Shown: positions 1 to 64,000 of the stretch, in pieces
Layout: each line of letters opens with the position of its first letter
Position numbering within the stretch: the first letter of the stretch is position 1
Source: an uncultured bacterium
Lineage (GTDB): Bacteria; Patescibacteriota; Minisyncoccia; Phycocordibacterales; UBA2100
Length of the DNA: 64,000 bases
Direction of reading: 5' to 3'
Assembly (NCBI GenBank): GCA_903858755.1
Contig: CAIOKC010000032.1
Span: 29,930 to 93,929 of the forward strand
The notes under the pieces: generated by a model
What the model was told of the DNA's origin: nothing
The model's database searches: none
What the model saw: only the letters and a program-made list of their open reading frames with translations
Made by a program: the position numbers and the translations under genes

Positions 1-256
1 CTCGCGGATCACCATGTGCAGTCTGAAGCGCGGAGGCGCCTGCGAGCCGCCATCCGCGCTTCCCTCGGACGAGAGATACATTGGCATGCGAGTAGCTTTG
101 GAGCGCGTAGCGCATTTTCGAGATCTCGGAGCGCACAGAGCTCGCGCGCGCATGCACGAGCCCGAAATCGCGAGTGTAGAGCGTGTATACCCTATCGCTC
201 TCCCCGCTTTCGCGGCTCCTCAAGATAAGCGCCTCAGTCTGATACTTCTGGTACAT
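1..256 (-). CDS. recO: DNA repair protein RecO, N-terminal portion (gene continues past window start)
   Basis: Minus-strand translation from ATG (complement 254-256) reads MYQKYQTEALILRSRESGESDRVYTLYTRDFGLVHARASSVRSEISKMRYALQSY..., a RecO-like N-terminus. Not a complete ORF in the track. Confidence 0.5.
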   Translation of the reverse strand, partial: MYQKYQTEALILRSRESGESDRVYTLYTRDFGLVHARASSVRSEISKMRYALQSYSHANVSLVRGKRGWRLAGASALQTAHGDPR

Positions 257-257
257 G

Positions 258-3095
258 CTATTCGAATTGGATAGTCGTACTCGTCGCCTTTTGTATCTGC
301 TCGATATTCTTTTCGATGGCTATACGATGAGGATCATCGCCCTTCACCTTGAAGACCACAGGATCGCCGGGGCGCAGATTCTGCTCCTTGCGAAATGCCT
401 GTATCTCGCGGATGGTGTCGCGCACAAGCCCTTCCGCTTTCAACTCGTCGGTGAGTGCCGTATCAAGCGCAAGTTCTTTCCCGGGCTTTACTTCTTTTAC
501 GTTCACCTCTTCCGCAATAATGGTCATGTACCCAAGCGGCAATTTTGAGTCGGCAGGGACCACGAGCGACGAGAGTGGCTGACGAATCTTGATCCCCGCC
601 CTATCGCGCGCCTCAAGCGCCTGCGAGACGATCATACGCGCCGTGCGCATCGCCGCGAGCACGTTTGCGTCATCGCTGCCGAAAAGACGCTCGAAGATAG
701 ATGCATTCCGCGATACCTCCGGCCACCTGGCGAGGTGTACGCTTTCTTCATCTTCGCTCTCGCGAATTTCTTGGAAGAGACGCTCCGCAAAAAACGGTGC
801 GGACGGCGCCATGACACGCGCAAGCGCATGAAGCACGTAGCGCATCGTCGCGAGTGCGGCTTTTTTATCCAGCGTATCTTCCTTGAAGCGGTCGCGAGAG
901 CGGCGGAGATACCATACCGAGAGGTCGTCTATAAATCCGCCGATGGGGCGCGTCGCCACATCAAGCTGGTATGCGTTGAACCCCGCGGTCGTCTCGCGAA
1001 TAAGCTCGTCGAGCCGCGCAATGATCCATGTGTCGAGAATATTTTCGCTCTTCCAGTCGCGCACCGTGCCATCCGCATACAGCTTGTAAAATGCGAGCAC
1101 ATTGCTAAGGCGTCCGATATGCTTCTTCGCCACCTCATCCACCCCCTTTTCCGAGAAACTCAGATTTTCCGCCTGCATGACCGGTGATGAGAGAAGGTAC
1201 ATGCGGAGCGAATCCGCCCCGTATGTGTCGACCATCTCCATCGGGTCGGGATAATTCTGGAGCTTCTTCGACATCTTCTTGCCGTCTTCCGCGAGCACGA
1301 TGCCGTTGACGATCACATTCTGGAACGCATTGCTGCCAAACAGGGCGCCTGCAAGGACATGGAGGTAGTAGAACCACGCGCGGGTCTGATCAATCCCCTC
1401 CGCGATGAACTGTGCGGGAAAGACTTTGTCGAATGCCGCCTTATTCTCAAAGGGATAGTGCCGCTCTCCGTAGGGCATGGATCCGGAGTCAAACCATGTA
1501 TCAAGCACGTCCGGGATGCGCCTCATCGAGCCGCCGCATGCGCAGGGCACCGCGACATCGTCCACGACGTGTTTGTGGAGGTCATCGATCTTTTCGCCGC
1601 TCGCCTCTTCAAGCTCACGCGCGGAGCCGAATACGCGCTCCGCTTCGCATATCTGGCAACGCCATATCGGGATGACGCTTGCCCAGAATCGCTGGCGAGA
1701 GATAGACCAATCCCTCGCGCCAAGGAGCCACTTCCCCCACCGGCCTTCCTTGATATGCTCGGGCGACCACTTGATAGACTCCGCGTTTTTTAGAAGGTCG
1801 TCTTTGATGTGCGCGACGGAGACAAACCACGAGCTCGTCGCGTAATTCAAAAGCGGCGTGTCGCAGCGCCAGCAATGCGGATACGAGTGCGCGATGTTTT
1901 CTTTCGAGAAAAATAATCCGTGCTCTTGGAGGTATGTGAGGACTGCGATGTCTGCACCCAAGCGCACGCGATCATCTTCCGAATTCGGCTTCACTTCCAT
2001 TCCTGCAAAATCTTTTACTTCCGGCTTGAATGTGCCGTCCGGATTCACGTGTTGTACGAAGGGCAGATGTTCTTTCTTCAAAAGCTCCCAGTCTTCCGCG
2101 CCGAATGCGGGCGCCTCATGCGCGATTCCCGTGCCGCTCTCTGCGGTGATAAAATCCGCCGCATATACTTTCCAGCCATTCTCGCGATTCTTAAGATGCG
2201 GATCGCTGGCGTAGTAATCGAACAGTGGCTCATATTCCAAGCCGACGAGATCTGCGCCCTTGAATCGTTTCGTGACGGTGCGCTGAAGCGCATCGGCGTA
2301 CTTGTTCGACACGATAAGCTGGCTTTTGTCGTCCCAGTGCAGAGCTACGTACTCAATGTCGCCATGCACCGCGAGCGCGACATTGCCCGGCAGGGTCCAC
2401 GGGGTCGTCGTCCATGCGAGCATGTATGCTTCGCCCGACAACCCGAGCTTCTCGGGATTCTTCAATTTACACTTCACCGTCACCGCGATGTCTTTCACAT
2501 CTTTGTACCCCTCCGAGACCTCTTGCTGAGAGAGTGTCGTCTCGCAGCGCGGGCAGATGTGCATCGAGCGATAATCTTCGTAGACGAGTCCTTTGTCGTA
2601 GAGCTGCTTGAAAACCCACCACACGGATTCCATAAACGGCTTGTCCATGGTGCGGTACGCGTGCTTCATATCCGCCCATCTCCCGATGCGAGGGATTATC
2701 TTCTCCCACTCGTGCGCATACGTGAGCACTTGCTCGCGGCAGCGCTCGTTGAATTGCGCGACGCCCATCGCCACGATTTCCTTCTTGTGCTTGAAACCGA
2801 GCTGCTTCTCGACGATATTTTCTATCGGGAGTCCGTGGCAATCCCACCCCCACACGCGCGGCACGCGGTAGCCCTGCATCGTCCAGTAGCGCGGCACGAC
2901 ATCTTTGATGACAGAAGCGACGATGTGCCCGTAGTGCGGCAGACCCGTCGCAAAAGGTGGACCGTCGTAGAAAATGTAGTCGCCATGTCGCGCCGGCTTA
3001 TCGAGCGTCTGTTGGAATATACCGCGCTCTTCCCACCATTTGAGTATCTCTTCTTCCCGCAGAGCAGCATCCGATTTTTGCGGTTTTTCAGACAT
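258..3095 (-). CDS. ileS: Isoleucyl-tRNA synthetase
   Basis: 945-aa ORF with class I HIGH-type motif (PHYGH) and KMSKS-type motif (KMSKKLQNY); editing and anticodon-binding regions recognisable. Confidence 0.95.
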   Translation of the reverse strand: MSEKPQKSDAALREEEILKWWEERGIFQQTLDKPARHGDYIFYDGPPFATGLPHYGHIVASVIKDVVPRYWTMQGYRVPRVWGWDCHGLPIENIVEKQLGFKHKKEIVAMGVAQFNERCREQVLTYAHEWEKIIPRIGRWADMKHAYRTMDKPFMESVWWVFKQLYDKGLVYEDYRSMHICPRCETTLSQQEVSEGYKDVKDIAVTVKCKLKNPEKLGLSGEAYMLAWTTTPWTLPGNVALAVHGDIEYVALHWDDKSQLIVSNKYADALQRTVTKRFKGADLVGLEYEPLFDYYASDPHLKNRENGWKVYAADFITAESGTGIAHEAPAFGAEDWELLKKEHLPFVQHVNPDGTFKPEVKDFAGMEVKPNSEDDRVRLGADIAVLTYLQEHGLFFSKENIAHSYPHCWRCDTPLLNYATSSWFVSVAHIKDDLLKNAESIKWSPEHIKEGRWGKWLLGARDWSISRQRFWASVIPIWRCQICEAERVFGSARELEEASGEKIDDLHKHVVDDVAVPCACGGSMRRIPDVLDTWFDSGSMPYGERHYPFENKAAFDKVFPAQFIAEGIDQTRAWFYYLHVLAGALFGSNAFQNVIVNGIVLAEDGKKMSKKLQNYPDPMEMVDTYGADSLRMYLLSSPVMQAENLSFSEKGVDEVAKKHIGRLSNVLAFYKLYADGTVRDWKSENILDTWIIARLDELIRETTAGFNAYQLDVATRPIGGFIDDLSVWYLRRSRDRFKEDTLDKKAALATMRYVLHALARVMAPSAPFFAERLFQEIRESEDEESVHLARWPEVSRNASIFERLFGSDDANVLAAMRTARMIVSQALEARDRAGIKIRQPLSSLVVPADSKLPLGYMTIIAEEVNVKEVKPGKELALDTALTDELKAEGLVRDTIREIQAFRKEQNLRPGDPVVFKVKGDDPHRIAIEKNIEQIQKATSTTIQFE

Positions 3096-3118
3096 ATTTT
3101 AGCCTATGGTAGCAAACG

Positions 3119-3147
3119 AAAAGCCCGGCAGCGAGTGCCGGGCTTTT
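3119..3147. terminator. GC-rich hairpin flanked by A-run and T-run (bidirectional intrinsic terminator-like), 24 nt upstream of ileS start
   Basis: aaaagcccggcagcgagtgccgggctttt: 8-bp stem gcccggca/tgccgggc with A4 and T4 flanks. Confidence 0.5.
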
Positions 3148-3338
3148 GCATACGTGTCGGCGCGGGATCACTGCGCATCGGCGATCGCATCCTCGTAGCG
3201 AGGATCGATGATTGACCAGCCGCTGCCTGGAGAGCTTCTTCCCGGCTGAGAAACATCCTGGCTTTGCGAGCAAATTCTGCCATTATTTCCTCCTTTGGCT
3301 CCTCACTGCAGACTACCTGCAATCGGAGAATTACGCAA

Positions 3339-4997
3339 TTACATCCTCTCCGGAGCGGGAATGCCGAGAATCCAAAGACCGTTTTTGAGCGTCTTCGCAA
3401 CAGCCGCAGTCAGTGCCACCTTGTGGTGAGCGCTAGTCGAACCATCGAGAATCTGCTCGCGCGCGTACCAGCTGTTGAATGCCGATGCGACTTCGAGGAG
3501 ATACGTGGTGAGAAGGTGCGGCTCGAGCTTGCTGGCCGCATATTCGACGATCTCAGGAAAACGATACAAAAGTCGCTCCAAATCGTTCGGTGCAGTGATA
3601 TGATATATCATATCAGTCAACCCTTGTGTTCTGGCTCTCTCGACGACGGCGTGCGCGCGTGCGTGCGCATACTGCAAGTACGGACCCGAATCTCCCTCGA
3701 GCGAAAGCGCGCGCTCGCGGTCGAACACGATGTCTTTGCCCGACGCTTGCTTGAGTATCTGGTATTTTATGGCGGCGACGGCGACATCTCGCGCGAGCGC
3801 GCTCGCATCGTCCGCGCGGCTCTCCGCCGCGCGCGCTTTCGCCGCTTCGATCAGCTCACGGAGGAGCGCCTCGCCAGTGATCACATCGCCAGTGCGCGAC
3901 GACATCTTCCCCGATGGAAGCCGCATCATGCCGTGAGAGACATGCCGTATGTTTGTAGCAATGTCTGGAAGCACCTTCCTCATCGCAGCGAGCACCACTT
4001 CGAAATACCCGGCTTGTTCGTGGGCTGTGATGGTGATCGAGGTGTCAAAGCCCCACACCTCCGATTTCATCTGCGCGAGCCCAAGATCCTTCGCCTCGTA
4101 CGTCGGGAGACCCTTGGACGTAATAAACACGCGGGTATGGAGACCGTCCTGCTCGCCCTTGTAGACCACAGCGCCATCGCTCTCTTCGAAAATCTCCGGG
4201 TGCGCTTTCACGAGCGCAAGACCCTTCGGCGCTGTCTCGCTCTCGAAAAAGTAGTGATCGAATTTCGTGCCGAGTATTTTATACAGCTCCTCAAAATGCT
4301 TGAGTGATGCCTCGCGCCCCGTCGCGTATAGCTTGTTTACCTTCTCGTCGGAGCGCTCGTATACTTGCGCATTGATCGCATCGATTTCCTCTTTCGCACC
4401 TGGGTCAGATTCGTACGCTTTTGAACCCTCCGCGTAGGCGCGCCCAAGCTCGGAAGCATCCTTCGGGTCGACACCGAGCTTCATCACGCCCCAGATCGAT
4501 TTCGCCACGTGCGGACCCACATCGCCTTGGTAATTCGCCCGCTTCACCTCAGCGCCGGAACACTGGAGAAGGCGCGAGATCGCCTCGCCTATCGCGTTCG
4601 ACATCAAGTGCCCGATGTGGAATTCTTTGAAAGGATTCGGGTCGGTATACTCGACCATTATTTTTTTACCACTTTGATTTGTATTCGCTCCCCACATGTC
4701 TTCAGAGCGCGCTTGTTCGAGCGAGGCGGCGAGTACTCCCGGTGCGAGATAGAAATTGATGAAGCCCGCGCCAGCGACCTCTATTTTCGCCACGCCATCG
4801 AGAGTACCCAGTGTCTCCACAAGCTTTTCCGCGAGTGCACGCGGCACCATTCCCGCCTGCTTCGCGTACTGAAGCGCCGCGCTCGTCGCATAGTCGCCAT
4901 TCCCTAATTCTGCTGGACGTTCGACGACTACGCTGCCAGCAGCGATGCCCACGCTCTGAAGCGCGACGATGAGTGCTTGTTCGAGTTTCTCCCGCAT
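3339..4997 (-). CDS. argS: Arginyl-tRNA synthetase
   Basis: 552-aa ORF with HIGH motif (FHIGHLMSNAIGE) and typical ArgRS anticodon-binding C-terminus. Confidence 0.95.
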   Translation of the reverse strand: MREKLEQALIVALQSVGIAAGSVVVERPAELGNGDYATSAALQYAKQAGMVPRALAEKLVETLGTLDGVAKIEVAGAGFINFYLAPGVLAASLEQARSEDMWGANTNQSGKKIMVEYTDPNPFKEFHIGHLMSNAIGEAISRLLQCSGAEVKRANYQGDVGPHVAKSIWGVMKLGVDPKDASELGRAYAEGSKAYESDPGAKEEIDAINAQVYERSDEKVNKLYATGREASLKHFEELYKILGTKFDHYFFESETAPKGLALVKAHPEIFEESDGAVVYKGEQDGLHTRVFITSKGLPTYEAKDLGLAQMKSEVWGFDTSITITAHEQAGYFEVVLAAMRKVLPDIATNIRHVSHGMMRLPSGKMSSRTGDVITGEALLRELIEAAKARAAESRADDASALARDVAVAAIKYQILKQASGKDIVFDRERALSLEGDSGPYLQYAHARAHAVVERARTQGLTDMIYHITAPNDLERLLYRFPEIVEYAASKLEPHLLTTYLLEVASAFNSWYAREQILDGSTSAHHKVALTAAVAKTLKNGLWILGIPAPERM

Positions 4998-5014
4998 GCG
5001 CTCATTCTACACAA

Positions 5015-5632
5015 TTACTTGAGAATTCGGCTTACCAGCGCCCAGACATCTTTGTGTACCGTGTCTATAGAGCGGTCTGCATTTACAAAATATATTTTTG
5101 AGCCCTTCGGTTTGAATTTCTTGAATCCGGCGCGCACCGCGCGATGATACGAAAGCGGTTTTTTGTCGTACGCATTCAGGTCCTTCGCGCGGTCGGTCAA
5201 GAGTCTTTCCCGAGCTTTCTTCGGATCAGAATCAAGGATGATATACGCGTCGGGCACCGCTTTTCTAAGCACTTCACCCGAGAAGGCGCGGATGAGCTTT
5301 GCGTACTCGGGGCGCTTCCCTGCGCATACCTGATACGCATACGTGGAGGAATCGAAACGATCGGAGATTGCCATACGCCCCTTTTTTAGCGCGGGCGCGA
5401 TTATCTCTTCCACGAGCGCCGCGCGCGATGCGAGAAAAAGAAAAAAGACCGCAAGCGGCGACAGCGTCTTGCTCCCAAGAAGGACCGCGCGAACAGCCTC
5501 CCCCGTCGGGGTGCCTCCGGGGTCGTGCGTGAAGACCGCTCTGCTGCCAAGCTTCTTCCGCAGAAGCTTCACCTGGGAGCTTTTGCCTGAGCCGTCGATG
5601 CCGTCGATGACGATGAATCTCGCTCTCCTCAT
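5015..5632 (-). CDS. tmk: Thymidylate kinase
   Basis: P-loop FIVIDGIDGSGKSSQ and dTMP-binding pattern. Start taken at the internal Met (MRRARFIV) so that it does not overlap rplK. Confidence 0.85.
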   Translation of the reverse strand: MRRARFIVIDGIDGSGKSSQVKLLRKKLGSRAVFTHDPGGTPTGEAVRAVLLGSKTLSPLAVFFLFLASRAALVEEIIAPALKKGRMAISDRFDSSTYAYQVCAGKRPEYAKLIRAFSGEVLRKAVPDAYIILDSDPKKARERLLTDRAKDLNAYDKKPLSYHRAVRAGFKKFKPKGSKIYFVNADRSIDTVHKDVWALVSRILK

Positions 5633-5663
5633 GGGCTGATTATGCCCAATTATTCCCAAATCG

Positions 5664-6089
5664 CTAGCGGCTCTCGACGTCCACCCCCATGCTGCGCGCC
5701 GTGCCCGCGATGATTTTCTTGGCTTGCTCAAGATCGTTGGCGTTCAAATCTTCCATCTTGTCTTTCGCGATATCCTCAAGCTGCTGCTTCGAGAGCTTGC
5801 CCACTTTGTTCTGCGGCTTGTCCGACCCCTTCTCGATGCCGAGCGCCTTCAAGACCATGCGGGAGGCAGGCGGCTTTTTCACGATGAAGGAGAACGTGCG
5901 ATCCTTATAGACCTGCATGACGACCGGCAAAATACTACCGATTCTATCTTTGGTCTGCGCGTTGAATTGATTGACGAATTCCCCGATATTGACGCCCGCA
6001 GGACCAAGCACCATACCCACCTGCGCAGCAGGAGTAGCGGTACCCCCCGGAAGCTGCAATTTGATTACTTTCGTTATTTCTTTTGCCAT
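5664..6089 (-). CDS. rplK: 50S ribosomal protein L11
   Basis: [43 protein letters not shown]... is a canonical L11 sequence. Confidence 0.9.
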
Positions 6090-6128
6090 ACGGAATCTGT
6101 GTCGGTGCACTATACCTGCAAGTCGACG

Positions 6129-7118
6129 TTATTTCAAGCTTTTGAGCTTCGTCAGGATTGGACGTGCCAGCTTCCGTGCATTCCCATGCGAGAGCAGCCC
6201 ACTGTATGATTCCAGCACCGGTTTGCTCTCGCTTCTCGCCGTGGCGCTCATCATCCGCCGCTTCGTCGCGGTGCGCAGCACGCGGTGGTCGGGAAAATGC
6301 ACCCAGCCCAGGAAATCGACACCGGATGCGAGCGTCTTGATGAACACCTTGTCGGGATGGAGTGTGAGTGCGAGTCGGCGCTCAAGAAATTCTGCAATCT
6401 TCGGGAGCAGGATATCAAGGTCCGACCTTGACGCAGAGAGGAAGACGAAATCATCCGCGTAGCGGACGTAGTGCTTCGCTTTCAGACGATGCTTCACGAA
6501 TTGGTCGAATTCATTCATGTAGATATTTACCAACAGTTGGCTCGTGAGGTTGCCGAGCGGGAGTCCCCTGTGCTGACACCGATTCCCCACGGTCGTGGTG
6601 AATCGGTGGCGGTGCGGGCTGCAGGAGCAGAAGCTCCCGATGATCTCCGAGAGGAGCGCGAGGATGCGCTCGTCTGCAATCGAGCGGCGCAGGATGTCGA
6701 GCAGAATAGATTGATCGATACTCGCGAAGAATTTCCTGATGTCGCACTTGAGTACCCAGCAGGTGCGCGTGTGATTGCGCGAGACTGTGTACGCAAAGCG
6801 GCGAAAGCGGTCCATTGCCTTGTGCGTACCCTTTCCTCTCCGGCATGAATACGAGTCTGCGATGAAGGCGCGATCGAAGAAGGGATAGAGCATGCGGTAT
6901 ATCGCATGGTGGAGCGCGAAGATGTTGTCCATGAGCGCGTGCTGGAATTCCTGTACATCGAGCTTCTTGCGCTTGCCCCGCACAAATTCTCGCCAAGCTT
7001 CGAGGAGATTTTCTACCGAGATGATATCCTCGTAGTTATGCGCGAAGCGGATGCGACCAATACGCCCCCCCGGCCGAGGACTGCTGCCTGTTTTGGAGCG
7101 CATCAAGACCGCGTACAT
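6129..7118 (-). CDS. Reverse transcriptase, diversity-generating retroelement (DGR) type
   Basis: 329 aa with RT motifs 1-7 and YADD. Motif 4 reads GLPLGNLTSQLLVNIY, the [I/L]GxxxSQ signature of DGR RTs, rather than the QGxxxSP of group II intron or retron RTs. No maturase/X domain. The N-terminus (NYEDIISVENLLEAWREFVRGKRKK) fits DGR RT starts. Confidence 0.75.
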   Translation of the reverse strand: MYAVLMRSKTGSSPRPGGRIGRIRFAHNYEDIISVENLLEAWREFVRGKRKKLDVQEFQHALMDNIFALHHAIYRMLYPFFDRAFIADSYSCRRGKGTHKAMDRFRRFAYTVSRNHTRTCWVLKCDIRKFFASIDQSILLDILRRSIADERILALLSEIIGSFCSCSPHRHRFTTTVGNRCQHRGLPLGNLTSQLLVNIYMNEFDQFVKHRLKAKHYVRYADDFVFLSASRSDLDILLPKIAEFLERRLALTLHPDKVFIKTLASGVDFLGWVHFPDHRVLRTATKRRMMSATARSESKPVLESYSGLLSHGNARKLARPILTKLKSLK

Positions 7119-7587
7119 TTTGTGGCATGAGTACCATTCTAAACTGCCAAAGACTCACCGATACACCGTTGGTGCAAAGATAGATTCGCTGTTCGCAGAG
7201 GTGATGGAGATGGTATCGGCGGCGGCATTTTTGCCGAAACAGGAGAAACTGTCCTATGTACGGACCGCGATACGAAAGTCTGACGCGCTGAAGCTCCTGC
7301 TTCTGATTCTGTGGGAAACGAAATCTCTTGATACGAAGAAATACGCCGCGCTATGCGCGCCACTCGATGAGGTGGGCAAGATGCTCGGCGGCTGGCAGGG
7401 GCAGCTTGTAAAAAACTCAGCCCCGCGCGAAGGCGCGGGGCTGAAGTGCAAAGGTCAAAGCGGCCAAGTGCAATACAAGTGTCAGAGAGTCGAAGACACT
7501 TCCGGGACGCCAGCGAACGACCAGTCGTCGTGCCAGTCGAGGCCGCCGCGGCTGACGTACACGCGGCGCGCGTCAGGCCAGCGGTAG
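7051..7587 (+). CDS. Four-helix-bundle protein of the Avd / 23S-rRNA-IVS family (putative DGR accessory variability determinant)
   Basis: LPKTHRYTVGAKIDSLFAEVMEMV...LKLLLLILWETKSLDTKKYAALCAPLDEVGKMLGGWQGQL fits the PF05635/Avd-like pattern (PKxxRYxL..Q..RAA ... EVGKMLxGL). The ORF has no stop until 7587. It reads through the convergent gene's terminator hairpin and overlaps the 3' end of the 7482-8126 gene on the opposite strand, so the true C-terminus is uncertain and it may be decayed. Confidence 0.5.
   Translation: MRPIRPPGRGLLPVLERIKTAYILWHEYHSKLPKTHRYTVGAKIDSLFAEVMEMVSAAAFLPKQEKLSYVRTAIRKSDALKLLLLILWETKSLDTKKYAALCAPLDEVGKMLGGWQGQLVKNSAPREGAGLKCKGQSGQVQYKCQRVEDTSGTPANDQSSCQSRPPRLTYTRRASGQR
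7417..7442 (-). terminator. GC-rich hairpin (11-bp stem, GAAG loop) followed by T6 on the minus strand. Intrinsic terminator of the 7482-8126 gene and possible DGR VR-proximal hairpin.
   Basis: cagccccgcgcgaaggcgcggggctg. On the minus strand the hairpin is followed by agtttttt. Confidence 0.5.
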
Positions 7588-8126
7588 AACGCGGCGAAGC
7601 AATATTTGCCGTCAGCGTCGATCCACTGACAAGCAAGCCCCTTCTCGTCGGCCGCGGCAGGATTTTTCTTACAGTAGTCCGCGAGAGCTTCCACGTCAAC
7701 GCGAAGGCCACGCTGACGATATTCCTCGGCAAGATCGTTGCAACTCAACACACCATCCTTGTACTTCGACTTGTCGACGTTGAAGATGTGGAGTCGGGCG
7801 CTAGACTTCGTACCGCGCGGCATTGTCGCGACAACCGCCGAATCGGAATAAATCTTCCGACCAGTATCAATCAATACCTGCTCGTTCGAGCGGGAACGGT
7901 CGATCGTGCGGACGGTGTGGACGATCGAGCCAACAGTCATCGCGATGTGCTTACGCAGGACACCGATCTGCTCGCCAAGATAGCGGTTCTGCCCGAGGAC
8001 CGCCTGCACTGCGGCCGAATCGCCGATTGCCGTGCGATGGGTCATGAGCAGTGCCCTGTAATGGGCGACGGCTTTGTCGACCTGCTTGAGAGTCATTGGG
8101 TTTGATGGGGTCATGGTCTGTGCCAT
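7482..8126 (-). CDS. Hypothetical cytoplasmic protein; candidate DGR target (variable) protein
   Basis: 214-aa ORF immediately upstream, in transcription order, of the Avd-like ORF and the RT. C-terminus ...RRVYVSRGGLDWHDDWSFAGVPEVSSTL loosely recalls RGGSW...-type DGR variable regions. No homologous template repeat found. Confidence 0.35.
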   Translation of the reverse strand: MAQTMTPSNPMTLKQVDKAVAHYRALLMTHRTAIGDSAAVQAVLGQNRYLGEQIGVLRKHIAMTVGSIVHTVRTIDRSRSNEQVLIDTGRKIYSDSAVVATMPRGTKSSARLHIFNVDKSKYKDGVLSCNDLAEEYRQRGLRVDVEALADYCKKNPAAADEKGLACQWIDADGKYCFAAFYRWPDARRVYVSRGGLDWHDDWSFAGVPEVSSTL

Positions 8127-8228
8127 GGCGTCATCTCCTTTTGTGAACGAGCTGTCCTGACGTCCGAGAATACGGAGTCATCAGCTAAATTGATTGTACC
8201 ACTCTTTATCAAAAAAGCAAGTCCACGA

Positions 8229-8252
8229 AAAAGCCCCTTTTTCGGGGTTTTT
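8229..8252. terminator. Short hairpin with A/T runs downstream of nusG (terminator-like)
   Basis: aaaaagcccc ttttc ggggttttt on the plus strand; the complement gives ccccgaaaaggggcttttt on the minus strand. Confidence 0.4.
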
Positions 8253-8274
8253 TCAGCCTTCGTGGCTTTTGTTT

Positions 8275-8820
8275 TTACACTCGCTGTACCTGGTCCGCTT
8301 CGAGCTCCACCGGTGTCTCGCGACCGAACATTGGTACGAGCACTTTAACTTTTCCGCGCTCTTCGTCAATCTCTCCCACCTTTCCTTCCAGATCTTTGAA
8401 CGGTCCGTCGATGATAACGACCGCATCGCCCTCCGAGAGATCGATCGCGTGGCGGACAGTATCTCCGAGCGCGCGCTTGAGGATCTTGTCTACCTCTTCC
8501 TGCGCGAGCGGCACCGCCTGATTCGCGGTACCCACAAACCCCGTCACCTGCGGAGTGTTTCTCACCACGCTCCACGCATCGTCGCTCGCGATCATGTCGA
8601 CAAGGACATAGCCGGGGAATATCTTTTCCTTGGTCTCGGTCTTGCGGCCGTTCTTGATTTTTATCTTCTTCTCGGTCGGGACGACGACTTGGAATATCTT
8701 CTCCCCCATGCCGAAAGAGTCGACGCGCTGCCTCAAATTGCGGGCGACCGCGTCCTCGTATCCGGAATACGTGTGCACCGCATACCACTTCCGCTCACTG
8801 CCGTGTGTCTGCTTCATATG
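8275..8820 (-). CDS. nusG: Transcription termination/antitermination factor NusG
   Basis: KWYAVHTYSGYEDAVARNLRQRV...IFPGYVLVDM... (NGN domain) plus C-terminal KOW (GDAVVIIDGPFKDLEGKVGEID). Confidence 0.9.
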   Translation of the reverse strand, partial: HMKQTHGSERKWYAVHTYSGYEDAVARNLRQRVDSFGMGEKIFQVVVPTEKKIKIKNGRKTETKEKIFPGYVLVDMIASDDAWSVVRNTPQVTGFVGTANQAVPLAQEEVDKILKRALGDTVRHAIDLSEGDAVVIIDGPFKDLEGKVGEIDEERGKVKVLVPMFGRETPVELEADQVQRV

Positions 8821-8821
8821 T

Positions 8822-9094
8822 TTATTGGGTCGTCGTGGTCGAGACCTGCTCGACGACAAACGGCGAATCGGAGATCGGCTGCTGCGTGATAGTGATCGGA
8901 TTTTCCTGCGGAAGCACGTTTAAGAAGCGCGCGAGCCCTGTCGTGAAATGAAAGTCGAAAAGCCCGAGGTAGAGCGCGACGAAGATTGAGACGAGTACCA
9001 CAAGAATCGTGTATACGATTGTCTGCACCTGGGTCGGCCACGCGACGTGGTGAAGCTCGCCGCGTGTGTCTTTGAGGTATTGAATGAATGACAT
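8822..9094 (-). CDS. secE: Preprotein translocase subunit SecE
   Basis: 90 aa, FIQYLKDTRGELHHVAWPTQVQTIVYTILVVLVSIFVALYLGLFD: SecE signature and single TM. Immediately upstream of nusG. Confidence 0.8.
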   Translation of the reverse strand: MSFIQYLKDTRGELHHVAWPTQVQTIVYTILVVLVSIFVALYLGLFDFHFTTGLARFLNVLPQENPITITQQPISDSPFVVEQVSTTTTQ

Positions 9095-9117
9095 ATCGAG
9101 GTGTAATGAGTCATTTT

Positions 9118-9138
9118 AAAAACGCCTCCCGGCGTTTG
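9118..9138 (-). terminator. Hairpin plus T-run on the minus strand (terminator downstream of the SIMPL-domain gene)
   Basis: aaaacgcctcccggcgttt; the minus strand reads aaacgccgggaggcgttttt. Confidence 0.45.
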
Positions 9139-9213
9139 CAAGAATAGTACTCGCTTGGGCAATACTGTCAAGCCGCCCCCCCCTGGGGGCGGCTTGATCT
9201 CTCCGCACAGTCC

Positions 9214-10029
9214 CTAGCGGATCTCGTAGGTTATATTCACGTTTGAGGTGATTTTGTTTTCGCCGGCGGGAAGCTCGGGAGATGCCTTCGTCGCAGAAGC
9301 GTCCATGCGCTCCGCGCCACCCATGCCGTATGCATAGGGCGCCGGGTACCCGCCCTCGTTTTCGTAGAATCCGACGACGCGTACAACCTCAACGCCCAGA
9401 GAGTCCGCGAGCGCCTCTGCTTTTTCTTTCGCCTGCGCAATCGCCTTGTCGCGAGCCTCCGCCTTGAGCGCATCTTCGTCGTCGATGGTAAACGAAAGCC
9501 CCGATACAGAGGATGCTCCAAGACCACCGACTCCCGAGAGCAAGTCTCCTGCTTTCTTCGTGTCGCGCACTTTTACGGTAAGGGTCTGACTTACTTGGAA
9601 GCCGCGGAGCTCCTGACGACCTCCGGGGCAGTAGCCGCCCGAGCACGCGACTTGAATGTAATCATATTGAGGGTACACGCTGTAGTCGGTGGTCTTGATG
9701 TCTTTTTCCTCGATGCCCTCTTTCTTCAAGTACGCGACGATGTCGTTGGATTTTTTAGTCGCGACATCTTGCGCGTCTGCGACTTGCTTCGCCTCTTCCT
9801 GGACGGTCACGCTGAATGTCGCGGTGTCCGGCACGGCAAATACCTCGCCTTCGCCTGATACGGTGATGCTGTTGGTCGCAGTGACTCCGCTTCCGATATA
9901 GCGATACCCTTTCAAAGCAGCAAGCGCCTCGACAAAAAGAAATACGGAAAGCGCGATGAGCGCTACCGCCGCGAATTTCCGCACTCGTTCCGTCGCACTG
10001 ATAATCTTGTCCGCCGCTTGTCCATCCAT
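9214..10029 (-). CDS. SIMPL-domain (DUF541) secreted protein
   Basis: N-terminal TM/signal; central and C-terminal pattern typical of the 26-kDa periplasmic immunogenic protein / SIMPL family (…VSQTLTVKVRD…GLSFTIDDEDALKAEARDKAIAQAKEKAEALA…). Confidence 0.65.
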   Translation of the reverse strand: MDGQAADKIISATERVRKFAAVALIALSVFLFVEALAALKGYRYIGSGVTATNSITVSGEGEVFAVPDTATFSVTVQEEAKQVADAQDVATKKSNDIVAYLKKEGIEEKDIKTTDYSVYPQYDYIQVACSGGYCPGGRQELRGFQVSQTLTVKVRDTKKAGDLLSGVGGLGASSVSGLSFTIDDEDALKAEARDKAIAQAKEKAEALADSLGVEVVRVVGFYENEGGYPAPYAYGMGGAERMDASATKASPELPAGENKITSNVNITYEIR

Positions 10030-10090
10030 ATGATGAATGTGTTATGAAATAAAAGCTTTCGCGATATACGACGAGTATACCACCCGCTTC

Positions 10091-10546
10091 TTACCGAGCG
10101 GCATGAATATTGAGACGACCCTTGTACTGCGCGAGAAAAAACGGCCATTGGGAGTGCATCGGCTCAGGAAATTGACCAAACGGAAACCATCTCACGTCAT
10201 CGAATTTGTGTGGCTCGCCATTTTGAACCTGGCTCCTGTCGACCAAGACCTTGTAGTCGAGACTGACCCAGTGCGTCTTATTCCCATCCTGCTCGCGAAA
10301 GACATCCCGGAAACCGAGAAACTCTACCTCAAGTGCATCCGCGCAGTACTCTTCTTTCACTTCCTTCCGAACCGTCTCTTCTCCTGTATGTCCGAACTCG
10401 ACACTACCTCCCCCGCAATCCCATCGTCCGTGCTCATCGCGGCAATTGACCCCACGCTTAGAGAGTACGACATTCCCCTCTCCGTCATGACAAAGGTACG
10501 ATGCGGTGACCCCGATGTAATCTATTCCTTTTCTGCTTATTTCCAT
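10091..10546 (-). CDS. NUDIX hydrolase
   Basis: Nudix-box-like GGGSVEFGHTGEETVRKEVKEEY. Start placed at the internal Met (MEISRKG). Confidence 0.6.
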   Translation of the reverse strand: MEISRKGIDYIGVTASYLCHDGEGNVVLSKRGVNCRDEHGRWDCGGGSVEFGHTGEETVRKEVKEEYCADALEVEFLGFRDVFREQDGNKTHWVSLDYKVLVDRSQVQNGEPHKFDDVRWFPFGQFPEPMHSQWPFFLAQYKGRLNIHAAR

Positions 10547-10762
10547 GGGCGATCGTCGGGAATCGAACCCGAATTGAGAGCTCCACAAGCTCCAGTGTTG
10601 ACCGTTACACCACGATCGCCATCAAACACAGATACTGTATAGCAGATTTGGGAGAGAGATGCGACTTCGTCGCGCACTATCGCCTCACCTGTTCGAGATT
10701 TGGCAATTTTTCTACAAGCACCACCGTAAAAAGAACGCGACCGATGATCTGCCCATGCTCTG

Positions 10763-11779
10763 TCAACACGTTGACCGCCATTCACCCGGACGCACATCCT
10801 CCTTGATCGAGTACCCTCTGTATCCCCCATCGCGACCGCCGAGAATCGGAAACTGCTCCGTATTCGTCGTCTGCCACGAGCCGAGCGCCGGATCATAGTA
10901 TTGCCACTCGTGGAAAATCGTCGTCGCAAGACCGGTGGGCGCAAAAATCGCGCTCCAGACGACCACTGTATCGATCGGAGCCTGGTGAAAGGTCTTGCTG
11001 TACCGTTCGAGGATATTCCACCACTCCCGCGGCTCTTCGGTGAGCACGTACGCGCCGTCGGAAAGACGCTGTACGGAGTGGAATACTCCCGCTTCTTTCA
11101 GCGCGAGCGGCAAGGGCGGAATGGCATTCGAGAAATACAGGACATTGAATATGACAAAGATGACGGCGATTGTGCGCGCGACTCGCGTGCGCTCTTTCCG
11201 CACCACCTCGGGGACAACGAAATACAAAACCTTCATGAAAAGCGTGACGGCGCAGAGGCTCACGATTCCGCTCACGACGAACATCCACGGACCGATAGTG
11301 CGGAAAACGACCGGTAGAAAAAATATGAAGAATGAGAAGAGGACGGTGAAATACAGACTGACCTGAAATGTAAAGCGCCGGTACAGACGGAGGAAGCGCT
11401 CGTTGCCGACGAGCAATACCGCGAGCGCCAGTATGAATATCCAGCTCACCGCATACGCCGCGCTCCTCGAATAGAGCGAGAGAAATCCGCTGAAAAGTCC
11501 TCCGAAAGAAAACTGCACGACGATGGGGATCGCGGGGGCAACGTTCAGAATCCACCGCGTCTTTACCCGGCCAGTCTCCAGCACATTGACCGCAATGATG
11601 CCAAGCGCGGCACATGCGAGATATGAAAAAAGAAGGAGGTTCGACGTCCAGAGATCTACGCGCCGGAGCAAGACGAGATTGTCTGCGATGAATCCCCCGA
11701 TCAGCGCGAGGGGTGAGATGTAGCGCTCGTACCAGTGGACAAGTTCTTCTACATTGTGCGGGAGTCGCGGGCGTGCCAT
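10763..11779 (-). CDS. Polytopic integral membrane protein (DUF2914-like)
   Basis: 338 aa, about 7 hydrophobic helices, then a soluble C-terminal domain. Confidence 0.5.
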   Translation of the reverse strand: MARPRLPHNVEELVHWYERYISPLALIGGFIADNLVLLRRVDLWTSNLLLFSYLACAALGIIAVNVLETGRVKTRWILNVAPAIPIVVQFSFGGLFSGFLSLYSRSAAYAVSWIFILALAVLLVGNERFLRLYRRFTFQVSLYFTVLFSFFIFFLPVVFRTIGPWMFVVSGIVSLCAVTLFMKVLYFVVPEVVRKERTRVARTIAVIFVIFNVLYFSNAIPPLPLALKEAGVFHSVQRLSDGAYVLTEEPREWWNILERYSKTFHQAPIDTVVVWSAIFAPTGLATTIFHEWQYYDPALGSWQTTNTEQFPILGGRDGGYRGYSIKEDVRPGEWRSTC

Positions 11780-11781
11780 AG

Positions 11782-12339
11782 CTACTGATACGAAGGGGGT
11801 TGTTCGGAGACGTGGGCGCGATGGTTTACGAAGCGCGTGAGCGCATAGAGAAGCGAGGAGAGCCGATTCGCATACGCGCGGCTCGAATCAGATATGGCGC
11901 GCTCACCGGATTCGTGCAGCGTGGCGACGCGGCGCTCCGCGCGGCGCGAGACCGCGCGCGCGATGTCGAGCCGCGCGGAGAGCTCGGTCGCACCCGGCAC
12001 CAGAAAGGTCTTGACCGGCGGCATCTCTGCTTCAATGCGGTGTATCAGCATCCCCATCGCCTCGACGCTCGAAAGTGGGATCGATTTCTCCGCGCCGGCG
12101 ACCTCCGCCTGAAGCGTGAAAAGGTGATCTTGCACGTCGTGCAAGACGAGCTTCATCCGTCTTCCCTGCACTTCAGTCCCTTCGCCACATTCCGCCTTGC
12201 ACCACCCGACAAGCGTATTTAATTCATCGAGCATGCCGAGACACTCGAAAATCGGCGAGGTCTTTGACACGCGCGCGCCGGGCGGCGAATCGAAAAGCTT
12301 CGACGTGCCGCCATCTCCTTTCCCGGTGAAAAAAGCCAT
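11782..12339 (-). CDS. ATP:cob(I)alamin adenosyltransferase, PduO/MMAB type
   Basis: MAFFTGKGDGGTSKLFDSPPGARVSKTSPIFECLGMLDELNTLVGW... with the TGDGGTT-like motif of PduO-type adenosyltransferases. Start at MAFFTG, 45 nt inside the track ORF. Confidence 0.8.
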   Translation of the reverse strand: MAFFTGKGDGGTSKLFDSPPGARVSKTSPIFECLGMLDELNTLVGWCKAECGEGTEVQGRRMKLVLHDVQDHLFTLQAEVAGAEKSIPLSSVEAMGMLIHRIEAEMPPVKTFLVPGATELSARLDIARAVSRRAERRVATLHESGERAISDSSRAYANRLSSLLYALTRFVNHRAHVSEQPPSYQ

Positions 12340-12356
12340 GACTCCATGATAGCAAA
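12259..12356. repeat. 98-bp direct repeat copy A (covers the 5' end and start codon of the adenosyltransferase gene)
   Basis: Identical to 14912-15009 except one synonymous G/A difference (12310 vs 14963). Confidence 0.9.
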
Positions 12357-12391
12357 TATCACTCGGTCCCACGTGCAGAGACACGACTCCG

Positions 12392-12784
12392 TTACGGCAG
12401 AACGATCGGAGCGTCTGGATCGTTTCCTCGAGTGACTCCCGAATACAAGACGTATAGAAGCGGTGTCACGGCGACGACGAAATAACTGACCCATACAAAG
12501 GGGGTGAAAAATATCGAAAAACCAATGGATGGCAAAAGAACGAGCGCATCGAGCACGATGTGCATCAGCCCAAATCCGATCCCGTATCCGATAGCAGCCA
12601 CGGCAGTCAGTGGACCCAAAAATCGCGTAGCAACAAGCACGAGCGCACACACGGTGATGTACCCCGCGACTTGCGCCCCTAAGCCGTACGAGAGTCCGTA
12701 GGTCGAAAGTACCGCCCATAGGAAGAAAACCCCCGAGTACGTGACGAAGCCCCACCACAGGACGAACGAATAGCGGATGGGCAT
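12392..12784 (-). CDS. Small 4-TM membrane protein (cargo of repeat-flanked segment)
   Basis: 130 aa, four hydrophobic helices, no recognisable family. Confidence 0.45.
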   Translation of the reverse strand: MPIRYSFVLWWGFVTYSGVFFLWAVLSTYGLSYGLGAQVAGYITVCALVLVATRFLGPLTAVAAIGYGIGFGLMHIVLDALVLLPSIGFSIFFTPFVWVSYFVVAVTPLLYVLYSGVTRGNDPDAPIVLP

Positions 12785-12817
12785 GCATTTCAGTGTATCA
12801 TGGTCAGATAAAGCTCC

Positions 12818-14920
12818 ATGAAACTGCCCGAACTGTCGTTCGCAGCGCTTGCATTAATGGTTATCACTGCACTTTTCAGCGCTACCACGGTCCTTGTACA
12901 TCCTTCCACGGAGGTTGCGCAAACAGTCAGAGCGACATCGCAAAAAGGCAATTGTAAGCTCGGGGACCTAGAATTCAGAGGGGCAAGCAGTATCGGGGAG
13001 CAAGAGTGCAAACGCGGCGCTGAGTATGAGATCATCGCACCAAAAAAGAAGGGGGATTTTGTCTACGATATAAAAACGAAAAAATGCCCACCATCCCCAC
13101 CACCTACCCCACGAGGCGTGAATCCTGAAGTGTGGAAGAAACAGTGGGAGGCAAAGCAGCCAGAAGGAGTGGTAAGTCTAAAGACACCGACCAACGGGAC
13201 GCTCATCGTGACCTGCGACAAGAAATTGGGCAGTTCGGGATCCTTCATGAAGGAGGTCGGCGACATATCGCGTGCCTCTTTGGGTGAGGCGCGAACTACA
13301 TCCCCCGAAAGTCCTCGGACGCCTTCGGCGCCAGCGCGTGAAAGCAGCTATGCTTTTCAAGATTCTTTCGATGAGCAACCCCCTTCTTCTTCGAACTCGG
13401 ACGGAACAGAAAAACCGAAGACGTCGCTTGAGGATTTGGCGAAAGAAATCGCACAAAAAAGAAACGACCTCAACAACAGCGACCCCGCAATCCAGCGCGC
13501 GGCGCAAGACTACTTGGCACTACAATCACGACTCGGAGAAGGGCGCTACATCGGCGTGGAAAGCAGCGAGCGGGACGGGACGCTCGGTGGAGCTATTCAA
13601 AAAGATGTGCGCGAAGCGTCGGCTCGTAATACAGCTCTGGCGATTTCAGACACATTTGCCAATGCGGACGGAGTCTACGTGACCAACGTCGAGCAAAAAG
13701 GTTTGGCGACGCGAGTCCTCGATAGAGCGACCGGGAGCGAGACCTTTTACAGCAATGTTACCGGGAGACCCTTTCTGGAGGTGGACGGCAACGCTCTTTC
13801 TCTTATCTCTGCCGACGGATCAGTGTACCCCGTGGCGCCTGACGGAGAGTGGCAAAACAAACTCGGGACGCTGGACAAAACAGAATACGATGTCTTTGCA
13901 GATAATTACCTCTCCCCGAGAGAAATGCCTGTTCAATCTTTCAAATACGATCCACCAGTGGCGGCCTGGACAGATGATACTGGCGCTGAAATACCGCCAG
14001 CGACTTCTGAATACCCGAATGGTCGCGTGACTATCACTGACAGTGACGGGAACAAAAAGGTTATTCCGGCAGATGAATACTGGGCGGTAATTGAAGCGGG
14101 TAAACGCGTGTACGATACCGACCAACTCGCACGAGAAATAAATCAATGGACACACGGCAAGATCCTTCTCTCGCCGCCAGAAGCATTCCCTTCTTCGAAG
14201 GGCGGCTTTTTTGCTGAAGGCGGCAATGTACCTGCAAGTTCGCTCACGCCACAGTCTATCGGGCAATATGCGAGTGCAATGGAGAAAATGTACGACGTAT
14301 ACAAACAAATGCCGCCGGAACTATGGGCAAACGAGGGTATACAACCTACTGATGTATATACTTTTGCACAAGATCCTGCCGCACCAAAAGTCAGAGCGGC
14401 GGGAATCGCATATCTTGGTGGGGGCAGTCAGTGGTCAAATCCCGACGCACACGACGTATACATGACAACTGGTCACGAGCTTGGGCATACGTTGGGAAAC
14501 GTCTTCCCGAGTGATCAGCAGTGGGGCTCAAGTGTGTATGGCGAATCGTGGCAGCGTGCATACGGTGGGAAAGATTCAGTTGAGGCGTACGCTGCCGGTA
14601 AACTTGGGTACGACAGAGCTCCGGGTTATGCGACGACATACGGCTTTGCGGGCGGTGTGCGTGAAGATCAGGCGGAGATATTTGGTGCCATGCTCACGAA
14701 TTATCCGGCGGTACAACACGCCGCTGCAAGCGATCCTGCGTTGAATCAAAAAATGCAGATGGTGCAGGATTCGTTTTCCGCAGCAACAGGTGGCGTTATG
14801 AATCAGAATTACTGGAACAACATGAAAGTTCTCGACTCAGACTTCTTCCTCGCACAATCAAACCCTAACTTTTTGACAACACTATACCGAGTACTCGGAG
14901 CCAAGCGTGCGGGTCTTTGA
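12818..14920 (+). CDS. Secreted/membrane-anchored protein with HExxH zinc-metallopeptidase motif
   Basis: 700 aa; N-terminal TM/signal (MKLPELSFAALALMVITALF); Pro/Ser-rich linker; HELGH motif near the C-terminus (DVYMTTGHELGHTLGN). The stop codon lies inside direct-repeat copy B. Confidence 0.55.
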   Translation: MKLPELSFAALALMVITALFSATTVLVHPSTEVAQTVRATSQKGNCKLGDLEFRGASSIGEQECKRGAEYEIIAPKKKGDFVYDIKTKKCPPSPPPTPRGVNPEVWKKQWEAKQPEGVVSLKTPTNGTLIVTCDKKLGSSGSFMKEVGDISRASLGEARTTSPESPRTPSAPARESSYAFQDSFDEQPPSSSNSDGTEKPKTSLEDLAKEIAQKRNDLNNSDPAIQRAAQDYLALQSRLGEGRYIGVESSERDGTLGGAIQKDVREASARNTALAISDTFANADGVYVTNVEQKGLATRVLDRATGSETFYSNVTGRPFLEVDGNALSLISADGSVYPVAPDGEWQNKLGTLDKTEYDVFADNYLSPREMPVQSFKYDPPVAAWTDDTGAEIPPATSEYPNGRVTITDSDGNKKVIPADEYWAVIEAGKRVYDTDQLAREINQWTHGKILLSPPEAFPSSKGGFFAEGGNVPASSLTPQSIGQYASAMEKMYDVYKQMPPELWANEGIQPTDVYTFAQDPAAPKVRAAGIAYLGGGSQWSNPDAHDVYMTTGHELGHTLGNVFPSDQQWGSSVYGESWQRAYGGKDSVEAYAAGKLGYDRAPGYATTYGFAGGVREDQAEIFGAMLTNYPAVQHAAASDPALNQKMQMVQDSFSAATGGVMNQNYWNNMKVLDSDFFLAQSNPNFLTTLYRVLGAKRAGL

Positions 14921-15009
14921 CACGCGCGCGCCGGGCGGCGAATCGAAAAGCTTCGACGTGCCACCATCTCCTTTCCCGGTGAAAAAAGCCATGACTCCAT
15001 GATAGCAAA
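14912..15009. repeat. 98-bp direct repeat copy B
   Basis: See copy A. Lies 59 bp from tRNA-Leu. Confidence 0.9.
14913..14991 (-). pseudogene. Orphan 5' fragment (first ~27 codons) of the PduO-type adenosyltransferase gene
   Basis: Encodes MAFFTGKGDGGTSKLFDSPPGARVSKT, then diverges and stops. The full gene is at 11782-12339. Confidence 0.6.
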
Positions 15010-15068
15010 AGTCCGCGCGAGTCGCCGAGCGAAGCGAGGCGGCCTCATCCGACTTGCAATTTCCTTTC

Positions 15069-15155
15069 TGGTGCGCAGGGGGAGACTCGAACTCCCATGC
15101 CCTTGCGGGCGCTACCACCTCAAGGTAGTACGTCTACCAATTTCGCCACCTGCGC
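15069..15155 (-). tRNA. tRNA-Leu (anticodon GAG), type II with long variable arm; CCA encoded
   Basis: Manual cloverleaf: acceptor gcgcagg/cctgcgc, anticodon stem ctacc/ggtag, loop ttGAGgt, variable arm cgcccgcaagggcatg, T-loop ttcgagt. Confidence 0.8.
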
Positions 15156-15211
15156 AATGCGAGTAAATAGTACTCGGTTTTGTTGGAAACTCCAGCGTTT
15201 CTGGAGGTCTC

Positions 15212-15676
15212 CTATTTCGTCTCCTCGACCGGCGCCGTCATCTCAGCGACGATCTCTTCTTTTTGTGCTTCCGTCTCCTCCGCAAAATCAGCAGGGACTC
15301 CCTGCATGTCGTTGGATGAGATATTCATCATGCGAGTGCGGCGGAGCTGGCGGCGCGCTTCGCGCGCCACTTTGTCGCGTATGTAGTAAAGCTTGGCGCG
15401 GCGGACGCGAGCGCGCTTCACGACTTCGATACTCTCTACCATGGGAGAATAGAGCGGGAAAATCTTCTCGACTCCGACGCCGCTTGCGACGCGGCGCACG
15501 GTGAAAGTCGCACCCGCTTCGGTGCCGTGCTTGCGCGCGAGGACCAGCCCCTCAAAAGCCTGCAAGCGCTGCTTGCCCTTTTCGATGATTTTCTGCATGA
15601 CACGCACCGTATCCCCCGGTCGGAGGTCGAGGTTCTTGCGAGAATCCATCTGTATCGGTGATACTTTGATCGCCAT
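15212..15676 (-). CDS. rplS: 50S ribosomal protein L19 (with C-terminal acidic extension)
   Basis: [51 protein letters not shown]... is a canonical L19. Confidence 0.9.
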
Positions 15677-15920
15677 ATGCGCGGGCACTATACCACCTGG
15701 AGTCTAATAAAACAATATTCGCCGGGTGTCTCTATTGTACCAAGCTAGAACCTATTTTCAAACGCGTTGACTTCCCACGCGCAGAGCGCGTGGTGGCTTT
15801 GACCTGAATCGTACGCTCCACGAACACCGCCCCCCGCCTCGCGGACTCGGCGGCAACCCCGAAAAGAAAAACGCTCCATGCATTGGTTGTTAATTGGACA
15901 AACCTTCTTTTGTCGCGCAT

Positions 15921-15947
15921 ATGCAACACATATTAGGTGTTGCATTT
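15921..15947. promoter_or_regulatory. 9-bp-arm inverted repeat (atgcaacac-N7-gtgttgcat) upstream of TA operon; candidate antitoxin operator
   Basis: Perfect inverted repeat, about 40 bp upstream of an extended -10 (tggtatact at 15988-15996) and the antitoxin ATG at 16003. Confidence 0.35.
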
Positions 15948-16002
15948 AGAATTAGAACTCGCGTGGAATAGCCCGCTTTGTCCCTTATGGTATACTGCTC
16001 GT

Positions 16003-16185
16003 ATGAACAAGACAGGCAAGAAAAATGTATCCCTGAGCGACCTCTACCAAGAGGTTAGGGCTCTTCGTCGTGATATGTCGGTGTTCATGCCCACCGAATC
16101 TTTTGACGACTATAAAAATAAGAAGGAGCTCGTGGCCGCACACCGTGATACGCGTAAGGAAATAGCTCGCACTAGGCGAGCATAA
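16003..16185 (+). CDS. Small putative antitoxin (partner of downstream RelE/ParE-like toxin)
   Basis: 60-aa basic/acidic ORF ending 2 nt before the toxin ORF: MNKTGKKNVSLSDLYQEVRALRRDMSVFMP... Confidence 0.4.
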   Translation: MNKTGKKNVSLSDLYQEVRALRRDMSVFMPTESFDDYKNKKELVAAHRDTRKEIARTRRA

Positions 16186-16187
16186 CC

Positions 16188-16442
16188 ATGCGGATTGTCC
16201 GCACGAAAAAGTTTGAGAGGATGCTTGGGCGCTTGCCTGCATCTGTGCAAAAAGTATATCGCGGGCAAGAAAATCTCCTTCAGGAAAACCCGCGAGATTC
16301 TCGTCTTCATCTTAAGAAACTACAAGGGATCGAGGATACATACTCCTTCCGCATTACGCGCTCTTACCGGGCGCTTTTCATATGGGAAGATAACACGGCT
16401 TGGCTTTTTGCCATCGGAGATCGAAAAGATATTTACAACTGA
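16188..16442 (+). CDS. RelE/ParE-family type II toxin
   Basis: 84 aa; ...LHLKKLQGIEDTYSFRITRSYRALFIWEDNTAWLFAIGDRKDIY matches the RelE/ParE C-terminal pattern (LkkLkG..d.yRiRigdYRiif....). Confidence 0.65.
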   Translation: MRIVRTKKFERMLGRLPASVQKVYRGQENLLQENPRDSRLHLKKLQGIEDTYSFRITRSYRALFIWEDNTAWLFAIGDRKDIYN

Positions 16443-16445
16443 TAT

Positions 16446-16754
16446 ATGGAATTTGAGACACTGGATCAAATACTCGCCAAAAGGAAAGAGGTTGAACAGG
16501 AGCTAATTGAATTTCTAAAGGAGACGGAGAGCGATTTTACCTTAGAGGATATTCAGCAAGTTATTTTCGAAGAAGAGAACACCGACGACTTAACCGATGT
16601 TATAGCCATGTTTGATACGGGGCACGGCCAGTTGGAATTGAGTGCCATTCTCGAGACGGTCAACGACGCGTGGAATTATTTTCCACATAAAATTTTGGGA
16701 GGGATCTCTCCCGCTGAAATGATACTAAATCACAAACGAAAATCGCGCAGTTGA
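16446..16754 (+). CDS. Acidic hypothetical protein in low-GC islet
   Basis: 102 aa, strongly acidic, in the AT-rich segment adjacent to the TA pair and tRNA genes. Confidence 0.35.
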   Translation: MEFETLDQILAKRKEVEQELIEFLKETESDFTLEDIQQVIFEEENTDDLTDVIAMFDTGHGQLELSAILETVNDAWNYFPHKILGGISPAEMILNHKRKSRS

Positions 16755-16815
16755 CGCATCAAAAATACCGCCGCCTTCTGCGCGACGCGTCCCGGTCTCT
16801 CGACTTAGCATTGTC

Positions 16816-16891
16816 TGGTGCGCGGTGCAGGACTCGAACCTGCGACCTTCTCTGTGTAAAAGAGTTGCTCTACCAACTGAGCTAACCGCGC
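16816..16891 (-). tRNA. tRNA-Val (anticodon TAC), CCA encoded
   Basis: gcgcggttagctcagttggtagagcaactcttTTACAcagagaaggtcgcaggttcgagtcctgcaccgcgcacca; anticodon loop tttacac. Confidence 0.85.
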
Positions 16892-16893
16892 GT

Positions 16894-16965
16894 TGCCCTC
16901 GGTAGGAATCGAACCTACATAGCCGGCTTAGAAGTCCGGAGTTCTATCCATTGAACTACAAGGGC
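16894..16965 (-). tRNA. tRNA-Arg (anticodon TCT)
   Basis: gcccttgtagttcaatggatagaactccggacttCTAAgccggctatgtaggttcgattcctaccgagggca; anticodon loop cttctaa. Confidence 0.85.
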
Positions 16966-17012
16966 TCTGTGTGAGCACCCTAACTGTACACAGCGTTTAC
17001 GTTTATGACAAT

Positions 17013-17345
17013 TTATTTTGATGGATCGGATGGAAGGTCAGGCGCGCGCCCTTTGAGCGCTTCGAATCGGGCATTCCGCGCGTCGAATGCCGCGATAGTC
17101 GTGTTCAATGTTGAACGATCAAGTGCGGGCGCGGGCGTAGGTGCCGTACTGTACGCTCCACCGAGCGCGACGAGAACCCTGTTTAGAGTCAAAATCCCGT
17201 AGGTAAAGACCGCGACAACCGCGACAAAGGCGAGTACGAGGAGCGCGCGCCAATACAGATCGGTCAGGCGCCGGAGATTCTCCGGCTGGTGCCTGCCAGC
17301 GTACACATCGTACAAACCTTCCAAAAATGATGGAGCGATCTTCAT
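17013..17345 (-). CDS. Small single-TM membrane protein (pilus-assembly operon member)
   Basis: 110 aa from MKIAPSFLEGLYDVYAGRHQPENLRRLTDLYWRALLVLAFVAVVAVFTYG...; ATGA overlap with the upstream gene. Confidence 0.4.
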   Translation of the reverse strand: MKIAPSFLEGLYDVYAGRHQPENLRRLTDLYWRALLVLAFVAVVAVFTYGILTLNRVLVALGGAYSTAPTPAPALDRSTLNTTIAAFDARNARFEALKGRAPDLPSDPSK

Positions 17346-17881
17346 GGCGAGAGCGTCGAGCTGGTAAGGAGGCTGACCGAAGTATTCATGGTCCACGTCG
17401 CTCCCGCATCGGGAAGATGCTCGAGGTCGAAGCGACGTATGGACGAGGGAAGCGACAGTGTCTCGAAAAGCTGGAGCGCGTGCATCAGCTCTGCGAACGT
17501 GCCCTCGCCCGCCACCACGAATCCGACGGCGTCCACGGAAAGATTGGGTACGGTCGGCGCGCTTTCGGGCGCGGCATTCCCGAGCTGCGCACTGATCCCT
17601 GCCGCCTTTCCCGCCCCCTCGATCAACTCGACCGCGGAGACGACATCCGTCGCGAGAAGCGCATCGAGGCGCGCGCGATCGCCCGCGGTATCCTGTACCA
17701 AAGCATGCAGCCGCACTGCGACATCGTGCCGGAGCGCGGTTTGCTGGGCGGTTTGAATAGCTTCTGTGCGCCGCACTTCGTCGGCGGATATCGTCCACGC
17801 AAAATACCCGACGCAAAGCCACGAGAGCACGGCGGCTGCGAGCGCGACCCATGAGACAGCGATACTAGTGCGTGATTTCAT
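17342..17881 (-). CDS. PilO-like type IV pilus assembly protein (putative)
   Basis: 179 aa, N-terminal TM then coiled/soluble domain; operon position after pilM/pilN-like genes. Confidence 0.4.
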   Translation of the reverse strand: MKSRTSIAVSWVALAAAVLSWLCVGYFAWTISADEVRRTEAIQTAQQTALRHDVAVRLHALVQDTAGDRARLDALLATDVVSAVELIEGAGKAAGISAQLGNAAPESAPTVPNLSVDAVGFVVAGEGTFAELMHALQLFETLSLPSSIRRFDLEHLPDAGATWTMNTSVSLLTSSTLSP

Positions 17882-17891
17882 ACGAAGTAAT

Positions 17892-18398
17892 TCAAAATCT
17901 TCCTGAGAGGGTCATGGAAAACCGCCCGCCCTGCGCTCCCGCAAGATCGCCGATGGGGACGACCACGGACGAGAACGTAGGATCAGCAGCGAGTGCTTTT
18001 CTGTAGATGCCAACGCCCTCGCGACTCTTCGACAAGCCGGCGAGCACGAGCGAGCCGGGCGTGTAGCTGATGTGATCGACGATCACTCCCGAGGGTCGCA
18101 GCGAAAGCGCGCGCGCGAGCGCCGCGGAAGGAGTCGTCGTTGCCTCTACAAGAGGAGCAAACACAGTGAGAATCGCTTGTGTCCGCCGGATATCTTCTTG
18201 ATCCTTCGCGCTCGCCACGCGCTCTGTCTGCTCGGAAGGCGTCTCCTCATCCGCATGCAGCGCGAGATAGCTTGGCAGGAGCGAGAGCGCGGAGAGGAGC
18301 GCAGCGAGGAGTGCGACAGCGGATCCCGCGACTATAAAACGAGCGCGGTAAATCCGCCCCAGTGCTCGCTCTGCGTCGGGTGGGAGGACGTTGGTCAT
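17892..18398 (-). CDS. PilN-like type IV pilus assembly protein (putative)
   Basis: Start MTNVLPP...; short cytoplasmic N-terminus, TM (FIVAGSAVALLAALLSALSLLP), periplasmic domain; 4-nt overlap with pilM. Confidence 0.45.
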   Translation of the reverse strand: MTNVLPPDAERALGRIYRARFIVAGSAVALLAALLSALSLLPSYLALHADEETPSEQTERVASAKDQEDIRRTQAILTVFAPLVEATTTPSAALARALSLRPSGVIVDHISYTPGSLVLAGLSKSREGVGIYRKALAADPTFSSVVVPIGDLAGAQGGRFSMTLSGRF

Positions 18399-19528
18399 GG
18401 CAATGTACGAAGCGCGAGACCGATCGCTGTCGCGAATTGGAGCGAGCGGCGGCAATCGATCGGCGGGATGTATTCGTCGAAATCGCAGATATGCCTCCAC
18501 ACATTCGCGCGCGCCGTCGGTGCCTGGACGCGCGCGGCGATGTAATCCGTAAGACCGCTCAGATTTGCACTCCCGCCTACGAACAGGACCTGCCCTACCG
18601 GGGTCATGCGATCGCCGCGCTCATTCCTTCGGGTATCCCAGTAGTGGAAGTGCCGCGTGACCTCATCGGCAAGCGCCGCTGCCGTACCCATCGCGACCTG
18701 CACCGCCTCAGACGAATCTCCGCTCTCGACCTGCAAACCTTTCTCATTGCGGAACGCCTCGGCTTCCTCCGCAGTCATTGAGAGTTTCTCCACAAGAGCC
18801 TTCGTGATGCCGTCTCCGCCCACCTCAACCGTCGAGGTGAATATCGGCACGCTCCGCTTAAGGACGGCGAAGCCGGTGCGAGCGCGCCCGAAATCAACAA
18901 GGAGCGTGATCGGCTCGTCCTCTTGTCCGCTCGAGACCGCCCGCGCGATTGAACGCGCCTCGACTTCAAGCGAGATAAGCGTGATGCCAGCCATGTCGAA
19001 TGCCGCGACATAGCTTTCTGCAAGATCGCGAGGAAAGACGGAGACTCCTATCTCCTCCCCTTCTCCGTCGTCGTGCTTGAGAATGACGTCGAAATCGTAG
19101 ACCGCGGTCGCGGGCGTGATCGGCACGCGACCCTCAAACTCGAATTCGATCATGCGGAGCACCTGATCGCGCGGCGTCCCTTCCGGCACGTGCATAGTGA
19201 ATACGTACGCTGCCTCTTCAGGAAGCGCTGCATGCGCGAAGGAGATGCCTCCAAGATTCCTTTTTACTTCGGCGAGGGTGTCTGCAAGCGCTTCCACGTC
19301 TTGTATCACGCCGCCGACGACTACGTCCGGCGGAAGCGGCGTGTCGCCCCACGAGACGACGCGGTGCGTATCCTTGAATGGAGCGAGCACGAGCCACTTG
19401 ACCGACGAATCGGAAATATCGATTCCCGCCGACTGCGGTGAAAGGATCGACGGCGTCGGAAACCACCGACCAAAAGTACGGGAAAGTGCACGCGCCCTTT
19501 CTCCGAGCTGCGCGGTTCTCGTGTTCAT
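18395..19528 (-). CDS. pilM: Type IV pilus assembly protein PilM (actin-like ATPase fold)
   Basis: 377 aa with an actin/FtsA-like fold pattern (GIDISDSSVKWLVL ... LLVDFGRARTGFAVL ... VLFVGGSANLSGL). Confidence 0.7.
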   Translation of the reverse strand: MNTRTAQLGERARALSRTFGRWFPTPSILSPQSAGIDISDSSVKWLVLAPFKDTHRVVSWGDTPLPPDVVVGGVIQDVEALADTLAEVKRNLGGISFAHAALPEEAAYVFTMHVPEGTPRDQVLRMIEFEFEGRVPITPATAVYDFDVILKHDDGEGEEIGVSVFPRDLAESYVAAFDMAGITLISLEVEARSIARAVSSGQEDEPITLLVDFGRARTGFAVLKRSVPIFTSTVEVGGDGITKALVEKLSMTAEEAEAFRNEKGLQVESGDSSEAVQVAMGTAAALADEVTRHFHYWDTRRNERGDRMTPVGQVLFVGGSANLSGLTDYIAARVQAPTARANVWRHICDFDEYIPPIDCRRSLQFATAIGLALRTLP

Positions 19529-19556
19529 CCCGATAAGTATAGCATCGTGCGCGATG

Positions 19557-19889
19557 CTACTTCAGCTTCGTCCCGAGCGGCACATCGCGCTCGGGCGAAA
19601 TAAGCGCGACTCCCTCCTCGTCGCTCGCCGCGAGCAACATTCCCTGGCTTTCGATTCCGCGAATCACGCGCGGCGCAAGATTCGTAATGTACGGAAATCG
19701 ACGCCCGATGAGCTCTTCCGGTTTTTTCCACTCCGCGATACCGGATACGATCGTCCGTACTCCCGATTCACCGAAATCCACTGCGCATTTGATGAGCTTA
19801 TCGGTCTCCGGCACCAACTCCGCCGCGACGACCTGCCCGATGCGTATCTCGAGCTTTGCAAAATCATCGTATGAAATCTCATTTCCCAT
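19557..19889 (-). CDS. tRNA-binding domain protein (CsaA/Trbp111/EMAP-like)
   Basis: FAKLEIRIGQVVAAELVPETDKLIKCAVDFGESGVRTIVSGIAEWKKPEELIGRRF... Confidence 0.75.
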   Translation of the reverse strand: MGNEISYDDFAKLEIRIGQVVAAELVPETDKLIKCAVDFGESGVRTIVSGIAEWKKPEELIGRRFPYITNLAPRVIRGIESQGMLLAASDEEGVALISPERDVPLGTKLK

Positions 19890-19896
19890 ATTCCGC

Positions 19897-20304
19897 CTAT
19901 TCTAGCGTATCCGGCAACGGCGCATCCGAGTGCATGTCGAGGTACCGCTGGAGTATCACGGCAGCGGCAGCAGCGTCGTTGTGCCCTTCTCCCTCAGGCG
20001 CATAGCGCGACGACTCGACAGAACTCCCCGCCTCCCACGCAGGATGCACCACAGCCCCACTCGACGCGAGCGTTTTCATAAAACGCTCCGCCTCTTCCGT
20101 GATGGCATTTACCGCGCCGCCAAATGCGCGCGTATCGCCGACGACGACAGCCCCGACCCGCTTTTCCTCGAGGATGTTTAGAATGCGCGGCACAAGCTTG
20201 TCGTCGCTCGCCACTGTCTCGAGAGGAAACGCGATAACGCCGGTCGCATCCGAGAGCGCGAGCCCCACGCGCTTCGCGCCATAGTCGATGCCGAGATATT
20301 TCAT
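19897..20304 (-). CDS. ruvX: Holliday junction resolvase-like protein RuvX/YqgF
   Basis: MKYLGIDYGAKRVGLALSD... RNase H-like YqgF pattern. Confidence 0.85.
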   Translation of the reverse strand: MKYLGIDYGAKRVGLALSDATGVIAFPLETVASDDKLVPRILNILEEKRVGAVVVGDTRAFGGAVNAITEEAERFMKTLASSGAVVHPAWEAGSSVESSRYAPEGEGHNDAAAAAVILQRYLDMHSDAPLPDTLE

Positions 20305-20311
20305 CGCACTA

Positions 20312-20719
20312 TCATGCCAGTTTGGACGTTTTATACAACTCCGGTCGGTGCGGCTTCAGGCGCACGATGCGGGCACGGAGCCCCGCGGCTTCTATATCCC
20401 GCTCGAGATTCTTCACGTACTCACCCTCCTGATCGTAGCCGAGGGCGATGATATCCGGTCGTGCGGCGACCATATGCTCGGCATACCCCTCCGCATCGCC
20501 AAGCACGACCTCATCCGCAAGACCACTCGCTCGGATCGCTTCGCGACGCTCTTTTTCCGAATGCCGTGGCCGACTCCCCTTCACTCGCTCGACGACGAGG
20601 TCGCGCGCGACCGAGACGACAAGACGCGCATCGGGCGCAAGCGCTCGCGCTTGCGCAAAAAGATTCCTGTGCCCTTCGTGGAGGATGTCGAAGGTGCCAA
20701 ATACCATGACGCGCGTCAT
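20312..20719 (-). CDS. Cytidylyltransferase-like nucleotidyltransferase (HxGH motif)
   Basis: [23 protein letters not shown]...: (H/T)xGH nucleotidyltransferase family (RfaE domain II / RibL / TagD-like). Confidence 0.6.
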
Positions 20720-20728
20720 ATGTTCACC

Positions 20729-21685
20729 CTATGCCCGGCTTTCACCCGCCGCGTTGATGTTGCTCAGCATGTAGAGCGCGGACAAAAGGACTGCCGTACC
20801 AATCCACTGTCCCGCGAAAAGCCCGAAGTAGGTGCCTTCCGCCCACGCGCCGGGGATGAAATACGCATTCACGAACACCGCCGCGAGCGGGAATCCGAGC
20901 TCGGCAAGCGTCGCGATCGATGCCCGCGTGTATTGCAGACCGTAGTAGTAGAGAAAGAGCGAGAAGACGCCAGAAGCGAGCGCGATTACCCCGATAAAAA
21001 TCCAATCGGTGGTACTCACCGACGAAAACGGCGGGGGAGTGCCTTCGATCACCACGTTGAGAATGCCGAGAAACACAAACGCGCCGAGAAACCTGAGCGC
21101 GGTCAGCGTCTGGAACGAAATCGAGCTCAAGACGTATTTCCCGAATACGGTCGACGCGCCCCAGAGCACCGCGGCGGCAAGCGCAAGGATCACGCCCATC
21201 GTATTTGGGTTAAACACCTCCCCCGCATACAGCTGCGGCACGAGATTCGGAAAACTCACGAGGTACGCTCCGCAAAGCGCAAGCGCCGCCCACAGCCAGA
21301 ATCTTTTGCTCAACTTCTCCCCCAAGAAAAACCCCGCGAGCGTGATCGCGATAAGCGGCTGCAGCTTTTGCAGCAGTATCGCGACCGACGGATTCACATA
21401 ATGGAACGACTGCGTGAACGCGACGGAGCCGAGCGCGGAGCCGCCGACCGCAATCGCCCCGACGGCGAGCCAGCCGCCAAGCGACAGATTTTTGAGATCA
21501 CGCCAAAAGTAGGCGAGGATGGGGATCGCGAAAAGCGAATCGACTCCGTGCTCCGCAAATACAATGAAGCTGGAAGAGAGCCCCTCGGTGAGATGCGAGC
21601 GGAAAGGCGCGTCGGTCGCCCAAAGCACCGCCGCGAGGAAGACAAAACCGGGACCCCACGCGAGCATCGAGCGCGCGTTGCTCAT
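20729..21685 (-). CDS. DMT-family (EamA-like) transporter
   Basis: 318 aa, 10 predicted TM helices, duplicated EamA-like halves. Confidence 0.65.
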   Translation of the reverse strand: MSNARSMLAWGPGFVFLAAVLWATDAPFRSHLTEGLSSSFIVFAEHGVDSLFAIPILAYFWRDLKNLSLGGWLAVGAIAVGGSALGSVAFTQSFHYVNPSVAILLQKLQPLIAITLAGFFLGEKLSKRFWLWAALALCGAYLVSFPNLVPQLYAGEVFNPNTMGVILALAAAVLWGASTVFGKYVLSSISFQTLTALRFLGAFVFLGILNVVIEGTPPPFSSVSTTDWIFIGVIALASGVFSLFLYYYGLQYTRASIATLAELGFPLAAVFVNAYFIPGAWAEGTYFGLFAGQWIGTAVLLSALYMLSNINAAGESRA

Positions 21686-22143
21686 AGAAGCGCCAGCTCG
21701 AGCGCGGCGACTGCCGCTTCGATGCCTTTGTTGGTCTCCCCGCGGGAGCGAGTGCGCGCCTGCGCGAGAGTATTGGGAGTGATCACTCCAAACGATATCG
21801 GAATGCCCGATTCGAGCATGATCTGCATGATGCCGGAAGAAGCCGCGCTCGCGATATAGCGATCATGCTCGGTCTCGCCCTTGATCACACAACCGAGCGC
21901 GACGACCGCACGCACTCTTTTCTTCCGTATGAGAGAACGGCACCCGAACGGGATCTCGAAGCTCCCGGGCACATGGAGGATATGGATGTTTCTTTCTTTC
22001 ACTCCCCATGTCGCAAGCGTGCGAAGAGCGCCTTCAAGCATCGACTCCGTGATGTCCTCATTGAAGCGCGACACGACGACCCCGACGCTGAGCTTGGAGG
22101 CATCACGCGCTTTCCTTGCCTTTGCGTACTCCTTTCGCTGCAT
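21682..22143 (-). CDS. ribH: 6,7-dimethyl-8-ribityllumazine synthase
   Basis: KLSVGVVVSRFNEDITESMLEGALRTL...HVPGSFEIP...AVVALGCVIKGETEHDRYIASAASSG. Confidence 0.9.
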   Translation of the reverse strand: MQRKEYAKARKARDASKLSVGVVVSRFNEDITESMLEGALRTLATWGVKERNIHILHVPGSFEIPFGCRSLIRKKRVRAVVALGCVIKGETEHDRYIASAASSGIMQIMLESGIPISFGVITPNTLAQARTRSRGETNKGIEAAVAALELALL

Positions 22144-22735
22144 TGCGGCTCACTCTACCACACGCGCTTTTCCTGGCGAGAAAGGGCGTCCGATCCAGCT
22201 CTACGTTGACGGTATCCCCTGCGCCGAGTCTCCCGAGATTCGTCTTCGCGAGCGTATGCGGGATAAGCGCGACAGTGCACACGCCTTTTGCTTTGCGAGC
22301 GACGGTGAGGCTGACCCCATTGACCGCGAGAGAGCCGCGCAGCAGTATCTCTCTCGAAAGCTTCGGCATTGAGAGCGATATCTCACGGGAGCGACCCTTC
22401 TCGATGATCGAGACGACGCGCGCCTTTCCGTCGACATGCCCCTGCATAAGGTGCCCATCGATGCGGTCGCCATACACGAGCGAACGCTCAAGATTCAAGA
22501 AAGTGCCGCGCACAAAAGCAGAAGCGGTCGTAGAGGAAAGCGTCTGCGGCATGTACTCCACGTCGAAGAAATCTTTTCCGTGCGAAACGACCGTCGAGCA
22601 GATGCCGTCGATTGCGATACTTTGCCCATCCGAAAGCCGCCACGCACGCGGCTTGCGTATCCTGACGCAGAGCATGCGCGCGCGCCGCGACACTGAGATG
22701 ACGCGCGATTCCGCCTGGACTATCCCGCCAAACAT
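22103..22735 (-). CDS. ribE: Riboflavin synthase alpha subunit
   Basis: MFGGIVQAESRVISV... two lumazine-binding repeats; 41-nt overlap with ribH as drawn. Confidence 0.85.
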   Translation of the reverse strand: MFGGIVQAESRVISVSRRARMLCVRIRKPRAWRLSDGQSIAIDGICSTVVSHGKDFFDVEYMPQTLSSTTASAFVRGTFLNLERSLVYGDRIDGHLMQGHVDGKARVVSIIEKGRSREISLSMPKLSREILLRGSLAVNGVSLTVARKAKGVCTVALIPHTLAKTNLGRLGAGDTVNVELDRTPFLARKSACGRVSRNAAKGVRKGKESA

Positions 22736-22773
22736 GCCCGCACCATATCATCCCCTCCGTGATCGCGCGATTT

Positions 22774-22818
22774 CCAATATTCCAAATCCTACGCCATGGC
22801 GGAGGATTGGGAATATTG
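22774..22818 (-). promoter_or_regulatory. 17-bp-arm imperfect inverted repeat between the riboflavin kinase stop and ribE start (terminator/attenuator-like hairpin)
   Basis: ccaatattccaaatcct acgccatggcgg aggattgggaatattg; 15/17 arm complementarity; central gccatggc palindrome. Confidence 0.3.
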
Positions 22819-22819
22819 C

Positions 22820-23164
22820 TTACAGCTGAAAATAGGCGCGTACGGCTTTTACGTCTGCAGCGATCGCCTCGCGGAGCGACACGGCATCGTCAAATGCCTG
22901 GTCTTCGCGGATTTTCTTGTGAAGCTCGATCGTGATCTCTCGCCCGTACAGATCATCGGAAAAGTCGAGGATGTGCGCTTCGAGCAGTTTCCTTCTTCGA
23001 TCGACGAAGACCGCCGCCGCGCGAGGGGTTTCGTTTTGGATACGCGCGCGCGCGGCATAAATGCCCGAGATCGACTCGTCGGTGAGCGGGATGTTCGCGG
23101 TCGGAAATCCGAGCTCCGACCCTCGTCTCTCGCCTTTTTGGACAGTGCCTTTCAAAATGTCCAC
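22820..23164 (-). CDS. Riboflavin kinase (stand-alone RibF C-terminal-like domain)
   Basis: KGTVQKGERRGSELGFPTANIPL... riboflavin kinase motif (GxxxGxxLGFPTAN). Confidence 0.8.
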   Translation of the reverse strand: MDILKGTVQKGERRGSELGFPTANIPLTDESISGIYAARARIQNETPRAAAVFVDRRRKLLEAHILDFSDDLYGREITIELHKKIREDQAFDDAVSLREAIAADVKAVRAYFQL

Positions 23165-23165
23165 T

Positions 23166-23250
23166 CGGAGGGGGTGAGATTCGAACTCACGGTGGGTTGC
23201 CCCACTCTTGTTTTCAAGACAAGCGCGTTAGACCACTCTGCCACCCCTCC
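23166..23250 (-). tRNA. tRNA-Ser (anticodon TGA), type II
   Basis: ggaggggtggcagagtggtctaacgcgcttgtctTGAaaacaagagtggggcaacccaccgtgagttcgaatctcaccccctccg. Confidence 0.85.
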
Positions 23251-23329
23251 AAACCACCGTTGTACCACGGTGCGCCCGATGTACACAGCCCGCACACCGA
23301 GCTCACTGCCCCACGGTACAATGACCCAT

Positions 23330-23770
23330 ATGAAAAACCCTTCGACAGGCTCAGGGCGGACACGAGGATTTACCCTTATCGAATTACTCGTCGTCATCGC
23401 GATCATCGGCATTCTCGCTTCGATCGTCCTTGCCTCACTCGCAAGCTCTCAATCGAAAGCCCGCGACGCGCGACGCATGGAAGACGTGAATTCTCTTCAG
23501 AAAGCATTTGCTCTCTACCTCGCGACCTCGGGCACCTATCCTATCTCCGTCTCGACGACGACGCTAAACGGCGGCGGCGGCGACACGATCTCTGCAGTGC
23601 TTGTCGCGAGCGAAAATATCCCGACTGCCATCAAAGACCCGCAATCGCCCGTGTACGACTACACCTACAGCTCCAATTCGACGGGCAACACCTACATGAT
23701 CGGCTTCTGCCTCGAGACCGACAACATACGCAACTACAGCGCGGGATGCAGCAACTACGTCAGACCCTGA
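23330..23770 (+). CDS. Type IV pilin (prepilin with class III signal peptide)
   Basis: MKNPSTGSGRTRGFTLIELLVVIAIIGILASIVLASL...: G|FTLIE prepilin peptidase site and hydrophobic alpha1 helix. An alternative ATG lies at 23321. Confidence 0.85.
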   Translation: MKNPSTGSGRTRGFTLIELLVVIAIIGILASIVLASLASSQSKARDARRMEDVNSLQKAFALYLATSGTYPISVSTTTLNGGGGDTISAVLVASENIPTAIKDPQSPVYDYTYSSNSTGNTYMIGFCLETDNIRNYSAGCSNYVRP

Positions 23771-23785
23771 GCCCGCCGCCCAAGC

Positions 23786-24277
23786 GTGCGGATGATGTAC
23801 AATAGATACGTCATGCCCCCTTCGCCCACACTCCGCTGGAGCGCGTACGAGCACGAACACATCGAGCGAAGCAGTGATTGGTTCTGGGCGCTCGGGATCA
23901 TCGCGGTCTCTGTCGCGCTTGTCAGCGTTCTATTTCACAACTTCTTTTTTGCCGTCATCGTCGCCATCGCCGCCACCGTCCTCGGCATGATCGCAAACAT
24001 CCCGCCCGACCTGGTGGAATTCGAGATCTCCGACAAGGGGGTGCGTACAGGCGACACGCTGCACCGTTTTGAAGAAATAATCTCTTTCTGGGTGGACGAA
24101 GAGAGGGAGCGCCCCCTCCTCCTCGTCGACACGACAAAAGTGATGGCGCCGAATCTCATCATCCCGATCGAGCACATCGATCCGCGCATAGTGCGCGCAT
24201 TCCTCCAAGAGAGGACGACGGAGACCCGGATGAAAGAGCCTTTCTCGCACAAGATTCTCGAATTTTTCGGGCTGTAG
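23786..24277 (+). CDS. Hypothetical membrane protein
   Basis: 163 aa, two TM helices, downstream of the pilin gene. Confidence 0.4.
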   Translation: MRMMYNRYVMPPSPTLRWSAYEHEHIERSSDWFWALGIIAVSVALVSVLFHNFFFAVIVAIAATVLGMIANIPPDLVEFEISDKGVRTGDTLHRFEEIISFWVDEERERPLLLVDTTKVMAPNLIIPIEHIDPRIVRAFLQERTTETRMKEPFSHKILEFFGL

Positions 24278-24280
24278 ATT

Positions 24281-26341
24281 CTAGAGTCTCGTCACGGTGG
24301 TGGTGGCGCCTCGCGCGCCGCCTCCGATCGTCTGGCAATTGAGCACGTAGTCTTGCGTCGATGTGATCGATGAAGTCTCTGCGGTGCCCGATACGCTCGT
24401 ATTGGAAGAATTGCGCGTCGTGAAATCCGAATCGCTCGGACTCGAGACCACGCACGACTTCATGCCGGTCGTGATCCACCCGATGATCGATTTTTCGCCC
24501 GAAGCGACGCTCTTCGGATTCGCGACAAGGACGATCGAGGGCACGGCGACCTGAACCGAGCACTGCGCGCCGGTCGTCGCTCCGCCGCTAGTGCAGGTGA
24601 GCGTGTACGTCGCGGTGTTCTTCCCCGCCGGAGGCGTGGCGATCGTCGTCGTCGCCGTGCCCGAGGGCGAAGTGGTCGCGGTAAATCCTCCGCCTACCGC
24701 GACACCAGAAGCGCAGGAGTACGAGATGGCGAGCGTCATGCCCACGTCTGCCACTTTCGGCTCGCACGAAAGCGTCGCGCCGCCTGTGCCAGAATTCGGG
24801 ACGCATTGCCATCCCGTGATGCAGGAGCCGCTCTGCGTGGGCTTCCACGTGCCCGCGGTGCAGCTCTCTGCCGCCGGCTGCGGCGGCTGCGACTGGCATT
24901 GCTGGCTGGTCGACGGCGTGCACGGCACCGGCTGGATCGGCGGCACTACGCTCGAGCTCTGACCGTACATGCTGCTCAATTGCTGCTGATAGTTGTATTG
25001 CTGGAGCTGGAGATTGTATTGCTGGAGCTGCTGCTGATATTGCTGCTGCTGCTGCGCATACGTATTGGGATCGGTGGAGCATGCTTGCGCAGGCGCTTGC
25101 GGCGGCTTCGGCTGCAATAGACCTTTCAAAAGATTCGCGAGCGCGGGCAGCATCTTCCCGATGCCGTCTCCCCCGCCGGTCCCACCACCTCCTCCGCCTC
25201 CGCCGCCACCTGCGCAAAGAGATCCCGTGCATTCCGGCTTTATATCTGTACACACAGAATTAACTTTCGTCTGACCTACTGGACATGGAGTGTTCTCACC
25301 GAGGGCAGGTGGAGTCTCTGCCTGCTTTTTAAGAGCTTCAAGTGTACGGAGGTCACGCGCGTCACAATACCCAGCATCGCATTGAGCCTTTAATCTGCCG
25401 TAGGCGTCCTTTGCCTCGACCTGTTTCTCGTATGCCCTAAGGGTCTGCAGGTCTCTCGCGTCACAGTGTCCCGCAGCACACTGAGCTCTCAGATTCGCAA
25501 TGTCTGCCGACTTGTCGGCATCAACCTTCTTCGTATCTTTAAGCGCATTATCAATATCAGCCGGAGTGCCCTTTTGATCTTCGCCGATTCCATCACACTG
25601 ATCTTGCCCGCAGGCAGCAAAATTTTGAAGTGTTTTCTGTGCAGCATCCGCTTTCAGAGGATCATTCGGATCACTAAATACACTAGTATCGCGCTTTCTC
25701 TCCTCTAGGGCAGCGTTGACCTGATCAAGAGCATTTTGGCTCATTGGGGGCAGTGATGCTCCCGGGTTGTTCATCATACTGTCCGCGATTTTTCTCGGAG
25801 CTTCCTCAACTGCCCGCTGTGTCTCTTTCGCAAGCACGAAATTAAGATCGTCGTTTGCTCGCGCAAAATCTGTCCCTTGAAGATAAATGCTTTTCAGGAT
25901 CTTGCACTTATTCAGGTCTTCTTCTCCTTTTGGACAGTCGTATAACCGGCACGATGCATTCTTTGCACTTATTTCTTCTACTTTTCTTGCGGTAACGACC
26001 GAAACGAATTTGCCTTTTTGTATATCTCCATGCACAGCATATGTGACATTGTAATTTTTGATTGCACCGCTCACCTGCTTCTGACACACGCACTGCTGCT
26101 TGTTTTCGGTTGCCGTATCTGCGATGAACGATTGCCCCTCTTTTGGACACGCAAGACTGACCTTCGACTTATCCGCGGGCGGCGGTGTGGCGCGAACACC
26201 GGGGACAATGGGGGTAATAAGTGCAGCAGCGGTCTGCGCCTCGGGATTTCCTGAAGCAGAGATGCCGAGCGCAGCTACTCCCAAAAGCCCTACCAATACA
26301 AGAGCGGCAAGGAGCGAGACGCCACGCTGTGAGGCACGCAT
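24281..26341 (-). CDS. Large secreted low-complexity protein (poly-Gly, poly-Gln, tandem QC(D/A)AG(Y/H)CDARDL(R/Q)TL repeats)
   Basis: 686 aa, N-terminal signal/TM, Cys-rich repeats, G16 and Q-rich tracts, C-terminal Thr/Gly-rich beta-rich domain. Paralogous in architecture to 30953-32431. Confidence 0.55.
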   Translation of the reverse strand: MRASQRGVSLLAALVLVGLLGVAALGISASGNPEAQTAAALITPIVPGVRATPPPADKSKVSLACPKEGQSFIADTATENKQQCVCQKQVSGAIKNYNVTYAVHGDIQKGKFVSVVTARKVEEISAKNASCRLYDCPKGEEDLNKCKILKSIYLQGTDFARANDDLNFVLAKETQRAVEEAPRKIADSMMNNPGASLPPMSQNALDQVNAALEERKRDTSVFSDPNDPLKADAAQKTLQNFAACGQDQCDGIGEDQKGTPADIDNALKDTKKVDADKSADIANLRAQCAAGHCDARDLQTLRAYEKQVEAKDAYGRLKAQCDAGYCDARDLRTLEALKKQAETPPALGENTPCPVGQTKVNSVCTDIKPECTGSLCAGGGGGGGGGGTGGGDGIGKMLPALANLLKGLLQPKPPQAPAQACSTDPNTYAQQQQQYQQQLQQYNLQLQQYNYQQQLSSMYGQSSSVVPPIQPVPCTPSTSQQCQSQPPQPAAESCTAGTWKPTQSGSCITGWQCVPNSGTGGATLSCEPKVADVGMTLAISYSCASGVAVGGGFTATTSPSGTATTTIATPPAGKNTATYTLTCTSGGATTGAQCSVQVAVPSIVLVANPKSVASGEKSIIGWITTGMKSCVVSSPSDSDFTTRNSSNTSVSGTAETSSITSTQDYVLNCQTIGGGARGATTTVTRL

Positions 26342-26420
26342 ACCGCAATCATGCGCCCCAGAAGCATTCGGTGCAATACAAAAATGTGGAAAAGGACCGA
26401 CCTTCAGGCTTTTCTATCAT

Positions 26421-26492
26421 TGCTCCCGGCAGGAATCGAACCCACATTACATCCTCCGCAAGGATGCGTCCTATCCATTGAACGACGGGAGC
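26421..26492 (-). tRNA. tRNA-Arg (anticodon read as GCG)
   Basis: gctcccgtcgttcaatggataggacgcatccttGCGgaggatgtaatgtgggttcgattcctgccgggagca; anticodon loop ttgcgga. Confidence 0.7.
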
Positions 26493-26539
26493 TATCGAGG
26501 GAAATGTAGCACAGGTCTCTCCTTTTCCCCAACACCACC

Positions 26540-26575
26540 ATTAACAAATACGCACGGTCGGACGCATTTGTTAAT
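26540..26575. repeat. Palindromic repeat family member P1 (ATTAACAAA...CGGTCGGA...TTTGTTAAT)
   Basis: attaacaaatacgcacggtcggacgcatttgttaat, between tRNA-Arg and the PaaX-like gene. Confidence 0.7.
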
Positions 26576-26587
26576 ATACGAGGAACT

Positions 26588-27178
26588 ATGAACAACGGAG
26601 GCGGAGTCGAGCAGCGCGCGAGAAGCAAGATCTTTCGAGGAGCATTGAAGACCGCGATCCTTCAGGTCGCCGCCACGGTGGGGATACTCTCGCTTGCGGT
26701 CGTTGCTCCCAACACGCTCAAAGCAATCCCCCGCGAGACGCTGAATCTCGTTTTTAACAGACGAAAGAATTCCCGCAATGTGACCATATCGCGTCTTGTA
26801 AAAGAAGGTTTTCTTACTCGGGAACACCACAGAGGGACACGGGTGCTCCGAATCACGAGCAAGGGTCTGAGGTATCTTGAGCACGAGCGGCAAAAGCACG
26901 CGCTCAAAAGACCGGGGAAATGGGACAGGCACTGGCGTATCGTTGCTTTCGATATCGGAGAAAAGCGCAGGAAAACGCGCGACGCGCTTCGGCGGGAACT
27001 TCGCAGCGCTGGATTTTTCCGCTTGCAAGACAGCATGTGGGTCTACCCCTTCCCGTGCGAAGACTTTATTGCGCTGCTGAAAGCAGATCTCCGAGTGGGC
27101 AAGGATATCTTGTACGTCGTTGCGAGAGAGATCGAGAATGACGCGTTTCTTCAAAAACACTTCCGCCTGGTCGCATAG
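26588..27178 (+). CDS. PaaX-family transcriptional regulator-like protein
   Basis: 196 aa; C-terminal WDRHWRIVAFDIGEKRRKTRDALRRELRSAGFFRLQDSMWVYPFP matches the PaaX C-terminal domain pattern. Confidence 0.5.
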   Translation: MNNGGGVEQRARSKIFRGALKTAILQVAATVGILSLAVVAPNTLKAIPRETLNLVFNRRKNSRNVTISRLVKEGFLTREHHRGTRVLRITSKGLRYLEHERQKHALKRPGKWDRHWRIVAFDIGEKRRKTRDALRRELRSAGFFRLQDSMWVYPFPCEDFIALLKADLRVGKDILYVVAREIENDAFLQKHFRLVA

Positions 27179-27186
27179 AAGGTGGT

Positions 27187-27222
27187 ATTAACAAAAACGT
27201 CCGACCGGACGTTTTTGTTAAT
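27187..27222. repeat. Palindromic repeat family member P2
   Basis: attaacaaaaacgtccgaccggacgtttttgttaat; 16-bp arms, immediately after the PaaX-like stop. Confidence 0.7.
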
Positions 27223-27271
27223 GTCGGCGGAGGGCGCGTTCAAGGCACATCCCCCACCCGAGAAGAGGGTA

Positions 27272-27538
27272 TTACTTCGCAAGCGCGGCGATGCGCTTCG
27301 CGATGCGAGATTTCATGCGCGCAGCCGTGTTTTTCTTGATGGTACCGCCCTTCGCCGCCTTATCGAGCGCCTTGTGGAGAGCGGGAAGCAGTGCAGCCGC
27401 CTCTGCGGCGCTCTTTCCCTCGATCGACTTGCCGATATTCTTCATCGCGTCCTTCACCGCCTTCTTGCGGCGCGCATTAAAAACGCGCTTGCGGGATGCG
27501 ACGCGCTGTGCCTTTTTTGCGGAACGTGTCTTTGCCAT
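27272..27538 (-). CDS. rpsT: 30S ribosomal protein S20
   Basis: MAKTRSAKKAQRVASRKRVFNARRKKAVKDAMK... Confidence 0.9.
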   Translation of the reverse strand: MAKTRSAKKAQRVASRKRVFNARRKKAVKDAMKNIGKSIEGKSAAEAAALLPALHKALDKAAKGGTIKKNTAARMKSRIAKRIAALAK

Positions 27539-27690
27539 ATATATGTATATGACGTCTTCGCTCGCCTCTCAAGAAAGTGAACTTTCTTGATTTGGCTCGC
27601 TAGCCGCCATAACGCTGGGATACTACAGTACAAAAACGCCGGGCGCAATGCCGATTTCAGGACTTCGGCGGAGTAGCCTATACTTGCCGT

Positions 27691-28257
27691 ATGATAGGAC
27701 ACTTGAAGGGTGAGGTCTTCGCGGTTCGCGGAGGTTCCGTGATTCTCTCGGTACAGGGCGTCGGATATGCAATCGCGATAACGCGGGAGGCGCTCGAGGG
27801 TCTCAAGGTCGGCGCGGAAGCTGCTTTGTGGACGCACCTTGCGGTGCGAGAAGACGCGCTCGACCTCTACGGATTTGCAAACGAGGAAGAACTGCGGTTT
27901 TTTGAGCTTCTCCTCACGGTCCCCGGCATTGGTCCGAAATCCGCGCTCGCGGTGATCGATATCGCGTCTCTCGAGACGCTGCGCAACGCGGTCGCATCCG
28001 GCAACGCATCGTACCTGACCAACGTCTCCGGCATCGGCAAAAAGACGGCGGAAAAGATCGTACTCGAACTCCGCGACAAAGTCGGCGCCGTCGATGCGCG
28101 CGCTTCTCTCACCGGAGACGAAGAAGCCTTGCAGGCGATGCGCGCGCTTGGATACACCCAATCTGAGGCGCGCGAAGCGCTCCGCAAGGTGCCATCCGCC
28201 ATCGAGACATCGAGCGACCGGCTGCGCGAAGCGCTGCGAATTCTCGGATCCCGATGA
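27691..28257 (+). CDS. ruvA: Holliday junction DNA helicase RuvA
   Basis: MIGHLKGEVF...; OB domain, two HhH motifs (LLTVPGIGPKSALAVI; LTNVSGIGKKTAEKIVLEL), C-terminal domain III. Confidence 0.9.
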   Translation: MIGHLKGEVFAVRGGSVILSVQGVGYAIAITREALEGLKVGAEAALWTHLAVREDALDLYGFANEEELRFFELLLTVPGIGPKSALAVIDIASLETLRNAVASGNASYLTNVSGIGKKTAEKIVLELRDKVGAVDARASLTGDEEALQAMRALGYTQSEAREALRKVPSAIETSSDRLREALRILGSR

Positions 28258-29519
28258 GTATGCCCAAGATACGGACAGCGCTGCGTTCGCTCCTCCCCGC
28301 TCGGCTGATCTCCCTCTACCATCTTGCGTTCGCGTATGCCGGCGCGCTCCTCTATGGATTTCCTTCGAGGAAACTTCTCGTCATTGCGGTCACCGGCACC
28401 AAAGGAAAATCCTCCACGGTCGAATGCGCAAACGCCATCCTCGAAGCCGCCGGGTATCGGACGGCGCTCATCAATTCGATTCGCTTCAAGACCGCAGACA
28501 CGTCAGTACCCAATGCGCTCGGTCGCTCGACCCCTGGGCGTTTTTTCATACAAAGATTTCTCCGGGACGCGCTCAAAAAAGGGTGCACCGCGGCGATCCT
28601 TGAAATGACGTCGGAAGGCGCGCGACAGCATCGCCATCGCGCAATCGCATTTGATGCGCTCATCTTCACGAATCTTGCGCCCGAGCATATCGAATCGCAC
28701 GGGTCGCTCGAAGCATACAAGGACGCCAAATTCGAAATCGGCGCGGCGCTTGCGCGCTCCGCAAAGCGACCGCGCATCGTCGTCGCACATGCGGACGATG
28801 CGGAGAGCGCCCGCTATCTCGACCTCCCCGTAGAAAAGAAATCCGCCTTTTCACTCGATTCTGCCGCACCATACGAAGCCGGCGAGAAAGGAGGATTTTT
28901 CACACTCGAAGGGGCGCGGATACCGATCTGTCTGCCCGGAGAATTTTCTCTTAAAAACGCGCTCGCGGCGGCGGTGTGCGCGCGAGCGCTCGGCGTCGAT
29001 CTCTCCGCAATCGAGCGCGGTCTCGGGGCACTGCGCCGCATTCCCGGCCGTGCCGAATCGATCGACCTCGGGCAAGACTTCCTCGTCGTCGTCGACTATG
29101 CGCACACTCCCGAATCGCACGAAGCGCTCTACAAAGCATACGATTCGCGCAAGAAAATATGCGTCTTCGGCTCCGCAGGCGGCGGACGCGACACATGGAA
29201 AAGACCCGTGATAGGCACAATCGCGGAGAGATACTGCGCCCACACCATCCTCTGCGACGACGAAGTGTACGACGAAGACCCGGAGCGGATTATCGACGCC
29301 ATCGCATCGGGCATGTCGAAGCCGCCGGACATAATCCGCGATCGCCGCCGCGCGATACGCCGCGCGCTCGAGCTCGCAAAGAAGGGAGACGCGGTTTTGA
29401 TAACAGGCATGGGAGTCCACGGCATGATGATGCAGCCAGACGGGCGCACGGAAGAGTGGAGTGATGTCGACGTCGCACGTGAAGAACTCGGCAATCTCCT
29501 GAAGACAAGGGCGCTATAA
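28254..29519 (+). CDS. Mur ligase family protein (MurE/MurF-like UDP-N-acetylmuramoyl-peptide ligase)
   Basis: VIAVTGTKGKSST P-loop; Mur ligase middle and C-terminal domains; 421 aa, so it lacks the usual N-terminal domain. Confidence 0.7.
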   Translation: MSMPKIRTALRSLLPARLISLYHLAFAYAGALLYGFPSRKLLVIAVTGTKGKSSTVECANAILEAAGYRTALINSIRFKTADTSVPNALGRSTPGRFFIQRFLRDALKKGCTAAILEMTSEGARQHRHRAIAFDALIFTNLAPEHIESHGSLEAYKDAKFEIGAALARSAKRPRIVVAHADDAESARYLDLPVEKKSAFSLDSAAPYEAGEKGGFFTLEGARIPICLPGEFSLKNALAAAVCARALGVDLSAIERGLGALRRIPGRAESIDLGQDFLVVVDYAHTPESHEALYKAYDSRKKICVFGSAGGGRDTWKRPVIGTIAERYCAHTILCDDEVYDEDPERIIDAIASGMSKPPDIIRDRRRAIRRALELAKKGDAVLITGMGVHGMMMQPDGRTEEWSDVDVAREELGNLLKTRAL

Positions 29520-29526
29520 TGGAAGC

Positions 29527-30507
29527 ATGGTACGGCGCATTCTTCTGCTGTTGCTTCTCTTCATGGTGGCGGCGCTCGTCGTCTTGTGGCTGATCACAGG
29601 CGGGATATCTGCGATTGCACAGACGGCAAAAAACTTCGTAAATCCGATCAACATCTTCTCCGGAGGAGACGCTACCGGATCTTTCATCAGACTGCCGTGG
29701 CAAATCGACGCGCCGCGCGGACCGGATCTTTCGTCGATCGGCGGAGAAAGCGGAGAAAGCGGTCAGACACCGGAGGAGTACGCGACCGCATACGAGCAGC
29801 TCAGCGCGCGCGCTGCGGCGCTCCAAACATTTGGAGAGCCGTCGCCGTACGCGGGGAGCATCGCGATCAGCGGCAGTGCGGTGCGAGAAGGAGCCGCAGC
29901 GCACGAGTACGTCGAACTCCGCGCATCGGGCGGCACTCCGCTCACTATCACCGGATGGTCTCTCCAGAGCGCGGTCTCGGGACTTCGCATTTTTATCCCG
30001 CCCGCCGCGTCTCCCTTCACCCTGGGCGCACTGAATCCGTCGGAGCAGGTATCCATGCGCCCGGGCGAAACGGCAATCGTCGTCTCCGGTCCTTCTCCGC
30101 TCGGAGTATCCTTCAAAGAAAACGCGTGCAGCGGATATCTCAGCGAATTGCGATCGTTTACGCCGGAGCTTTCGAGCGCGTGCCCCGCTCCGTCCGATCT
30201 ACTGATCGAGACGCCCGATAGTCTCCGCATCTACGGAAGCTCGTGCTTCGATTACGTGCAAACGATCCCGCAGTGCCACTTCCCCGGCACCGCGTACCCA
30301 GCAAACATCTCCGCGCCATGCCGCACACTGCTCGCCAACACGCTCTCATACAACGGGTGCGTGCAGGCACATCGGTACGACTCTTCTTTCGAGCGTTCGA
30401 CCTGGCGCATCTACCTCAACTCCCGCGCTACTCTCTGGGACGACGCGCACGACATCATACGGCTCATGGACGCCGAGGGGCGGACCGTCGACGTGTATAC
30501 GTACTAA
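29527..30507 (+). CDS. Secreted protein with lamin-tail-like domain
   Basis: N-terminal TM; HEYVELRASGGTPLTITGWSLQSAVSG resembles the LTD fold signature. Confidence 0.45.
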   Translation: MVRRILLLLLLFMVAALVVLWLITGGISAIAQTAKNFVNPINIFSGGDATGSFIRLPWQIDAPRGPDLSSIGGESGESGQTPEEYATAYEQLSARAAALQTFGEPSPYAGSIAISGSAVREGAAAHEYVELRASGGTPLTITGWSLQSAVSGLRIFIPPAASPFTLGALNPSEQVSMRPGETAIVVSGPSPLGVSFKENACSGYLSELRSFTPELSSACPAPSDLLIETPDSLRIYGSSCFDYVQTIPQCHFPGTAYPANISAPCRTLLANTLSYNGCVQAHRYDSSFERSTWRIYLNSRATLWDDAHDIIRLMDAEGRTVDVYTY

Positions 30508-30525
30508 TACGATATACTGTCTGGC

Positions 30526-30924
30526 ATGCTCTCTCTTTTCCCGCAGATTCTCTTTCTCTCTCCTCTCGCGGCGACCATCTTGCGCGTCGCTGCCGCGCTC
30601 GTCTTTTTCTCCGTCGCCTATGCGCACTACCGAAAACGACAGGAATTCGCATTCCTCGATTTCCCTTTCGTCGGACGCGGCGCGTGGATACCGATCTTCG
30701 CCGCGGGAGCGGAGCTCGCGATCGCCCTCGCGCTCAGCGCCGGAATCTATACGCAGCTCGCAGCGCTCTTCGGAGCAATCGGCGCTCTAAAATTCTTGGT
30801 GCTGAAGAAGCGGTACCCGGCGTTCGTCCCTATTTCCAAAACTGCGAGCGCGCTCCTCTTCGTCATCTGTATTTCGGTCGTGTTCACCGGCGCGGGAGCA
30901 TTTGCTTTCGATTTGCCGCTCTAG
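30526..30924 (+). CDS. DoxX-like small membrane protein
   Basis: 132 aa, 4 TM helices. Confidence 0.45.
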   Translation: MLSLFPQILFLSPLAATILRVAAALVFFSVAYAHYRKRQEFAFLDFPFVGRGAWIPIFAAGAELAIALALSAGIYTQLAALFGAIGALKFLVLKKRYPAFVPISKTASALLFVICISVVFTGAGAFAFDLPL

Positions 30925-30942
30925 TGGTATATTGCGCAAAAC

Positions 30943-31015
30943 CGCCCATAGCTCAGTCGGTAGAGCAGCTGCCTTTTAAGCAGTTTGTCGTAGGTTCGAT
31001 TCCTACTGGGCGGAC
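30943..31015 (+). tRNA. tRNA-Lys (anticodon TTT)
   Basis: ccgcccatagctcagtcggtagagcagctgcctTTTaagcagtttgtcgtaggttcgattcctactgggcgga. Confidence 0.9.
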
Positions 31016-32431
31016 GAGATACAAAAACAGCACCAACGTGCTGTTTTTGTTTACTCGTCCGGGTCGGAGCGCGACGGCGCGAGACGTGCCCAGGCAAATT
31101 TTCAGCAGAAAATTATGCGTGGGGACAAAGTAAATAGACCGATTCACCACCTCGTACCCCGTCACGTGAGAGCCGTCGGGCGCATCGCACGAAATCGAAA
31201 ATGTCGTCGCGCCCGTGATGGGGACGGTCGCGGCGCCGCCCGAGAGCGTGTTGTGCTTGAAGCTTCCGTCGGGCGAGATCTCGGTGCAGTTCGACACGCC
31301 CTGAGTGTTCCAGAAAATCGTCGTGCGTGCGCCGAGCGGGACAGCAGCGGGCACCGCCCAGATGTCTACCTTGGGCGGAATCGCGGGTGCCGTCGCGACG
31401 GGAGCGGGCGCTTCCGGAGCCGCGCTCGTCGCGGGCTTCGCGGTATTCGCCTTGATCAGCGTCTGCTGAAGCGAGGGCGACTGCTGCACGGGCTCCGGCA
31501 TGCCCACCTGGTAGCCGCGCGACGTGCACAGACCGTCGAAAAAGGTCGGCGGAATAACAAGCGACAGGAAATTCTTCGTCCACGGGCGCGATTGGCACCA
31601 CTGCCCGATCAGACCCTGCGGCTGTCCCATGGTGCCAGCGCCATAGAATCCCGCGGTCTCGGTATTCTGCTGCTCGCTTCGTGAGCCTGCGACGAGCGTC
31701 GCTCCCCCGGTGAGCAACTTGAAATCGCCGAAGACTCCCGGCAAGCCCGGAGTGAGACCGACCGAGCCCTGCGGGACGGGGAGGGTCGACGTCGTCGCGA
31801 GGATCGACGCAGAAAGAGAGGCGCCTTCGTCTGTATTGGTATTGGTATTCGTGTTGACGTTGTCGAGCAAGGTCGCGCTCAGGTCGGCGCCGGAAGAATC
31901 TCCCCCGAGCGCGTCGAGAAGCGCGCCGGATCCACCCACGGTCGACGCGGAGCCAGCCGGCACGTAGGTCGCGCACGGATTTCCCTGAAGCAGAGCGACA
32001 TCGCTCACCTGCACATACTGCGTGCAGGTGGTCGAGGTAGTGGGCGGCGGTGTCGCAGGCGCGCCCCCTCCTCCCCCGCCCGGCGGCTTGCCCTGCATGA
32101 GTTTGCCCATCAGATCGCCGAGTATTTTTGCGACTTGATCCAGTCCGAGCCCTTTTCCGTCTCCGGTGATGCCCTTACAAATTCCAGGAGCCACACACTT
32201 TCCTGCTGTTACTTTCCCGTTCGTGGTATCTTGACAGTCCACAAGCGGACAGAATTTTGGTGACTGCGGATCCAGAACACACGGGCAAGGCGCCTGTCCA
32301 ACTGCATGCGCAGCCGACGGCCCAGTGAGAAGAAAGAAGAGCCCAATGAATAGTCCGATAATTAACGTCCTGACTTGAGACCCTGAAACACTAAGATTGT
32401 TCATAATTCCCAATAAATCAAATAGTATCAC
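30953..32431 (-). CDS. Secreted Gly/Thr-rich protein (paralogous architecture to 24281-26341); 3' end uncertain
   Basis: 492-aa ORF with signal peptide, Cys-rich N-terminal module, G6 tract and NTNTNTNT repeat. The ORF has no stop until it has crossed the tRNA-Lys gene and its terminator on the opposite strand, so the true end may be earlier or there may be a frameshift. Confidence 0.45.
   Translation of the reverse strand: MILFDLLGIMNNLSVSGSQVRTLIIGLFIGLFFLLTGPSAAHAVGQAPCPCVLDPQSPKFCPLVDCQDTTNGKVTAGKCVAPGICKGITGDGKGLGLDQVAKILGDLMGKLMQGKPPGGGGGGAPATPPPTTSTTCTQYVQVSDVALLQGNPCATYVPAGSASTVGGSGALLDALGGDSSGADLSATLLDNVNTNTNTNTDEGASLSASILATTSTLPVPQGSVGLTPGLPGVFGDFKLLTGGATLVAGSRSEQQNTETAGFYGAGTMGQPQGLIGQWCQSRPWTKNFLSLVIPPTFFDGLCTSRGYQVGMPEPVQQSPSLQQTLIKANTAKPATSAAPEAPAPVATAPAIPPKVDIWAVPAAVPLGARTTIFWNTQGVSNCTEISPDGSFKHNTLSGGAATVPITGATTFSISCDAPDGSHVTGYEVVNRSIYFVPTHNFLLKICLGTSRAVALRPGRVNKNSTLVLFLYLVRPVGIEPTTNCLKGSCSTD
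31021..31047 (+). terminator. Intrinsic terminator after tRNA-Lys
   Basis: aaaaacagcaccaacgtgctgtttttg: 6-bp stem cagcac/gtgctg, then T5. Confidence 0.5.
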
Positions 32432-33069
32432 ACCCCCGAGAGCGCAAAACGCTCCAGCGCATATTCCAAATCCTCACCCCTCCGGCGCGCTTCGTGGGGC
32501 AAAGCGGCAAGCGCTGCGATGATCTTCTTCGCCCTCTCTCTCGTTTTCTCGTCCCGCGACTTTGTACACATGTCTTTGGCACCCCAGAAGAGTACGCCGT
32601 GCACGGCTTCCGGCGCTTTCCCGCCCATAAGCTCGCGCTGAAGACCGAGCCAAAGCGCCCGCCTATCTTGCGCGCGAAGCGCATTCGCGAGCGTGAAGAT
32701 GCTTGAATCCTTCCCCTTCGCGGGCGCGTCGAATTGTTGCACCTTCTCCGCATGCTTCTCGATGCGCTTCTTCGCATCGGCGTCGAGCTTGCCTTCCAGC
32801 ATGAAAAAAACATCGGGCGACGCCGCGACCGACGGCAATGCGGCGAGAAAAATGCCGCGCATTTCTTCATTCGCGAGAATGCCGTCGAATGCCGCTACTT
32901 GCCGCTGCCCGAACATGCCCGCGCCCCGAAGCGCGGCGCGCAAATCGCTCGCCGCGTTTGCATCAGTGATGCGCACGAGCTGCGCACCATCGCCTACAGC
33001 CTTCTCCACCTCGGCGCGCATCGCCGCACGCGCTTTTGCTCTGTCGGTACCGCCGTAGAAATGCAACAT
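32428..33069 (-). CDS. DNA polymerase III delta-subunit-like protein (putative HolA, short)
   Basis: 213 aa, MLHFYGGTDRAKARAAMRAEVEKA...; weak resemblance to the HolA N-terminal and middle domains; upstream of polA. Confidence 0.35.
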   Translation of the reverse strand: MLHFYGGTDRAKARAAMRAEVEKAVGDGAQLVRITDANAASDLRAALRGAGMFGQRQVAAFDGILANEEMRGIFLAALPSVAASPDVFFMLEGKLDADAKKRIEKHAEKVQQFDAPAKGKDSSIFTLANALRAQDRRALWLGLQRELMGGKAPEAVHGVLFWGAKDMCTKSRDEKTRERAKKIIAALAALPHEARRRGEDLEYALERFALSGV

Positions 33070-33107
33070 GCCATCTAGTATACGCCCGCTCGCGGCACGT
33101 GTCGCAT

Positions 33108-33143
33108 ATTAACAAACTCGTACGGTCGTACGAGTTTGTTAAT
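33108..33143. repeat. Palindromic repeat family member P3
   Basis: attaacaaactcgtacggtcgtacgagtttgttaat (the arms extend to gcatattaac...gttaatatgc, 33104-33147); between the holA-like gene and polA. Confidence 0.7.
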
Positions 33144-33160
33144 ATGCAGACAAACGACAC

Positions 33161-35578
33161 TCAGCGGGCGAGCTTCTTCATGGCGCCCCAATTTTTGCCG
33201 AGCGATGCCTCCGCAACGACAGGGACGCCGGAGAGCGCTCCGGTCGGGGCTGCGGATTCCATCACCTTCCGTATTTTCTCCGCCGCTTCTTCTGCGACAT
33301 CTTCGTCGAGCTCGTAGACGAGCTCGTCGTGCACCTGCATGATGAGCTTCACCTTCTCCCGCCACCCCGCCTGCTCGATGAGCGCATCCGCCTCGACCAT
33401 CGCGAGCTTGATGATGTCGGATTGCGTCCCCTGTATGGGCGCGTTGATCGCCATGCGCTCCGCCTGCGCGCGCAGACCGTCCATCGAGGACTTGAGCGCC
33501 GGGAAGTAGCGGCGTCTTCCGAAGAGCGTCTCGGTGTACCCTTTGTTCGCTGCGTCCGCCTTCGTATGCTCGATGTAGCGCGAAAGCCCGGAAAAGTTCT
33601 TGAAATACTCAGAAAGAAATTTCGCGGCGTCCTCGCGGGAGACGCCTTCTCCGAGATTCGCGCGGAGCGCATTCACGCCCATGCCATAGAGGATGCCGAA
33701 ATTGATCACTTTCGCGCGACGCCGCATTTCGTAGTCCACATGCTCGGGCGGCACATTGAATACTTCGGCAGCGACCGCCGTATGAATGTCGCCGCCTTTT
33801 TTAAATACCTCGACGAGTTTCTCGTCGCCGGAGAGACCCGCCGCGATGCGGAGCTCTATCTGCGAGTAGTCGATGGCGCAGAGGATCTTCCCCGGAGGCG
33901 CCGCAAACGCTTCGCGAATGCGGCGCCCGTATTCCGTCTTGATGGGTATATTCTGCAAGTTCGGATTCTGGCACCCCATGCGCCCCGTCACGGTGCCTGT
34001 CTGCAAAAACTCCGCATGCAGCCGCCCGTCCTTTGCGATAAGCCCGGGCATTTTCTCGATGTATGTGGAGAGCAATTTCTGCAATTCCCGATACGCGAGA
34101 ATGTCGGCGATGATCGGGTGCATCTCCGAGAGCTTCTCGAGCTCGCTTTCTTTTGTCGTGCGCGCGCCGGTCGGCGTTTTCTTCTGCTTCAGGGGCACGA
34201 TCTTGAGCTCATCGTACAAGACGGTCGCAAGCTGCTTCGGCGAATTGATATTGAATTCGCGCCCCGCATGCGCGTATATCCTCCCCGCGAGACTCCCGAG
34301 CTCCTTCCCGTACTCGCGCGCCAGCTCCGCAAGATGCGGCGCATCGACGTAGACGCCAGCCGCATTCATGCGCTCGACTACCGGCATGAGCGGGCGCTCG
34401 ATCTTTTCGTACACCTCATGCAGCCTTCCCGTCTTCCTCAGCTCTGCAAAGATGTATTCGCGCGCCGAGTCGAAATCGCTCGTCTTCGCGTACGCGAGAA
34501 TATCCTCGAGTGTCGGCGTCGTCGTGTCTGAGTGCAAAAGCCAGAGCGCGAGCGCAGCTTCGCCGAACAAGCGGGGGTCGACCTCGGGATGCGATGCCAC
34601 ACTCGCTGCCGGCTCTTTCGAAAAAGCTCTGCGGAGGCGCTCCTTGAGCGCCCTGAATTCAAGCTCGTCGTAGAGCACGGAAATGCTTTCTACGTGCTCG
34701 CCAAGCTGCCAGCGCTCTTTCGGCAACTCAAACTCGATCGGGGCGTCCGTATGAATGGTCGCGAGCGTCTTCGAGAGCGCGGCGTCTTTTTTCCCGGCTC
34801 GAAGCAATTCGACGACGCGCGGCTTCACTTTTTGCGCGAACGACGCCGGATCTTTTTCGAGCGCCCGGTAGATGTCTTCGACCGAACCGAACTCCTTGAT
34901 AAGCTCGGTCGCCGTCTTCTCTCCGATGCCCCGTATGCCGGGGATGTTGTCCGACGGATCGCCGCGAAGACCTTTGTAATCGACGACGCGGTCGGGATCG
35001 AATCCATACCGCTCGCGCACCGCGTCTTCGTCGTAGAGGACGGTATCGTTGATGCCTTTGCGGAGAGTGTAGACACAGACGTTCGGGCTCACGAGCTGAA
35101 GAGTGTCCATGTCCCCCGTCGCGATGATGAGCGCAAGATCCTTACGATCGCCAAGCTTCCTCACGATGGTGCCGATGATGTCGTCGGCTTCGTATCCTGC
35201 CTGCTGGTAGACAGGAATACCGAATGCCTCGAAGACGCGCGGCGCGCGTTCAAGCTGAGCGACAAGTTCGTCTTCCGCCTTCGCGCGAGTCCCTTTGTAC
35301 GCCTCAAAAAGCCCGTGGCGGTGCGTGTCGCCCGGCATGTCGCGCGCCGCGATGATGTAATCGGGCTCGATCTCGTCGACCGCTTTCAGGAGCATGGTCG
35401 AGAGACCGTAGAGCGCGCCCGTGGGCTCGCCCTTGCTCGACGAAAAATCCGGAAGCGCGTGGTACGCGCGATGCAAAATCGCGTGCGAATCGAGGATGAG
35501 TACCCGCAGTGCCTTTTCAGTTTCCCTCTGTGCTTTTTGCTTCGCCATTGGCAGTGATGATACGCCCCTCTCCGACAA
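33161..35578 (-). CDS. polA: DNA polymerase I
   Basis: 805 aa: 5'-3' exonuclease domain, then polymerase motifs A (IMQVHDELVYE-like region), B (RRRAKVINFGILYGMG) and C. The likely start is MAKQKAQ at about 35548. Confidence 0.9.
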   Translation of the reverse strand: MSERGVSSLPMAKQKAQRETEKALRVLILDSHAILHRAYHALPDFSSSKGEPTGALYGLSTMLLKAVDEIEPDYIIAARDMPGDTHRHGLFEAYKGTRAKAEDELVAQLERAPRVFEAFGIPVYQQAGYEADDIIGTIVRKLGDRKDLALIIATGDMDTLQLVSPNVCVYTLRKGINDTVLYDEDAVRERYGFDPDRVVDYKGLRGDPSDNIPGIRGIGEKTATELIKEFGSVEDIYRALEKDPASFAQKVKPRVVELLRAGKKDAALSKTLATIHTDAPIEFELPKERWQLGEHVESISVLYDELEFRALKERLRRAFSKEPAASVASHPEVDPRLFGEAALALWLLHSDTTTPTLEDILAYAKTSDFDSAREYIFAELRKTGRLHEVYEKIERPLMPVVERMNAAGVYVDAPHLAELAREYGKELGSLAGRIYAHAGREFNINSPKQLATVLYDELKIVPLKQKKTPTGARTTKESELEKLSEMHPIIADILAYRELQKLLSTYIEKMPGLIAKDGRLHAEFLQTGTVTGRMGCQNPNLQNIPIKTEYGRRIREAFAAPPGKILCAIDYSQIELRIAAGLSGDEKLVEVFKKGGDIHTAVAAEVFNVPPEHVDYEMRRRAKVINFGILYGMGVNALRANLGEGVSREDAAKFLSEYFKNFSGLSRYIEHTKADAANKGYTETLFGRRRYFPALKSSMDGLRAQAERMAINAPIQGTQSDIIKLAMVEADALIEQAGWREKVKLIMQVHDELVYELDEDVAEEAAEKIRKVMESAAPTGALSGVPVVAEASLGKNWGAMKKLAR

Positions 35579-35978
35579 TGTCGAACGTGAGGCGGATTGC
35601 GCTCTCGGGAATGCATTCTGGCACCCGCTCCGGCCACTCGAGAATGATCAGGTTTCCCGGCTCCGTCGCTAGCTCCCTCCATCCGATGGTCTGCAACTCA
35701 TGCGCACCTTGAAGCCGGTACGCATCGATATGGATAAGGTGCTCCCACTTCTGCCCCGTAAGCTTGTAGATCTTTTCTATGACGAACGTCGGGCTTGCAA
35801 CCACCTCCTCCACGCCAAGCGTCTTCGCGACCCCTTGCGCGAACGTCGTCTTCCCCGCTCCCAATTCGCCGGAGAGCGCGACGACGGTCGCCGAGGACAG
35901 CCGCGGGGTAAGCGCCGCGGCGAACGCCGCGGCGAACGCTACGAATTCTTTTTCACTGCCGACATGCTTCGTGTTCAC
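35517..35978 (-). CDS. tsaE: tRNA threonylcarbamoyladenosine biosynthesis protein TsaE
   Basis: LSGELGAGKTTFAQGVAKTLGV... P-loop and C-terminal WRELATEPGNLIILEWPE. The track ORF extends to 36044 but would overlap pilB; start is probably the internal GTG. Confidence 0.75.
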   Translation of the reverse strand: MNTKHVGSEKEFVAFAAAFAAALTPRLSSATVVALSGELGAGKTTFAQGVAKTLGVEEVVASPTFVIEKIYKLTGQKWEHLIHIDAYRLQGAHELQTIGWRELATEPGNLIILEWPERVPECIPESAIRLTFDIVGEGRIITANGEAKSTEGN

Positions 35979-36032
35979 CGACGCATTGTAGCATCGGCGG
36001 ATTCTGCGCTTTTTGTGCGATACAATTGAAAC

Positions 36033-37727
36033 GTGGCGACACAATTCAACGAAAAAAAGCAGGAGGAGCGCCTTGAAGAGCTCCGCGCGCGCGAAGAAGA
36101 GCAGCTCGCCGAGATGCTCTCACACAAATACGGAGTCGAGTACGCCGACCTGACCTCGAAATCCATCGAGACCGACGCGCTGCGCCTCATCGACGAAAAG
36201 GTCGCGCGCGCGACCGAGATCGCGGCATTCCGCAAACAAAATAAATTGATCTTCATCGCGATGCGCGCGCCGGAGCGAGCCGATGCGCTGCAAGCGATCA
36301 AAGACGTGGAGAGTCTCGGCTACCAGACGAGGCGGTTCATCGTCTCGAAGGCATCGCTCGATCATGCGTGGGACCGCTACCACGATCTCTCGTACGCGAC
36401 GGAGACCGAGGCCGGCATCCTCACGCTCTCCAACGAAGTCATCCAACGCATGATCGAAGAGCTTAAGACCCTGCAAGACGTGCAAGCGGAGATCGCGACG
36501 CACGCCGGCTCGAAAGACGTGCATCGCATCTCGCGCGTACTCGAGGTCATCATGGGCAGCGCGCTCTCGCTCGGCGCGTCCGATATCCACCTCGAGCCGG
36601 AAGACGCGGGGGTCCGCATGCGCTACCGACTCGACGGCGTCTTGGTGGAAGTGACTATGTTCGATGCGCCCACCTACGCGCTCGTCTCCTCGCGCATCAA
36701 GCTGCTCTCAGGGCTGAAGCTCAACATAAAAAGCGCGGCGCAAGACGGTCGATTCTCTATCGTCGTACACCAGAAAGAGATCGAGATACGCACCTCGGTC
36801 TTGCCGGGCGCGTATGCGGAGACGATCGTGATGCGCGTCCTCGACCCGACGACGATCGCGCTCCCGATGGAAGCTCTCGGCTTCGATAAGTACCTGATGG
36901 ACATCTTCACGCGCGAGATTTCGAAGCCAAACGGCATGATCCTGAATACCGGACCGACCGGAAGCGGTAAGACCACGACCTTGTACGCCTTTTTGCGCCA
37001 GGTGCACAACCCGGGAATCAAGATCGTGACGATTGAAGACCCGATCGAATACCACTTGCCCGGCATCGTGCAGACGCAAGTGTCGAAAGACTACTCCTTC
37101 GCGCTCGGACTGCGCTCGACACTCCGCCAAGACCCCGACGTGATCATGGTCGGTGAGATCCGCGATGCCGAAGTGGCGGCGACCGCCGTGCATGCCTCGC
37201 TCACCGGCCACCTCGTCTTCTCCACGCTTCACACCAACGATGCCGCGGGCACCTTCCCCCGCCTTATCGACATGGGGGTAAACGCCGACATTCTCGGCGC
37301 CGCGGTCACCGTCGCGATGGCGCAGCGCCTGGTGCGGCGGCTCTGCCCCGTCTGCCGCGAGGCGAAACCGATCGGTGCCGCAGAGCGCGCGCTGATGGAG
37401 CCGCTTTTGAAAAACATCCCACATGCGGACGAACTCCCCGCGAATCGCGAGACGATGTGGACGCCGAAAGGGTGCGAGAAATGCGGCGGGCTCGGATACA
37501 AGGGGCGAATCGCCGTCGTCGAGGCGGTGCTTATGGATCAAGAGATCGAAGAGTGCGTGCGGCACTCATCGAGCGAGCGCGATATCTGGAAAGCGGCGAA
37601 GCATCAGCAGATCCGCCGCATGGCGCAAGACGGGGCGGTAAAAATATTGCAGGGTGTAACCTCGCTCGACGAACTCTCGCGCGTCGTCGACCTGCACGAC
37701 GAGGTGATGCTCGCGGGTATCGCGTGA
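36033..37727 (+). CDS. pilB: Type IV pilus assembly ATPase PilB / GspE family
   Basis: Walker A LNTGPTGSGKTTTLYAFL, Asp box, Walker B and His box (VGEIRD...TGHLVFSTLHTNDA), and a C4 zinc motif (CPVCRE...CEKCGG). Confidence 0.9.
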   Translation: MATQFNEKKQEERLEELRAREEEQLAEMLSHKYGVEYADLTSKSIETDALRLIDEKVARATEIAAFRKQNKLIFIAMRAPERADALQAIKDVESLGYQTRRFIVSKASLDHAWDRYHDLSYATETEAGILTLSNEVIQRMIEELKTLQDVQAEIATHAGSKDVHRISRVLEVIMGSALSLGASDIHLEPEDAGVRMRYRLDGVLVEVTMFDAPTYALVSSRIKLLSGLKLNIKSAAQDGRFSIVVHQKEIEIRTSVLPGAYAETIVMRVLDPTTIALPMEALGFDKYLMDIFTREISKPNGMILNTGPTGSGKTTTLYAFLRQVHNPGIKIVTIEDPIEYHLPGIVQTQVSKDYSFALGLRSTLRQDPDVIMVGEIRDAEVAATAVHASLTGHLVFSTLHTNDAAGTFPRLIDMGVNADILGAAVTVAMAQRLVRRLCPVCREAKPIGAAERALMEPLLKNIPHADELPANRETMWTPKGCEKCGGLGYKGRIAVVEAVLMDQEIEECVRHSSSERDIWKAAKHQQIRRMAQDGAVKILQGVTSLDELSRVVDLHDEVMLAGIA

Positions 37728-37813
37728 GAAACTTTCTACACCACAAAACCCCATTGCGTGCGCGCAATGGGGTGGTATCGTTTCCGCAGGTAGTTTCGCA
37801 CGGGAGGTGAGCA

Positions 37814-37926
37814 CTATAGGGTGATGCTTTTGTAGAAAAGTTGCGACCGGGTCCTAAGGATAGCGGCAGCGGTATGCCGCAAGCGGCAGAACCGCCGCGT
37901 CCTCGGAAAAGTCACCATCACCCTAT
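37814..37926 (+). ncRNA. Candidate structured RNA (long-range 12-bp stem enclosing a GC-rich domain with an SRP-RNA-like GGUCC...GGA.AGC.GCAGC motif)
   Basis: ctatagggtgatg (37814-37826) pairs with catcaccctata (37915-37926). The interior contains GGGUCCUAAGGAUAGCGGCAGCGG (compare E. coli 4.5S RNA GGUCCGGAAGGAAGCAGCC) and a GCGG-UAUG-CCGC hairpin. Intergenic between pilB and ruvB. Confidence 0.25.
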
Positions 37927-38062
37927 ACTGCGCGCCTCTCAGTGCAAAAGAAAAAGCGGATGTATTCCGCTTCTAAGTGAAGTATAGCATACCAGAGCCA
38001 TTTGTCAAGGCAATTACGCAAGCCCGCGCGCTCCCCCTTTTCGGGCATCGCGAGGTCTTTCT

Positions 38063-39076
38063 ATGTCAAAACCTCAAGAAAACACCCCAGAAAAAGCCGG
38101 TCGCACGCTTGATCAAGCGTTGCGCCCCGCCGATTGGAGGGAATACGTCGGGCAGCCGACGATAAAAGAGAATCTGCGCATCCTCCTCACGGCGGCGAAG
38201 GGTCGCAACCACCAGCCCGAGCACGTGCTTTTGTACGGACCGCCAGGGCTCGGTAAGACCACGCTTGCACATCTGATGGCGAAAGAGATCGGCGCCTCCC
38301 TTCGCTCCACCTCCGGTCCCGCAATCGAGCGCGTGGGCGATCTCGCAAGCATCCTCACCAATCTTTCTCCGGGCGACGTGCTTTTCATAGACGAAATCCA
38401 CCGTCTCAATCGCACGATCGAAGAAGTCCTCTACCCCGCGATGGAAGCGGGCGTGCTCGACATCGTCATCGGCAAGGGACCTTCGGCACGCACGGTGCAG
38501 CTCGAGCTTCCGCCCTTCACGCTTATCGCCGCGACGACGCGCATCTCGATGCTCTCCGCGCCGCTTCGCTCGCGATTCTCCGGCGGCACGTTCCGATTGC
38601 AGTACTACGCCGACGACGAAATCGCGGAAATCCTTCGACGCTCCGCGAAGATACTGAATATCCCCATCGACGCCGATTCGCTTATGGAGATTTCCCGCCG
38701 CTCGCGCGCGACGCCGCGCACCGCCAACTACTTGCTGAAACGCGCGCGCGATTTCGCGGAAGTAAACGGCGAGTCGCTTGATATACGGACGGTGAAAAAA
38801 GCGCTCGCGCTCCTGGAGATCGACGAGCGCGGACTCAATCAGACCGACCGCGATATTCTCACCATCGTCGTCGAGAAATTCGGCGGCGGACCGGTGGGTC
38901 TGAAGACGATCGCGGCTGCGCTCTCCGAAGAAGAGGCGACGATAGAAGAGGTGAACGAGCCGTACCTGATGCAGACAGGGCTTCTCGAGCGCACCCCGCG
39001 CGGTCGCACCGTGACCGCCAAGGGACACGAGCATATCGGCGCGGATGCGCCAAGATCGCAATCCGCATTGCTCTAA
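38063..39076 (+). CDS. ruvB: Holliday junction branch-migration helicase RuvB
   Basis: LLYGPPGLGKTTLAHLMA (Walker A), DVLFIDEIHRL (Walker B), sensor and winged-helix regions. Confidence 0.95.
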   Translation: MSKPQENTPEKAGRTLDQALRPADWREYVGQPTIKENLRILLTAAKGRNHQPEHVLLYGPPGLGKTTLAHLMAKEIGASLRSTSGPAIERVGDLASILTNLSPGDVLFIDEIHRLNRTIEEVLYPAMEAGVLDIVIGKGPSARTVQLELPPFTLIAATTRISMLSAPLRSRFSGGTFRLQYYADDEIAEILRRSAKILNIPIDADSLMEISRRSRATPRTANYLLKRARDFAEVNGESLDIRTVKKALALLEIDERGLNQTDRDILTIVVEKFGGGPVGLKTIAAALSEEEATIEEVNEPYLMQTGLLERTPRGRTVTAKGHEHIGADAPRSQSALL

Positions 39077-39154
39077 ACGCTCGCGCTGCTGGGGATAAGA
39101 AAGAAAATGTCTGTCTGCGGCGTGTACACTAGCGGTACGCGCACGGTAAACAAA

Positions 39155-39186
39155 GACCTCCCTTCCGGGAGGTCTTTGCGTTTCGG
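39155..39186 (+). terminator. Intrinsic terminator after ruvB
   Basis: aaagacctcccttccgggaggtctttgcgttt: 9-bp stem, then a T-rich tail. Confidence 0.5.
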
Positions 39187-39651
39187 TCATTCTGAATCTC
39201 GGTGAGCGTACTCGCTTGGATCGATATGATCTCCTCGCGCGAGCAAGAGCTTGGTGTGCATCCGAACTCGCTTCACCCATCCCACCACTCCTGACCGACT
39301 GTTCCCGCAGTGTCCTCAAGCTTTCGCAAGACAAGACTCACGGAACTGATATTCGGCGCATCGGGTTTCCCCGCCCTGCCTCCTATCGCCGACGCACGGT
39401 AAAGCGCATCAGACTTCAGATGATACACGGCGCATTTTCTGCGCATTTTTTCAAAAAGTCGTGTTTCCGGGGATATGTTGTGCACCGAGCTGTGTATAAG
39501 CATGTGCATAACGGCGTGGATATGAAAGAGGTGCGTGGCGGGTTTGTCTGGCACGCGAACGACCGGCACAGCGACAGCGCACGTTTTTACGCCCTACTTG
39601 GTGCAGTGCTACGCGGCGCAAAATAGCCTTTTCACGCTTAACCATACGTAA

Positions 39652-39918
39652 TTAGCACCAGAGGTGCTTGTAAATATCTTTCTCATCCAGACCACATTTA
39701 GCAACCAGAAACTCTTCCACGAAGTCTTTCAAGAGGTGTTTATTCACAGGGCTTGTCCTTGGTATTCCAAAAGCATGCCCAGTTGCCAGATGCCTAATCT
39801 TTGTGTGTTTCGAACTCCAGAACAGAGTTTCAAATCCTCCCAACTTGTCTATTGCCCCAAAAACATCATCGGGAGTACAGGCAGCGAGTTTGGGTTTACC
39901 CCCTCTTGGCTTGACCAC
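39652..39918 (-). CDS. HicA-family type II toxin (putative)
   Basis: 88 aa; ...SSKHTKIRHLATGHAFGIPRTSPVNKHLLKDFVEEFLVAKCGL fits the HicA pattern (gSHh...hp.tg...iP.H...i..g.l..ilkq.gl). In an AT-rich islet. Confidence 0.5.
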   Translation of the reverse strand: MVKPRGGKPKLAACTPDDVFGAIDKLGGFETLFWSSKHTKIRHLATGHAFGIPRTSPVNKHLLKDFVEEFLVAKCGLDEKDIYKHLWC

Positions 39919-39927
39919 ACAAAGGAG

Positions 39928-40284
39928 TTAGCAAACAGAGTCCTGGAGAGTTAAGGTTGTCTCACTACTACCGCGCTGCTCAATTTCTTTTTCCATAGAA
40001 ACGAACTGATTGAACATCTCCTCGATGCGGACATGTTGTTCCGTAAGTGGCATATAAAATCCGACGTCTTTTCTTTCATTCTCCGGTATTTCAAAGTAAG
40101 TCAAAATTGCATCATTTACCATCAGTAGCAATTCTGCTGAACTGCTTGCTTGCGTATAGCAATCAGAAATTTTCCCATCTGGCGTTGAGATTTTTGCCCA
40201 AAGACCATCGTCGTTATTCTCAATACGAACTTCCACTCGGATTGGAAGGCGACTTCTATATTCTTGAGTTTTTTTGTCGTCCAT
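39928..40284 (-). CDS. HicB-like antitoxin (UPF0150 fold, putative)
   Basis: 118 aa; N-terminal ...VEVRIENNDDGLWAKISTPDGKISDCYTQASSSAELLLMVNDAILTYFEI fits the HicB/UPF0150 RNase-H-like pattern. Located 10 nt upstream of hicA-like. Confidence 0.5.
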   Translation of the reverse strand: MDDKKTQEYRSRLPIRVEVRIENNDDGLWAKISTPDGKISDCYTQASSSAELLLMVNDAILTYFEIPENERKDVGFYMPLTEQHVRIEEMFNQFVSMEKEIEQRGSSETTLTLQDSVC

Positions 40285-40444
40285 ACTTCCTTAGACGCCT
40301 GCTCCCCATCATTTTTACATGAGTTTGATGACGTCTGGATGAACTATATCCCCAATTGGGGAAATCTCATAATTATGGGATGAAGGGATAGGCACTGATA
40401 TGAAAGAGCGCCGCCCCCAGGGGGGGCGGCGCGGGTATTCCGAC

Positions 40445-40723
40445 TCAGGCGGCGATCCGAGGACGAGACGCTTTCTGAATACGCTGCTTGAGTTCGCGGA
40501 GATCAGCTTCAGCGACTGTCTTTTGCACCTTGAACCACAGCGAGCAATCCGTATGGCGGATGACTTCTAATCCGGCGTTCGGATTGATCGCTCGCATGAT
40601 GCCCAGGACTTCATCGTTGTCCGGGAAACGCCTCGGGAGTTTATCCCAAATCAGCATGTACTTCTTCGTGGCTTTATCCGAGCTCTCCTCGATCAGATGC
40701 AGCTCAAGTTTTGATTCGGACAT
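40445..40723 (-). CDS. Hypothetical protein
   Basis: 92-aa ORF; no recognisable family. Confidence 0.3.
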   Translation of the reverse strand: MSESKLELHLIEESSDKATKKYMLIWDKLPRRFPDNDEVLGIMRAINPNAGLEVIRHTDCSLWFKVQKTVAEADLRELKQRIQKASRPRIAA

Positions 40724-40840
40724 CCCTGCCTCACTTTCATTTCGAATTCAAACTTCGCCTAGGATACCCGCGTATTCTGATTTGTAAATACGCGGGGCGG
40801 ATTTTTGCATTTTTGTTCCTCCCGGCGCATACTCGATTGC

Positions 40841-41371
40841 ATGGCAGGACACAGCAAGTGGGCACAGATAAAGAGGCAGAAAGGAGCGAATGACGCCGCA
40901 AAAAGCAAAACATGGGGCAAGCTCGGACGCCGCATCAGCGTCGAGAGCAAAAAGGCAAAAGGCGACACGAGCGCCGCACCCCTGCGCGCGGTCATCGAGA
41001 AAGCGAAGAAGGAGAACATGCCGAAAGACGCGATCGAACGCGCCGTCGCCAAGGGAAGCTCGACAGACGCAAGCACGCTCGACTCGATCACTTACGAGAC
41101 GTATGGTCCGGGCGGCGTCGGCATCATCATCGAGACGCTGACCGACAGCCGCAATCGCACCGCGCAAGAAATCAAGCACCTTTTGAGCGAGCTGGGTCTT
41201 GCGCTCGCCGCTCCGGGGAGCGCGGCGTGGGCTTTTGAAAAGACTCACGAAGGGTACGCTCCGAAGACCACCGTCGCGATTTCAGACGACGACGCAGAAA
41301 CACTGGCTCAGATTGTGGAGAAAATCGAGGCGTACGACGACGTGGAAGAGGTCTATACGAACGCTGAATAA
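40841..41371 (+). CDS. YebC/PmpR-family transcriptional regulator (short form)
   Basis: MAGHSKWAQIKRQKGANDAAKSKTWGKLGRRISVESKKAKGD... is a canonical YebC N-terminus. Confidence 0.8.
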   Translation: MAGHSKWAQIKRQKGANDAAKSKTWGKLGRRISVESKKAKGDTSAAPLRAVIEKAKKENMPKDAIERAVAKGSSTDASTLDSITYETYGPGGVGIIIETLTDSRNRTAQEIKHLLSELGLALAAPGSAAWAFEKTHEGYAPKTTVAISDDDAETLAQIVEKIEAYDDVEEVYTNAE

Positions 41372-41420
41372 CGCGCTACCCTGAGTACACGACCTTCCAC
41401 GCAAAGAAAAGGAGGCGGTC

Positions 41421-41819
41421 GTGAAGCTCTTTCAATACATTCTGTGCATCGCGGCGCTGACTGCGAACTTTCCTGCGTTCGGACAAAAGATCGAGCGCGC
41501 AAACGCGAACGGCTCGTACTCGGCATTCTGCGACACTCCGGCTCTTCTGCGGGAATACGTCGCACTCGTTGAAGACGGCGCTGAGCCCGTCGACGTCGCG
41601 GAAGCGGTGAGCAAAAAAGCGAAGCGGCGTTTCGCATGCATCGTCGATCACATCGCGTATTTCGCTGAGGACGAGGAGCACGGTCGCATCGTGACGAAAA
41701 ACGCCGTGTACAGCATACGCAAGATCGTCGTGGTCGGCGTCGCGCGCGCCGGCAATTACATCCGGGTGCCGATGCGAGGCGGCTACGGAGTCGTCCTCGT
41801 GCCGGCGACAAAATCATGA
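41421..41819 (+). CDS. Hypothetical secreted protein
   Basis: 132 aa with an N-terminal signal peptide (MKLFQYILCIAALTANFPAFG). Confidence 0.35.
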   Translation: MKLFQYILCIAALTANFPAFGQKIERANANGSYSAFCDTPALLREYVALVEDGAEPVDVAEAVSKKAKRRFACIVDHIAYFAEDEEHGRIVTKNAVYSIRKIVVVGVARAGNYIRVPMRGGYGVVLVPATKS

Positions 41820-41911
41820 TTACACACTGCTCCCACGGGGAGCGATGCGGGGGATCACTCTGATGCCCCGCTTTTTTCTGCTGGTATCATTCTGCTGATA
41901 TCATTCTTTGC

Positions 41912-42409
41912 ATGAGAGTCTTCGGCATAGACCCGGGATACGGCAGATGCGGCGTTGCGGTGGTCGAGAAACAAGAAGGCAAAGAGGTGCTCCTCTATTC
42001 CGACTGTATTGAGACGCCTATGGGTGCGGAATTTGCCGCGCGACTCCTTCGCGTCGCCGACGAGTGCGCCCGGCTCATACGGGAGTACGCGCCCGACAGC
42101 ATCGCCATGGAAAAAGTATTTTTCTCCAACAATCAAAAAACGGCGATGCAGGTTGCCGAAGTGCGCGGCGCGCTTATCAATTGCGCATCGGGCTTTGGAC
42201 TCACCGTGTCCGAATACTCTCCCGGTGAAGTCAAAGTCGCGATTGCAAACTCAGGGAAAGCAGACAAGAAGCAGATCGCTGCGATGCTCCGCATGCTGAT
42301 CGCAATCAAAAAGCCAATCAAGCGCGACGACGAATACGATGCGATAGCGATCGCTGTCGCCCATCTCGCCCTGAAGCATGGCGACGAAGCGAGAAAACGT
42401 CTACAATAG
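41912..42409 (+). CDS. ruvC: Crossover junction endodeoxyribonuclease RuvC
   Basis: MRVFGIDPGYGRCGVAVVE...; RNase H-like fold with catalytic D/E positions. Confidence 0.9.
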   Translation: MRVFGIDPGYGRCGVAVVEKQEGKEVLLYSDCIETPMGAEFAARLLRVADECARLIREYAPDSIAMEKVFFSNNQKTAMQVAEVRGALINCASGFGLTVSEYSPGEVKVAIANSGKADKKQIAAMLRMLIAIKKPIKRDDEYDAIAIAVAHLALKHGDEARKRLQ

Positions 42410-42414
42410 ATCGA

Positions 42415-44835
42415 ATGCGCCGGATACGAAAGTGGTGGCGGATGATGCCCGCATGGATGGAGCTTCCGCTCATCGCGATCGCGGTCGCGTTTTTTGTGCT
42501 GATAGGATTTTCCGTGCTCTGGGCGACCTTCGCGCCGCTCCCGTCGATCGACAATTTTGAAAATAGACAAGTCGCGCAGTCGACCAAAATCTACGACCGC
42601 ACCGGCAACGTCGTCCTCTACGATGTGCACGGCACCATGCGGAGGACCGCCATCCCGCTTGAAGAAATGTCGGAGTATCTGCGCGAGGCGACGATCGCCG
42701 TCGAAGACGACACGTTCTACACCAACGCCGGCTTCCGACCACAATCATTCGCGCGCGCTATCTGGACCAATCTCATGCAGGGAGACCTCCTGACGGGGCA
42801 GGGCGGCTCGACGATCACGCAGCAGGTCGTGAAGAATTCCCTCCTCACGCAGGAGAAGACCATTACGCGGAAAATAAAGGAGATCATCCTTGCACTGCGC
42901 CTCACCAGAGCGTACTCAAAAGACCAGATCCTCCAGACCTACCTCAATGAGACGCCGTACGGCGGTACCATCTACGGCGTGCAGGAGGCAAGCCAGTACT
43001 TCTTCGGCGTCGACGCGAAAGACGTGGATCTTGCGCAGGCGGCATATCTCGCGGCGCTTCCGCAGCGACCCACCTACTACTCGCCGTATGGGAACCACCG
43101 AGAAGCGCTCGATACGCGCAAGAATTTCGTGCTCTCGCGCATGAAGCAGCTCGGACTTATCAGCCAAGAAGAATACGATCAGGCGGCAAACGAGATCGTG
43201 CAATTCCGCGCGGAAGCCGAAGCGGGCATCAAAGCGCCGCACTTCGTCTTTTACATCCGCGAATACCTTGAGCAAAAGTACGGAGCGGACATTGTCAATC
43301 TCGAAGGACTCCACGTCATAACGACGCTCGACTACGAGCTCCAGAAAAAAGCGGAGGAGATCGTCGCGAAGCACGCGCCCGGCATGCAGCAGAATTTCGA
43401 CGCATCGAACGAAGGTCTCGTCGCGATCGACCCGAAATCCGGTCAGATACTCGCGATGGTCGGATCCCGCGGATACTTCGACGAGACTATCGACGGACAG
43501 GTAAACATCACAGTCGCGCACCGGCAGCCGGGATCGAGCTTCAAGCCGTTCGTCTACGCGGCGGCATTCGAGCAGGGCTACACCCCGGAGACGGTCGTCT
43601 TCGATCTCAAAACTCAGTTCTCCGCGTATTGTCAGCCCAACGACTTCTCAGAGACCGCGCCCTGCTATTCGCCGAACAACTTCGATGGGAAATTCCAGGG
43701 TCCCATCACCTTGCGCAACGCGCTCGCGCAGTCGGTCAACGTCCCCGCCGTCAAGACGCTCTACCTCACCGGCATCGACAACGCGCTGCGCGTCGCAAAA
43801 GAGCTTGGCATCACGACGCTCGGCAACGCAAACCAATACGGACTCACTCTCGTCCTTGGAGGCGGAGAAGTAACCCTCCTCGAAATGACGGGTGCGTACG
43901 CGGTCTTTGCAAACGAAGGAGTCAAAAATCCGCCGACTGGCATCCTGCGCGTGGAAGACAAGAAAGGAGTGGTGCTTGAAGAGTACGCCGAGCAGGGCTC
44001 CCGCGTTATCGACTCGCAGATCGCCCGCCTCATCAACGACGTCCTATCCGACAACGTCGCGCGCACGCCGGAATTCGGCGCGGATTCGCCGCTCCATTTC
44101 TCGGGCTACGACGTCGCGGACAAAACCGGCACCACCAACGACTACCGCGACGTGTGGATCATCGGGTACACGCCGTCGATCTCCGTCGGCGCGTGGGCGG
44201 GCAACAACGACAACACACCGATGCAGAAAAAGATCGCCGCCTTTATCATCGCGCCGATGTGGCACGAATTCATGCTCGCCGCACTTGAGAAATACTCCTC
44301 CCCTTCAGACGCGTTTGAGCCGCCCGCGCCCGAGACGGCTTCCCTTCCGCCCGTTCTTACCGGCAATTGGAATACCGACCCTTCGCAAGGGGTGCATGAG
44401 ATCCTCTACTGGGTCAACAAAGACGACCCCCGCAGCGGGCGACCGGTAGACACTGCAGGCGACGCGCAGTTTCCGCGCTGGGACTACGCGGTACAGCTGT
44501 GGGCAGGGCAAAATCCCGGCGCGATTGGCGCACCAATCGGCATCACATCGGGCGGCGTCGAGGCACCGCCAGCGGATTTTTCGATATCGTCTCCGCAATC
44601 CGACGTGCTCATTCCGTGGGGTGTCCTTGTGAGCGCAATCATCACTCCTCCGCAGTCCGGGAGCGTCAAATTCGTCACGTACTACCTAAACGGCGCGTTC
44701 GCGGGCGTCGCCTCGCAGGCACCCTATTCGCTATCCATAAGACCGGACATGCGTGGTCCGAATACGCTACGCGCCGTAATGACGAAACAAGACGGCACCA
44801 ACACCGAACGATCAGTCTCATTCGTCGTGCAGTAA
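42415..44835 (+). CDS. Class A penicillin-binding protein (PBP1A: glycosyltransferase + transpeptidase)
   Basis: GT51 motifs (EDDTFYTNAGF; GGSTITQQVVKN; RKIKE), then transpeptidase SxxK (PGSSFKPF), SxN and KTG (ADKTGTT). Confidence 0.9.
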   Translation: MRRIRKWWRMMPAWMELPLIAIAVAFFVLIGFSVLWATFAPLPSIDNFENRQVAQSTKIYDRTGNVVLYDVHGTMRRTAIPLEEMSEYLREATIAVEDDTFYTNAGFRPQSFARAIWTNLMQGDLLTGQGGSTITQQVVKNSLLTQEKTITRKIKEIILALRLTRAYSKDQILQTYLNETPYGGTIYGVQEASQYFFGVDAKDVDLAQAAYLAALPQRPTYYSPYGNHREALDTRKNFVLSRMKQLGLISQEEYDQAANEIVQFRAEAEAGIKAPHFVFYIREYLEQKYGADIVNLEGLHVITTLDYELQKKAEEIVAKHAPGMQQNFDASNEGLVAIDPKSGQILAMVGSRGYFDETIDGQVNITVAHRQPGSSFKPFVYAAAFEQGYTPETVVFDLKTQFSAYCQPNDFSETAPCYSPNNFDGKFQGPITLRNALAQSVNVPAVKTLYLTGIDNALRVAKELGITTLGNANQYGLTLVLGGGEVTLLEMTGAYAVFANEGVKNPPTGILRVEDKKGVVLEEYAEQGSRVIDSQIARLINDVLSDNVARTPEFGADSPLHFSGYDVADKTGTTNDYRDVWIIGYTPSISVGAWAGNNDNTPMQKKIAAFIIAPMWHEFMLAALEKYSSPSDAFEPPAPETASLPPVLTGNWNTDPSQGVHEILYWVNKDDPRSGRPVDTAGDAQFPRWDYAVQLWAGQNPGAIGAPIGITSGGVEAPPADFSISSPQSDVLIPWGVLVSAIITPPQSGSVKFVTYYLNGAFAGVASQAPYSLSIRPDMRGPNTLRAVMTKQDGTNTERSVSFVVQ

Positions 44836-44847
44836 ACCCTCCCCGCG

Positions 44848-45945
44848 CTACCGATTGAGCGGCATGACGAGGTAGATAAAATCGGGGTCGGAGACGCCCT
44901 TGACGATAAGCGGTCTTCCCGCTCCGGAAAAAGAGAGAACGATCGAATCCGATGCGACCGTAGGAAGACAATCCGCGAGGTACCCGATATGGAAATTGAT
45001 GTCGATGTCCTCGCCGGAGAGCGCGGCATCGATCGAGTCGGACATTTCTCCCACATCCGCGCTCCGCGCCGTTGCGGAACATACTTTCTTTTTCGGATAC
45101 ACATGAAGCCCGACATGCTGGTCGCCGCCTGAAAAGACGCGCGCTTTCTTCAACATCTCGGCGAAGTCGCTCTTGAGAAGGGTCGCTTCGGTCGTCGCTG
45201 TCTTCGGTATGATCTCCTTGTAATTCGGAAACACAGCGTCCACGACGCGCGAGACGTAGCGAGCGCCGCCGCCCTCAACGATCATCTGCGAGTCGTCCGC
45301 CGAAAGCCGCACCTCCTCGTCGCTCACGCGCTCGAGAATATGCACAAGCTCAAGGGCATGCTTCAGGGGTATAAGGAGCTCGACCTCGCCGCCGCCCGAG
45401 ACACCGACAATCCGCTTCTCAGCGAGACGAAAGGAATCAGTCGCTACACAAGTAATATGCTTACCGTCGATACTCACATACACGCTCCCCAATTCTGGTC
45501 TGATCATCGATGGAGACGCCGCGTAGACGACGCTTTGGATGCCGCGCATCAGATCTTCTCGACCGATCACGACACCTTTTTTCCCGTCCACGACCCCAAA
45601 CGATGGAAATTCGTCGTGCGGAACCGCTTTTATGAGCGTTTTCGTGCCTCGCGACTCGACAAGCAAATTACCCTCATCCGTCTGGAGCGTCACTGTATTT
45701 CCCGACAACGAACGAAGCGTCTGCGAGAAGATTCCAGCTGGTACAGCAACGATCCCCTTCTCCCCCACCTCACACTGGCTCACCACCTCCACACCGGCTT
45801 CGAGGTTGGTGGCTCGGACAGAGAGCTCTTTCCCCACATCAAGAAGCACGCACGAAAGTATAGGGAGTGTCTCTTTTTTCCCCGTGATCCTTTCTGCAAG
45901 AAGAATTGCGTTAAGGATTTTTTCTTTCGGGATTGTTATGCGCAT
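44848..45945 (-). CDS. dnaN: DNA polymerase III beta subunit (sliding clamp)
   Basis: 365 aa, MRITIPKEKILNAILLAERITGKKETLPILSCVLLDV...; three-domain clamp pattern. Confidence 0.9.
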   Translation of the reverse strand: MRITIPKEKILNAILLAERITGKKETLPILSCVLLDVGKELSVRATNLEAGVEVVSQCEVGEKGIVAVPAGIFSQTLRSLSGNTVTLQTDEGNLLVESRGTKTLIKAVPHDEFPSFGVVDGKKGVVIGREDLMRGIQSVVYAASPSMIRPELGSVYVSIDGKHITCVATDSFRLAEKRIVGVSGGGEVELLIPLKHALELVHILERVSDEEVRLSADDSQMIVEGGGARYVSRVVDAVFPNYKEIIPKTATTEATLLKSDFAEMLKKARVFSGGDQHVGLHVYPKKKVCSATARSADVGEMSDSIDAALSGEDIDINFHIGYLADCLPTVASDSIVLSFSGAGRPLIVKGVSDPDFIYLVMPLNR

Positions 45946-46181
45946 ATAGTTGAATTTATTTCTTTATAAAGACTATTACTACTATTAGTGCTGTGGAAAG
46001 TGGGGAGAACTGTATTTTGTGCTGATTGTAAGGCGTATTTTCTCTGTCTCATCGAGTGGAAAAGTCTCGTATAAACGAAAGCCGTCGTGGGGACATCCTC
46101 CTTCTTTGAGATGTTCGACTGCGTGTAGACGTCTTTTCCTCGCATATTCCCCGCCTTGTCCACAGTGTTGTGCATAGGTGT
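45946..46181. promoter_or_regulatory. Candidate oriC: AT-rich dnaA-dnaN intergenic region with DnaA-box-like 9-mers
   Basis: Markedly AT-rich (aatttatttctttataaagactattactactattagtg) in a ~60% GC genome. Contains ttgtccaca (46156-46164; consensus TTATCCACA with 1 mismatch), tgtggaaag (45993-46000) and cgtggatga. Confidence 0.5.
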
Positions 46182-47528
46182 TTATGCGTGGATGAGCGTA
46201 CGGATATGCTCCAGCTCTTGTTCGAGCGACGTGTTTGATTTCACCTCCTCCTTTATTTTTTCGCACGAATGGATGACGGTCGTGTGGTCGCGTCCGCCGA
46301 GTTTTTCCCCGATCGAGGGGTATGAGACGCCGAACTCCTCGCGGAGCATATACATGATGATTTGTCGCGGCTTCACCACCTCTTTCTTGCGCGTTTTTTC
46401 GTAGATGCTCTTTTCTGCCACTTCGTAGTACTGGGCGATGCGTCGTACTACTTCGTCGACCGATACGCCGCGGTTCGGCTTCACATTGTGCTTTATAAGC
46501 GCCCGAACGTCGGCGTGTGATATCGCCTTCCCTTTCAGCTGGGACTTGCAGACGATCATGTTGAGAACCCCCTCGAGTTCGCGGATGTTGCCACGGACGT
46601 TCTCGGCGATGTACTGGACGATGTCGTCGGGGATCGAAAATCCGTGGCTCTCGAGCTTTGCCCTGATGATCGCGATGCGTGACTCCACGTCGGGCTCTGG
46701 AATCTCCGCGATCATGCCCGACTGGAAGCGGCCTTTGAGGCGCTCTTCGAATCCCGGCAGCATCGCGGGGTGCTTGTCGGACGAAAAGACGATCTGCTTG
46801 TTGTTGTCGTGCATCGCGTTGAAGAGGTGGAAGAGTTCCTCCTGCGTTTTCTCGGTGTTTGCGATGAACTGGACGTCGTCCATGATAAGGACGTCGTAGG
46901 ATCGGTACTGGTCTTTGAAGTTGTTCGCCTTCCCTGCGCGTACGGAATTTATGTAGTCGATAGCGAAGCGCTCGCTTGTCACGTACAGCACTTTTTTGTT
47001 GGCGTGCGCCTTTTTGAAGTAGTTGCCCACGGCCTGTATGAGATGCGTCTTGCCGTGCCCGGTCGAACCGTAGATGAAGAGCGGATTGTATGAGAGACCG
47101 GGGCGCTCGATAATCGCTTTCGCCGCCGCGTGGGCGAGCTGATTGAACGGCCCCACGACGAATGTCTCGAACGTGTAGCGCGGGTTGAGGTTGTCGCGCT
47201 TGTCTATGTAGAGCGATTGGATGTCGATTGCCGTATTCTCGGGCGCCGCGGGGCGCGGCTGGCGCTTTTCAGCAGGCAGCGCGCTCCTGTGGACCGCGTA
47301 CTCGACAGTGCGTATGGAACTATCAAGTCCCCGGAGCGCTTTGAGGATGAGCTTGTGGTGTTTCTCCAAAAGCCACTCCTTCACAATCTTCGAAGGGACG
47401 GCGACCTGGACCGTCCCTCCATCGCGGCTTGCGATGTCTGTGTTGCGGAACCACGTCCGGAACGACGCTTCGGAGGTTCCAAGCTCGATCTGCACGAGCG
47501 CGTTCTGCCATAATTCACGATTGCTCAT
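46182..47528 (-). CDS. dnaA: Chromosomal replication initiator protein DnaA
   Basis: AAA+ Walker A (GSTGHGKTHLIQAVGN), Walker B (DVLIMDDVQF), sensor motifs and C-terminal DnaA-box-binding HTH. Start taken at MSNRELWQ, giving 448 aa. Confidence 0.9.
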   Translation of the reverse strand: MSNRELWQNALVQIELGTSEASFRTWFRNTDIASRDGGTVQVAVPSKIVKEWLLEKHHKLILKALRGLDSSIRTVEYAVHRSALPAEKRQPRPAAPENTAIDIQSLYIDKRDNLNPRYTFETFVVGPFNQLAHAAAKAIIERPGLSYNPLFIYGSTGHGKTHLIQAVGNYFKKAHANKKVLYVTSERFAIDYINSVRAGKANNFKDQYRSYDVLIMDDVQFIANTEKTQEELFHLFNAMHDNNKQIVFSSDKHPAMLPGFEERLKGRFQSGMIAEIPEPDVESRIAIIRAKLESHGFSIPDDIVQYIAENVRGNIRELEGVLNMIVCKSQLKGKAISHADVRALIKHNVKPNRGVSVDEVVRRIAQYYEVAEKSIYEKTRKKEVVKPRQIIMYMLREEFGVSYPSIGEKLGGRDHTTVIHSCEKIKEEVKSNTSLEQELEHIRTLIHA

Positions 47529-47719
47529 AGGGGTTGTGTGCCATGCGCGCAGCCCGGACATTATACGTGCCTCTTTGATCGACGGAAGAGTCCACGCACG
47601 GACGGGACGAGTGCATAACCTGTGGACGAGATGGGGACAGTGGGACATACCGGGCGGTGGCATCGGCGTCCCCGCTCTGCGGGGGTTGAAGTTATGGAAA
47701 GTTTTAGTATAGTGGCGCC

Positions 47720-47854
47720 ATGAGACGAACGTGGCAGCCAAAAAAGCGGAAACGCGCCCGAGCTCACGGATTTTTGGGTCGCTCCAAGACAAAGAGCGGG
47801 ACCAACCTTCTTCAGCGACGCCGAAGAAAGGGTCGTGCCCGACTTTCGGTCTAA
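47720..47854 (+). CDS. rpmH: 50S ribosomal protein L34
   Basis: [44 protein letters not shown] is a canonical L34. It is a short in-frame ORF not listed in the six-frame track; read directly from the sequence. Confidence 0.9.
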
Positions 47855-47858
47855 TCGA

Positions 47859-48188
47859 ATGCCCAGAGCCAAAAGACTTTCCCGCCGAGATTTTGAGATC
47901 ATCGGTCGTTCTCCCCGCAAGCGGTTCAACGGAGCGTATTTTTCCTTGACGATCGCCCCTTCCCCCAAGGGTGGGGGTGTCCAGGCAGCGTGCGTGGTCT
48001 CGAAGAAGGTCTCCCCGCGCGCAGTCGTCCGCAATCGAATAAAGCGGCGTTGCCGCGATATTGTCCGCTCACTGCTTACACGGCGCGCACTTCTCGGAGC
48101 GGTGCTTCTCACAGCGAAACGCGAGGCAGCGAGCGCATCGTATGAAGACATGCGATCCGACATCGAGCGTCTGCTTGCGCGACTCTAG
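47859..48188 (+). CDS. rnpA: Ribonuclease P protein component
   Basis: MPRAKRLSRRDFEIIGRSPRKRFNGAYFSL... RnpA pattern, directly after rpmH. Confidence 0.8.
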   Translation: MPRAKRLSRRDFEIIGRSPRKRFNGAYFSLTIAPSPKGGGVQAACVVSKKVSPRAVVRNRIKRRCRDIVRSLLTRRALLGAVLLTAKREAASASYEDMRSDIERLLARL

Positions 48189-48221
48189 CGATTATCGCGG
48201 CGTCGAGATACAATCCCGAGC

Positions 48222-48950
48222 ATGATATCCTCCGCTTTCCATGCGGCTATCTATGTGCCGCTCTACAACGGTCTTGTCTTTCTGGTGGGTCATATACCGA
48301 CTCACGATATGGGTCTCGCGGTCATCGCGCTCACCATCCTCGTCCGCATCGTCGTCTTCCCGCTCTCCCATCGCGCAGTTCGCTCGCAGATAGCGATGAA
48401 GAAGCTCGCGCCGGAAGTCGAGGAGCTGAAGAAGAAGTTCAAGAGCAACTCGCCGGAGCAGAGTGCGGCGATTTGGAAGCTCTATCGAGAACGCGGCATT
48501 CACCCGCTCGCGAGCCTCGGTCTTCTCCTCATACAGCTCCCCGTCCTTTTCGGGTTGTACTGGGTCTTTTTGCTCGGCGGGTTTCCCCAGATCGACTCAT
48601 CTCTCCTCTACTCGTTCGTATCCGCCCCGCCTTTTACCGACATGCACTTCCTGGGATTCGTCGATATGGGAGCGAAGCACAATATCGTCCTCGCGCTGTT
48701 GGTCGCCGCGAGCCAATTCGTCTACACGCGTCTTTCCATGGGTCCGCGGGGGCAGAGTGCAAACATCGAGGCGTCGCTTTCCGCCGATATGGCGAAGAGC
48801 TTCGACCTCCAAGCACGCTACCTCTTTCCGCTCATGTTTGCGGGTATTTCGTATTTCGTCGCGGCGGCCGCTCCCCTCTACTGGCTTACAGGCAATCTCT
48901 TCATGATCGGTCAGGAATATTTGGCGGGCAGGAGATTCCGTGATAGATAG
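48222..48950 (+). CDS. yidC: Membrane protein insertase YidC (short, Oxa1-like form)
   Basis: 242 aa, 5 TM, conserved ...AVIALTILVRIVVFPLSHRAVRSQIAMKKLAPEVEELKKKF... Confidence 0.85.
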   Translation: MISSAFHAAIYVPLYNGLVFLVGHIPTHDMGLAVIALTILVRIVVFPLSHRAVRSQIAMKKLAPEVEELKKKFKSNSPEQSAAIWKLYRERGIHPLASLGLLLIQLPVLFGLYWVFLLGGFPQIDSSLLYSFVSAPPFTDMHFLGFVDMGAKHNIVLALLVAASQFVYTRLSMGPRGQSANIEASLSADMAKSFDLQARYLFPLMFAGISYFVAAAAPLYWLTGNLFMIGQEYLAGRRFRDR

Positions 48951-48955
48951 AGTGG

Positions 48956-49426
48956 ATGGCAGCGGTTGAAACCATCCTCACGGAGCTTCTCGACGCGCTC
49001 GGGGTCTCGTACTCCGGTATTGAAAAGAGCGAGATTGCGGGTCAGGAGATATACGCGATCCGTACCGACGATGCGCGGACGCTCATCGGAGCGCACGGTG
49101 ATACGGTCCATGCGCTCGACATGCTCGCGAAGAAAATATACGAAAAACGGAATCCCGCCGAAGGAGGAGAGGGTGAACGAACGCCGATGTTTCTCGTCGA
49201 CGTCAACGACTACCGAAGCAAGCAGATAAAAGATTTGCAGACCAAGGCGCTCATGATGGCGGAGCGTTCGCGCTCGTTCCAGTACGATGTCGAGCTCTCC
49301 CCCATGAGCTCCTACGAGCGCCTCATTATTCACACCACATTGCAGGGTGCGCCGCACATCAAGACGGAATCTCAGGGAGAAGGTCGAAACAGGCGGGTCG
49401 TCATCAAATACTCTGCCGACGCTTAG
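48956..49426 (+). CDS. jag: Jag/KhpB RNA-binding protein (KH + R3H)
   Basis: 156 aa, KH-like N-terminal region and C-terminal R3H (ERLIIHTTLQGAPHIKTESQGEGRNRRVVI). Confidence 0.8.
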   Translation: MAAVETILTELLDALGVSYSGIEKSEIAGQEIYAIRTDDARTLIGAHGDTVHALDMLAKKIYEKRNPAEGGEGERTPMFLVDVNDYRSKQIKDLQTKALMMAERSRSFQYDVELSPMSSYERLIIHTTLQGAPHIKTESQGEGRNRRVVIKYSADA

Positions 49427-49965
49427 GCTCCGCCGTTGAACAGGGATTCGGTCGGGCTTTCGGGCAGTCCCTGATCGTTGAAACCCGGCACGGGCGAGCC
49501 TGAGGGACCGGAGTTATTTATTTGTTGCGATTGCTGCTGCGCGGGCAGCGGCTTGATTCTCTTGAGCGCGTCGAGCGTAAGGATGCCCGGATTGATCTGG
49601 TAGAGGATGAGGTAAATGGCAAGAAGGAGAAGTATGCCGAGCGTCACGTCGCCGATGATCTCTTTCGCTTCGCCCTTGTGGCTCCACATGTCCGCCTGCC
49701 CCATGTAGAGGTATCCTGCATAGGCGAGCCGTATGACCGCGCCGATCGCGCCGATCGCGATCGCGAATTTGAACAGACCATTCACGAAATTCGACAGGTC
49801 GGTCGAAGCGTACAGGTTGCCCAGTTTCGAGGACGCAGGCGTGTCTGCGAGCGGTACGAACGCCTGGGACATGACCAATCGTCCTCGCGCGCGCATCCAC
49901 TTTGAAAGTGTCGGTATGATTTTATTCATGTATGCGTAGTACCCAGAGAGACCTGTCGCTTGCAT
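49423..49965 (-). CDS. Two-TM membrane protein, candidate VirB2/TrbC-like T4SS pilin
   Basis: 180 aa: leader, two long hydrophobic helices (LFKFAIAIGAIGAVIRLAYAGYLYM; IIGDVTLGILLLLAIYLILYQI), Gln/Pro-rich tail. First gene of the T4SS-like block. Confidence 0.35.
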   Translation of the reverse strand: MQATGLSGYYAYMNKIIPTLSKWMRARGRLVMSQAFVPLADTPASSKLGNLYASTDLSNFVNGLFKFAIAIGAIGAVIRLAYAGYLYMGQADMWSHKGEAKEIIGDVTLGILLLLAIYLILYQINPGILTLDALKRIKPLPAQQQSQQINNSGPSGSPVPGFNDQGLPESPTESLFNGGA

Positions 49966-51214
49966 TGACGAACGCGATTGCTGAGCCGTTTGGCGCGATG
50001 GCGGGGTCCTTCACGTCGAGGGACGTGTTTGAACCGGGCGTATAGAGCGCGCGCGCGGTGTTTGCCGACACGTCGATTTCCCACCACGCGTCTGCGGTGT
50101 GCAGCTCCCCGCGGTACCAACGATCGAGGTAGCCGCCTGCGGGAAGCGTTTGCGGTACCGCGCAGTACAGTATGTTTGCGCGCGCGGGTGCCCACACGCA
50201 TTTCTCGGCCACCGTGCGGACAGGAAGCTGCACGGACGATGTCTCGCCCGTGCGAGCGAACAAGCGGACGCCGTCTTCTCCGGATGTGCTATATGCGAGC
50301 GCGGTCGATGACGCGCGCGGTAGTACCACGAGCCCGGGAAGTCCGGGCGCGATTTTCGTGATCCCGCCGCTCCTCACTTCGTACGCGTGTCCCAGGGTGC
50401 GGTCCGCAGGCTCTTCAAGAAAGATAATGCGACCATCGGAGAGCCAGTCGACGCGCCACGATCCGATGCCGGAGAGAAATACGCGCTTCTGCCCGCCTCC
50501 GCGCGCGCCCGCGCGTATGCCGACAAATTTTCCCGCGTCTTGCGCCAGATACAGCACCTCGTCTCCCGCAGGGGAAAGTGCAATACGGAGGATGTTTTTC
50601 CCGAGAGCGACGCCCGACAGAGAGCGCAGCGCGTCGGAGGTTGTCGTCGAAAGAGTCCCGGAGAAGGTTGTGATAGCGTCGTTCCCATCGAGTCCGCGCA
50701 TCAGTATCGTTCCGTTTTTCCCGAACAACGCTTCGTAGGTCTTGGGCATCAGCGTGTTTGAAAGGCGCTCGACCGCCTCCGACGCCGGATCCGCCGAGAA
50801 GACGTATCCGGTCGACCGTTCCGCGAAGTAGAGGCGCTCGCCCCGCTCTTCGGCGACAAACCCGAAACCGGCGACCGGCGTCTGGGTAACCCGCCAGAGA
50901 CCTTGCGTCGAGCGGGTCTCCCCTTCCGCGTCTCCTTGTCCGAAGACGGTAGAGATGGCGTTTTGGTACGCATTGCCGAGTGCCCCGACAAAGGTCGGCG
51001 CGTCCGCGCCGAATCCGCGCGCACTGTCCCGGTCGGCAGTCGCCTGTGTTTCTCCGCGGATGAAGAAGTACCATCCCGAAAGCGCGCCGAGCACGATGAC
51101 GATGATCGCAGCGAGTGTGAATCCGATGAGAGAGTGTACGCGCATACTCATTCTGCTGAAGGGTTGCCGAATAATCCTCCGGAGCCGCCGCCCGAAGACA
51201 GGGTAATCCCCCAT
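49922..51214 (-). CDS. Membrane-anchored periplasmic protein (beta-propeller/TolB-like, putative)
   Basis: 430 aa, N-terminal TM, repeated hydrophobic/Gly-rich beta-strand segments. Confidence 0.4.
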   Translation of the reverse strand: MGDYPVFGRRLRRIIRQPFSRMSMRVHSLIGFTLAAIIVIVLGALSGWYFFIRGETQATADRDSARGFGADAPTFVGALGNAYQNAISTVFGQGDAEGETRSTQGLWRVTQTPVAGFGFVAEERGERLYFAERSTGYVFSADPASEAVERLSNTLMPKTYEALFGKNGTILMRGLDGNDAITTFSGTLSTTTSDALRSLSGVALGKNILRIALSPAGDEVLYLAQDAGKFVGIRAGARGGGQKRVFLSGIGSWRVDWLSDGRIIFLEEPADRTLGHAYEVRSGGITKIAPGLPGLVVLPRASSTALAYSTSGEDGVRLFARTGETSSVQLPVRTVAEKCVWAPARANILYCAVPQTLPAGGYLDRWYRGELHTADAWWEIDVSANTARALYTPGSNTSLDVKDPAIAPNGSAIAFVNASDRSLWVLRIHE

Positions 51215-51741
51215 GATTCGGAAGCTTCGAAGAATACGTTCGCGAGATGAGAGATGTCGAGAGTAAGAAGCCCGATGCCGTTTGAGTTTTGCGCCCCGAT
51301 CGTGATCGCGTACGGACGCTCGTCGTCAGCGGGGATCGCTTTGCCGTTGACGATCCAAGACCACTGCAGCAGCCGGTCGGAGAGGCGCGCGACGGGGGCG
51401 AAATACGGTATCGCCGCGAACGTCATTTCAGAATCAGGTATCAGGGATTGCGCGCCGAGCGCTCGGTGGTACGTCACGCCGAAAAGCGGGTGATCCTGGT
51501 AGAGGTCGAGCGTCGGCTCTGCGGAAGGGATTTGGACGGACGCGCTCCCCGCGAGCTGCCGGTCGAGCGTCGCCGCCTCGACCGATACGGTATCGCTCCC
51601 GAAAAGGACCGGCGCCGGAATGCTTACGCTTGATTTCCCGCGCCCCGACACGCTTCCGAGTATTTGGTCGTTGCGCCTCCATGTGAAGACGATGTCGGAG
51701 ATCGCCGCCTCCTTCCCTCCTTCGTAGACGAAGTGCGGCAC
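51148..51741 (-). CDS. Hypothetical protein; in frame with, and possibly continuous with, 51769-52200 across a single TAA
   Basis: GTG-initiated ORF in the same frame as the upstream ORF; a VPxFYEG motif is repeated on both sides of the stop. Confidence 0.35.
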   Translation of the reverse strand: MPHFVYEGGKEAAISDIVFTWRRNDQILGSVSGRGKSSVSIPAPVLFGSDTVSVEAATLDRQLAGSASVQIPSAEPTLDLYQDHPLFGVTYHRALGAQSLIPDSEMTFAAIPYFAPVARLSDRLLQWSWIVNGKAIPADDERPYAITIGAQNSNGIGLLTLDISHLANVFFEASESWGITLSSGGGSGGLFGNPSAE

Positions 51742-51768
51742 TGCTTCGAGGCGGAGAGTCGAGCCCGC

Positions 51769-52200
51769 TTAAGGAAGCGCGCGACCTTCGTAAAACGGCG
51801 GGACGTACGAGTCGGCATCAAACAAAAGGTCGATCTCTGTCGGGGCTATGGTGAGTGCCGCAAACAATGCTGCGTCGTCGGGAGCGACGACGTCGACCGA
51901 GACGTCGATCGCAGAGCCGAGCGCGCCCGCGACAAGCTCGGCGGATGTCGCGCCTACTCCCTGCGCGAAGACCTTGCCGTTCACTCGCCACGTGAGCGTG
52001 CTGTCCGAGAGGTCGTAGGCACTACTTCGTGCTTCGAGGCGCACAGTGTCGTGCGGAGCCGGGTACGCGGGCGAAAGAGTGATGGAGACGGCATCGCCTA
52101 TGCCCGGAAGCGCGAATTGCGCGTACGCATGCGGAGCGAAGAGCAGGATCGCGCTTGCGAGTGCGCCGAGAGCGTACGCATGTGCCCGCGTCGCGCTCAT
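51769..52200 (-). CDS. Secreted hypothetical protein (signal peptide), upstream half of a possible split gene
   Basis: MSATRAHAYALGALASAILLFAPHAYAQ signal; ends ...PPFYEGRALP-TAA. Confidence 0.4.
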   Translation of the reverse strand: MSATRAHAYALGALASAILLFAPHAYAQFALPGIGDAVSITLSPAYPAPHDTVRLEARSSAYDLSDSTLTWRVNGKVFAQGVGATSAELVAGALGSAIDVSVDVVAPDDAALFAALTIAPTEIDLLFDADSYVPPFYEGRALP

Positions 52201-54140
52201 ACGGTCGGCATGCGCGGGATGCCGGATGCTTGCGGCGCCGTGTCTGCTCCCGGAGCGGCGTGCGCTCCGCCTGAGAGCGGCGCCGATTGTGCGGGCGCGG
52301 CGCTCGCAAGCGAAGATGGAGCGATGTCTTGCGCCTGCGCGAGCTCCTGCTTCGCTTTCTTGATAGCGAGAATCTGCGACGGGTCAGACGTGATGATCTG
52401 ATCCTCGGTGTACGAAGCAATGACCTTGATCGCGACGTGCTTCAATCCCGCGAAGAAAATACCCTCCCCCACGTCTGACTCGAGCAAGAGGTACTTTTCT
52501 TCGTCGGAGAGCTTGAATGTCTGCTGCACGAGATCGACGGAAGTCGGCGACTGGCGCAAAAGGAGCTGGATCGAGGAGTTGGTGATCATGGGGATGCCAT
52601 ACGGCGAATTGAGGAAGTCGGAGACGTCTTGCGTGATGGTCGAGATGCCGAGGTAGTATTTGCGACCGCGTTTTGCGATTGAGAACAAAAAGGAGGCAGT
52701 GTCTTGGCTTCGCATCATCCACCACGCCTCGTCGATCACGAGAAGACGCTTGCGGAGCTCTTTCCGCACGGTGTTCCAGATGTGGTGGGTGATGATGTAC
52801 ATCGCGACCGGCTTTAGGTCGTCCTCCATATCGCGCACGGAGAAGACGATAAGCTTCTTGTTCATGTCGACGTTGGTCGGTCGGTTCATGAATCCAGACC
52901 ACGTGCCCTTGGTGTATTTCGAGAGACGCTGCACGAGAGACTCGCTCCCCTCCATGCCGGAGAGCACGAGCTCGAAGTCGGAAAGGAGCGGCGGCTCCAC
53001 CTGCGCAAAGTTGGCATCCGCGGTGATGTCTTTGAGAGCGTACGTCTCGGTGATCGCCTTGTCGATGATCGCGTCCTCTTCGGGCGTGAGACCGCCGAGC
53101 ATGATGCGGAAGAGCCCCACGAGGGTAATGATGTTGTTGCGCAGTATGTCGGACGGATTCTCGTCTTCGCGCGGGATGGGGAGGTCGAACGGATTGATGT
53201 GGTTCTCCGACGAGAGCGATATGTTGAAGTAGCGCCCGCCCACCGTCTCGGCGAGGTACTCGTATTCGCGCTCGGGGTCGATCACGATGACTTCGGTGTC
53301 AAACATGAGCGAACGGAGGATTTCGAGTTTGGTCGTGTAGGATTTCCCCGCGCCAGATTTGGCGAAGGTCACCGAATTGTAGTTCTCGAGCGAAAAGCGG
53401 TCGAAGAGGATGAGGGAAGAGTTGTGGCGGTTGATGCCGTAGAGAATGCCGCGGTCGCTCGTAAGGTCGAACGAAATGAACGGGAATATGGAAGAGAGCG
53501 GCGCAGAGTTGAGTTTCGTGTGGACATTGAGCTCGTCGGTCGCAAGCGGCAGGACCGAGCGGAATCCCTGTTCCTGCTGGAAAAGCGCGGGACGAATGTA
53601 GACAAGGCGTGATTCGAGGATCGAGCGCACCTCGCTCTCGACCTTGTCGATCTCCTCGCGGGTGCTGCCGTAGATGGTCATGTAGAGACCCACTTCGAAT
53701 ATGCGCTCCTGCGCTTGCTGGAGAGAGTCGCGGAGCTGCTCGAGATCGGAGTAGGCGGTATCGAGCATCGGGTCGCGCACCATCCCCTTCGACTCGCGCA
53801 TGGATATCTGGCTCTGGACCTCCGCGACCTTCTTCTGAAATTTGCGCAGCATCTCGTTGGTGTCCATGGGGTGGACGAAGATCGAGATATCGATGACCTT
53901 ATCCATGTTGATGATGGGGGCGAACCACCCCGTGGTGAGGAAGCGCGGGTAGGAGATGACGAAGAACGTGCGGGCGATCTTTTCGCCCAGATCGAGTTCG
54001 CGCGAGCTGACGCGGAGCGCGTGCGGTGCGATAACGTCTTGCAAGTCAAGGACGCCGGACTTGTAGATTTCTTCCGGCAATACCGGGAGGACGTTCGGGC
54101 TCTCCGCGTCTTTTTTCTTGAACAGGTCGATAAGTGTCAT
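52197..54140 (-). CDS. VirB4/TrbE/CagE-family type IV secretion ATPase
   Basis: 647 aa; Walker A (VTFAKSGAGKSYTT), Walker B (LLVIDEAWWMM), conserved VirB4 C-terminal motifs. Confidence 0.8.
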   Translation of the reverse strand: MTLIDLFKKKDAESPNVLPVLPEEIYKSGVLDLQDVIAPHALRVSSRELDLGEKIARTFFVISYPRFLTTGWFAPIINMDKVIDISIFVHPMDTNEMLRKFQKKVAEVQSQISMRESKGMVRDPMLDTAYSDLEQLRDSLQQAQERIFEVGLYMTIYGSTREEIDKVESEVRSILESRLVYIRPALFQQEQGFRSVLPLATDELNVHTKLNSAPLSSIFPFISFDLTSDRGILYGINRHNSSLILFDRFSLENYNSVTFAKSGAGKSYTTKLEILRSLMFDTEVIVIDPEREYEYLAETVGGRYFNISLSSENHINPFDLPIPREDENPSDILRNNIITLVGLFRIMLGGLTPEEDAIIDKAITETYALKDITADANFAQVEPPLLSDFELVLSGMEGSESLVQRLSKYTKGTWSGFMNRPTNVDMNKKLIVFSVRDMEDDLKPVAMYIITHHIWNTVRKELRKRLLVIDEAWWMMRSQDTASFLFSIAKRGRKYYLGISTITQDVSDFLNSPYGIPMITNSSIQLLLRQSPTSVDLVQQTFKLSDEEKYLLLESDVGEGIFFAGLKHVAIKVIASYTEDQIITSDPSQILAIKKAKQELAQAQDIAPSSLASAAPAQSAPLSGGAHAAPGADTAPQASGIPRMPTV

Positions 54141-54145
54141 AGCGC

Positions 54146-54814
54146 CTATTGGGTAAGCCCCGCGATCGGCATGGGCTTCCCCTCTTCGCCCGGGTTGAAC
54201 ATTTTGTAGAGAAGCTCGATCGCCTCTTCGGTCCCCAGCTGCACGGTGCGCACGCCGGTCCGGACCAGACCCTGCTGCACGATCGAGATGCGCTGTTCAA
54301 GCTGCGTCGCCTGCTCCTCGAACGAGCGATTCTTCTCTTCGGTGTTTTGTTTCTTTTTTCCGAATGGAATAAGAGAGCCGATGCCGCTTTTTGAAACCGC
54401 AATGACCGGAGAATACGGCACGACGACAAAGAAGTTTTTCGTCATGATGTTTGCCGCTTCCGTAAAGCTCTTGATGAATTCGATGTACTCGCGGATCTGG
54501 ATGCGCATGAGGTCGTCGAGCTGATTCTTGTATGCTGCTTCGAGGGTCGCGACGTACGGTCGGATATCGAGCATGCGCGATTGCACGAATATCTGCGCGG
54601 AAAAATCGAGTGAGTTGAGGAAATTCTGGAATTGCACGATGAATGCGGTCTGTTCGTCTTCTGACTTGAGGGCGAAATTGATGGAGGAGGCGAGGAGAAT
54701 CGCGCGCAGGCTTCCGTCTTTGAGGACGACGATTCCGTCGCGCACCTCGGATACCGGCAGGAATTCCTGCGTGCTCTTCGCCGATGTGCGCGGATTTGCG
54801 GTCTGGGTCGGCAT
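54146..54814 (-). CDS. Hypothetical soluble protein of the T4SS-like operon
   Basis: 222 aa, no TM, no recognisable family; between the PrgI-like and VirB4 genes. Confidence 0.35.
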   Translation of the reverse strand: MPTQTANPRTSAKSTQEFLPVSEVRDGIVVLKDGSLRAILLASSINFALKSEDEQTAFIVQFQNFLNSLDFSAQIFVQSRMLDIRPYVATLEAAYKNQLDDLMRIQIREYIEFIKSFTEAANIMTKNFFVVVPYSPVIAVSKSGIGSLIPFGKKKQNTEEKNRSFEEQATQLEQRISIVQQGLVRTGVRTVQLGTEEAIELLYKMFNPGEEGKPMPIAGLTQ

Positions 54815-54816
54815 AA

Positions 54817-55320
54817 TTATTGGACGAGCGCCTGCCGGGCGGTCCGCACGGGAGCGACGAGATCCTCAGCCGTTCGTACGGCGTGGCGGTCCTCGTCGTT
54901 CGCGACCCCGGCAGAGATCCGCTCCTTGATGTCGAGACTCCACGCAAGCTCATGGAGCTTGCTTTCGGACAACTTCGGGACGTATACCTGGGCGGCGGAA
55001 TCCGGCTTGGCTGCGGCTTTCTTGGCAGACTGCTTTCGGGCGTTGTTCCAGAGGTAGAGCTTGCCGCGTATATAGAAGAAAAACGCGTTCTCAAGCCCGA
55101 GGATGAAGGGGCGTCCGTTGAATCGAAAGAACGCAAGCGCCGCCGCAAGACCTCCGACGACGAGGATGAGGGGTCCCGAGAGGTAGACGGGGAATATGCG
55201 CCATAGAATGTACGCCGCGCCGGCTCCCCCGCCGAGGTAGATGAACTGTTTGAAGGTCAGCGGTCCGAATATTTTATCCTCGACCTCTATGAACTGTGGT
55301 ACTTGGAACTGCATACGCAA
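54817..55320 (-). CDS. PrgI-family (VirB3-like) membrane protein
   Basis: VPQFIEVEDKIFGPLTFKQFIYLGGGAGAAYILW, then a second TM: the PrgI family hallmark. Confidence 0.6.
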   Translation of the reverse strand: MRMQFQVPQFIEVEDKIFGPLTFKQFIYLGGGAGAAYILWRIFPVYLSGPLILVVGGLAAALAFFRFNGRPFILGLENAFFFYIRGKLYLWNNARKQSAKKAAAKPDSAAQVYVPKLSESKLHELAWSLDIKERISAGVANDEDRHAVRTAEDLVAPVRTARQALVQ

Positions 55321-56073
55321 TTAAAGTATAGCAACGTTTTCCTGCTCATCCGGCGTACGTGCGTGGAATATGTCGAACAATGTGTCGACCGAGGCGATTT
55401 CGGCGGGAGGAATGGGCAGCGCATCTTTCGAAAGGAGTTTCGACTCTTGCCGCGTGCCGCTGCAGTAGTCGTTGAAGCTGGAATACTTGTATGTCTGTAT
55501 GAAGGTTGCCGCGCGCTCTTTCTCCGCGATGCCGTGTTCCCGCCAGCCGGGCTGCAAGAGGTCTAACGGATTCAGGTGTATATATGAGAACAGCCAGCGC
55601 ATGTACTCATCCGAATCTGCGTGCTTTGATCGGAACGGTCGAGCGAACAGCGGTCCGCTCCGCTGGTGTTTTGTGTTGAAGTACATCGAGTACGCGGTCA
55701 TGAGCTTGAGCATGAACTTTGATATGCCTCCCTCGGTGCTCTCACGCAGGGCAAGGTGAATATGATTGGGCATCAGCGCATACCCCATGATTGCCGTGAG
55801 ACGCCCCTCTTCCGGTTTGGACTCGCCTTCTAGCCACTTTATCAAGGGTTCCCCTTGATATTTCTTCAGAGTGTTCGCGACATGGACGGGCTTCTTGCTG
55901 TTGCACAGGAGGAGCAGGAGCATGAATCGGTCATAGTCGCGATTTTCTAGGAATATCGTCCTTTTTTCGACTCCGCGCGTGTACACGTGGTAGTTCTCGC
56001 CCTCTACAAAGGGAACCTTCCTCTCCATGAGGTCATCATAGCGTATTATCAAGGGGACCCCTTGATAATCCAC
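55321..56073 (-). CDS. IS200/RAYT-like HUH Y1 single-strand DNA nuclease/transposase-family protein
   Basis: YHVYTRGVEKRTIFLENRDYDRFMLLL; HUH motif LMPNHIHLAL; YSMYFNTKH; GPLFARPFRSKHADSDEYMRWLFSYIHLNPL, which aligns to TnpA-REP/RAYT (QPRFWEHAIRN...DYIYINPVKHG). No flanking intergenic DNA. Confidence 0.65.
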   Translation of the reverse strand: MDYQGVPLIIRYDDLMERKVPFVEGENYHVYTRGVEKRTIFLENRDYDRFMLLLLLCNSKKPVHVANTLKKYQGEPLIKWLEGESKPEEGRLTAIMGYALMPNHIHLALRESTEGGISKFMLKLMTAYSMYFNTKHQRSGPLFARPFRSKHADSDEYMRWLFSYIHLNPLDLLQPGWREHGIAEKERAATFIQTYKYSSFNDYCSGTRQESKLLSKDALPIPPAEIASVDTLFDIFHARTPDEQENVAIL

Positions 56074-56082
56074 AAGACGAGT

Positions 56083-56631
56083 TTACTGCGGCGATTCGCG
56101 GTACGGATCGTCGTGCACTGATGCGCGCGCCGCCGACGTCTCGCCCGATTTGTATCCTTCGGATACCGGCGCGCGCGCGACCTTTTCGGAAGGGGGCGCC
56201 GCCGGCGGCGTTGCGGGGGCGACGGGCGCTGGCTTCGCAGTATTCGAGAGTATCGCGCCCCGCGCCGCCTCGACGCTACTCACCTTCTCTGCTTGCGCCT
56301 CAGGGTGATCGAGCTCTCGTTCAAGCTCTTGCCGGATTGGTTCGAATACGAGTCTTGATATGTCCGCCGTGAGCGCTTTCGCGGTCTCCGTGTCGACTTT
56401 TACTTCACCCTCAACATTTTTTTGAAGGTCCTCGGAATTCTCAACGCCGAGAAGCGTAAGCATGACCTGGTTCTCCAGAGTCTCCCACTGGTCGAGGTGT
56501 AATTTGTGAACATTCGCAAGTTCTCGCAAGTGCTGCGCCACATCAGCAGACGTTATCGCGTCCTGCACGACTTTTGGCAGCAACTTGAAACGCTCTTGTA
56601 TCAACTGTCCGTACTCGTTGTCGTTGTCCAT
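56083..56631 (-). CDS. Hypothetical protein (T4SS-like operon)
   Basis: 182 aa, acidic N-terminal helical region, Pro/Ala-rich C-terminus. Confidence 0.35.
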   Translation of the reverse strand: MDNDNEYGQLIQERFKLLPKVVQDAITSADVAQHLRELANVHKLHLDQWETLENQVMLTLLGVENSEDLQKNVEGEVKVDTETAKALTADISRLVFEPIRQELERELDHPEAQAEKVSSVEAARGAILSNTAKPAPVAPATPPAAPPSEKVARAPVSEGYKSGETSAARASVHDDPYRESPQ

Positions 56632-56634
56632 ACA

Positions 56635-58893
56635 TTAGTGTCCGTGACCTCCGCCTCCGTGCTCATCGTGTCCTCCTCCTGAGGGTGGTGTCGAGGGTGT
56701 GGTCGGAGTTGCTGGTGCAGCTGCTCCATGTCCTCCTCCGCCAGTCTTATCTTTTAGGTAGTCGGCGATTTTCTTCGCCTCTTTTTTCTCGTGGTGCTCC
56801 CCAACTTCTTTTCGTGTGAGCTGTGCCAATCGGTCGTTATCTTTTGTGCTCAATCCTGTGGCGCGGGCGAGCAGATTCGTATACCGCTTGTGTGCGAGGT
56901 GTTCTCCGAGTTCCGCTTCGGATTTGTATTCTTCTTTCAGTTTGCTGCCCATCGCAAAGAACTGCTTGCCTCTCGCGATGGCATTCGCCTTTGCTTCGTC
57001 CTCGATGTTTTTAATAACAGTGTTTGCGCTGCTGAGTTTTTCAGTCGCGCTCTTGATGCGCTCCTCCTGCTTCCTCAAGTTCGTGTCGTGTTCTTTCACT
57101 TTCTTTTCTGCCGCGGTTTTTGCTGCGCTGTCGCCCGCCCGCTCGGCTTGATTGCGCTCAAACTCCGCTTGTTCGCGGGCCTTCCGCGTCGCGTCGTATT
57201 CTTTTTGTGCGGCGTTTTGGTCGGTCTTGTGAGTATCGGCGGCCTGCGTCGCTTCAGCGTGTCGTCCACCCAGCCCTGCGTTGTTCGAGAGCTCTTTTTT
57301 GATCGCCTGTGCGGTGATTTCACCTTGTTTTTTCCCATCCACGTGCAACATATCCGCTTTCTCCGCGAATTTTTCCGCGCGCCTCTTGAGAGAACCTTCG
57401 AAGCCTTTTACCTCTTTGCCTGCGAGTGTCTTGAGATCCATCCCTGCTGTTTTCGCGATGGCGCCTCCGAGGAGTGGAGTACGAGCGAGGTTCATGTCGG
57501 ATTTTGCTACACTTCTGAATCCTCTCGAACCGAACGAATACAGGGACTGACGAATACTGCCGTCCGGCGCATTTTGCGCGCGCCTCTTCAGTGCCTCACT
57601 TGCGGCAGAACTTCCGCGACCGATGGTCTGTCTGCCGAGTATTCCTGCAAAGCGTGAACCGAGCCCGAGTGCGACGGCAGGGGCAAGCGCCGCTATATTG
57701 AATCCAGAAATTTTCCCGGCGAAGCTGCTCGCGAGCCGGAAAGAGAAGAAGAGCGTGCCCACGCCGATGATGTAGAGGAGGATGGTGGTCCAGCTATCAC
57801 CCGAGAGCTGCTGCCGCGGGTCGCTCACGACGCTGCCGATCGGGGTCTGTGCGACCGCGCCTGCCGCACTCACGATCGCGAGCGATATCGAGAGGAGGAG
57901 CATGAGGAGCGGCGCGAAGATCGCGGCGTTGATGAGCGTCTTCCACCACTCCTTCCACCCGTAGGTGCTATTGGCGAGATTCGGGAGGAGGTATGTCGCA
58001 AACGCGAGCGCCGAAGTGAGCATGAGTACGATGAGGAGCACTCCGCGCGCGGCGATCAAGAAACATCCGTAGAGAATGACGCCAGCGGTCGCGAGAAGCA
58101 TCGCGCCTCCTACAAATCCGAAAAAGAACGCTTGATAGCCGCTCCCCGTCTCTTTGAGAACCTTCTTCGTCGCCTCCCCGGAGTCGTTCCAGATGCTCGT
58201 TATCTTCATCGGAGTGAGAAACGCCTGCGCGATGTCAAATGTCTCAGGCTGCGCCGCCATCTGCTTATAGATGGCGAACGCGGCGAAATTGGAGGCGTCG
58301 ATGATCATTTTCGTAAAGAGCAGGCTGAAATTGATCAAGACTGCGATGATGAGCACGTTTGCGATCAGCTTCTTCTGCCCGAACTCTTTCAGACCGAGGA
58401 TGATCGAGACCGCGATGAACGTGAAGATGCCGATGATGAGAATGTTGGAAAAATCTCTGAAGATGCTCCATGCCTCGGCGATCGCCGGAATGATGCGGAG
58501 TGTATCGAGCGAGTTCCTGAATCCGACAACGATGTGAGATACGAGATTGTCGAAGAGCGTCCCCGCAAGCCGTAGAATCATGGCGCCGAACGCGAGGAAC
58601 CACGAGCCGAGCCAGCTCAGGAAGACGTTGAAACATCCGTTGATGGAAAAGTAGAGTGGATTGATCGAGCACTCCGTGTCGTATGTGTTGACTTTGGGCT
58701 TTGCCGAAGCGGTGCTTGGCGCGGCGCTGCCTGCTCCTGTGGTCGCGGTCGTCTGCGCGAGCGCACTCGGCGCTTTGAGCGATATCGTGTCTGCAGTCAA
58801 CGAGAGCGGCAGCGCCGCGCCCGCCACGCACGTGCTCGCGAGGATGAGAGCGCTCACTAGGTACTGTACAGGTGCATGCGTGCGGCGGGTCAT
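56635..58893 (-). CDS. Polytopic membrane protein with long C-terminal coiled-coil/His-Gly tail; VirB6/TrbL-like candidate
   Basis: 752 aa: signal, about 8 TM helices, then a Lys/Glu-rich coiled coil and GGGGHG tail. Confidence 0.4.
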   Translation of the reverse strand: MTRRTHAPVQYLVSALILASTCVAGAALPLSLTADTISLKAPSALAQTTATTGAGSAAPSTASAKPKVNTYDTECSINPLYFSINGCFNVFLSWLGSWFLAFGAMILRLAGTLFDNLVSHIVVGFRNSLDTLRIIPAIAEAWSIFRDFSNILIIGIFTFIAVSIILGLKEFGQKKLIANVLIIAVLINFSLLFTKMIIDASNFAAFAIYKQMAAQPETFDIAQAFLTPMKITSIWNDSGEATKKVLKETGSGYQAFFFGFVGGAMLLATAGVILYGCFLIAARGVLLIVLMLTSALAFATYLLPNLANSTYGWKEWWKTLINAAIFAPLLMLLLSISLAIVSAAGAVAQTPIGSVVSDPRQQLSGDSWTTILLYIIGVGTLFFSFRLASSFAGKISGFNIAALAPAVALGLGSRFAGILGRQTIGRGSSAASEALKRRAQNAPDGSIRQSLYSFGSRGFRSVAKSDMNLARTPLLGGAIAKTAGMDLKTLAGKEVKGFEGSLKRRAEKFAEKADMLHVDGKKQGEITAQAIKKELSNNAGLGGRHAEATQAADTHKTDQNAAQKEYDATRKAREQAEFERNQAERAGDSAAKTAAEKKVKEHDTNLRKQEERIKSATEKLSSANTVIKNIEDEAKANAIARGKQFFAMGSKLKEEYKSEAELGEHLAHKRYTNLLARATGLSTKDNDRLAQLTRKEVGEHHEKKEAKKIADYLKDKTGGGGHGAAAPATPTTPSTPPSGGGHDEHGGGGHGH

Positions 58894-58894
58894 A

Positions 58895-61015
58895 CTATTT
58901 GATTCTCCACTTCTCCGTCCATGATGCGATCACGCTCTTATCATTCGTATTGCACCATGCGCCTGGGGAATCCGCCCACGATTTCACCGTATCTTCCACG
59001 AGCGTCGCCATCGCGGCGTCGACTTTCGTTTTCTGTTCCACTTTGTTGGTGAGGTCGGGCTTGAGGTGGAGCGCTCGGTCGACCACGAGCGAATCGAGCT
59101 GCTGGAGCGCGAGGCGCTGCGCATTTAAGGATGCGGTATTCGTGATGCTGGTGACGAGATTGGTGATGAGCCGGAGCGCAGTCTGCGATGTCTTGATGTC
59201 GTTGAGCGTTTCCGTCGCGAGCGGCGTTATCTGCGGATCGATGATCGCCTGGGAGTATGCGGTCGATGTCGCCACCTTGAGCTTCGAGCCGACGGGGCAC
59301 GTGATCGTCGTCGGGTTTTGCGTGATCGTGCATGAAGCGAGCTGCGCGGTTTGGATGAAATTGCCGACCGTACAGCTTGCGCCGCCGTTGCCATCGTCGG
59401 TGCAATTGCTGGTGAACGAGATGCAGGTATTGTCGGCGGCGACCGGCGTCGCGCACGTCTTTTGGATGATGGTATTCCAGCACTGCCGCTCGGCGCCCCG
59501 AAGGTCGTTGATCGCTTTCGTGAGCGTTGCGGCGATCTTGTTGACGGTCTCGAGATAGTTTGCCTCCACCTGCCGCGCTTCGTTGAGAATGCTGAGACCT
59601 GTGTTGACGGCGGCGTTCCTCACTCCCTGCGCGGATTCTTTCGCGATCTGGTCAAGGTACGACGTCTGACCGCCGGAAGATCGGGCAAGACCCGTAAGAC
59701 CCTGTGAGTCGGAGAGTACCTGCGTCGTCACGCCTCCGTAGAGCGCGCTGATCATTTGCCCGATATCGTTGGCGCTTTCAAGCTGGCGCACCGGGCTGTC
59801 GAAGAGCGTCTGGAACGATTGCTGGATCGTGATACTCGGCGTGCGGGTCTTGCGTGCAAGCGGATCTGAAGCGCCGTCGGTGCCCGCGTAGTATCCGTTG
59901 CCCCATGACCACTGATTGCGCTGGTACTCGAGCGCTTGCGCGATTTTCCTTCCGACGTAATCCTCGGACAGCAAATACGCGCCCCTAAACGTGCACGCCG
60001 GATTCTCGAGGGCGGTGAGCGCGTCCCAGATCGACTTGTCGGGCGTTCCGTTCCTGACGCTGGCGAGATCGCCTTCGTACGGGCACTTGAGCGCGTTTTC
60101 GGGCGCGCGCGTCTTTGCCTGGTAGCGCTGGGCGAGCGTGCGTATGACGGATGATTTCAGGGTTGGATCGAGAGAATCAAACGCTCCGCTTTCGAGAAGC
60201 GAAAGAAATTGCGGATCCGCGACGTACGTGAGCTCCTCTTGTCCCTGATTTACGACGAATTGCGGATTGCCATCGCGCCCCGTCATGACGCCCGTGTATC
60301 CTTTCTTCAAGAAGGCAGACATCGCCGCCTCGCGCTCGCGATTGATGACTTCGCGCAAGATGCACTCTTTGTATACGAGAACGCCGGTATTGAGCTCGAC
60401 CGCGGCGTCTGCGACCGGTACGTATACGCCGCCGATTGCGCCGAGCGACCCCACACTCATCGCATACGCGCCGTTTTGGTTGCAGTCGAAGATTCCCTGC
60501 CGCTTGAATTGGTAGGGCTCGGAAGAGAGCGGGGGCTGCGTGCTTCCGGTGCCGCTCGTGCCTGCTCCGCCAGTACCCGCGCCGCTGCTTGCACCTGCTC
60601 CGCCAGTACTCGTGCCTCCTCCGCTTGCGCTTCCCGCCCCTGTGGCCGCGGAAGAAAGCGTGGTGGTATTCGCGCTATTTGATTCCGCGGAGACATTTCC
60701 CGCGGCGTCGTATGCGCGAATGCGGTAGGTGTAGCTCGTCGCCGGCTGAAGCCCTGTGTTCTCGAACGAGGTGGTCGTCGATGTCGCCACTTGCGCGAAA
60801 TTCGTCGAAGCGCCGGGCGCGCGGTAGATTTTGTAGCCGACCACGCCGACTTCGTCGGTCGATACGCCCCACGAAAGGTCGATTTCCGTCGATAAGACGC
60901 CGACGATGGTGAGATGTGCGGGTGCGCTCGGCGCGGTCGCATCGGTCGTTTGCGCGCGCGCCGCGAGCGGCACCAATGCCGTGAGTACGAGGAGCGAAGA
61001 GAGAAGTTGCGTCAT
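58895..61015 (-). CDS. Secreted surface protein with N-terminal fibronectin type III domain
   Basis: Signal peptide; FN3 (PSAPAHLTIVGVLSTEIDLSWGVSTDEVGVVGYKIYR...TYRIRAYDAAGNVS); Gly/Ser/Thr linker; large C-terminal domain. Confidence 0.5.
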   Translation of the reverse strand: MTQLLSSLLVLTALVPLAARAQTTDATAPSAPAHLTIVGVLSTEIDLSWGVSTDEVGVVGYKIYRAPGASTNFAQVATSTTTSFENTGLQPATSYTYRIRAYDAAGNVSAESNSANTTTLSSAATGAGSASGGGTSTGGAGASSGAGTGGAGTSGTGSTQPPLSSEPYQFKRQGIFDCNQNGAYAMSVGSLGAIGGVYVPVADAAVELNTGVLVYKECILREVINREREAAMSAFLKKGYTGVMTGRDGNPQFVVNQGQEELTYVADPQFLSLLESGAFDSLDPTLKSSVIRTLAQRYQAKTRAPENALKCPYEGDLASVRNGTPDKSIWDALTALENPACTFRGAYLLSEDYVGRKIAQALEYQRNQWSWGNGYYAGTDGASDPLARKTRTPSITIQQSFQTLFDSPVRQLESANDIGQMISALYGGVTTQVLSDSQGLTGLARSSGGQTSYLDQIAKESAQGVRNAAVNTGLSILNEARQVEANYLETVNKIAATLTKAINDLRGAERQCWNTIIQKTCATPVAADNTCISFTSNCTDDGNGGASCTVGNFIQTAQLASCTITQNPTTITCPVGSKLKVATSTAYSQAIIDPQITPLATETLNDIKTSQTALRLITNLVTSITNTASLNAQRLALQQLDSLVVDRALHLKPDLTNKVEQKTKVDAAMATLVEDTVKSWADSPGAWCNTNDKSVIASWTEKWRIK

Positions 61016-61860
61016 GGCGATTTGCTCTTGTAGTACGCGGTCAGCGCGTTGAACGATGCGAGAATGTCGGTCTCAGCTTCATTATAACTGCGCAGCAGCG
61101 CGACGGTCGCAAACGGATCGTCCGCATGCGCACTCATCGAGTGTAGCGTCGCCGCAAATTTCCCCATCGCGTTCAGTATGGCGACGTGGTACGGTACCGC
61201 ATCTCTTGGCGCGATGACTGAGGCGGTCGCCGATTGCGCGTCGTGGTAGCGCTTCGCGATGTCGTCCAGTTGGGTGAGGTACGCCGCGTCTTTCGTCTGC
61301 ACATAGAGCGCGAATACCTCATACTCCGGTCGAGTGTTGTCGAGAAGCGGAGCGAGGCTTTCTCGGAGATCGCTCCGGTAGGCGAGCATGCGCGCGTATG
61401 AAGTATCTGGGTCGGTGCGGATGTCGGAGGTCTGGTACGCGAGATACTCGACGGGCGCTTTGAGCGCAGACGCGAAATCTTCGGCGGCTTTCTGCGCATC
61501 CTGCGCCGTGTACGAACCATCCTCTTGCATGCCGACGTAGGTTTCGAGGAGCTGATTGATGACGGCTGGTCCGATAAGGCTCACGACGTCGGTCGATGTC
61601 GCTTCCGTCTCTGATCCGAAAGAGGGCGCGTCTTCTTGCGAAGTTGATTCCCCCGCATACGTCGCGACGAACGACGATACCGACTGCTTCTCATGCGCGA
61701 CGCGCCGGATTTCCCAGCCGACGACCGCGAGGAGCGCCGCCACGGAGATCGCGGCGGTGATGACGATAGGAGCAAATCCGTATTCGCGTGCGGGAGACGA
61801 ACTTGCGTCTTTGCAATACCACAAAAGCCCTACGCCCGAACTTGCGCGCATGTTCTTCAC
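61012..61860 (-). CDS. Membrane-anchored hypothetical protein
   Basis: 282 aa, one N-terminal TM, periplasmic domain. Confidence 0.4.
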   Translation of the reverse strand: MKNMRASSGVGLLWYCKDASSSPAREYGFAPIVITAAISVAALLAVVGWEIRRVAHEKQSVSSFVATYAGESTSQEDAPSFGSETEATSTDVVSLIGPAVINQLLETYVGMQEDGSYTAQDAQKAAEDFASALKAPVEYLAYQTSDIRTDPDTSYARMLAYRSDLRESLAPLLDNTRPEYEVFALYVQTKDAAYLTQLDDIAKRYHDAQSATASVIAPRDAVPYHVAILNAMGKFAATLHSMSAHADDPFATVALLRSYNEAETDILASFNALTAYYKSKSP

Positions 61861-61929
61861 TCGTACAGTATACCGCGCGCGTATGCGCGCATACGTCGGA
61901 AAAACGCGGATATGTGTCTTGCAGTGAAT

Positions 61930-62904
61930 CTACAAGCTGATCGGCTTGAACGTGAAGGCGCTGCCGGGGTCGTCGGCTGTGAACGAGACGCCGTATGCTC
62001 CGAATGTGTCGACGAGCGCGACGTAATGCTTGCCGAATGCGTCTGCGGAGGTGTTGTAGACGCCGATCGCCGCGAGGAAATCGCTGTCACTTTCTGCTTT
62101 TGGCACGAGGGCGAGATTCGCGCCGATCTCCATGTAGCTCTCCGCGAGCGCTTTGTTGAGCGCTATCGCAGCTGCGGGGACCGGCTGTATGAGGAGGAGA
62201 CCGCGACCTGTCTCCCAGAGCGCGCGGCTAAGCTGGACGACCGCCGCTCGTTTTGTCTCGTCGTTCCTGTCTTCCAGCCAGTGCTTAAGTACCTGGGACT
62301 GGTCGCGATGCGACTCTTCGAATGATTGTATATATGAGCCTGCTTCGTTGCCGTAGTCGTAGAGTTCTTGCTGGATCTTGCTCCGCTTTTTCACCTGAGT
62401 GGTCGTGGATATGAAGCCCGAGGGTATGAACGAAAACGCTTCTTCAATCGCCGCTCCTGCGCCCGCACTCGGGGTGCGCTGGGAGGCGCCCGAGAGCTCG
62501 GCGATAAACGCATTGAAGTCGAATTCCTCTCCGGTCGGGGTGTACGAATCTCCGCTCGCCGGGGCGGGAGGAATGTATGAGTATGGAAGTGATGTTTGCG
62601 CCGGGGCGGTCATGCCGGGGTCGCGCCCCTCGCCGCCGCTGTATGCGGGGTTGAGCAGGTTGATATTGATGCCGCCCCACGCGGCACCGGAACCTGATGG
62701 TCTGACCGCAGAGCGGGTCGAGACAAAGAGCGCGCCGAGGAGGACGATCGCGCACACGACCGCAAGCACGCTCGTGTAGGGGTGCGCGCGGAACCAATCC
62801 GCTTTCGTGCGCTGCGATACCGCGCCTGGCGGCGGGGTGTGCTCGGGCGTCGGCGCGATCTCGTTGAAGTCGTGTCCCGATATCTTGAATTGGTCCATCA
62901 TCAA
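61930..62904 (-). CDS. Membrane-anchored hypothetical protein
   Basis: 324 aa, N-terminal TM (VLAVVCAIVLLGALFV), Gly/Pro-rich linker, C-terminal globular domain. Confidence 0.4.
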   Translation of the reverse strand: MMMDQFKISGHDFNEIAPTPEHTPPPGAVSQRTKADWFRAHPYTSVLAVVCAIVLLGALFVSTRSAVRPSGSGAAWGGININLLNPAYSGGEGRDPGMTAPAQTSLPYSYIPPAPASGDSYTPTGEEFDFNAFIAELSGASQRTPSAGAGAAIEEAFSFIPSGFISTTTQVKKRSKIQQELYDYGNEAGSYIQSFEESHRDQSQVLKHWLEDRNDETKRAAVVQLSRALWETGRGLLLIQPVPAAAIALNKALAESYMEIGANLALVPKAESDSDFLAAIGVYNTSADAFGKHYVALVDTFGAYGVSFTADDPGSAFTFKPISL

Positions 62905-62953
62905 AAACTATACCATCCCGTTGCGCATCGTATTCACGGTGTACAATATATGG

Positions 62954-63277
62954 ATGCCGATACGCGCCATAGGATTTCTCGCCGGCATCGCGGCGCTCGC
63001 TGCTCCGCTGACCGCGCTCGCTTTTCCGTTCGGCGGTCAGGCGAGCATCGTCGTCCCCTGCTACAATCAGGCGATCTACGCCAATCTCGGTCCTCCGCGC
63101 GGCGGACCGTACGTATGGACTCCCTCGACGCGCACGTACCAATTCGGCGCGCCGACGCACGCAGGACAGTGGCTCTTGGGTCTCGCCGGCGCGCCGTACT
63201 TTTGCGTCGTTTCCAGACAGCCAGTCATCGTCTGGGCAGGTACGTATATAACAATGATGGGCTCAAGTCAGCAATAA
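62954..63277 (+). CDS. Small secreted protein
   Basis: MPIRAIGFLAGIAALAAPLTALAFP... signal peptide; about 108 aa. Confidence 0.35.
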   Translation: MPIRAIGFLAGIAALAAPLTALAFPFGGQASIVVPCYNQAIYANLGPPRGGPYVWTPSTRTYQFGAPTHAGQWLLGLAGAPYFCVVSRQPVIVWAGTYITMMGSSQQ

Positions 63278-64000
63278 TTCTTTCGCGAGGTGTTTCCACT
63301 TCTCAAGCTGTACGTCCTCCGCTCGCGCCTTCTCGTCGATATCGCATGCGACGAGTGCGGCAGCAGCTCTTTCTTTTCCGAACACAGAGGCGAGATTGTT
63401 CAGCAGGAACTTTCGTTTTGAGGCGAATCCCGCGCGGACAACCTTGAAAAAAGATTCTTCGTCAGTCGCCGAGGAGAACGGTCGAGACACGGCGTCGACG
63501 AGCAGAATCGCAGAGTCCACGGAAGGCGGAGGAGAAAAATTGCCTTTCGAGACTTTTGCCACGATGTTCGGCACACCAAACACTTTGACCGAAATAGAAA
63601 GGATGCTTTCTTTGCCGTCCCGCGCGAGGATTCGATCCGCCACTTCTTTTTGGATAAGCAGCGCAAGCGCACGCGGCTGATATGTTGCCGTAAGGAACAT
63701 TCTGATGATTTCACCGGTGATGTAGTACGGAATGTTTGCGGCGACAACGTACTGTTTCATACCAAGTGTTTCGGGAGAAACATCGCGCACGTCGCCGGAG
63801 ACAACGACCAGCTTGCCCGAAGCGACCTCGCGCGCAAATGCTATGCGCAGGCGCTCGACGAGCTTCGTGTCTTTTTCGACCGCGACGACACGCGCGTCTG
63901 TCGCGAGAAGCTCTTTCGTAAGCGCGCCCGCACCGGGACCTATCTCAAGGATTGTCTCGCCGGGGCGTACGGCGATTGCCCCTGTAAGCGCGCGCGCCGC
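63263..64000 (-). CDS. rsmA: 16S rRNA (adenine1518/1519-N6)-dimethyltransferase RsmA/KsgA (N-terminus runs past window end)
   Basis: ...GETILEIGPGAGALTKELLATDARVVAVEKD... (SAM motif), then NIPYYITGEII and the C-terminal domain. Confidence 0.8.
   Translation of the reverse strand, partial: AARALTGAIAVRPGETILEIGPGAGALTKELLATDARVVAVEKDTKLVERLRIAFAREVASGKLVVVSGDVRDVSPETLGMKQYVVAANIPYYITGEIIRMFLTATYQPRALALLIQKEVADRILARDGKESILSISVKVFGVPNIVAKVSKGNFSPPPSVDSAILLVDAVSRPFSSATDEESFFKVVRAGFASKRKFLLNNLASVFGKERAAAALVACDIDEKARAEDVQLEKWKHLAKELLLT

Follow-up and report, generated by a model that had tools for sequence, protein, structure and literature searches.

What occupies the 2.1 kb between nusG and rplK in this stretch of DNA, and is it still at work? 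It had been proposed that a DGR-type retroelement splits the conserved secE-nusG-rplK cluster and, if active, would diversify a cytoplasmic protein of an uncommon kind. Our analysis covered the whole stretch of 64 kb, hereafter the window. According to these data, the interval is probably a DGR of the Patescibacteria (CPR) type that was inserted just ahead of the rplK promoter and later switched off. The locus features listed in the original prediction are confirmed to exist at or near the places it assigned to them, far beyond chance (Table 1).

Table 1. Features of the nusG-rplK interval and its flanks (positions in the window)
Feature	Position	Strand	Basis or remark
secE	8822..9094	-	Pfam SecE, E 1.6e-13; context, upstream of the insertion
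nusG	8275..8820	-	Pfam NusG and KOW; left flank of the insertion
Target promoter-like site, TTGCTT, 16-nt spacer, TG-n-TACAAT (extended -10)	8193..8220	-	inferred from reading of the sequence
DGR target gene, 214 aa, ORF intact	7482..8126	-	helical N-terminal part and C-terminal C-type-lectin-like domain
VR, sole remaining repeat copy	7485..7601	-	3' end CTGGTCGTTCGCTGGCGTCCCG, IMH-like conserved end
Retained flank downstream of VR, ending at the ~390-400-nt deletion junction	7446..7481	-	alignment with L004, L009 and L010
GC hairpin, 13-bp stem, CTTC loop, with T-run	7406..7445	-	terminator-like scan; positional homology in the alignment of relatives
Avd-like ORF, 178 aa	7051..7587	+	opposite strand to the RT
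DGR-clade RT, 329 aa, in-frame 37-aa deletion	6129..7118	-	YADD and [L]GxxxSQ kept
RT deletion junction GCTCCACC	6908..6915	-	in relatives, the missing 111 nt are flanked on each side by this 8-nt repeat
rplK promoter-like site, TTGAAA-17-TATAGT	6109..6137	-	consensus scan, 10/12 matches
rplK	5664..6089	-	Pfam Ribosomal_L11 and Ribosomal_L11_N; right flank of the insertion

The interval and its flanks

The genes secE, nusG and rplK match their Pfam families with E-values from 1.6e-13 to 5e-29, and the NusG of the window is 59-93% identical to the NusG of 80 metagenome loci. The space between nusG and rplK is taken up by the 214-aa gene, by a reverse transcriptase (RT) of 329 aa belonging to the DGR clade and, on the other strand, by an Avd-like ORF. 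The splitting of the cluster by 2.1 kb is real. The synteny comparison was based on the 74 related loci that hold both nusG and rplK. In 73 of them the gap between the two genes is 5-682 nt and has no RT, Avd or target inside, and it does not exceed 250 nt in 66 of these 73 cassette-free loci. Therefore, the 2.1-kb interval is read as an insertion, as had been suggested, and the comparison supports a DGR cassette that would have entered the nusG-rplK junction just upstream of the rplK promoter. The -35 element of the rplK promoter-like site overlaps the final RT codons (AGC TTG AAA TAA), and the same motif also precedes rplK in L143 and in the DGR-free L129. The longer spacers of some relatives (440-680 nt) were considered as possible cassette remnants and rejected, as they have no similarity to the cassette. 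In L129 the nusG-rplK spacer contains an antisense ORF of 170 aa that is unrelated.

Affiliation of the reverse transcriptase

The RT had been assigned to the DGR type rather than to retrons or group II introns, and this assignment held. The protein matches Pfam RVT_1 (E 2.6e-24), its motif 4 reads GLPLGNLTSQ, and its best match in the PDB is bRT of the Bordetella phage (8ub7, E 1.2e-26), with group II/retron-type RTs at about 1e-13. For a full-length homologue, P0005, the values are 4e-38 for 8ub7 and 1e-16 for group II/retron-type RTs. These scores support the placement of the RT in the DGR clade, as judged from its sequence. Its homologues number in the thousands, and the named ones come from Kaiserbacteria, Minisyncoccota or Patescibacteria MAGs. 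The nearest distinct RT is 65% identical, and RTs of members with TR/VR pairs show 59-65% identity.

Group II intron and retron RTs have generic palm and finger motifs in common with this protein, which differs from them in its motif 4 (LGNLTSQ) and carries no maturase or endonuclease domain. A group II intron was rejected, with no Rfam intron match in the 64 kb and a score of 120 bits against NCBIfam group_II_RT_mat (TIGR04416), far below the cutoff of 300. A retron, DRT or Abi system was rejected as well: no NCBIfam model for retron, Drt or Abi proteins comes anywhere near its cutoff (60 bits for retron St85, cutoff 235), and Rfam gave no retron RNA. PADLOC returned a generic 'RT' as best match for the protein, and neither of its neighbours fits any defence model.

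Loss of the template repeat in the window

Intact relatives (L004, L006, L009 and L010) have the layout target/VR - hairpin - structured leader - TR - hairpin - (avd) - RT, with the conserved structured RNA lying mainly upstream of the template repeat (TR). Pairs of TR and variable region (VR) of 99-114 nt are found in these four loci and in L143. In the three where they were counted, nearly all mismatches fall at TR adenines (19/22 in L004, 17/17 in L006, 17/20 in L143). The architecture TR-(avd)-RT corresponds to B3 of Wu et al. (PMC5758913), and a DGR clade restricted to Patescibacteria has been described by Roux et al. (PMC8144416). By homology to the Bordetella phage DGR, in the intact family an RT-Avd complex would reverse transcribe the structured RNA bearing the TR, misincorporating opposite adenines, and the cDNA would take the place of the VR with which the gene for a small lectin-fold protein ends.

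In the window, local and whole 64-kb self-comparisons with short seeds, as well as searches with the TR consensus of the relatives, found the VR and no second repeat copy, and the leader RNA of the relatives was not found in the 64 kb either. The alignment with relatives shows a gap of ~390-400 nt exactly where their TR falls. A deletion of this size has removed the VR-side hairpin, the structured leader RNA upstream of the TR and the TR in full, together with the stop codon of Avd. The VR/TR 3' end was also sought in GTDB representative genomes, a set outside which the source genome lies, and the 115 hits were mostly chance matches in unrelated phyla.

The deletion also changes the reading of the hairpin downstream of the target, which had been taken for the hairpin of the VR. 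A hairpin is present (at 7416-7445, inside the Avd coding region of the other strand), but it aligns to the TR-side hairpin of the relatives, where its counterpart follows the TR. The VR-side hairpin is absent downstream of the VR in the alignment with L004, L009 and L010, and the IMH-like end is retained. As the CTTC loop and the following T-run lie on the target sense strand, the structure resembles an intrinsic terminator, and in the window it is a terminator-like element after the target gene.

The ORF that had been compared to Avd is real, but it does not end at 7440 as first described. The homology spans about residues 12-125, with 57 bits (cutoff 80, E 1.9e-15) against NCBIfam DivGenRetAVD (NF033474) and 36 bits (cutoff 40, E 9e-9) against Pfam bAvd, and the ORF shares 77-80% identity with its Avd counterparts in L010, L090, L027 and L004. 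Such values support the presence of a probable Avd homologue in the cassette. From ~7426 the ORF extends for ~50 codons antisense to the 3' end of the target. In the relatives Avd ends with '...KRGEK*' at the TR border, and the read-through in the window is due to the deletion of this normal stop codon. Thus, the Avd of the window is most likely a non-functional relic of recent inactivation.

The target gene and its variable region

The 214-aa ORF is real and, as had been suspected, is homologous to DGR targets. Apart from the identical sequence, 13 close homologues were found, and at the profile level the family extends to ~1,200 clusters. The gene is supported as a homologue of genuine DGR targets, with the VR as its C-terminus. 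The protein is small, with no signal peptide and no known domain; sequence searches of the family against Pfam and the PDB gave no match, nor did Foldseek return a significant match of the structure model in the PDB. The model is confident when built from an alignment of 102 sequences taken from a representative search (an earlier run with 14 sequences reached a pLDDT of 56 and was unusable), and it places the C-terminal VR in a C-type-lectin fold. Most of its weak structural matches are proteins with a C-type-lectin fold, and therefore the target looks like the usual kind of DGR target, contrary to the original prediction. The missing signal peptide, which had been regarded as unusual, is not a distinctive trait either, since CPR DGR targets are typically devoid of signal peptides and transmembrane segments (PMC8144416).

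With the TR consensus of the relatives the VR shares 81% identity, and compared with the TRs of three relatives its mismatches fall at TR adenines in 16/22, 19/23 and 18/24 cases. Moreover, scaffold and hypervariable columns alternate along the VR in the alignment of the target family. Read from these alignments, the VR still bears an old signature of adenine mutagenesis, which points to past activity.

Could this VR, though its locus is dead, still be diversified by another DGR of the family that is intact and lies at a different place in the genome? The VR has retained a perfect IMH-like 3' end, CTGGTCGTTCGCTGGCGTCCCG, which matches the TR ends of the relatives exactly. A DGR can act at a distance on targets that share the TR 3' end, and both remote and multiple DGR targets have been documented (PMC5758913). 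Moreover, L039 carries two paralogous targets on one contig. However, no other RT, TR or leader RNA exists within the 64 kb, and the hairpin on the VR side is deleted. Nor does the VR differ between the window, L001 and L002, assemblies which come from different samples, but in a relative that seems intact the VR is equally invariant across three assemblies, so that this invariance is uninformative. We consider diversification in trans unlikely, and favor a locus that is switched off.

The lesion in the reverse transcriptase

The RT has a lesion of its own. Alignment with 11 homologues reveals a gap of 37 aa, corresponding to the segment '...LHRDLxxGTYxHGGYEAFKISDPKPRDIHKAxVRDRL', which is kept in 119 of the 120 top RT matches, the sole exception being the same protein. 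Residues 52-84 of bRT have no counterpart in the window RT, and the deletion takes out motif 1 and the fingertips loop, with the equivalents of bRT F66, R74 and I76. In bRT these fingertips residues contact the template base and the dNTP (10.1101/2023.10.23.563531; PMC7826257). Accordingly, a complete RT core (motifs 1-7, including the fingertips loop) was not found in alignments with homologues and bRT. The missing 111 nt are bounded in relatives by 8-nt direct repeats, a microhomology that the junction GCTCCACC preserves, and the comparison shows a deletion between these repeats that took motif 1 and the fingertips loop. A weak tblastn match to the deleted segment at 35270-35362 lies inside polA and was rejected as chance. 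By homology to bRT and HIV RT, the RT of the window is most likely a non-functional relic.

Outside the deletion, 0 of 107 family-conserved RT positions are substituted and the RT shows an unremarkable mean identity to its family, so that accelerated decay of the RT was rejected. The open RT and Avd frames and the otherwise undamaged RT are also compatible with selection that still maintains some function. The RT in its truncated form and the Avd in its extended form might then have been kept for a non-polymerising role, such as RNA binding or regulation, for which speak the unchanged conserved positions and the reading frames that stay open after both deletions. However, deletions that are simply recent predict the same pattern, and among the 120 top matches no other family member has an RT of this form. 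It must also be taken into account that selection cannot be estimated, because the nearest RT is just 65% identical. We hold this new role to be very unlikely, and prefer a recent loss of function; judged from the intact conserved positions, the inactivation would be recent.

In this organism, 7 contigs carry the identical 329-aa RT, and across the locus the identity between two independent assemblies exceeds 99.5%; the lesions are not an assembly artefact. Repeats such as TR and VR can collapse in short-read assemblies, but the idea that the deletions arose in assembly or binning, with an intact DGR in the real genome, is extremely improbable given that the retained copy has the VR's own downstream flank, which does not fit a simple TR/VR collapse, that the RT deletion does not lie in a repeat region and that the locus recurs in assemblies from different samples. 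An active, complete DGR working through an unrecognised TR is hardly conceivable either: the cassette does contain an RT of the DGR clade, a homologue of Avd and a target that has a VR, but sensitive self-comparisons give one repeat copy only, the TR position of the relatives is a gap, and the RT has no motif 1 or fingertips loop. Thus, as the TR is absent and the RT has lost 37 residues, the premise of activity almost certainly fails.

In the window, the RT lacks the loop by which template base and incoming dNTP are positioned. The target gene has kept its full reading frame, is preceded by a promoter-like site of its own (which scores below the threshold of the consensus scan) and ends at the former TR-side hairpin, and so it is most likely expressed as a frozen variant. 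As for rplK, it keeps its own promoter and should not depend on read-through.

Comparison with known DGRs and possible significance

The cassette shares its RT family with the DGRs of CPR/Patescibacteria (clade 2 of Roux et al. 2021, PMC8144416; the 'CPR set'/B3 of Wu et al. 2018, PMC5758913). Also in common are an inverted avd that separates the TR position from the RT, a small target with a C-terminal VR and no signal peptide or known domain, and a host of the Kaiserbacteria/Patescibacteria type. It differs from them in being a disabled copy, located between nusG and rplK, that has no TR or leader RNA, lacks 37 RT residues (motif 1/fingertips) and has lost the Avd stop. In relation to the DGR of Bordetella phage BPP-1 (mtd-avd-TR-brt; 8ub7), the avd is inverted. 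In BPP-1 the structured RNA is in the downstream spacer, whereas in the relatives of the window it is mainly upstream of the TR. The BPP-1 element resides on a phage, and the one described here is chromosomal and inactive.

A second cassette at the same junction was found in L143 (Ga0209210_1010766), which carries an intact and different DGR. Both loci have a homologous ORF (210 aa in L143, 271 aa at 9214-10029 in the window), secE and nusG and then rplK, the same cassette order, and an RT stop that adjoins the same rplK promoter (-35 TTGAA, -10 TATAGT). L143 differs in its full-length 355-aa RT and its TR/VR pair; its target sequence is unrelated, its Avd is 33% and its RT 60% identical to those of the window. 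Thus, two lineages have different cassettes at nusG-rplK, and closer relatives have none. This could mean that the spacer just upstream of the rplK promoter is a preferred landing site for DGR cassettes in Kaiserbacteria-like bacteria, the landing unit being the whole cassette from the target promoter through the RT stop, and that the window cassette was caught shortly after a switch-off by two deletions, with a chosen target variant frozen. We regard this combined reading as doubtful and rather unlikely. If it is true, retroelements considered 'non-mobile' would travel as whole units through some site-selective mechanism.

The current picture of DGR biology is not changed by this locus, since CPR DGRs, an inverted avd and targets without signal peptide have already been published. 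For annotation, an RT with DGR motifs, an Avd and a plausible target are insufficient to call an active DGR, and the TR/VR pair and the RT core should be checked. The locus would offer a clean natural example of DGR switch-off, in which the template RNA and the RT fingertips are lost and the diversified gene stays intact, with short direct repeats flanking at least the RT deletion. Moreover, it shows that a DGR cassette can occupy the secE-nusG-rplK cluster and leave the rplK promoter-like site undisplaced, and that the nusG-rplK junction has been occupied more than once in this clade.

A probably inactivated element of the CPR DGR type

The reverse transcriptase (RT), Avd-like accessory protein and 214-aa gene that the original prediction placed between nusG and rplK are all present according to ORF calls and profile matches. 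The accessory ORF exists as proposed; it lies on the strand opposite the RT and is longer than stated. It matches the NCBIfam model 'diversity-generating retroelement protein Avd' at 57 bits (E 1.9e-15; cutoff 80) and Pfam bAvd (36 bits, cutoff 40). The RT matches Pfam RVT_1 (E 2.6e-24) and has thousands of homologues, the best 59-65% identical and the named ones from Kaiserbacteria, Minisyncoccota or Patescibacteria MAGs. Its assignment to diversity-generating retroelements (DGRs) rather than to retrons or group II introns is borne out by the profile check. Among solved structures, the RT of the Bordetella phage DGR (bRT, 8ub7) comes closest (E 1.2e-26, or 4e-38 with the full-length homologue P0005), group II and retron-type structures being weaker (E about 1e-13 to 1e-16), and every score against curated group II, retron, Drt and Abi models is far under cutoff. 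An Rfam scan of the window returned only tRNAs.

Wu et al. classified the arrangement TR-(avd)-RT, where TR is the template repeat, as architecture B3 and grouped CPR DGRs separately (PMC5758913). Roux et al. described one DGR clade confined to Patescibacteria, with targets that typically have no transmembrane or known domain (PMC8144416). The window element belongs to this published CPR DGR type and is most likely an inactivated copy of it, having lost the template and a core part of the polymerase.

Features of the nusG-rplK interval and of related loci (window positions unless a contig is named)
Feature	Position	Strand	Remarks
secE	8822-9094	-	
nusG	8275-8820	-	after secE
Target ORF	7482-8126	-	214 aa; after nusG
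Variable region (VR)	7485-7601	-	in target ORF
GC hairpin and T-run	7406-7445	-	between target ORF and RT
Avd-like ORF	7051-7587	+	overlaps RT gene 5' end and target gene 3' end
RT ORF	6129-7118	-	329 aa; before rplK
rplK promoter-like site	6137-6109		TTGAAA-17-TATAGT; own site of rplK
rplK	5664-6089	-	then tmk
L143 target			205 aa; family other than the window's
L143 VR/TR pair			114 nt; 17/20 mismatches at adenines
L143 avd			opposite strand
L143 RT			355 aa, full length; stop abuts rplK promoter as in window
Conserved leader/TR region	L004:7226-7700, L009:1251-1705, L010:3069-3550, L024:6985-7520		

Intact relatives

Four related loci (L004, L006, L009 and L010) share a module composed of target (~205-228 aa), hairpin, conserved spacer of about 200-250 nt, repeat, second hairpin, avd on the opposite strand, and RT. 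A 99-112-nt repeat lies at the 3' end of the target, with a second copy directly before avd. Since the two copies differ at adenines of the avd-proximal one (19/22 differences in L004 and 17/17 in L006, the two loci counted), these are textbook DGRs. The location of the cassette varies by genome. In L004 it lies within a pilus operon; its neighbours are a TraG-like gene and ndk in L006, a PemK-like gene and a murD-like start in L009, and, in L010, a toxin-antitoxin pair on one side and a thioredoxin-family (DsbA-like) gene on the other.

Upstream of the TR, L004, L009, L010 and L024 share a conserved leader of ~250 nt with several helices and compensatory changes, and a GAAG segment is predicted to pair with CTTC just 3' of the TR. 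These inverted-avd relatives have their conserved structured RNA mainly upstream of the TR, unlike the Bordetella spacer, and most of the functional DGR RNA of this family may be located on the 5' side of the TR. Several cassettes also have a conserved hairpin (..CACAGCGGAAAGCGGCTTGAAATCAGGCC.TTTTCCGCTGTGGC..) ahead of the target gene, in its 5' leader (L143:~1865-1915, L009:~493-540, L010:~2325-2375); the target leaders of the window and L004 differ from this type but share its RBS/start, AAGGAGATGACGCCATG.

Loss of the template repeat and of part of the RT

Local and whole-window repeat searches (64 kb) found no second copy of the VR repeat, and searches with the TR consensus and leader RNA of the relatives likewise recovered only the VR. 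When the window is aligned to L004, L009 and L010, the VR and ~35-45 nt of downstream flank are kept, ~390-400 nt are then missing, and similarity picks up again with the second hairpin and avd. What the relatives have in this place is the VR-side hairpin, followed by the conserved leader and the entire TR. Their Avd stop lies within TCATTTCTC, after the TR and before the second hairpin; the window ORF has lost this normal stop and reads on for ~50 codons. The GC hairpin, originally taken for the VR-side DGR hairpin, corresponds by alignment to the one following the TR. It lies ~36 nt past the target stop codon, and its 13-bp stem and T-run make it terminator-like.

Each of the 11 aligned homologues keeps a stretch of 37 residues that the window RT lacks, as do 119 of the 120 best matches, the sole exception being the same protein from the same organism. 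The window RT's residues 29-71 and 68-291 align with bRT 9-51 and 85-282, and therefore bRT 52-84 has no counterpart. Both the 'KPR' motif and the fingertips loop fall within the lost stretch. The structure of bRT with Avd and RNA shows F66 and I76 touching the template base and R74 the incoming dNTP (10.1101/2023.10.23.563531); R74 is equivalent to R72 of HIV RT (PMC7826257). Judging from the structure and mutagenesis of homologues, the shortened RT would be inactive. The expectation of a complete DGR able to diversify its target almost certainly does not hold, given a single repeat copy and an RT without these residues.

The 8-nt repeat GCTCCACC flanks the missing 111 nt at both borders in relatives, which points to a deletion by microhomology. 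The lesions are real and no artefact, since the 329-aa RT was found on seven contigs and two assemblies from other samples are >99.5% identical to the window across the locus. None of the 107 RT positions outside the deletion that are conserved in at least 95% of homologues has changed, so that inactivation looks recent; the mean identity of the RT to its family is ordinary.

The target gene

The 214-aa gene was correctly recognized as a DGR target: it is homologous to the targets of L009 (67% identity), L010 (62%) and L004 (42%), with a C-terminal VR showing adenine-biased mismatches. Against the TRs of three relatives, 16/22, 19/23 and 18/24 VR mismatches fall at adenines, which are only about a quarter of the TR bases, and the VR thus bears the mark of past adenine mutagenesis. 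Across three assemblies the VR does not vary, but neither does that of an apparently intact relative across three assemblies, so this invariance says little about activity. With the VR retained, a second DGR elsewhere in the genome might act on it in trans, which we consider unlikely.

In the last ~35 residues of the target family, an invariant scaffold (W, R, V, V, R, W, FAGVP) alternates with hypervariable positions. A profile search gave ~1,200 clusters (50% identity level), of which 824 have E <1e-10, and no Pfam or PDB sequence match was found for the family. AlphaFold with 102 sequences (pLDDT 92) modelled a helical N-terminal part and an alpha/beta C-terminal domain whose last strands are the VR; a Foldseek search with this model gave no significant match. 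From the model, the target is probably of the usual lectin-fold kind, and it has no signal peptide, as is typical for CPR DGRs; the suggested departure from common lectin-type targets probably falls away.

One Patescibacteria contig (L039) carries two paralogous target genes (2901-3524 and 6791-7423). In another lineage, a homologue with a shortened N-terminus (145 aa; L011/L012:1440-1877) adjoins pilM with no RT nearby and is possibly another orphaned target.

Insertion between nusG and rplK

Metagenome contigs were scanned with the window NusG and 80 relatives (59-93% identical) were kept, 74 having both nusG and rplK. In 73 of these the gap is 5-682 nt (250 nt or less in 66) and contains no RT, Avd or target homologue; the longer gaps showed no similarity to the cassette. 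The 2.1-kb interval in the window is an insertion, as had been proposed for the secE-nusG-rplK cluster. The closest relative by NusG, L129 (93%), has an unrelated 170-aa antisense ORF there (L129:6545-7057), and L150 (NusG 89%) a spacer of similar length; the spacer seems to accept insertions repeatedly. The promoter-like motif of rplK also stands ahead of this gene in the DGR-free L129, and in the window its -35 overlaps the final RT codons.

At 5015-6089, the genes after rplK are tmk and argS rather than rplA, and no L1 gene adjoins L11 in the segment. Elsewhere in the window, a 98-nt direct repeat (99% identical; 12259-12356 and 14912-15009) brackets a ~2.55-kb segment with two ORFs, a membrane-like one of 130 aa (-) and one of 700 aa (+) that shows a strong skew of A over T. 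Of the two copies, the first is inside the 5' part of a 200-aa gene (11782-12384), and the arrangement resembles an insertion accompanied by a long duplication. Another NusG relative carries, ~2 kb upstream of nusG, a fragment of an RT from this family that is truncated at the end of the contig (L157:3-596).

A second DGR at the same junction

In the remaining relative, L143 (Ga0209210_1010766), whose NusG is 84% identical, an intact DGR occupies the nusG-rplK interval (L143:1997-4466). Compared with the window, its RT is 60% and its Avd 33% identical, and its target has no significant sequence similarity; relatives closer than L143 (NusG 85-93%) have no cassette. The two elements could descend from a single old insertion, with later exchange of cassettes and losses, or reflect repeated insertion at one spot. 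[quoted passage not shown] The recurrence of DGRs at the nusG-rplK junction is the sole aspect of this locus that deserves follow-up.

Follow-up and report, generated by a model that had tools for sequence, protein, structure and literature searches.

The DGRs of Patescibacteria (CPR) largely follow one plan: the B3 architecture, 'TR-(avd)-RT', accounts for 90% of CPR DGRs, and DGR components can be transcribed separately and their targets can be remote (Wu et al. 2018 NAR, PMC5758913). The DGR of Bordetella phage BPP-1 has the order mtd-avd-TR-brt, and structures of bRT with Avd have been reported (8ub7 and related). DGR-type RTs carry the signature [I/V/L]GxxxSQ, and R74 of bRT is a dNTP-pocket residue (PMC7826257). 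On TR-less or inactive DGRs, we found nothing specific in Roux et al. 2021 (PMC8144416), just an SNV-based classification of activity.

We analysed a 64-kb stretch of DNA (the window, meaning the whole stretch) and found a DGR cassette inserted between nusG and rplK. On the reverse strand, the cassette is preceded by secE (8822-9094, Pfam SecE) and nusG (8275..8859, Pfam NusG/KOW), and followed by rplK (L11, 5664..6089, Pfam L11_N and L11). The locus is very probably a B3-type DGR, of the kind typical of Patescibacteria (CPR), that was recently inactivated by two deletions; the recency and the order of the deletions are inferred. The initial annotation had suggested a decayed DGR, which agrees with two losses: the TR segment is deleted in comparison with orthologous cassettes, and 37 aa are absent from the RT fingers.

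To describe the ancestral state, six intact cassettes on Patescibacteria (CPR) contigs were compared (L003, L008, L047, L048, L049, and L051). All six have the layout target(VR), ~330-nt spacer, TR, antisense avd, and RT, with avd on the strand opposite to RT and the avd and RT 5' ends overlapping. The TR/VR mismatches fell at TR adenines in 17/17 cases in L003, 18/20 in L008, 17/17 in L049, and 19/22 in L051, and in 21/22 each in L047 and L048, which were counted separately though their TR/VR coordinates and mismatch counts are equal. A conserved leader of ~218 nt (GGTAGTAGGCGAATCTGC) lies upstream of the TR, whose family consensus is TGCTACGCCRCGTYCAAYCRCTGGAAYGACGAGCGCAAYGTGAACGTCAACCGCAA. 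These cassettes are located in other contexts, such as toxin-antitoxin genes, type IV pilus genes, and ndk, whereas that of the window is at nusG-rplK; no relative of >70% identity was found at the nusG-rplK site, so the ancestral state was rebuilt from more distant cassettes.

The window shares with published B3 CPR DGRs (PMC5758913) the gene order and orientation (target, reverse-strand avd, and RT, with overlapping avd/RT 5' ends), a target of ~210 aa with the VR at its 3' end, and the host group, its homologues being Patescibacteria/Kaiserbacteria-like. Its RT and Avd share 58-82% identity with those of B3 cassettes with working TR/VR pairs. Unlike them, it has lost the TR unit, the avd stop codon, and 37 aa of the RT fingers; avd is on the reverse strand directly upstream of RT as in B3, but the preceding TR is deleted, which leaves a remnant of this architecture. 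The antisense orientation of avd, which had been described as odd, was confirmed as an orientation and proved to be no oddity: antisense avd and overlapping avd/RT starts are normal, because all six intact relatives and the published B3 cassettes share both. The similarity to BPP-1 extends to an RT of the same clade (LGxxxSQ and YxDD, E 1.2e-26), an Avd accessory protein, and a CLec-fold variable protein (predicted by modelling in the window) whose VR is C-terminal, has an IMH-like end, and is followed by a GC hairpin. The differences are that avd of BPP-1 is on the same strand, that the functional RNA of BPP-1 contains a spacer that follows the TR whereas the relatives of the window have the leader upstream of it, and that the window copy has neither a TR nor a counterpart of bRT residues 52-84.

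The target gene (7482..8126, reverse strand) encodes a 214-aa protein with a helical N-terminal part and a predicted C-type-lectin-like domain at the C-terminus, which bears the VR. An AF2 model from a 14-sequence alignment was unusable (pLDDT 56); repeated with 105 sequences, the prediction gave a C-type-lectin-like fold. The VR (7485..7601, reverse strand) matched positions 219-335 of the relatives' TR units in BLAST searches. Its 3' part at ~7485-7524 (CTGGTCGTTCGCTGGCGTCCCG...) is the IMH-like end, and the VR/IMH string quoted in the initial annotation lies at 7490-7562. Compared with the TRs of three relatives, VR 7503-7601 differed at 16-18 of 24-26 TR adenines and at 3-8 of ~74 non-A bases (Fisher p 2e-7 to 2e-10). 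These results showed that a VR with the signature of adenine mutagenesis is present at the 3' end of the target gene, judged against relatives' TRs; the test is indirect, since the locus itself no longer has a TR.

The 64-kb window was searched for a second copy of the VR with a repeat finder, with an ungapped scan tolerating mismatches at A, and with sensitive self-BLAST at word size 7, and none was found. When complete TR units of the relatives were compared with the window by BLAST, the sole match was the VR at 7485-7601, and the relatives' TR leader matched nowhere in the window. Thus the TR/VR pair with TR-adenine mismatches that is present in six relatives is absent from the 64 kb by four methods, and the earlier failure to find a TR by eye was borne out. 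It had also been suggested that the TR overlaps coding sequence, but the relatives' TR and leader match nothing in the window except the VR. We likewise rejected a TR hidden antisense in avd or elsewhere in the window, the A-tolerant scan, self-BLAST, and TR-unit BLAST having returned the VR alone. Searches of Rfam with the window locus and with the relatives' TR units gave nothing above noise. In a genome-contig collection without the window's genome, the IMH pattern CTGGTCGTTCGCNGGNGTCC had 36 matches, 35 of them by chance and mostly in high-GC unrelated genomes; the one relevant match was L016, a Patescibacteria orphan target pair. The TR is missing here because the TR-bearing segment of the orthologous cassettes has been deleted.

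The position of this deletion was given by alignment. Downstream of the VR, the window aligned with positions 1206-1288 of L008 and then jumped to 1673-1720, and a gap matching the spacer and TR was visible in two multiple alignments with relatives. The junction lies at 7438..7446, and ~375-400 nt were lost. Next to it, the terminator scan found a GC hairpin with a 13-bp stem and a T-run (7406..7445, reverse strand, the scan itself placing it at 7445-7416), which is homologous to the post-TR hairpin of the relatives (L003 3514-3540, L008 1673-1701) and is now the sole terminator-like element after the target. Relative to the homologues, deletion 1 took the segment between the target 3' flank and the post-TR hairpin, and with it the target's own terminator hairpin, the promoter-like box of the TR unit, the structured ~218-nt leader, and the TR. 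The post-TR hairpin with its T-run now follows the target gene, for which it is probably the terminator. We rejected the idea that homologous recombination between VR and TR caused the deletion, because ~45-50 nt of unique sequence after the VR is kept and the break is downstream of the VR homology.

The avd ORF (7051..7587, forward strand, 178 aa) encodes an Avd accessory protein 70-82% identical to Avd of the intact relatives. It matched NCBIfam DivGenRetAVD with E 1.9e-15, its residues 12-116 aligning with positions 1-103 of the 104-position model, and Pfam bAvd (9e-9), both under the curated cut-off, and a PDB sequence search with Avd gave no match. The matches stop at residue 116, so that the four-helix-bundle homologous part covers 7084-7398, and residues 117-178 form a non-homologous read-through tail of 62 aa (7399-7587) that crosses the hairpin and is antisense to the VR. 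The relatives' avd stop (...RGEK-TGA) lies 10-12 nt past the hairpin, between it and the end of the TR (L003 3505, L008 1663, L051 4658); in the window it is lost, and a TGA at 7442-7444 is in a frame other than that of avd. The ORF coordinates and the hairpin scan confirmed that avd runs without a stop to 7587, through the hairpin and 106 bp into the target 3' end (overlap 7482-7587). We attribute this read-through to deletion 1, which removed the avd stop beyond the post-TR hairpin or put it out of frame, leaving avd to read through the hairpin and antisense over the VR.

The lack of non-coding space had been regarded as a peculiarity of the cassette, but it results from deletion 1 and not from the original design. 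The spacing values that had been given hold in part. The 18-bp gap between the RT stop and rplK is valid for the longest rplK ORF alone, which starts with GTG at 6110; if rplK starts instead at the ATG at 6089, which gives a 141-aa product with Pfam L11_N from residue 9 and is the start called in three assemblies, the gap is 39 bp. A promoter-like sequence (TTGAAA-17-TATAGT, 6137-6109, reverse strand, 10/12 matches in the promoter scan) lies in this gap, over the RT stop. The RT and avd starts do overlap; judging from its homologues, RT probably starts at 7103 (MRSK...), so that the divergent 5' ends would overlap by 53 bp rather than 68 bp.

The RT gene (6129..7118, reverse strand) is an open ORF of 329 aa that matched RVT_1 (2.6e-24). 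Its best PDB match was bRT of Bordetella phage (8ub7_A, 1.2e-26), and thousands of CPR RTs shared 58-72% identity with it. The DGR-clade features LGNLTSQ (6537..6557) and catalytic YADD (6450..6461; Y220, A221, D222, and D223 invariant in the alignment) are intact. These data bear on whether the RT belongs to a non-DGR system, a defence-type or other RT merely resembling that of a DGR, which had been raised as a less likely alternative. Sub-threshold NCBIfam matches to the Drt3a, retron, and Drt2 models point in this direction, but any RT domain would be expected to give such matches. Against it stand the best match among solved structures, which is a DGR RT, the [I/V/L]GxxxSQ signature, the adjacent Avd, a target with an A-mutagenised VR, and the 58-65% identity to RTs whose cassettes contain genuine TR/VR pairs. 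We consider this reading highly improbable and, in effect, already refuted.

The alignment of the RT with its homologues and with bRT revealed deletion 2. At 6906..6920 (reverse strand), 37 codons (111 nt, in frame) are missing between residues A68 and L69 (GCGCTCCAC/CATGCG). The lost segment is LHRDL..Y.HG.Y.AFKISDPKPRDIHKA.VRDRL, its end part also written as ...ISDPKPRDIHKA.VRDRL. A comparable gap was found in 0/119 homologues, making the window unique among 120 aligned sequences. In relatives, direct repeats of CTCCAYC type occur on both sides of the segment, and residues 52-84 of bRT, including R74, have no counterpart in the window RT. An in-frame deletion of 111 nt between short direct repeats removed finger motifs 1-2, including the R74 counterpart. 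The initial annotation had proposed checking YADD and the thumb: both are intact, as is the palm, but the catalytic core is incomplete, the finger motifs being gone. From these missing motifs, RT activity was probably lost.

Among 128 RT columns conserved in >=95% of sequences, 21 fall in the deleted segment, and at the remaining 107 the window RT has 0 deviations. Likewise, neither avd nor the target gene has lost its open reading frame. These results indicate that there has been no point-mutational decay, which fits a very recent loss and equally continued selection on the remnants.

A reading in which the remnants are kept under selection after template loss, or in which the VR is diversified in trans, appears unlikely to us; the sole hint in its favour is that none of the remaining 107 conserved columns carries a substitution. 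Under such selection, the frozen CLec-fold target may act as a fixed binding protein, expressed from a promoter of its own within the secE-nusG / rplK region, and the RT remnant may be retained for the rplK promoter in its 3' end or for a non-polymerase role; alternatively, the VR could still be diversified by another DGR located elsewhere in this genome.

A DGR still in use would need a TR or a second complete DGR, which could lie outside the 64 kb covered, acting on the VR in trans. The VR has kept its IMH-like end, with an intact GC hairpin downstream, the RT remnant is free of point-mutational decay, orphan targets of the same family without a nearby RT are known (L004, L016/L045), and Wu et al. 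(PMC5758913) note that separate transcription of components and remote targets can occur. However, the TR position of all six relatives is physically deleted in the window, the local RT lacks motifs 1-2, and no further copy of RT, avd, or target, and no TR, was found by BLAST in the 64 kb. Moreover, the VR showed zero differences between the window, L001, and L002, although other sites differ between these three assemblies, which may come from related samples. We therefore regard diversification in trans as quite unlikely.

The agreement between assemblies also bears on an assembly artefact. Hypervariable VRs trouble metagenome assemblers, and the TR/VR pairs are near-repeats of ~100 nt in direct orientation, so that near-repeats or population heterogeneity of the VR could have made the assembler drop the TR of a DGR that is really intact. 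However, the junction lies outside the VR/TR homology, with ~45-50 nt of unique post-VR sequence before the break, and repeat collapse leaves the independent in-frame 111-nt deletion in RT unexplained. The same junctions and the same VR were found in contigs from ERZ18644181 and ERZ27313374, and in ERZ1426665, where gene coordinates were compared, these are the same as in the window. The junction recurs in contigs named scaffold_12913 and k141_831720, naming styles that suggest different assemblers. Such an artefact is very unlikely.

On the reading that we favour, a recently inactivated DGR, mutagenic retrohoming from the window cassette could not occur, as there would be no template RNA and the polymerase would be crippled. 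With the TR and part of RT lost, the VR and target gene are probably frozen: the VR would be a fossil left by the last round of adenine mutagenesis, and the target, with its predicted CLec fold, would now be an ordinary fixed gene. The same target family includes other copies stranded without a working retroelement (L005, L006, and L007; protein P0012), which shows that loss is recurrent in the family. In these decayed copies, the target (145 aa) is truncated at its N-terminus and ~25 C-terminal RT codons are left, whereas in the window the three ORFs are open.

The practical value of these results is mainly for annotation. An antisense avd should not count as an anomaly when CPR genomes are annotated, and one deletion explains why both the TR and the intergenic space are missing and why avd reads through, which would be the origin of this 'odd' DGR without a TR. 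The intact relatives are the more interesting lead, with a putative, self-contained TR transcription unit of ~362 nt, which would run from the TGnTAnAnT box to the post-TR hairpin and has a conserved, covarying 5' leader. The window copy itself would be a clean and datable example of DGR inactivation, its ORFs open and its VR frozen, and, considered alongside L005, where erosion has gone further, it could help to estimate the rate of DGR loss in reduced CPR genomes.

The cassette lies between nusG (8275–8859, minus strand; preceded on this strand by secE at 8822–9094) and rplK (5664–6089, minus strand). We re-derived the ORFs in the window and obtained the coordinates of the initial annotation: the 214-aa DGR target (7482–8126, minus strand), the 329-aa reverse transcriptase (RT) with an RVT_1 match (6129–7118, minus strand) and, between their genes, a 178-aa avd ORF (7051–7587, plus strand). 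The 14 close homologues of the target, all from Patescibacteria metagenome contigs, share the rigid frame ACQW.D..G.YC.A.F.RW...R.V.V.R....W...SFAGVP, with hypervariable positions interspersed among its fixed residues. A profile search gave a family of 1197 representatives at 50% identity, and the AlphaFold model, built from a 105-sequence alignment, had a pLDDT of 92. The 214-aa protein is a genuine DGR target.

For comparison, we used contigs that encode a homologue of the target or of the RT. BLAST aligned the variable repeat (VR) of the window (7485–7601) to the template repeats (TRs) of these relatives. Over 7503–7601, mismatches fell at 16–18 of 24–26 TR adenines and at 3–8 of ~74 non-adenine positions (Fisher p 2e-7 to 2e-10), a bias indicating that the VR arose from a TR of this DGR family through adenine mutagenesis. 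This VR is probably a fossil. No second copy of the target 3′ end was found in the 64-kb window by a repeat finder, by an ungapped scan ignoring mismatches at putative-template A or by self-BLAST (word size 7), and BLAST of the relatives' complete TR units against the window yielded no TR, so the reported lack of a TR holds for these 64 kb. The proposal of a TR overlapping coding sequence was not supported, since the relatives' TR units matched only the VR. A second DGR acting in trans from elsewhere in the genome, outside the window, is an unlikely alternative.

The sole strong repeat in the window was a 98-nt direct pair with one mismatch (12259–12356 and 14912–15009), unrelated to the DGR. 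The first of the two falls within the 5′ portion of a gene for cobalamin adenosyltransferase (11782–12384, minus strand), and the pair flanks 2.65 kb with a 700-aa ORF (12818–14920, plus strand) that had no Pfam match; an inserted segment accompanied by duplication of a gene end is one possible origin. The palindromic element ATTAACAAA...TTTGTTAAT is present three times (26528–26581, 27186–27234 and 33102–33147), its copies being 79–84% alike.

Complete cassettes were found in six relatives (L003, L008, L047, L048, L049 and L051), in the order target(+), ~330-nt non-coding spacer, TR(+), avd(-), RT(+); L052, listed with an L051-like gene layout, was left out of this analysis. Nearly all mismatches between TR and VR were at TR adenines: 17/17 mismatches in L003, 18/20 in L008, 21/22 in L047 and L048 (which have equal TR/VR coordinates and mismatch counts), 17/17 in L049 and 19/22 in L051. 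All six have an antisense avd whose 5′ end overlaps that of the RT. This layout is architecture B3, "TR-(avd)-RT", to which 90% of CPR DGRs belong and which is almost never found outside the CPR (Wu et al. 2018, PMC5758913). The antisense avd, first regarded as architecturally odd, is thus the rule in this lineage. The relatives' cassettes adjoin toxin–antitoxin genes, type IV pilus genes or ndk, and from these varied neighbourhoods it follows that the cassette is mobile.

The TR of intact relatives sits in an apparently self-contained transcription unit of ~362 nt (L003 3179–3540; L008 1340–1701; L047 4749–5111; L051 4331–4693), absent from the window and without an Rfam match. A conserved TGnTAnAnT box precedes an invariant GGTAGTAGGCGAATCTGC by ~7 nt, and the ~218-nt leader, the TR and a GC hairpin with a T-run come next. 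In the leader hairpins, 11 pairs show compensatory double changes in a comparison of only four sequences. A minus-strand terminator-like hairpin, ACGAAGTATCTTCGT plus T5, is conserved inside the leader (L003 3309–3295; L051 4461–4447), so an antisense avd transcript would cross the whole TR before its end.

Alignment with the relatives showed that the window retains ~45–50 nt 3′ of the target stop and then goes straight to the counterpart of their post-TR hairpin and T-run (in the window a 13-bp GC hairpin plus T-run, 7445–7416, minus strand). The missing ~375–400 nt (at ~7438–7446) correspond to the target terminator hairpin, a conserved TTTTTGATAnAnT box, the conserved ~218-nt leader and the TR. 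Simple VR × TR recombination was excluded as the origin because unique post-VR sequence is kept. Residues 12–116 of the avd ORF match DivGenRetAVD over its full length (E 1.9e-15) as well as bAvd (9e-9), with both scores below the curated cut-offs; residues 117–178 are an unrelated tail. The relatives' avd stop codon (...RGEK-TGA) is found 10–12 nt past the post-TR hairpin, adjoining the TR end (L003 3505; L008 1663; L051 4658). In the window it is deleted or out of frame, the TGA at 7442–7444 being in another frame, and avd therefore runs on to 7587, its tail crossing the hairpin and T-run and ending antisense to the last 106 bp of the target gene, as had been noticed. A single deletion explains the lack of a TR, the lack of non-coding space and this read-through.

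Alignment of the RT with 12 close homologues, and then with 119, revealed that 37 residues (consensus LHRDL..Y.HG.Y.AFKISDPKPRDIHKA.VRDRL) are missing between MDNIFA and LHHAIY. None of the 119 shares this gap, which removes 21 of the 128 columns conserved at ≥95%. By phmmer against PDB, the RT aligns in two blocks to the Bordetella phage RT (bRT, 8ub7), leaving bRT 52–84 unmatched; this segment includes R74, which is predicted to sit in the dNTP pocket and promotes adenine mutagenesis (PMC7826257). The alignment and the presence of LGNLTSQ do not support the suggested defence-associated RT. YADD, LGNLTSQ and the thumb are all intact, which answers the question raised about the catalytic motif and thumb, but the 37 residues are lost elsewhere, and from these missing motifs we infer that the RT is inactive. 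In the relatives' DNA, the segment corresponding to the missing 111 nt is flanked by short direct repeats (CTCCAYC), which fits deletion by slippage or microhomology. Outside the gap, the window RT deviates at none of the 107 highly conserved columns that are left (other sequences average 1.55 deviations), suggesting either a recent lesion or a remnant still under constraint.

These junctions and an identical VR were also present in contigs L001 and L002, which come from two other assemblies (ERZ18644181 and ERZ27313374), L001 differing at sites outside the VR; a third (ERZ1426665) has matching gene coordinates. Among the assembled contigs L001 and L002, the shared junctions and VR speak against an assembly artefact as well as against continuing VR diversification.

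Other copies of the family have also decayed or lack partners. In L005, L006 and L007 (1440–2093), an independent and further-advanced decay left an N-terminally truncated 145-aa target followed directly by an RT remnant (residues 297–321, about 25 C-terminal codons); this copy adjoins type IV pilus genes, and a comparable pilus cluster surrounds the intact L051/L052 cassette. L004 and L016 carry orphan targets with no RT close by. The latter, an 8.9-kb Patescibacteria contig (the same as L045), carries two paralogous target genes (2901–3524 and 6791–7423; ~75% DNA identity), with no RT or avd within its reach.

In the window, a promoter-like TTGAAA-17-TATAGT (6109–6137, minus strand) overlaps the RT stop codon immediately 5′ of rplK, and an extended -10-like TGGTACAAT (8186–8200, minus strand) was spotted by eye upstream of the target gene; the inserted cassette may thus supply or separate promoters in the secE–nusG/rplK region. 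The initial observation holds, and the TR-removing deletion and the RT deletion support its reading as a decayed DGR. The cassette belongs to the already known CPR B3-type DGRs and was probably inactivated recently.

Follow-up and report, generated by a model that had tools for sequence, protein, structure and literature searches.

Genomic islets linked to tRNA genes hold variable accessory cargo between conserved anchors beside a tRNA gene, and ultrasmall bacteria of the candidate phyla carry few classical mobile elements. Among integrative systems, a similar layout is found in the dusA-specific islands and prophages, which insert into the 5' end of a conserved gene, supply a replacement 5' end, leave a remnant of the original and are flanked by direct repeats (Farrugia et al. 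2015; PMC4482086). These islands range from kilobases to more than 100 kb and encode their own dedicated tyrosine integrase beside the att site, a semi-conserved 21-bp sequence at one fixed position (PMC4482086). Insertions flanked by duplications have also been obtained in E. coli, where single crossovers of recircularised fragments leave duplications of 109-950 bp of the homologous segment on either side of the insert, and in homology-facilitated illegitimate recombination (HFIR), which pairs one homologous with one illegitimate end, the joints show 0-10 bp of microhomology (PMC3240628).

Here, we analyzed a 64,000-nucleotide stretch of DNA from an uncultured bacterium (the window), derived from a Kaiserbacteria-like genome, in which two genes lie between two copies of the 5' end of a PduO-type adenosyltransferase gene, pduO (Table 1). 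Like the dusA islands, the window contains both a remnant of the target gene, in its native context (copy B), and a functional replacement 5' end (copy A). Unlike them, it has no integrase, the duplicated segment is a 98-bp near-perfect copy that includes the promoter, and the cargo measures 2.55 kb; moreover, the end points of pduO relics vary between lineages, in contrast to the fixed att of the dusA islands. The locus resembles the products of Campbell-type single crossover and HFIR in that neither requires an element-encoded recombinase (PMC3240628). However, those are laboratory events of very low frequency, whereas the event in the window is natural and fixed in the population, and while HFIR proper produces deletions, this insertion keeps the interrupted gene whole through a second copy of its promoter and start (PMC3240628). 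As in tRNA-linked islets, the cargo at the tRNA-Leu/pduO slot varies among relatives, but the repeat is the 5' end of the neighboring protein gene and not the 3' end of the tRNA. The locus resembles a scar left by recombination in a habitually variable slot, and not a new self-mobile element.

Table 1. Features of the pduO locus, in window coordinates.
Feature	Position	Strand	Basis or size
tRNA-His(GTG), conserved right-hand backbone marker	10547..10619	-	
DUF2914 membrane protein gene, conserved downstream backbone	10763..11779	-	Pfam
Intact PduO-type ATP:cob(I)alamin adenosyltransferase gene	11782..12339	-	185 aa
Repeat copy A: working pduO promoter (predicted), start codon, first 27 codons	12259..12356	-	
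Cargo-side junction, from the stop codon of the four-TM gene to copy A	12357..12391	-	35 nt
Cargo gene 2: 130-aa membrane protein, about four TM segments	12392..12784	-	Hydropathy
Divergent intergenic region of the cargo pair	12785..12817	.	33 nt
Cargo gene 1: 700-aa protein, signal/anchor segment, invariant HELGH	12818..14920	+	ORF, translation
Repeat copy B: stranded original pduO promoter (predicted), start, 27 codons	14912..15009	-	
Native spacer, tRNA-Leu to copy B	15010..15068	-	59 nt
tRNA-Leu(GAG), conserved left anchor of the variable slot	15069..15155	-	ARAGORN
rplS (ribosomal protein L19), conserved upstream backbone	15212..15688	-	Pfam Ribosomal_L19, 9.5e-36

A repeat search showed that the two copies are identical at 97 of 98 positions, the single mismatch being G at 12310 and A at 14963 (GGC versus GGT, both Gly). 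No other direct or inverted repeat in the window reaches 35 nt, and a 51-nt piece of the repeat occurs exactly twice, against 0 expected in shuffled sequences. Read on the minus strand, the repeat comprises 17 nt of upstream sequence followed by the ATG and 27 codons, MAFFTGKGDGGTSKLFDSPPGARVSKT, and spans -17 to +81 relative to pduO. Copy A continues into the full gene, whose product matches Pfam Cob_adeno_trans (1e-38) and TIGR00636 (1.6e-38), while copy B, which lies 59 nt from tRNA-Leu(GAG), belongs to an orphan ORF of 36 codons (14992 to 14882). A first-pass annotation, made from the sequence alone, had described the repeats in these terms, including the one synonymous G/A change, the 27 pduO codons, the different fates of the two copies and the distance to the tRNA, and its description is accurate.

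The repeat also includes a putative promoter conserved across the clade. The motif TGnTAnnnT is located at exactly -15 of pduO in 53 of 78 distinct relatives (1.6 expected), and our promoter call is based on this conservation. The extended -10 element of copy A lies at 12346-12354 and that of copy B, TGCTATCAT, at 14999-15007, with the ATG of copy B at 14990-14992. For lack of a -35 match, the pduO promoter went uncalled in a sigma-70 scan. The pduO start in the repeat is predicted to be a minimal extended -10 promoter with a leaderless-type start. Folded as DNA, the repeat shows no unusual secondary structure or hairpin (z = 0.26), which leaves a cruciform or break hot spot at this position unsupported. 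An Rfam search at gathering thresholds of the window and five relatives returned tRNAs and RNase P only, with no match to the repeat or to the small structured inserts.

The cargo is made up of two intact divergent genes, and here too the earlier description holds, from the 33-bp gap between them to the four or so hydrophobic spans of one product and the HELGH motif of the other, secreted one. The 700-aa protein carries HELGH at residue 553 and has a single N-terminal hydrophobic span. As previously noted, the stop codon of its gene (14918-14920) falls within copy B, which provides the last two codons together with the stop. Homologues of 700-702 aa share this end point to within 1-3 residues. 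The family is small; distant members match Peptidase_Mx1 weakly and below threshold, and the window's protein shows weak similarity to an MMP zinc site (E about 0.07). It is probably a secreted zincin-type metalloprotease. A structure prediction from a 3-sequence alignment was unusable (pLDDT 35.7).

The 130-aa protein, the conserved partner of the 700-aa gene product, has no Pfam or NCBIfam match and shares 49-50% identity with its counterparts in L005 and L008. The same gene pair is found in four other genomic contexts, and the divergent pairing is retained in L005-L008 and L096-L099. The predicted metalloprotease-like protein and its membrane partner may take part in interactions with a host or with competitors. 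The cargo is compositionally foreign: the two genes rank 2 and 4 of 47 for atypical codon usage, and GC3 of the 700-aa gene is 0.52 compared with about 0.70 for the genes of the window. PADLOC found no defense system in the cargo. In an alignment with relatives, nothing upstream of their pduO genes was homologous to the 35-nt junction beside copy A.

To place the insertion, we compared about 160 related loci, in which the ancestral order is L19, tRNA-Leu(GAG), pduO, DUF2914 and tRNA-His. PduO homologues occur in Kaiserbacteria/Paceibacterota at identities of 87% and below, rplS is syntenic across 80 related loci, and tRNA-Leu(GAG) comes after L19 in nearly all relatives. The gap between tRNA-Leu and pduO measures anything from 0 to about 3.5 kb and is occupied by unrelated cargo; pduO follows tRNA-Leu in dozens of related genomes, at distances down to 0-11 nt. 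None of the about 160 loci has the window's cassette in this slot, and the insertion is therefore derived and recent. This agrees with the first-pass reading of an insertion, the site being empty in relatives. The homology of copy B to the sequence upstream of pduO in L091, the closest relative, carries on into the last ~10 nt of the native spacer (GCGGACT...), whereas the flank of copy A shows no such match; this places copy B in the ancestral context. The insertion cuts a conserved gene, and the duplicated minimal promoter and start would rescue it.

Older pduO 5' relics with differing end points are present in three to four other lineages. In L015 the relic extends to about +24, in L177 to about +92 and in L172 to at least +160, compared with +81 in the window, and this spread argues against a single fixed crossover or att site. 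In L177, tRNA-Leu is followed by a decayed promoter and about 30 codons, 3.3 kb of recombinase-free cargo and an intact pduO. The L172 relic retains at least 50 codons, followed by about 1 kb of cargo; it differs from the intact copy at 18 places, 11 of them synonymous, and contains a stop and a frameshift besides. L015 and L128 keep an 8-codon relic with 7 differences, all synonymous. The synonymous excess suggests that the copies diverged as working genes in separate lineages and were later joined by recombination. The decayed occurrence of the same architecture in other lineages points to the tRNA-Leu/pduO junction as a natural docking site.

Our preferred explanation, put forward tentatively, is that the locus is a recent insertion scar left by host recombination, which placed a foreign two-gene cassette in the variable tRNA-Leu(GAG)/pduO slot. 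The outer junction falls within pduO, past codon 27, and the inner end of the insert bears a second copy of pduO from -17 to +81. This second copy leaves pduO intact and presumably expressed, with the original 5' end as a dead stub by tRNA-Leu; pduO would survive because the promoter motif and the start lie inside the repeat. The donor, the recombination pathway and the reversibility are inferred. Most likely, the incoming DNA came from a close relative in which the cassette already lay just upstream of pduO, with one homologous joint, in pduO or downstream of it, and one illegitimate joint at the extreme end of the 700-aa gene. An equivalent route would be a RecA-mediated single crossover of a circularised fragment in which the cassette was joined to about 98 bp from the 5' end of pduO. 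Neither route would involve a recombinase encoded by an element, and the two repeats could recombine later to delete the cassette precisely.

The duplication of a stretch of recipient homology, with no element-encoded recombinase, fits a host-mediated one-ended or single-crossover product. The two copies in the window differ by one synonymous SNP; the older cases in L015 and L172 show a synonymous excess. Natural competence with homologous integration has been demonstrated for Saccharibacteria, not for Kaiserbacteria (PMC10633639/PMC10187176). Among genes with a bearing on DNA uptake and RecA-type recombination, the window showed pilus/T2SSE, RuvC and VirB4/TraG-like genes only. On the other side, classical HFIR usually deletes recipient DNA and does not duplicate it (PMC3240628), and at the illegitimate joint the microhomology is imperfect and spans only about 3 nt (GCG). 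With a conspecific donor, recombination would normally be expected through homology on both sides, so the event calls for a fragment whose end chanced to coincide with the stop codon of the 700-aa gene. Our searches found no conspecific donor carrying the cassette without the duplication and no circular junction, and no empty allele was found among the public contigs with the species' exact L19 or PduO. An exact search with a 46-mer of the repeat gave 0 matches in the JGI metagenome and IMG/VR collections. If host recombination produced the scar, the locus would be a concrete instance, open to testing, of gene gain without a recombinase in Patescibacteria. It is in any event a very recent and clean case of accessory gene gain in ultrasmall candidate-phyla bacteria.

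A long target-site duplication is a less likely but serious alternative. Foreign linear DNA would have been ligated or copied into a staggered break with nicks 98 nt apart, in the part of pduO near its promoter, followed by fill-in, or a template switch during replication would have led onto foreign DNA and back to a point 98 nt behind; the two repeat copies would then derive from one chromosome. The target-primed duplication that the first-pass annotation had offered as a second option is possible, but nothing specific supports it. The 97/98 identity of the copies fits an intragenomic target duplication as well as it fits host recombination, and we count this against the latter. Furthermore, each copy runs unbroken into native sequence on one side, and one event would suffice instead of two, again with no recombinase. 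Relatives also carry target duplications of 26-86 nt, mostly 100% identical, around small inserts in the same slot; for the small tRNA-linked inserts in relatives, RNAalifold yielded no usable consensus. However, the relic differences in L015 and L172 are mainly synonymous, which copying from the same chromosome does not predict, and the ends of the cargo lack transposon-like features. To our knowledge, no bacterial mechanism regularly yields target duplications of 98 bp.

We consider it unlikely that the locus is an integrase-mediated island of the dusA type, with the 98-bp repeats as attL and attR and an integrase that was lost or acted in trans, and host-mediated integration is favored over it. 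The first-pass annotation had likened the pattern to site-specific integration with attL/attR-like ends. The insertion, its geometry and the replacement 5' end all stand, and the last two are shared with the dusA islands (PMC4482086); a self-mobile, site-specific element is unsupported, given the lack of a recombinase, terminal inverted repeats and a fixed site. The site adjoins a tRNA gene, and the slot in relatives also shows tRNA 3'-end duplications typical of integrase activity; the repeat itself, however, excludes the tRNA. As the first-pass annotation had stated, neither cargo protein matches an integrase or recombinase family (Pfam, NCBIfam, PADLOC), and none occurs among the best 25 of 48 Pfam families in the other ORFs of the window. 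Both cargo genes are intact; 35 nt separate the pair from copy A, while on the other side the stop codon falls within copy B, which leaves no space for a recombinase or for att arms, and no pseudogene remnant is present. No terminal inverted repeats were found at the cargo ends. The comparison with mobile elements envisaged earlier was likewise negative, with no match for the 700-aa protein among phage, plasmid or IMG/VR viral contigs.

The history of the cassette in other genomes bears on the same question. In the two other contexts examined (L005 and L008), the homologous cassettes have no flanking repeats, and the variable relic end points described above also speak against an integrase. 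In L096/L097, by contrast, the homologous cassette adjoins a large serine recombinase, which leaves room for a recombinase in the wider history of the cassette. We know of no serine recombinase that creates long direct repeats.

A bolder extension, which we regard as improbable, is that the pduO promoter and 5' end act as a portable homology handle for integrase-free cassette exchange in Kaiserbacteria/Paceibacteria. Cargo between two such handles would loop out as a circle by host recombination and, after transfer or uptake, re-insert homologously wherever a conserved pduO start exists, each insertion remaking a working pduO and leaving a relic. Such exchange would account for the recurrence of relics, for the nested copies in L172 and for cargo that varies so strongly at this one slot.

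It is very improbable that the locus is an old fixed duplication kept near-identical by gene conversion or by selection, for instance as an antisense regulator of the 700-aa gene. The full minimal promoter predicted in the orphan copy does point into the 3' end of that gene, and every contig sampled from the species has the arrangement. However, the cargo codon usage has not ameliorated, and relics decay in other lineages. The first-pass annotation had named the same arrangement with diverged repeats in relatives as the sign of an old duplication; no relative shares the arrangement, the closest being 87% identical in PduO.

An assembly artefact, in which strain variants were joined through the shared 98-nt sequence, is barely credible: the source is a metagenome-assembled contig, and related contigs of other assemblies end inside the cargo (window 12584-12593 and 13198-13226), but both junctions recur, at 99.7-100% identity, in contigs of separate assemblies and samples, so that the chimeric join that the first-pass annotation had considered does not hold. 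Contigs L003 and L004 span the 700-aa gene, copy B, tRNA-Leu and L19, and L001 and L002 span the N-terminal part of the 700-aa gene, the four-TM gene, copy A, pduO and DUF2914. Supporting contigs include k=141 MEGAHIT contigs, with k exceeding the 98-nt repeat, which cross the whole repeat with its flanks and keep the copy-specific SNP. A chimeric join would also not yield the junction between the end of the 700-aa gene and codon 27.

Other candidates were discarded on simple grounds. A transposon or IS is rejected by the absence of a transposase and terminal inverted repeats and by the 98-bp duplication, and a tRNA-targeting integrative element by the position of the repeat, which begins 59 nt past tRNA-Leu and has no sequence in common with it. 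A reverse transcriptase gene lies 5 kb away (6129-7118), but no A-biased repeat pair typical of a diversity-generating retroelement is present in 3000-11000, and the 98-nt pair has a single G/A difference and sits at the 5' end of a gene. The DUF2914 gene is truncated in the window by a 1-nt deletion at 10776/10777, and its protein is 367 aa long in other assemblies.

A foreign two-gene cassette has recently been inserted into a conserved, habitually variable slot, and the insertion was made harmless by a duplicated promoter and start of pduO, the PduO-type ATP:cob(I)alamin adenosyltransferase gene. A repeat search of the window identified one pair of 98-nt direct repeats with a single mismatch, R_A on the pduO side and R_B on the tRNA-Leu side, and no other repeat of 35 nt or more anywhere in the 64-kb sequence. 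A 51-nt stretch of the repeat has two exact occurrences, with a chance expectation of none. Read on the minus strand, the repeat consists of 17 nt of upstream sequence followed by the ATG and 27 codons, MAFFTGKGDGGTSKLFDSPPGARVSKT. The mismatch, G at 12310 versus A at 14963, gives GGC in R_A and GGT in R_B, both Gly. The first-pass annotation had described copies identical (97 of 98 positions) save for this synonymous change and containing the pduO start codon and first 27 codons, one continuing into the full gene and the other orphaned near tRNA-Leu(GAG), with two divergent genes for a 4-TM and a HELGH protein between them and the stop codon of the latter within R_B; all of this was confirmed.

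The motif TGnTAnnnT is present in 56 of 78 distinct pduO upstream regions and lies exactly at -15 from the ATG in 53 of them, compared with 1.6 in shuffled controls. We take it to be an extended -10 element, its predicted hexamer ending 6 nt before the start codon, and this promoter geometry implies a putatively leaderless or near-leaderless pduO mRNA. Since the repeat starts at -17, the entire minimal promoter lies inside it. The duplication thus supplied the interrupted pduO with a promoter, a start codon and 27 codons, which would allow an insertion within a conserved gene to persist. The orphan promoter in R_B is predicted to remain active, with antisense transcripts running into the 700-aa gene at its 3' end.

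PduO homologues are labelled Kaiserbacteria, Paceibacterota or Patescibacteria. Related loci were collected through an L19 (rplS) scan of a genome collection (80 loci) and a PduO-profile scan of metagenomes (another 80), and both sets were annotated with tblastn and ARAGORN. The order PilM ... tRNA-Arg(TCT), tRNA-Val(TAC), L19, tRNA-Leu(GAG), pduO, DUF2914, tRNA-His(GTG) ... SIMPL is widely conserved and forms the backbone of the window. The empty site proposed earlier as a check, tRNA-Leu followed by pduO without the cassette, was found in relatives. The gap between them measures 0-11 nt in L017, L042, L086 and L126, a few hundred nt in others, 2.1 kb in L011 and 3.5 kb in L177, with gap cargo that differs and is unrelated between genomes. 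In L093 (PduO 81%), the gene order from RuvX to SIMPL is that of the window and the gap is just 289 nt. The closest relative, L091 (PduO 87%, DUF2914 88%), begins within the 3' end of tRNA-Leu; the sequence upstream of its pduO (GCGAGCGGACTTTTTGCTATGATG) aligns to R_B plus the tRNA-side flank of R_B (TCGCGCGGACTTTTGCTATCATG), while the R_A flank is unrelated. R_B therefore represents the ancestral 5' end at its native position, R_A is continuous with the body of the original gene, and the sequence between the two copies is all inserted.

Close relatives of the 700-aa protein number just two (58% and 46% identity) in a set of 5.8 billion clusters, and a profile search of 1.8 billion representatives gave 91 matches. 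The conserved portion of the family is the C-terminal HExxH region; Peptidase_Mx1 matches are weak and occur in distant members, and the zinc-site region is weakly similar to MMPs (E about 0.07). With low confidence, the protein may be a secreted or anchored zincin-like protease; its structure prediction was unusable (pLDDT 35.7). Homologues are 700-702 aa long and their C-termini fall within 1-3 residues of the window protein's end, which places the junction at the very end of the gene, with R_B supplying the final Gly-Leu-stop. The 700-aa gene is consistently paired with the divergent 4TM gene (49-50% identity), and the pair recurs in four further, differing genomic contexts (L005-7, L008, L096-98 and L099), with no flanking repeats in L005 and L008, the two contexts examined. 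The codon-usage comparison suggested earlier showed the cargo to be atypical: its genes rank second and fourth of 47 window genes in atypical synonymous codon use, and GC3 is 0.52 in the 700-aa gene versus ~0.70 in typical genes. The cargo is a recent acquisition of foreign origin, but it bears no mark of self-mobility. Searches with the 700-aa protein gave no phage, plasmid or IMG/VR match, the cargo termini have no terminal inverted repeats, and non-coding sequence is limited to 35 nt at a single end. As previously noted, the cargo contains no integrase or recombinase.

Using each relative's own pduO start as the query against its upstream region, we found older instances of the duplicated 5' end, or relics, at three sets of loci (L177, L172/L175 and L015/L146/L128). 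In L177 the relic is followed by ~3.3 kb of ordinary genes without a recombinase (VTT/DedA, cupin, AdoMet decarboxylase, methyltransferase) and then by intact pduO. In L172/L175 it is followed by ~1 kb including an AbiEii toxin gene and then by intact pduO, and an extra 29-nt perfect copy of the promoter and start lies further upstream. The relics end at different points (~+24, +81, +92 and at least +160), evidence against a site-specific crossover. In L015 and L172, the excess of synonymous differences indicates that the two copies had evolved apart as functional genes, each in its own lineage, before they were joined; judged from these differences, either the intact 5' end or the relic would have been imported.

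Features of the window and of related loci
Locus	Position	Strand	Feature	Details
Window	12259-12356	- (reading)	R_A	runs on into 185-aa PduO-type adenosyltransferase
Window	14912-15009	- (reading)	R_B	59 nt beyond tRNA-Leu(GAG); enters 36-codon dead-end ORF
Window	12346-12354; 14999-15007		Promoter motif	TGCTATCAT
Window		-	4TM protein, 130 aa	about four TM segments; 33 nt from 700-aa gene, divergent
Window		+	700-aa protein	N-terminal hydrophobic segment; HELGH at residue 553; stop codon inside R_B
L177	~-55 to ~+92 of pduO		pduO relic after tRNA-Leu	decayed; ~80% identity, indel and stop
L172/L175			pduO relic, at least 50 codons	11/18 differences from intact copy synonymous; stop and frameshift
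L015/L146/L128			Promoter and 8 codons, 85-nt insert with hairpin, real start	7/7 differences between 24-nt copies synonymous
L011; L177	8542-9225; 658-1326		LAGLIDADG gene	examples
L016; L044; L071	4244-4472; 5376-5661; 4103-4390		Direct repeats, 26-86 nt
L045; L074; L012	5220-5370; 4285-4437; 12102-12386		Direct repeats, 26-86 nt
L096; L097	603-3016; 145-2558		2.4-kb segment beside cassette	opposite orientation
L008	8-140; 1626-1758		Perfect inverted repeat, 133 nt	near contig end, upstream of homologous cassette
Window	6129-7118	-	Reverse transcriptase, 329 aa	RVT_1 2.6e-24; YADD motif
Window	7482-8126		214-aa ORF	neighbours reverse transcriptase
Window	10763-11779		DUF2914 gene	one G of GGG run missing at 10776/10777
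Window	15937-16754	+	L19 to tRNA-Val stretch	GC 0.44-0.49; three small ORFs; weak ParE-like toxin match at 16188-16442
Window	52197-54140	-	VirB4/TraG-like ATPase	P-loop_TraG 1.7e-23
Window	55321-56073	-	250-aa protein	weak IS200-type Y1 transposase match (1.3e-5)

Every model has to yield native flank, repeat, cargo, repeat, native flank. We tentatively prefer host recombination acting on incoming DNA. In one version, a homologous joint in or beyond pduO would be combined with an illegitimate joint at the fragment end; in another, a circularised fragment carrying the cargo and ~98 bp of the pduO 5' end would integrate by a single crossover. This model needs no element functions and is consistent both with relic ends that vary and with the orthologue-like divergence seen in L015 and L172. 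In E. coli, a substrate with homology on one side gave mostly single-crossover recombinants, which carried duplications of 109-950 bp; at true HFIR joints, microhomology was 0-10 bp and the outcome was a deletion (PMC3240628). Natural competence with homologous integration has been demonstrated in Saccharibacteria (PMC10633639). However, no donor strain was observed, the 97/98 identity can do without a donor, and a conspecific donor would normally recombine through two-sided homology.

Considered alone, the window is most simply read as an insertion with a 98-bp target duplication, arising through a staggered break and fill-in or through template switching. This is possible but less probable than host recombination. 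It has no established bacterial mechanism and leaves the older relic cases unexplained. An integrase-borne island of the dusA type (PMC4482086) would share the replacement-5'-end logic of the insert, but it is improbable, failing on integrase presence, fixed att position and room for att arms. The attL/attR-like pattern proposed in the first-pass annotation is apt as geometry; a mobile element that has a recombinase of its own, or one dedicated to it, is unsupported, given the absence of a recombinase and the variable relic ends. Comparative and assembly data contradict an old conserved duplication, which is very improbable: relatives do not share the arrangement, and none of the ~160 related loci carries the 4TM/700-aa pair in the tRNA-Leu/pduO gap.

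The same data leave almost no room for an assembly artefact. Same-species contigs from other assemblies and samples, found by exact-protein look-ups, match the window at 99.7-100% identity, and they reproduce the junctions, contrary to a chimera at the repeat. L003 and L004 cover part of the 4TM gene, the 700-aa gene, R_B, tRNA-Leu, L19 and beyond; L001 and L002 cover the 700-aa N-terminus, the 4TM gene, R_A, pduO and DUF2914. Two of the four were built at k=141, longer than the repeat, and each repeat copy keeps its own SNP allele, so the repeat-flanked structure is real. Every contig with this species' exact L19 or PduO is in the filled state, and no empty allele was seen among them. The event belongs with phenomena already known, the gain of genes by recombination at a hot spot and the rescue of a gene's 5' end, and its significance is mainly for Patescibacteria genome dynamics. 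We consider it quite doubtful that the pduO start is used repeatedly as a homology handle for exchanging cassettes without an integrase.

Several further features were observed in related loci. A LAGLIDADG homing-endonuclease-like gene (~220 aa; 48-100% identity) lies between L19 and tRNA-Leu(GAG), 4-40 nt upstream of the tRNA, in ~35 of ~160 loci (about one fifth), and is absent from the window; the enzyme, if active, could introduce breaks that add to the recombination-proneness of the locus. Six direct-repeat pairs (four at 100% identity, the others at 97% and 92%) begin in the 3' end of tRNA-Leu(GAG), or tRNA-His in L012, take in the downstream hairpin and enclose inserts of 93-144 nt. Every insert contains an inverted partial tRNA 3'-end copy and additional hairpins; the inserts gave no Rfam match and no usable consensus fold, and could represent footprints of integration, miniature elements or a tRNA-like RNA not recognised so far. 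At six loci (L012, L109, L131, L167, L124 and L015), ~100 nt upstream of pduO, a conserved promoter, ATG and 4-8 codons precede a hairpin whose closing stem is invariant (CCCCRGTA...TACGGGG) and whose inner stem covaries (e.g. GAGC/GCTC vs CAGC/GCTG), with UUCG or GAA-type loops and the motif CAGGCRGGnAAAG, after which a second complete pduO start follows. This may be a regulatory RNA of leader or uORF type that arose from a small insertion.

The L096, L097 and L098 genomes encode a 655-aa homologue of the cargo protein. The 2.4-kb segment of L096 and L097, missing from L098, carries genes for a large serine recombinase and for a protein of 172 aa, has inverted repeats of ~150 nt at its bounds, and looks like an invertible or mobile recombinase module. 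The L008 inverted repeat represents either the end of an insertion sequence or a fold-back in the assembly.

Elsewhere in the window, the best NCBIfam match of the reverse transcriptase is a group II intron RT, below cut-off, and defence-RT models also matched; a search of 3000-11000 for a template/variable repeat pair of DGR type gave none, and the adjacent ORF had no family match. The stretch between L19 and tRNA-Val is probably an acquired toxin-antitoxin islet. The VirB4/TraG-like and Y1 genes, ~40 kb from the cargo, are the only recombinase- or transposase-type families among the scanned window ORFs (best 25 of 48 families). The G missing from the DUF2914 gene is present in L001 and L002; its loss shortens the protein to 338 aa in the window, versus 367 aa in other assemblies and relatives, and reflects either a frameshift in this strain or a mistake in assembly. 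In the pilus-gene region, near window position ~18378, L003 has 16 nt that the window lacks. The contigs L001 and L002 come from different samples and both stop at window position 10202 within the NUDIX gene, a hint of strain variation there.
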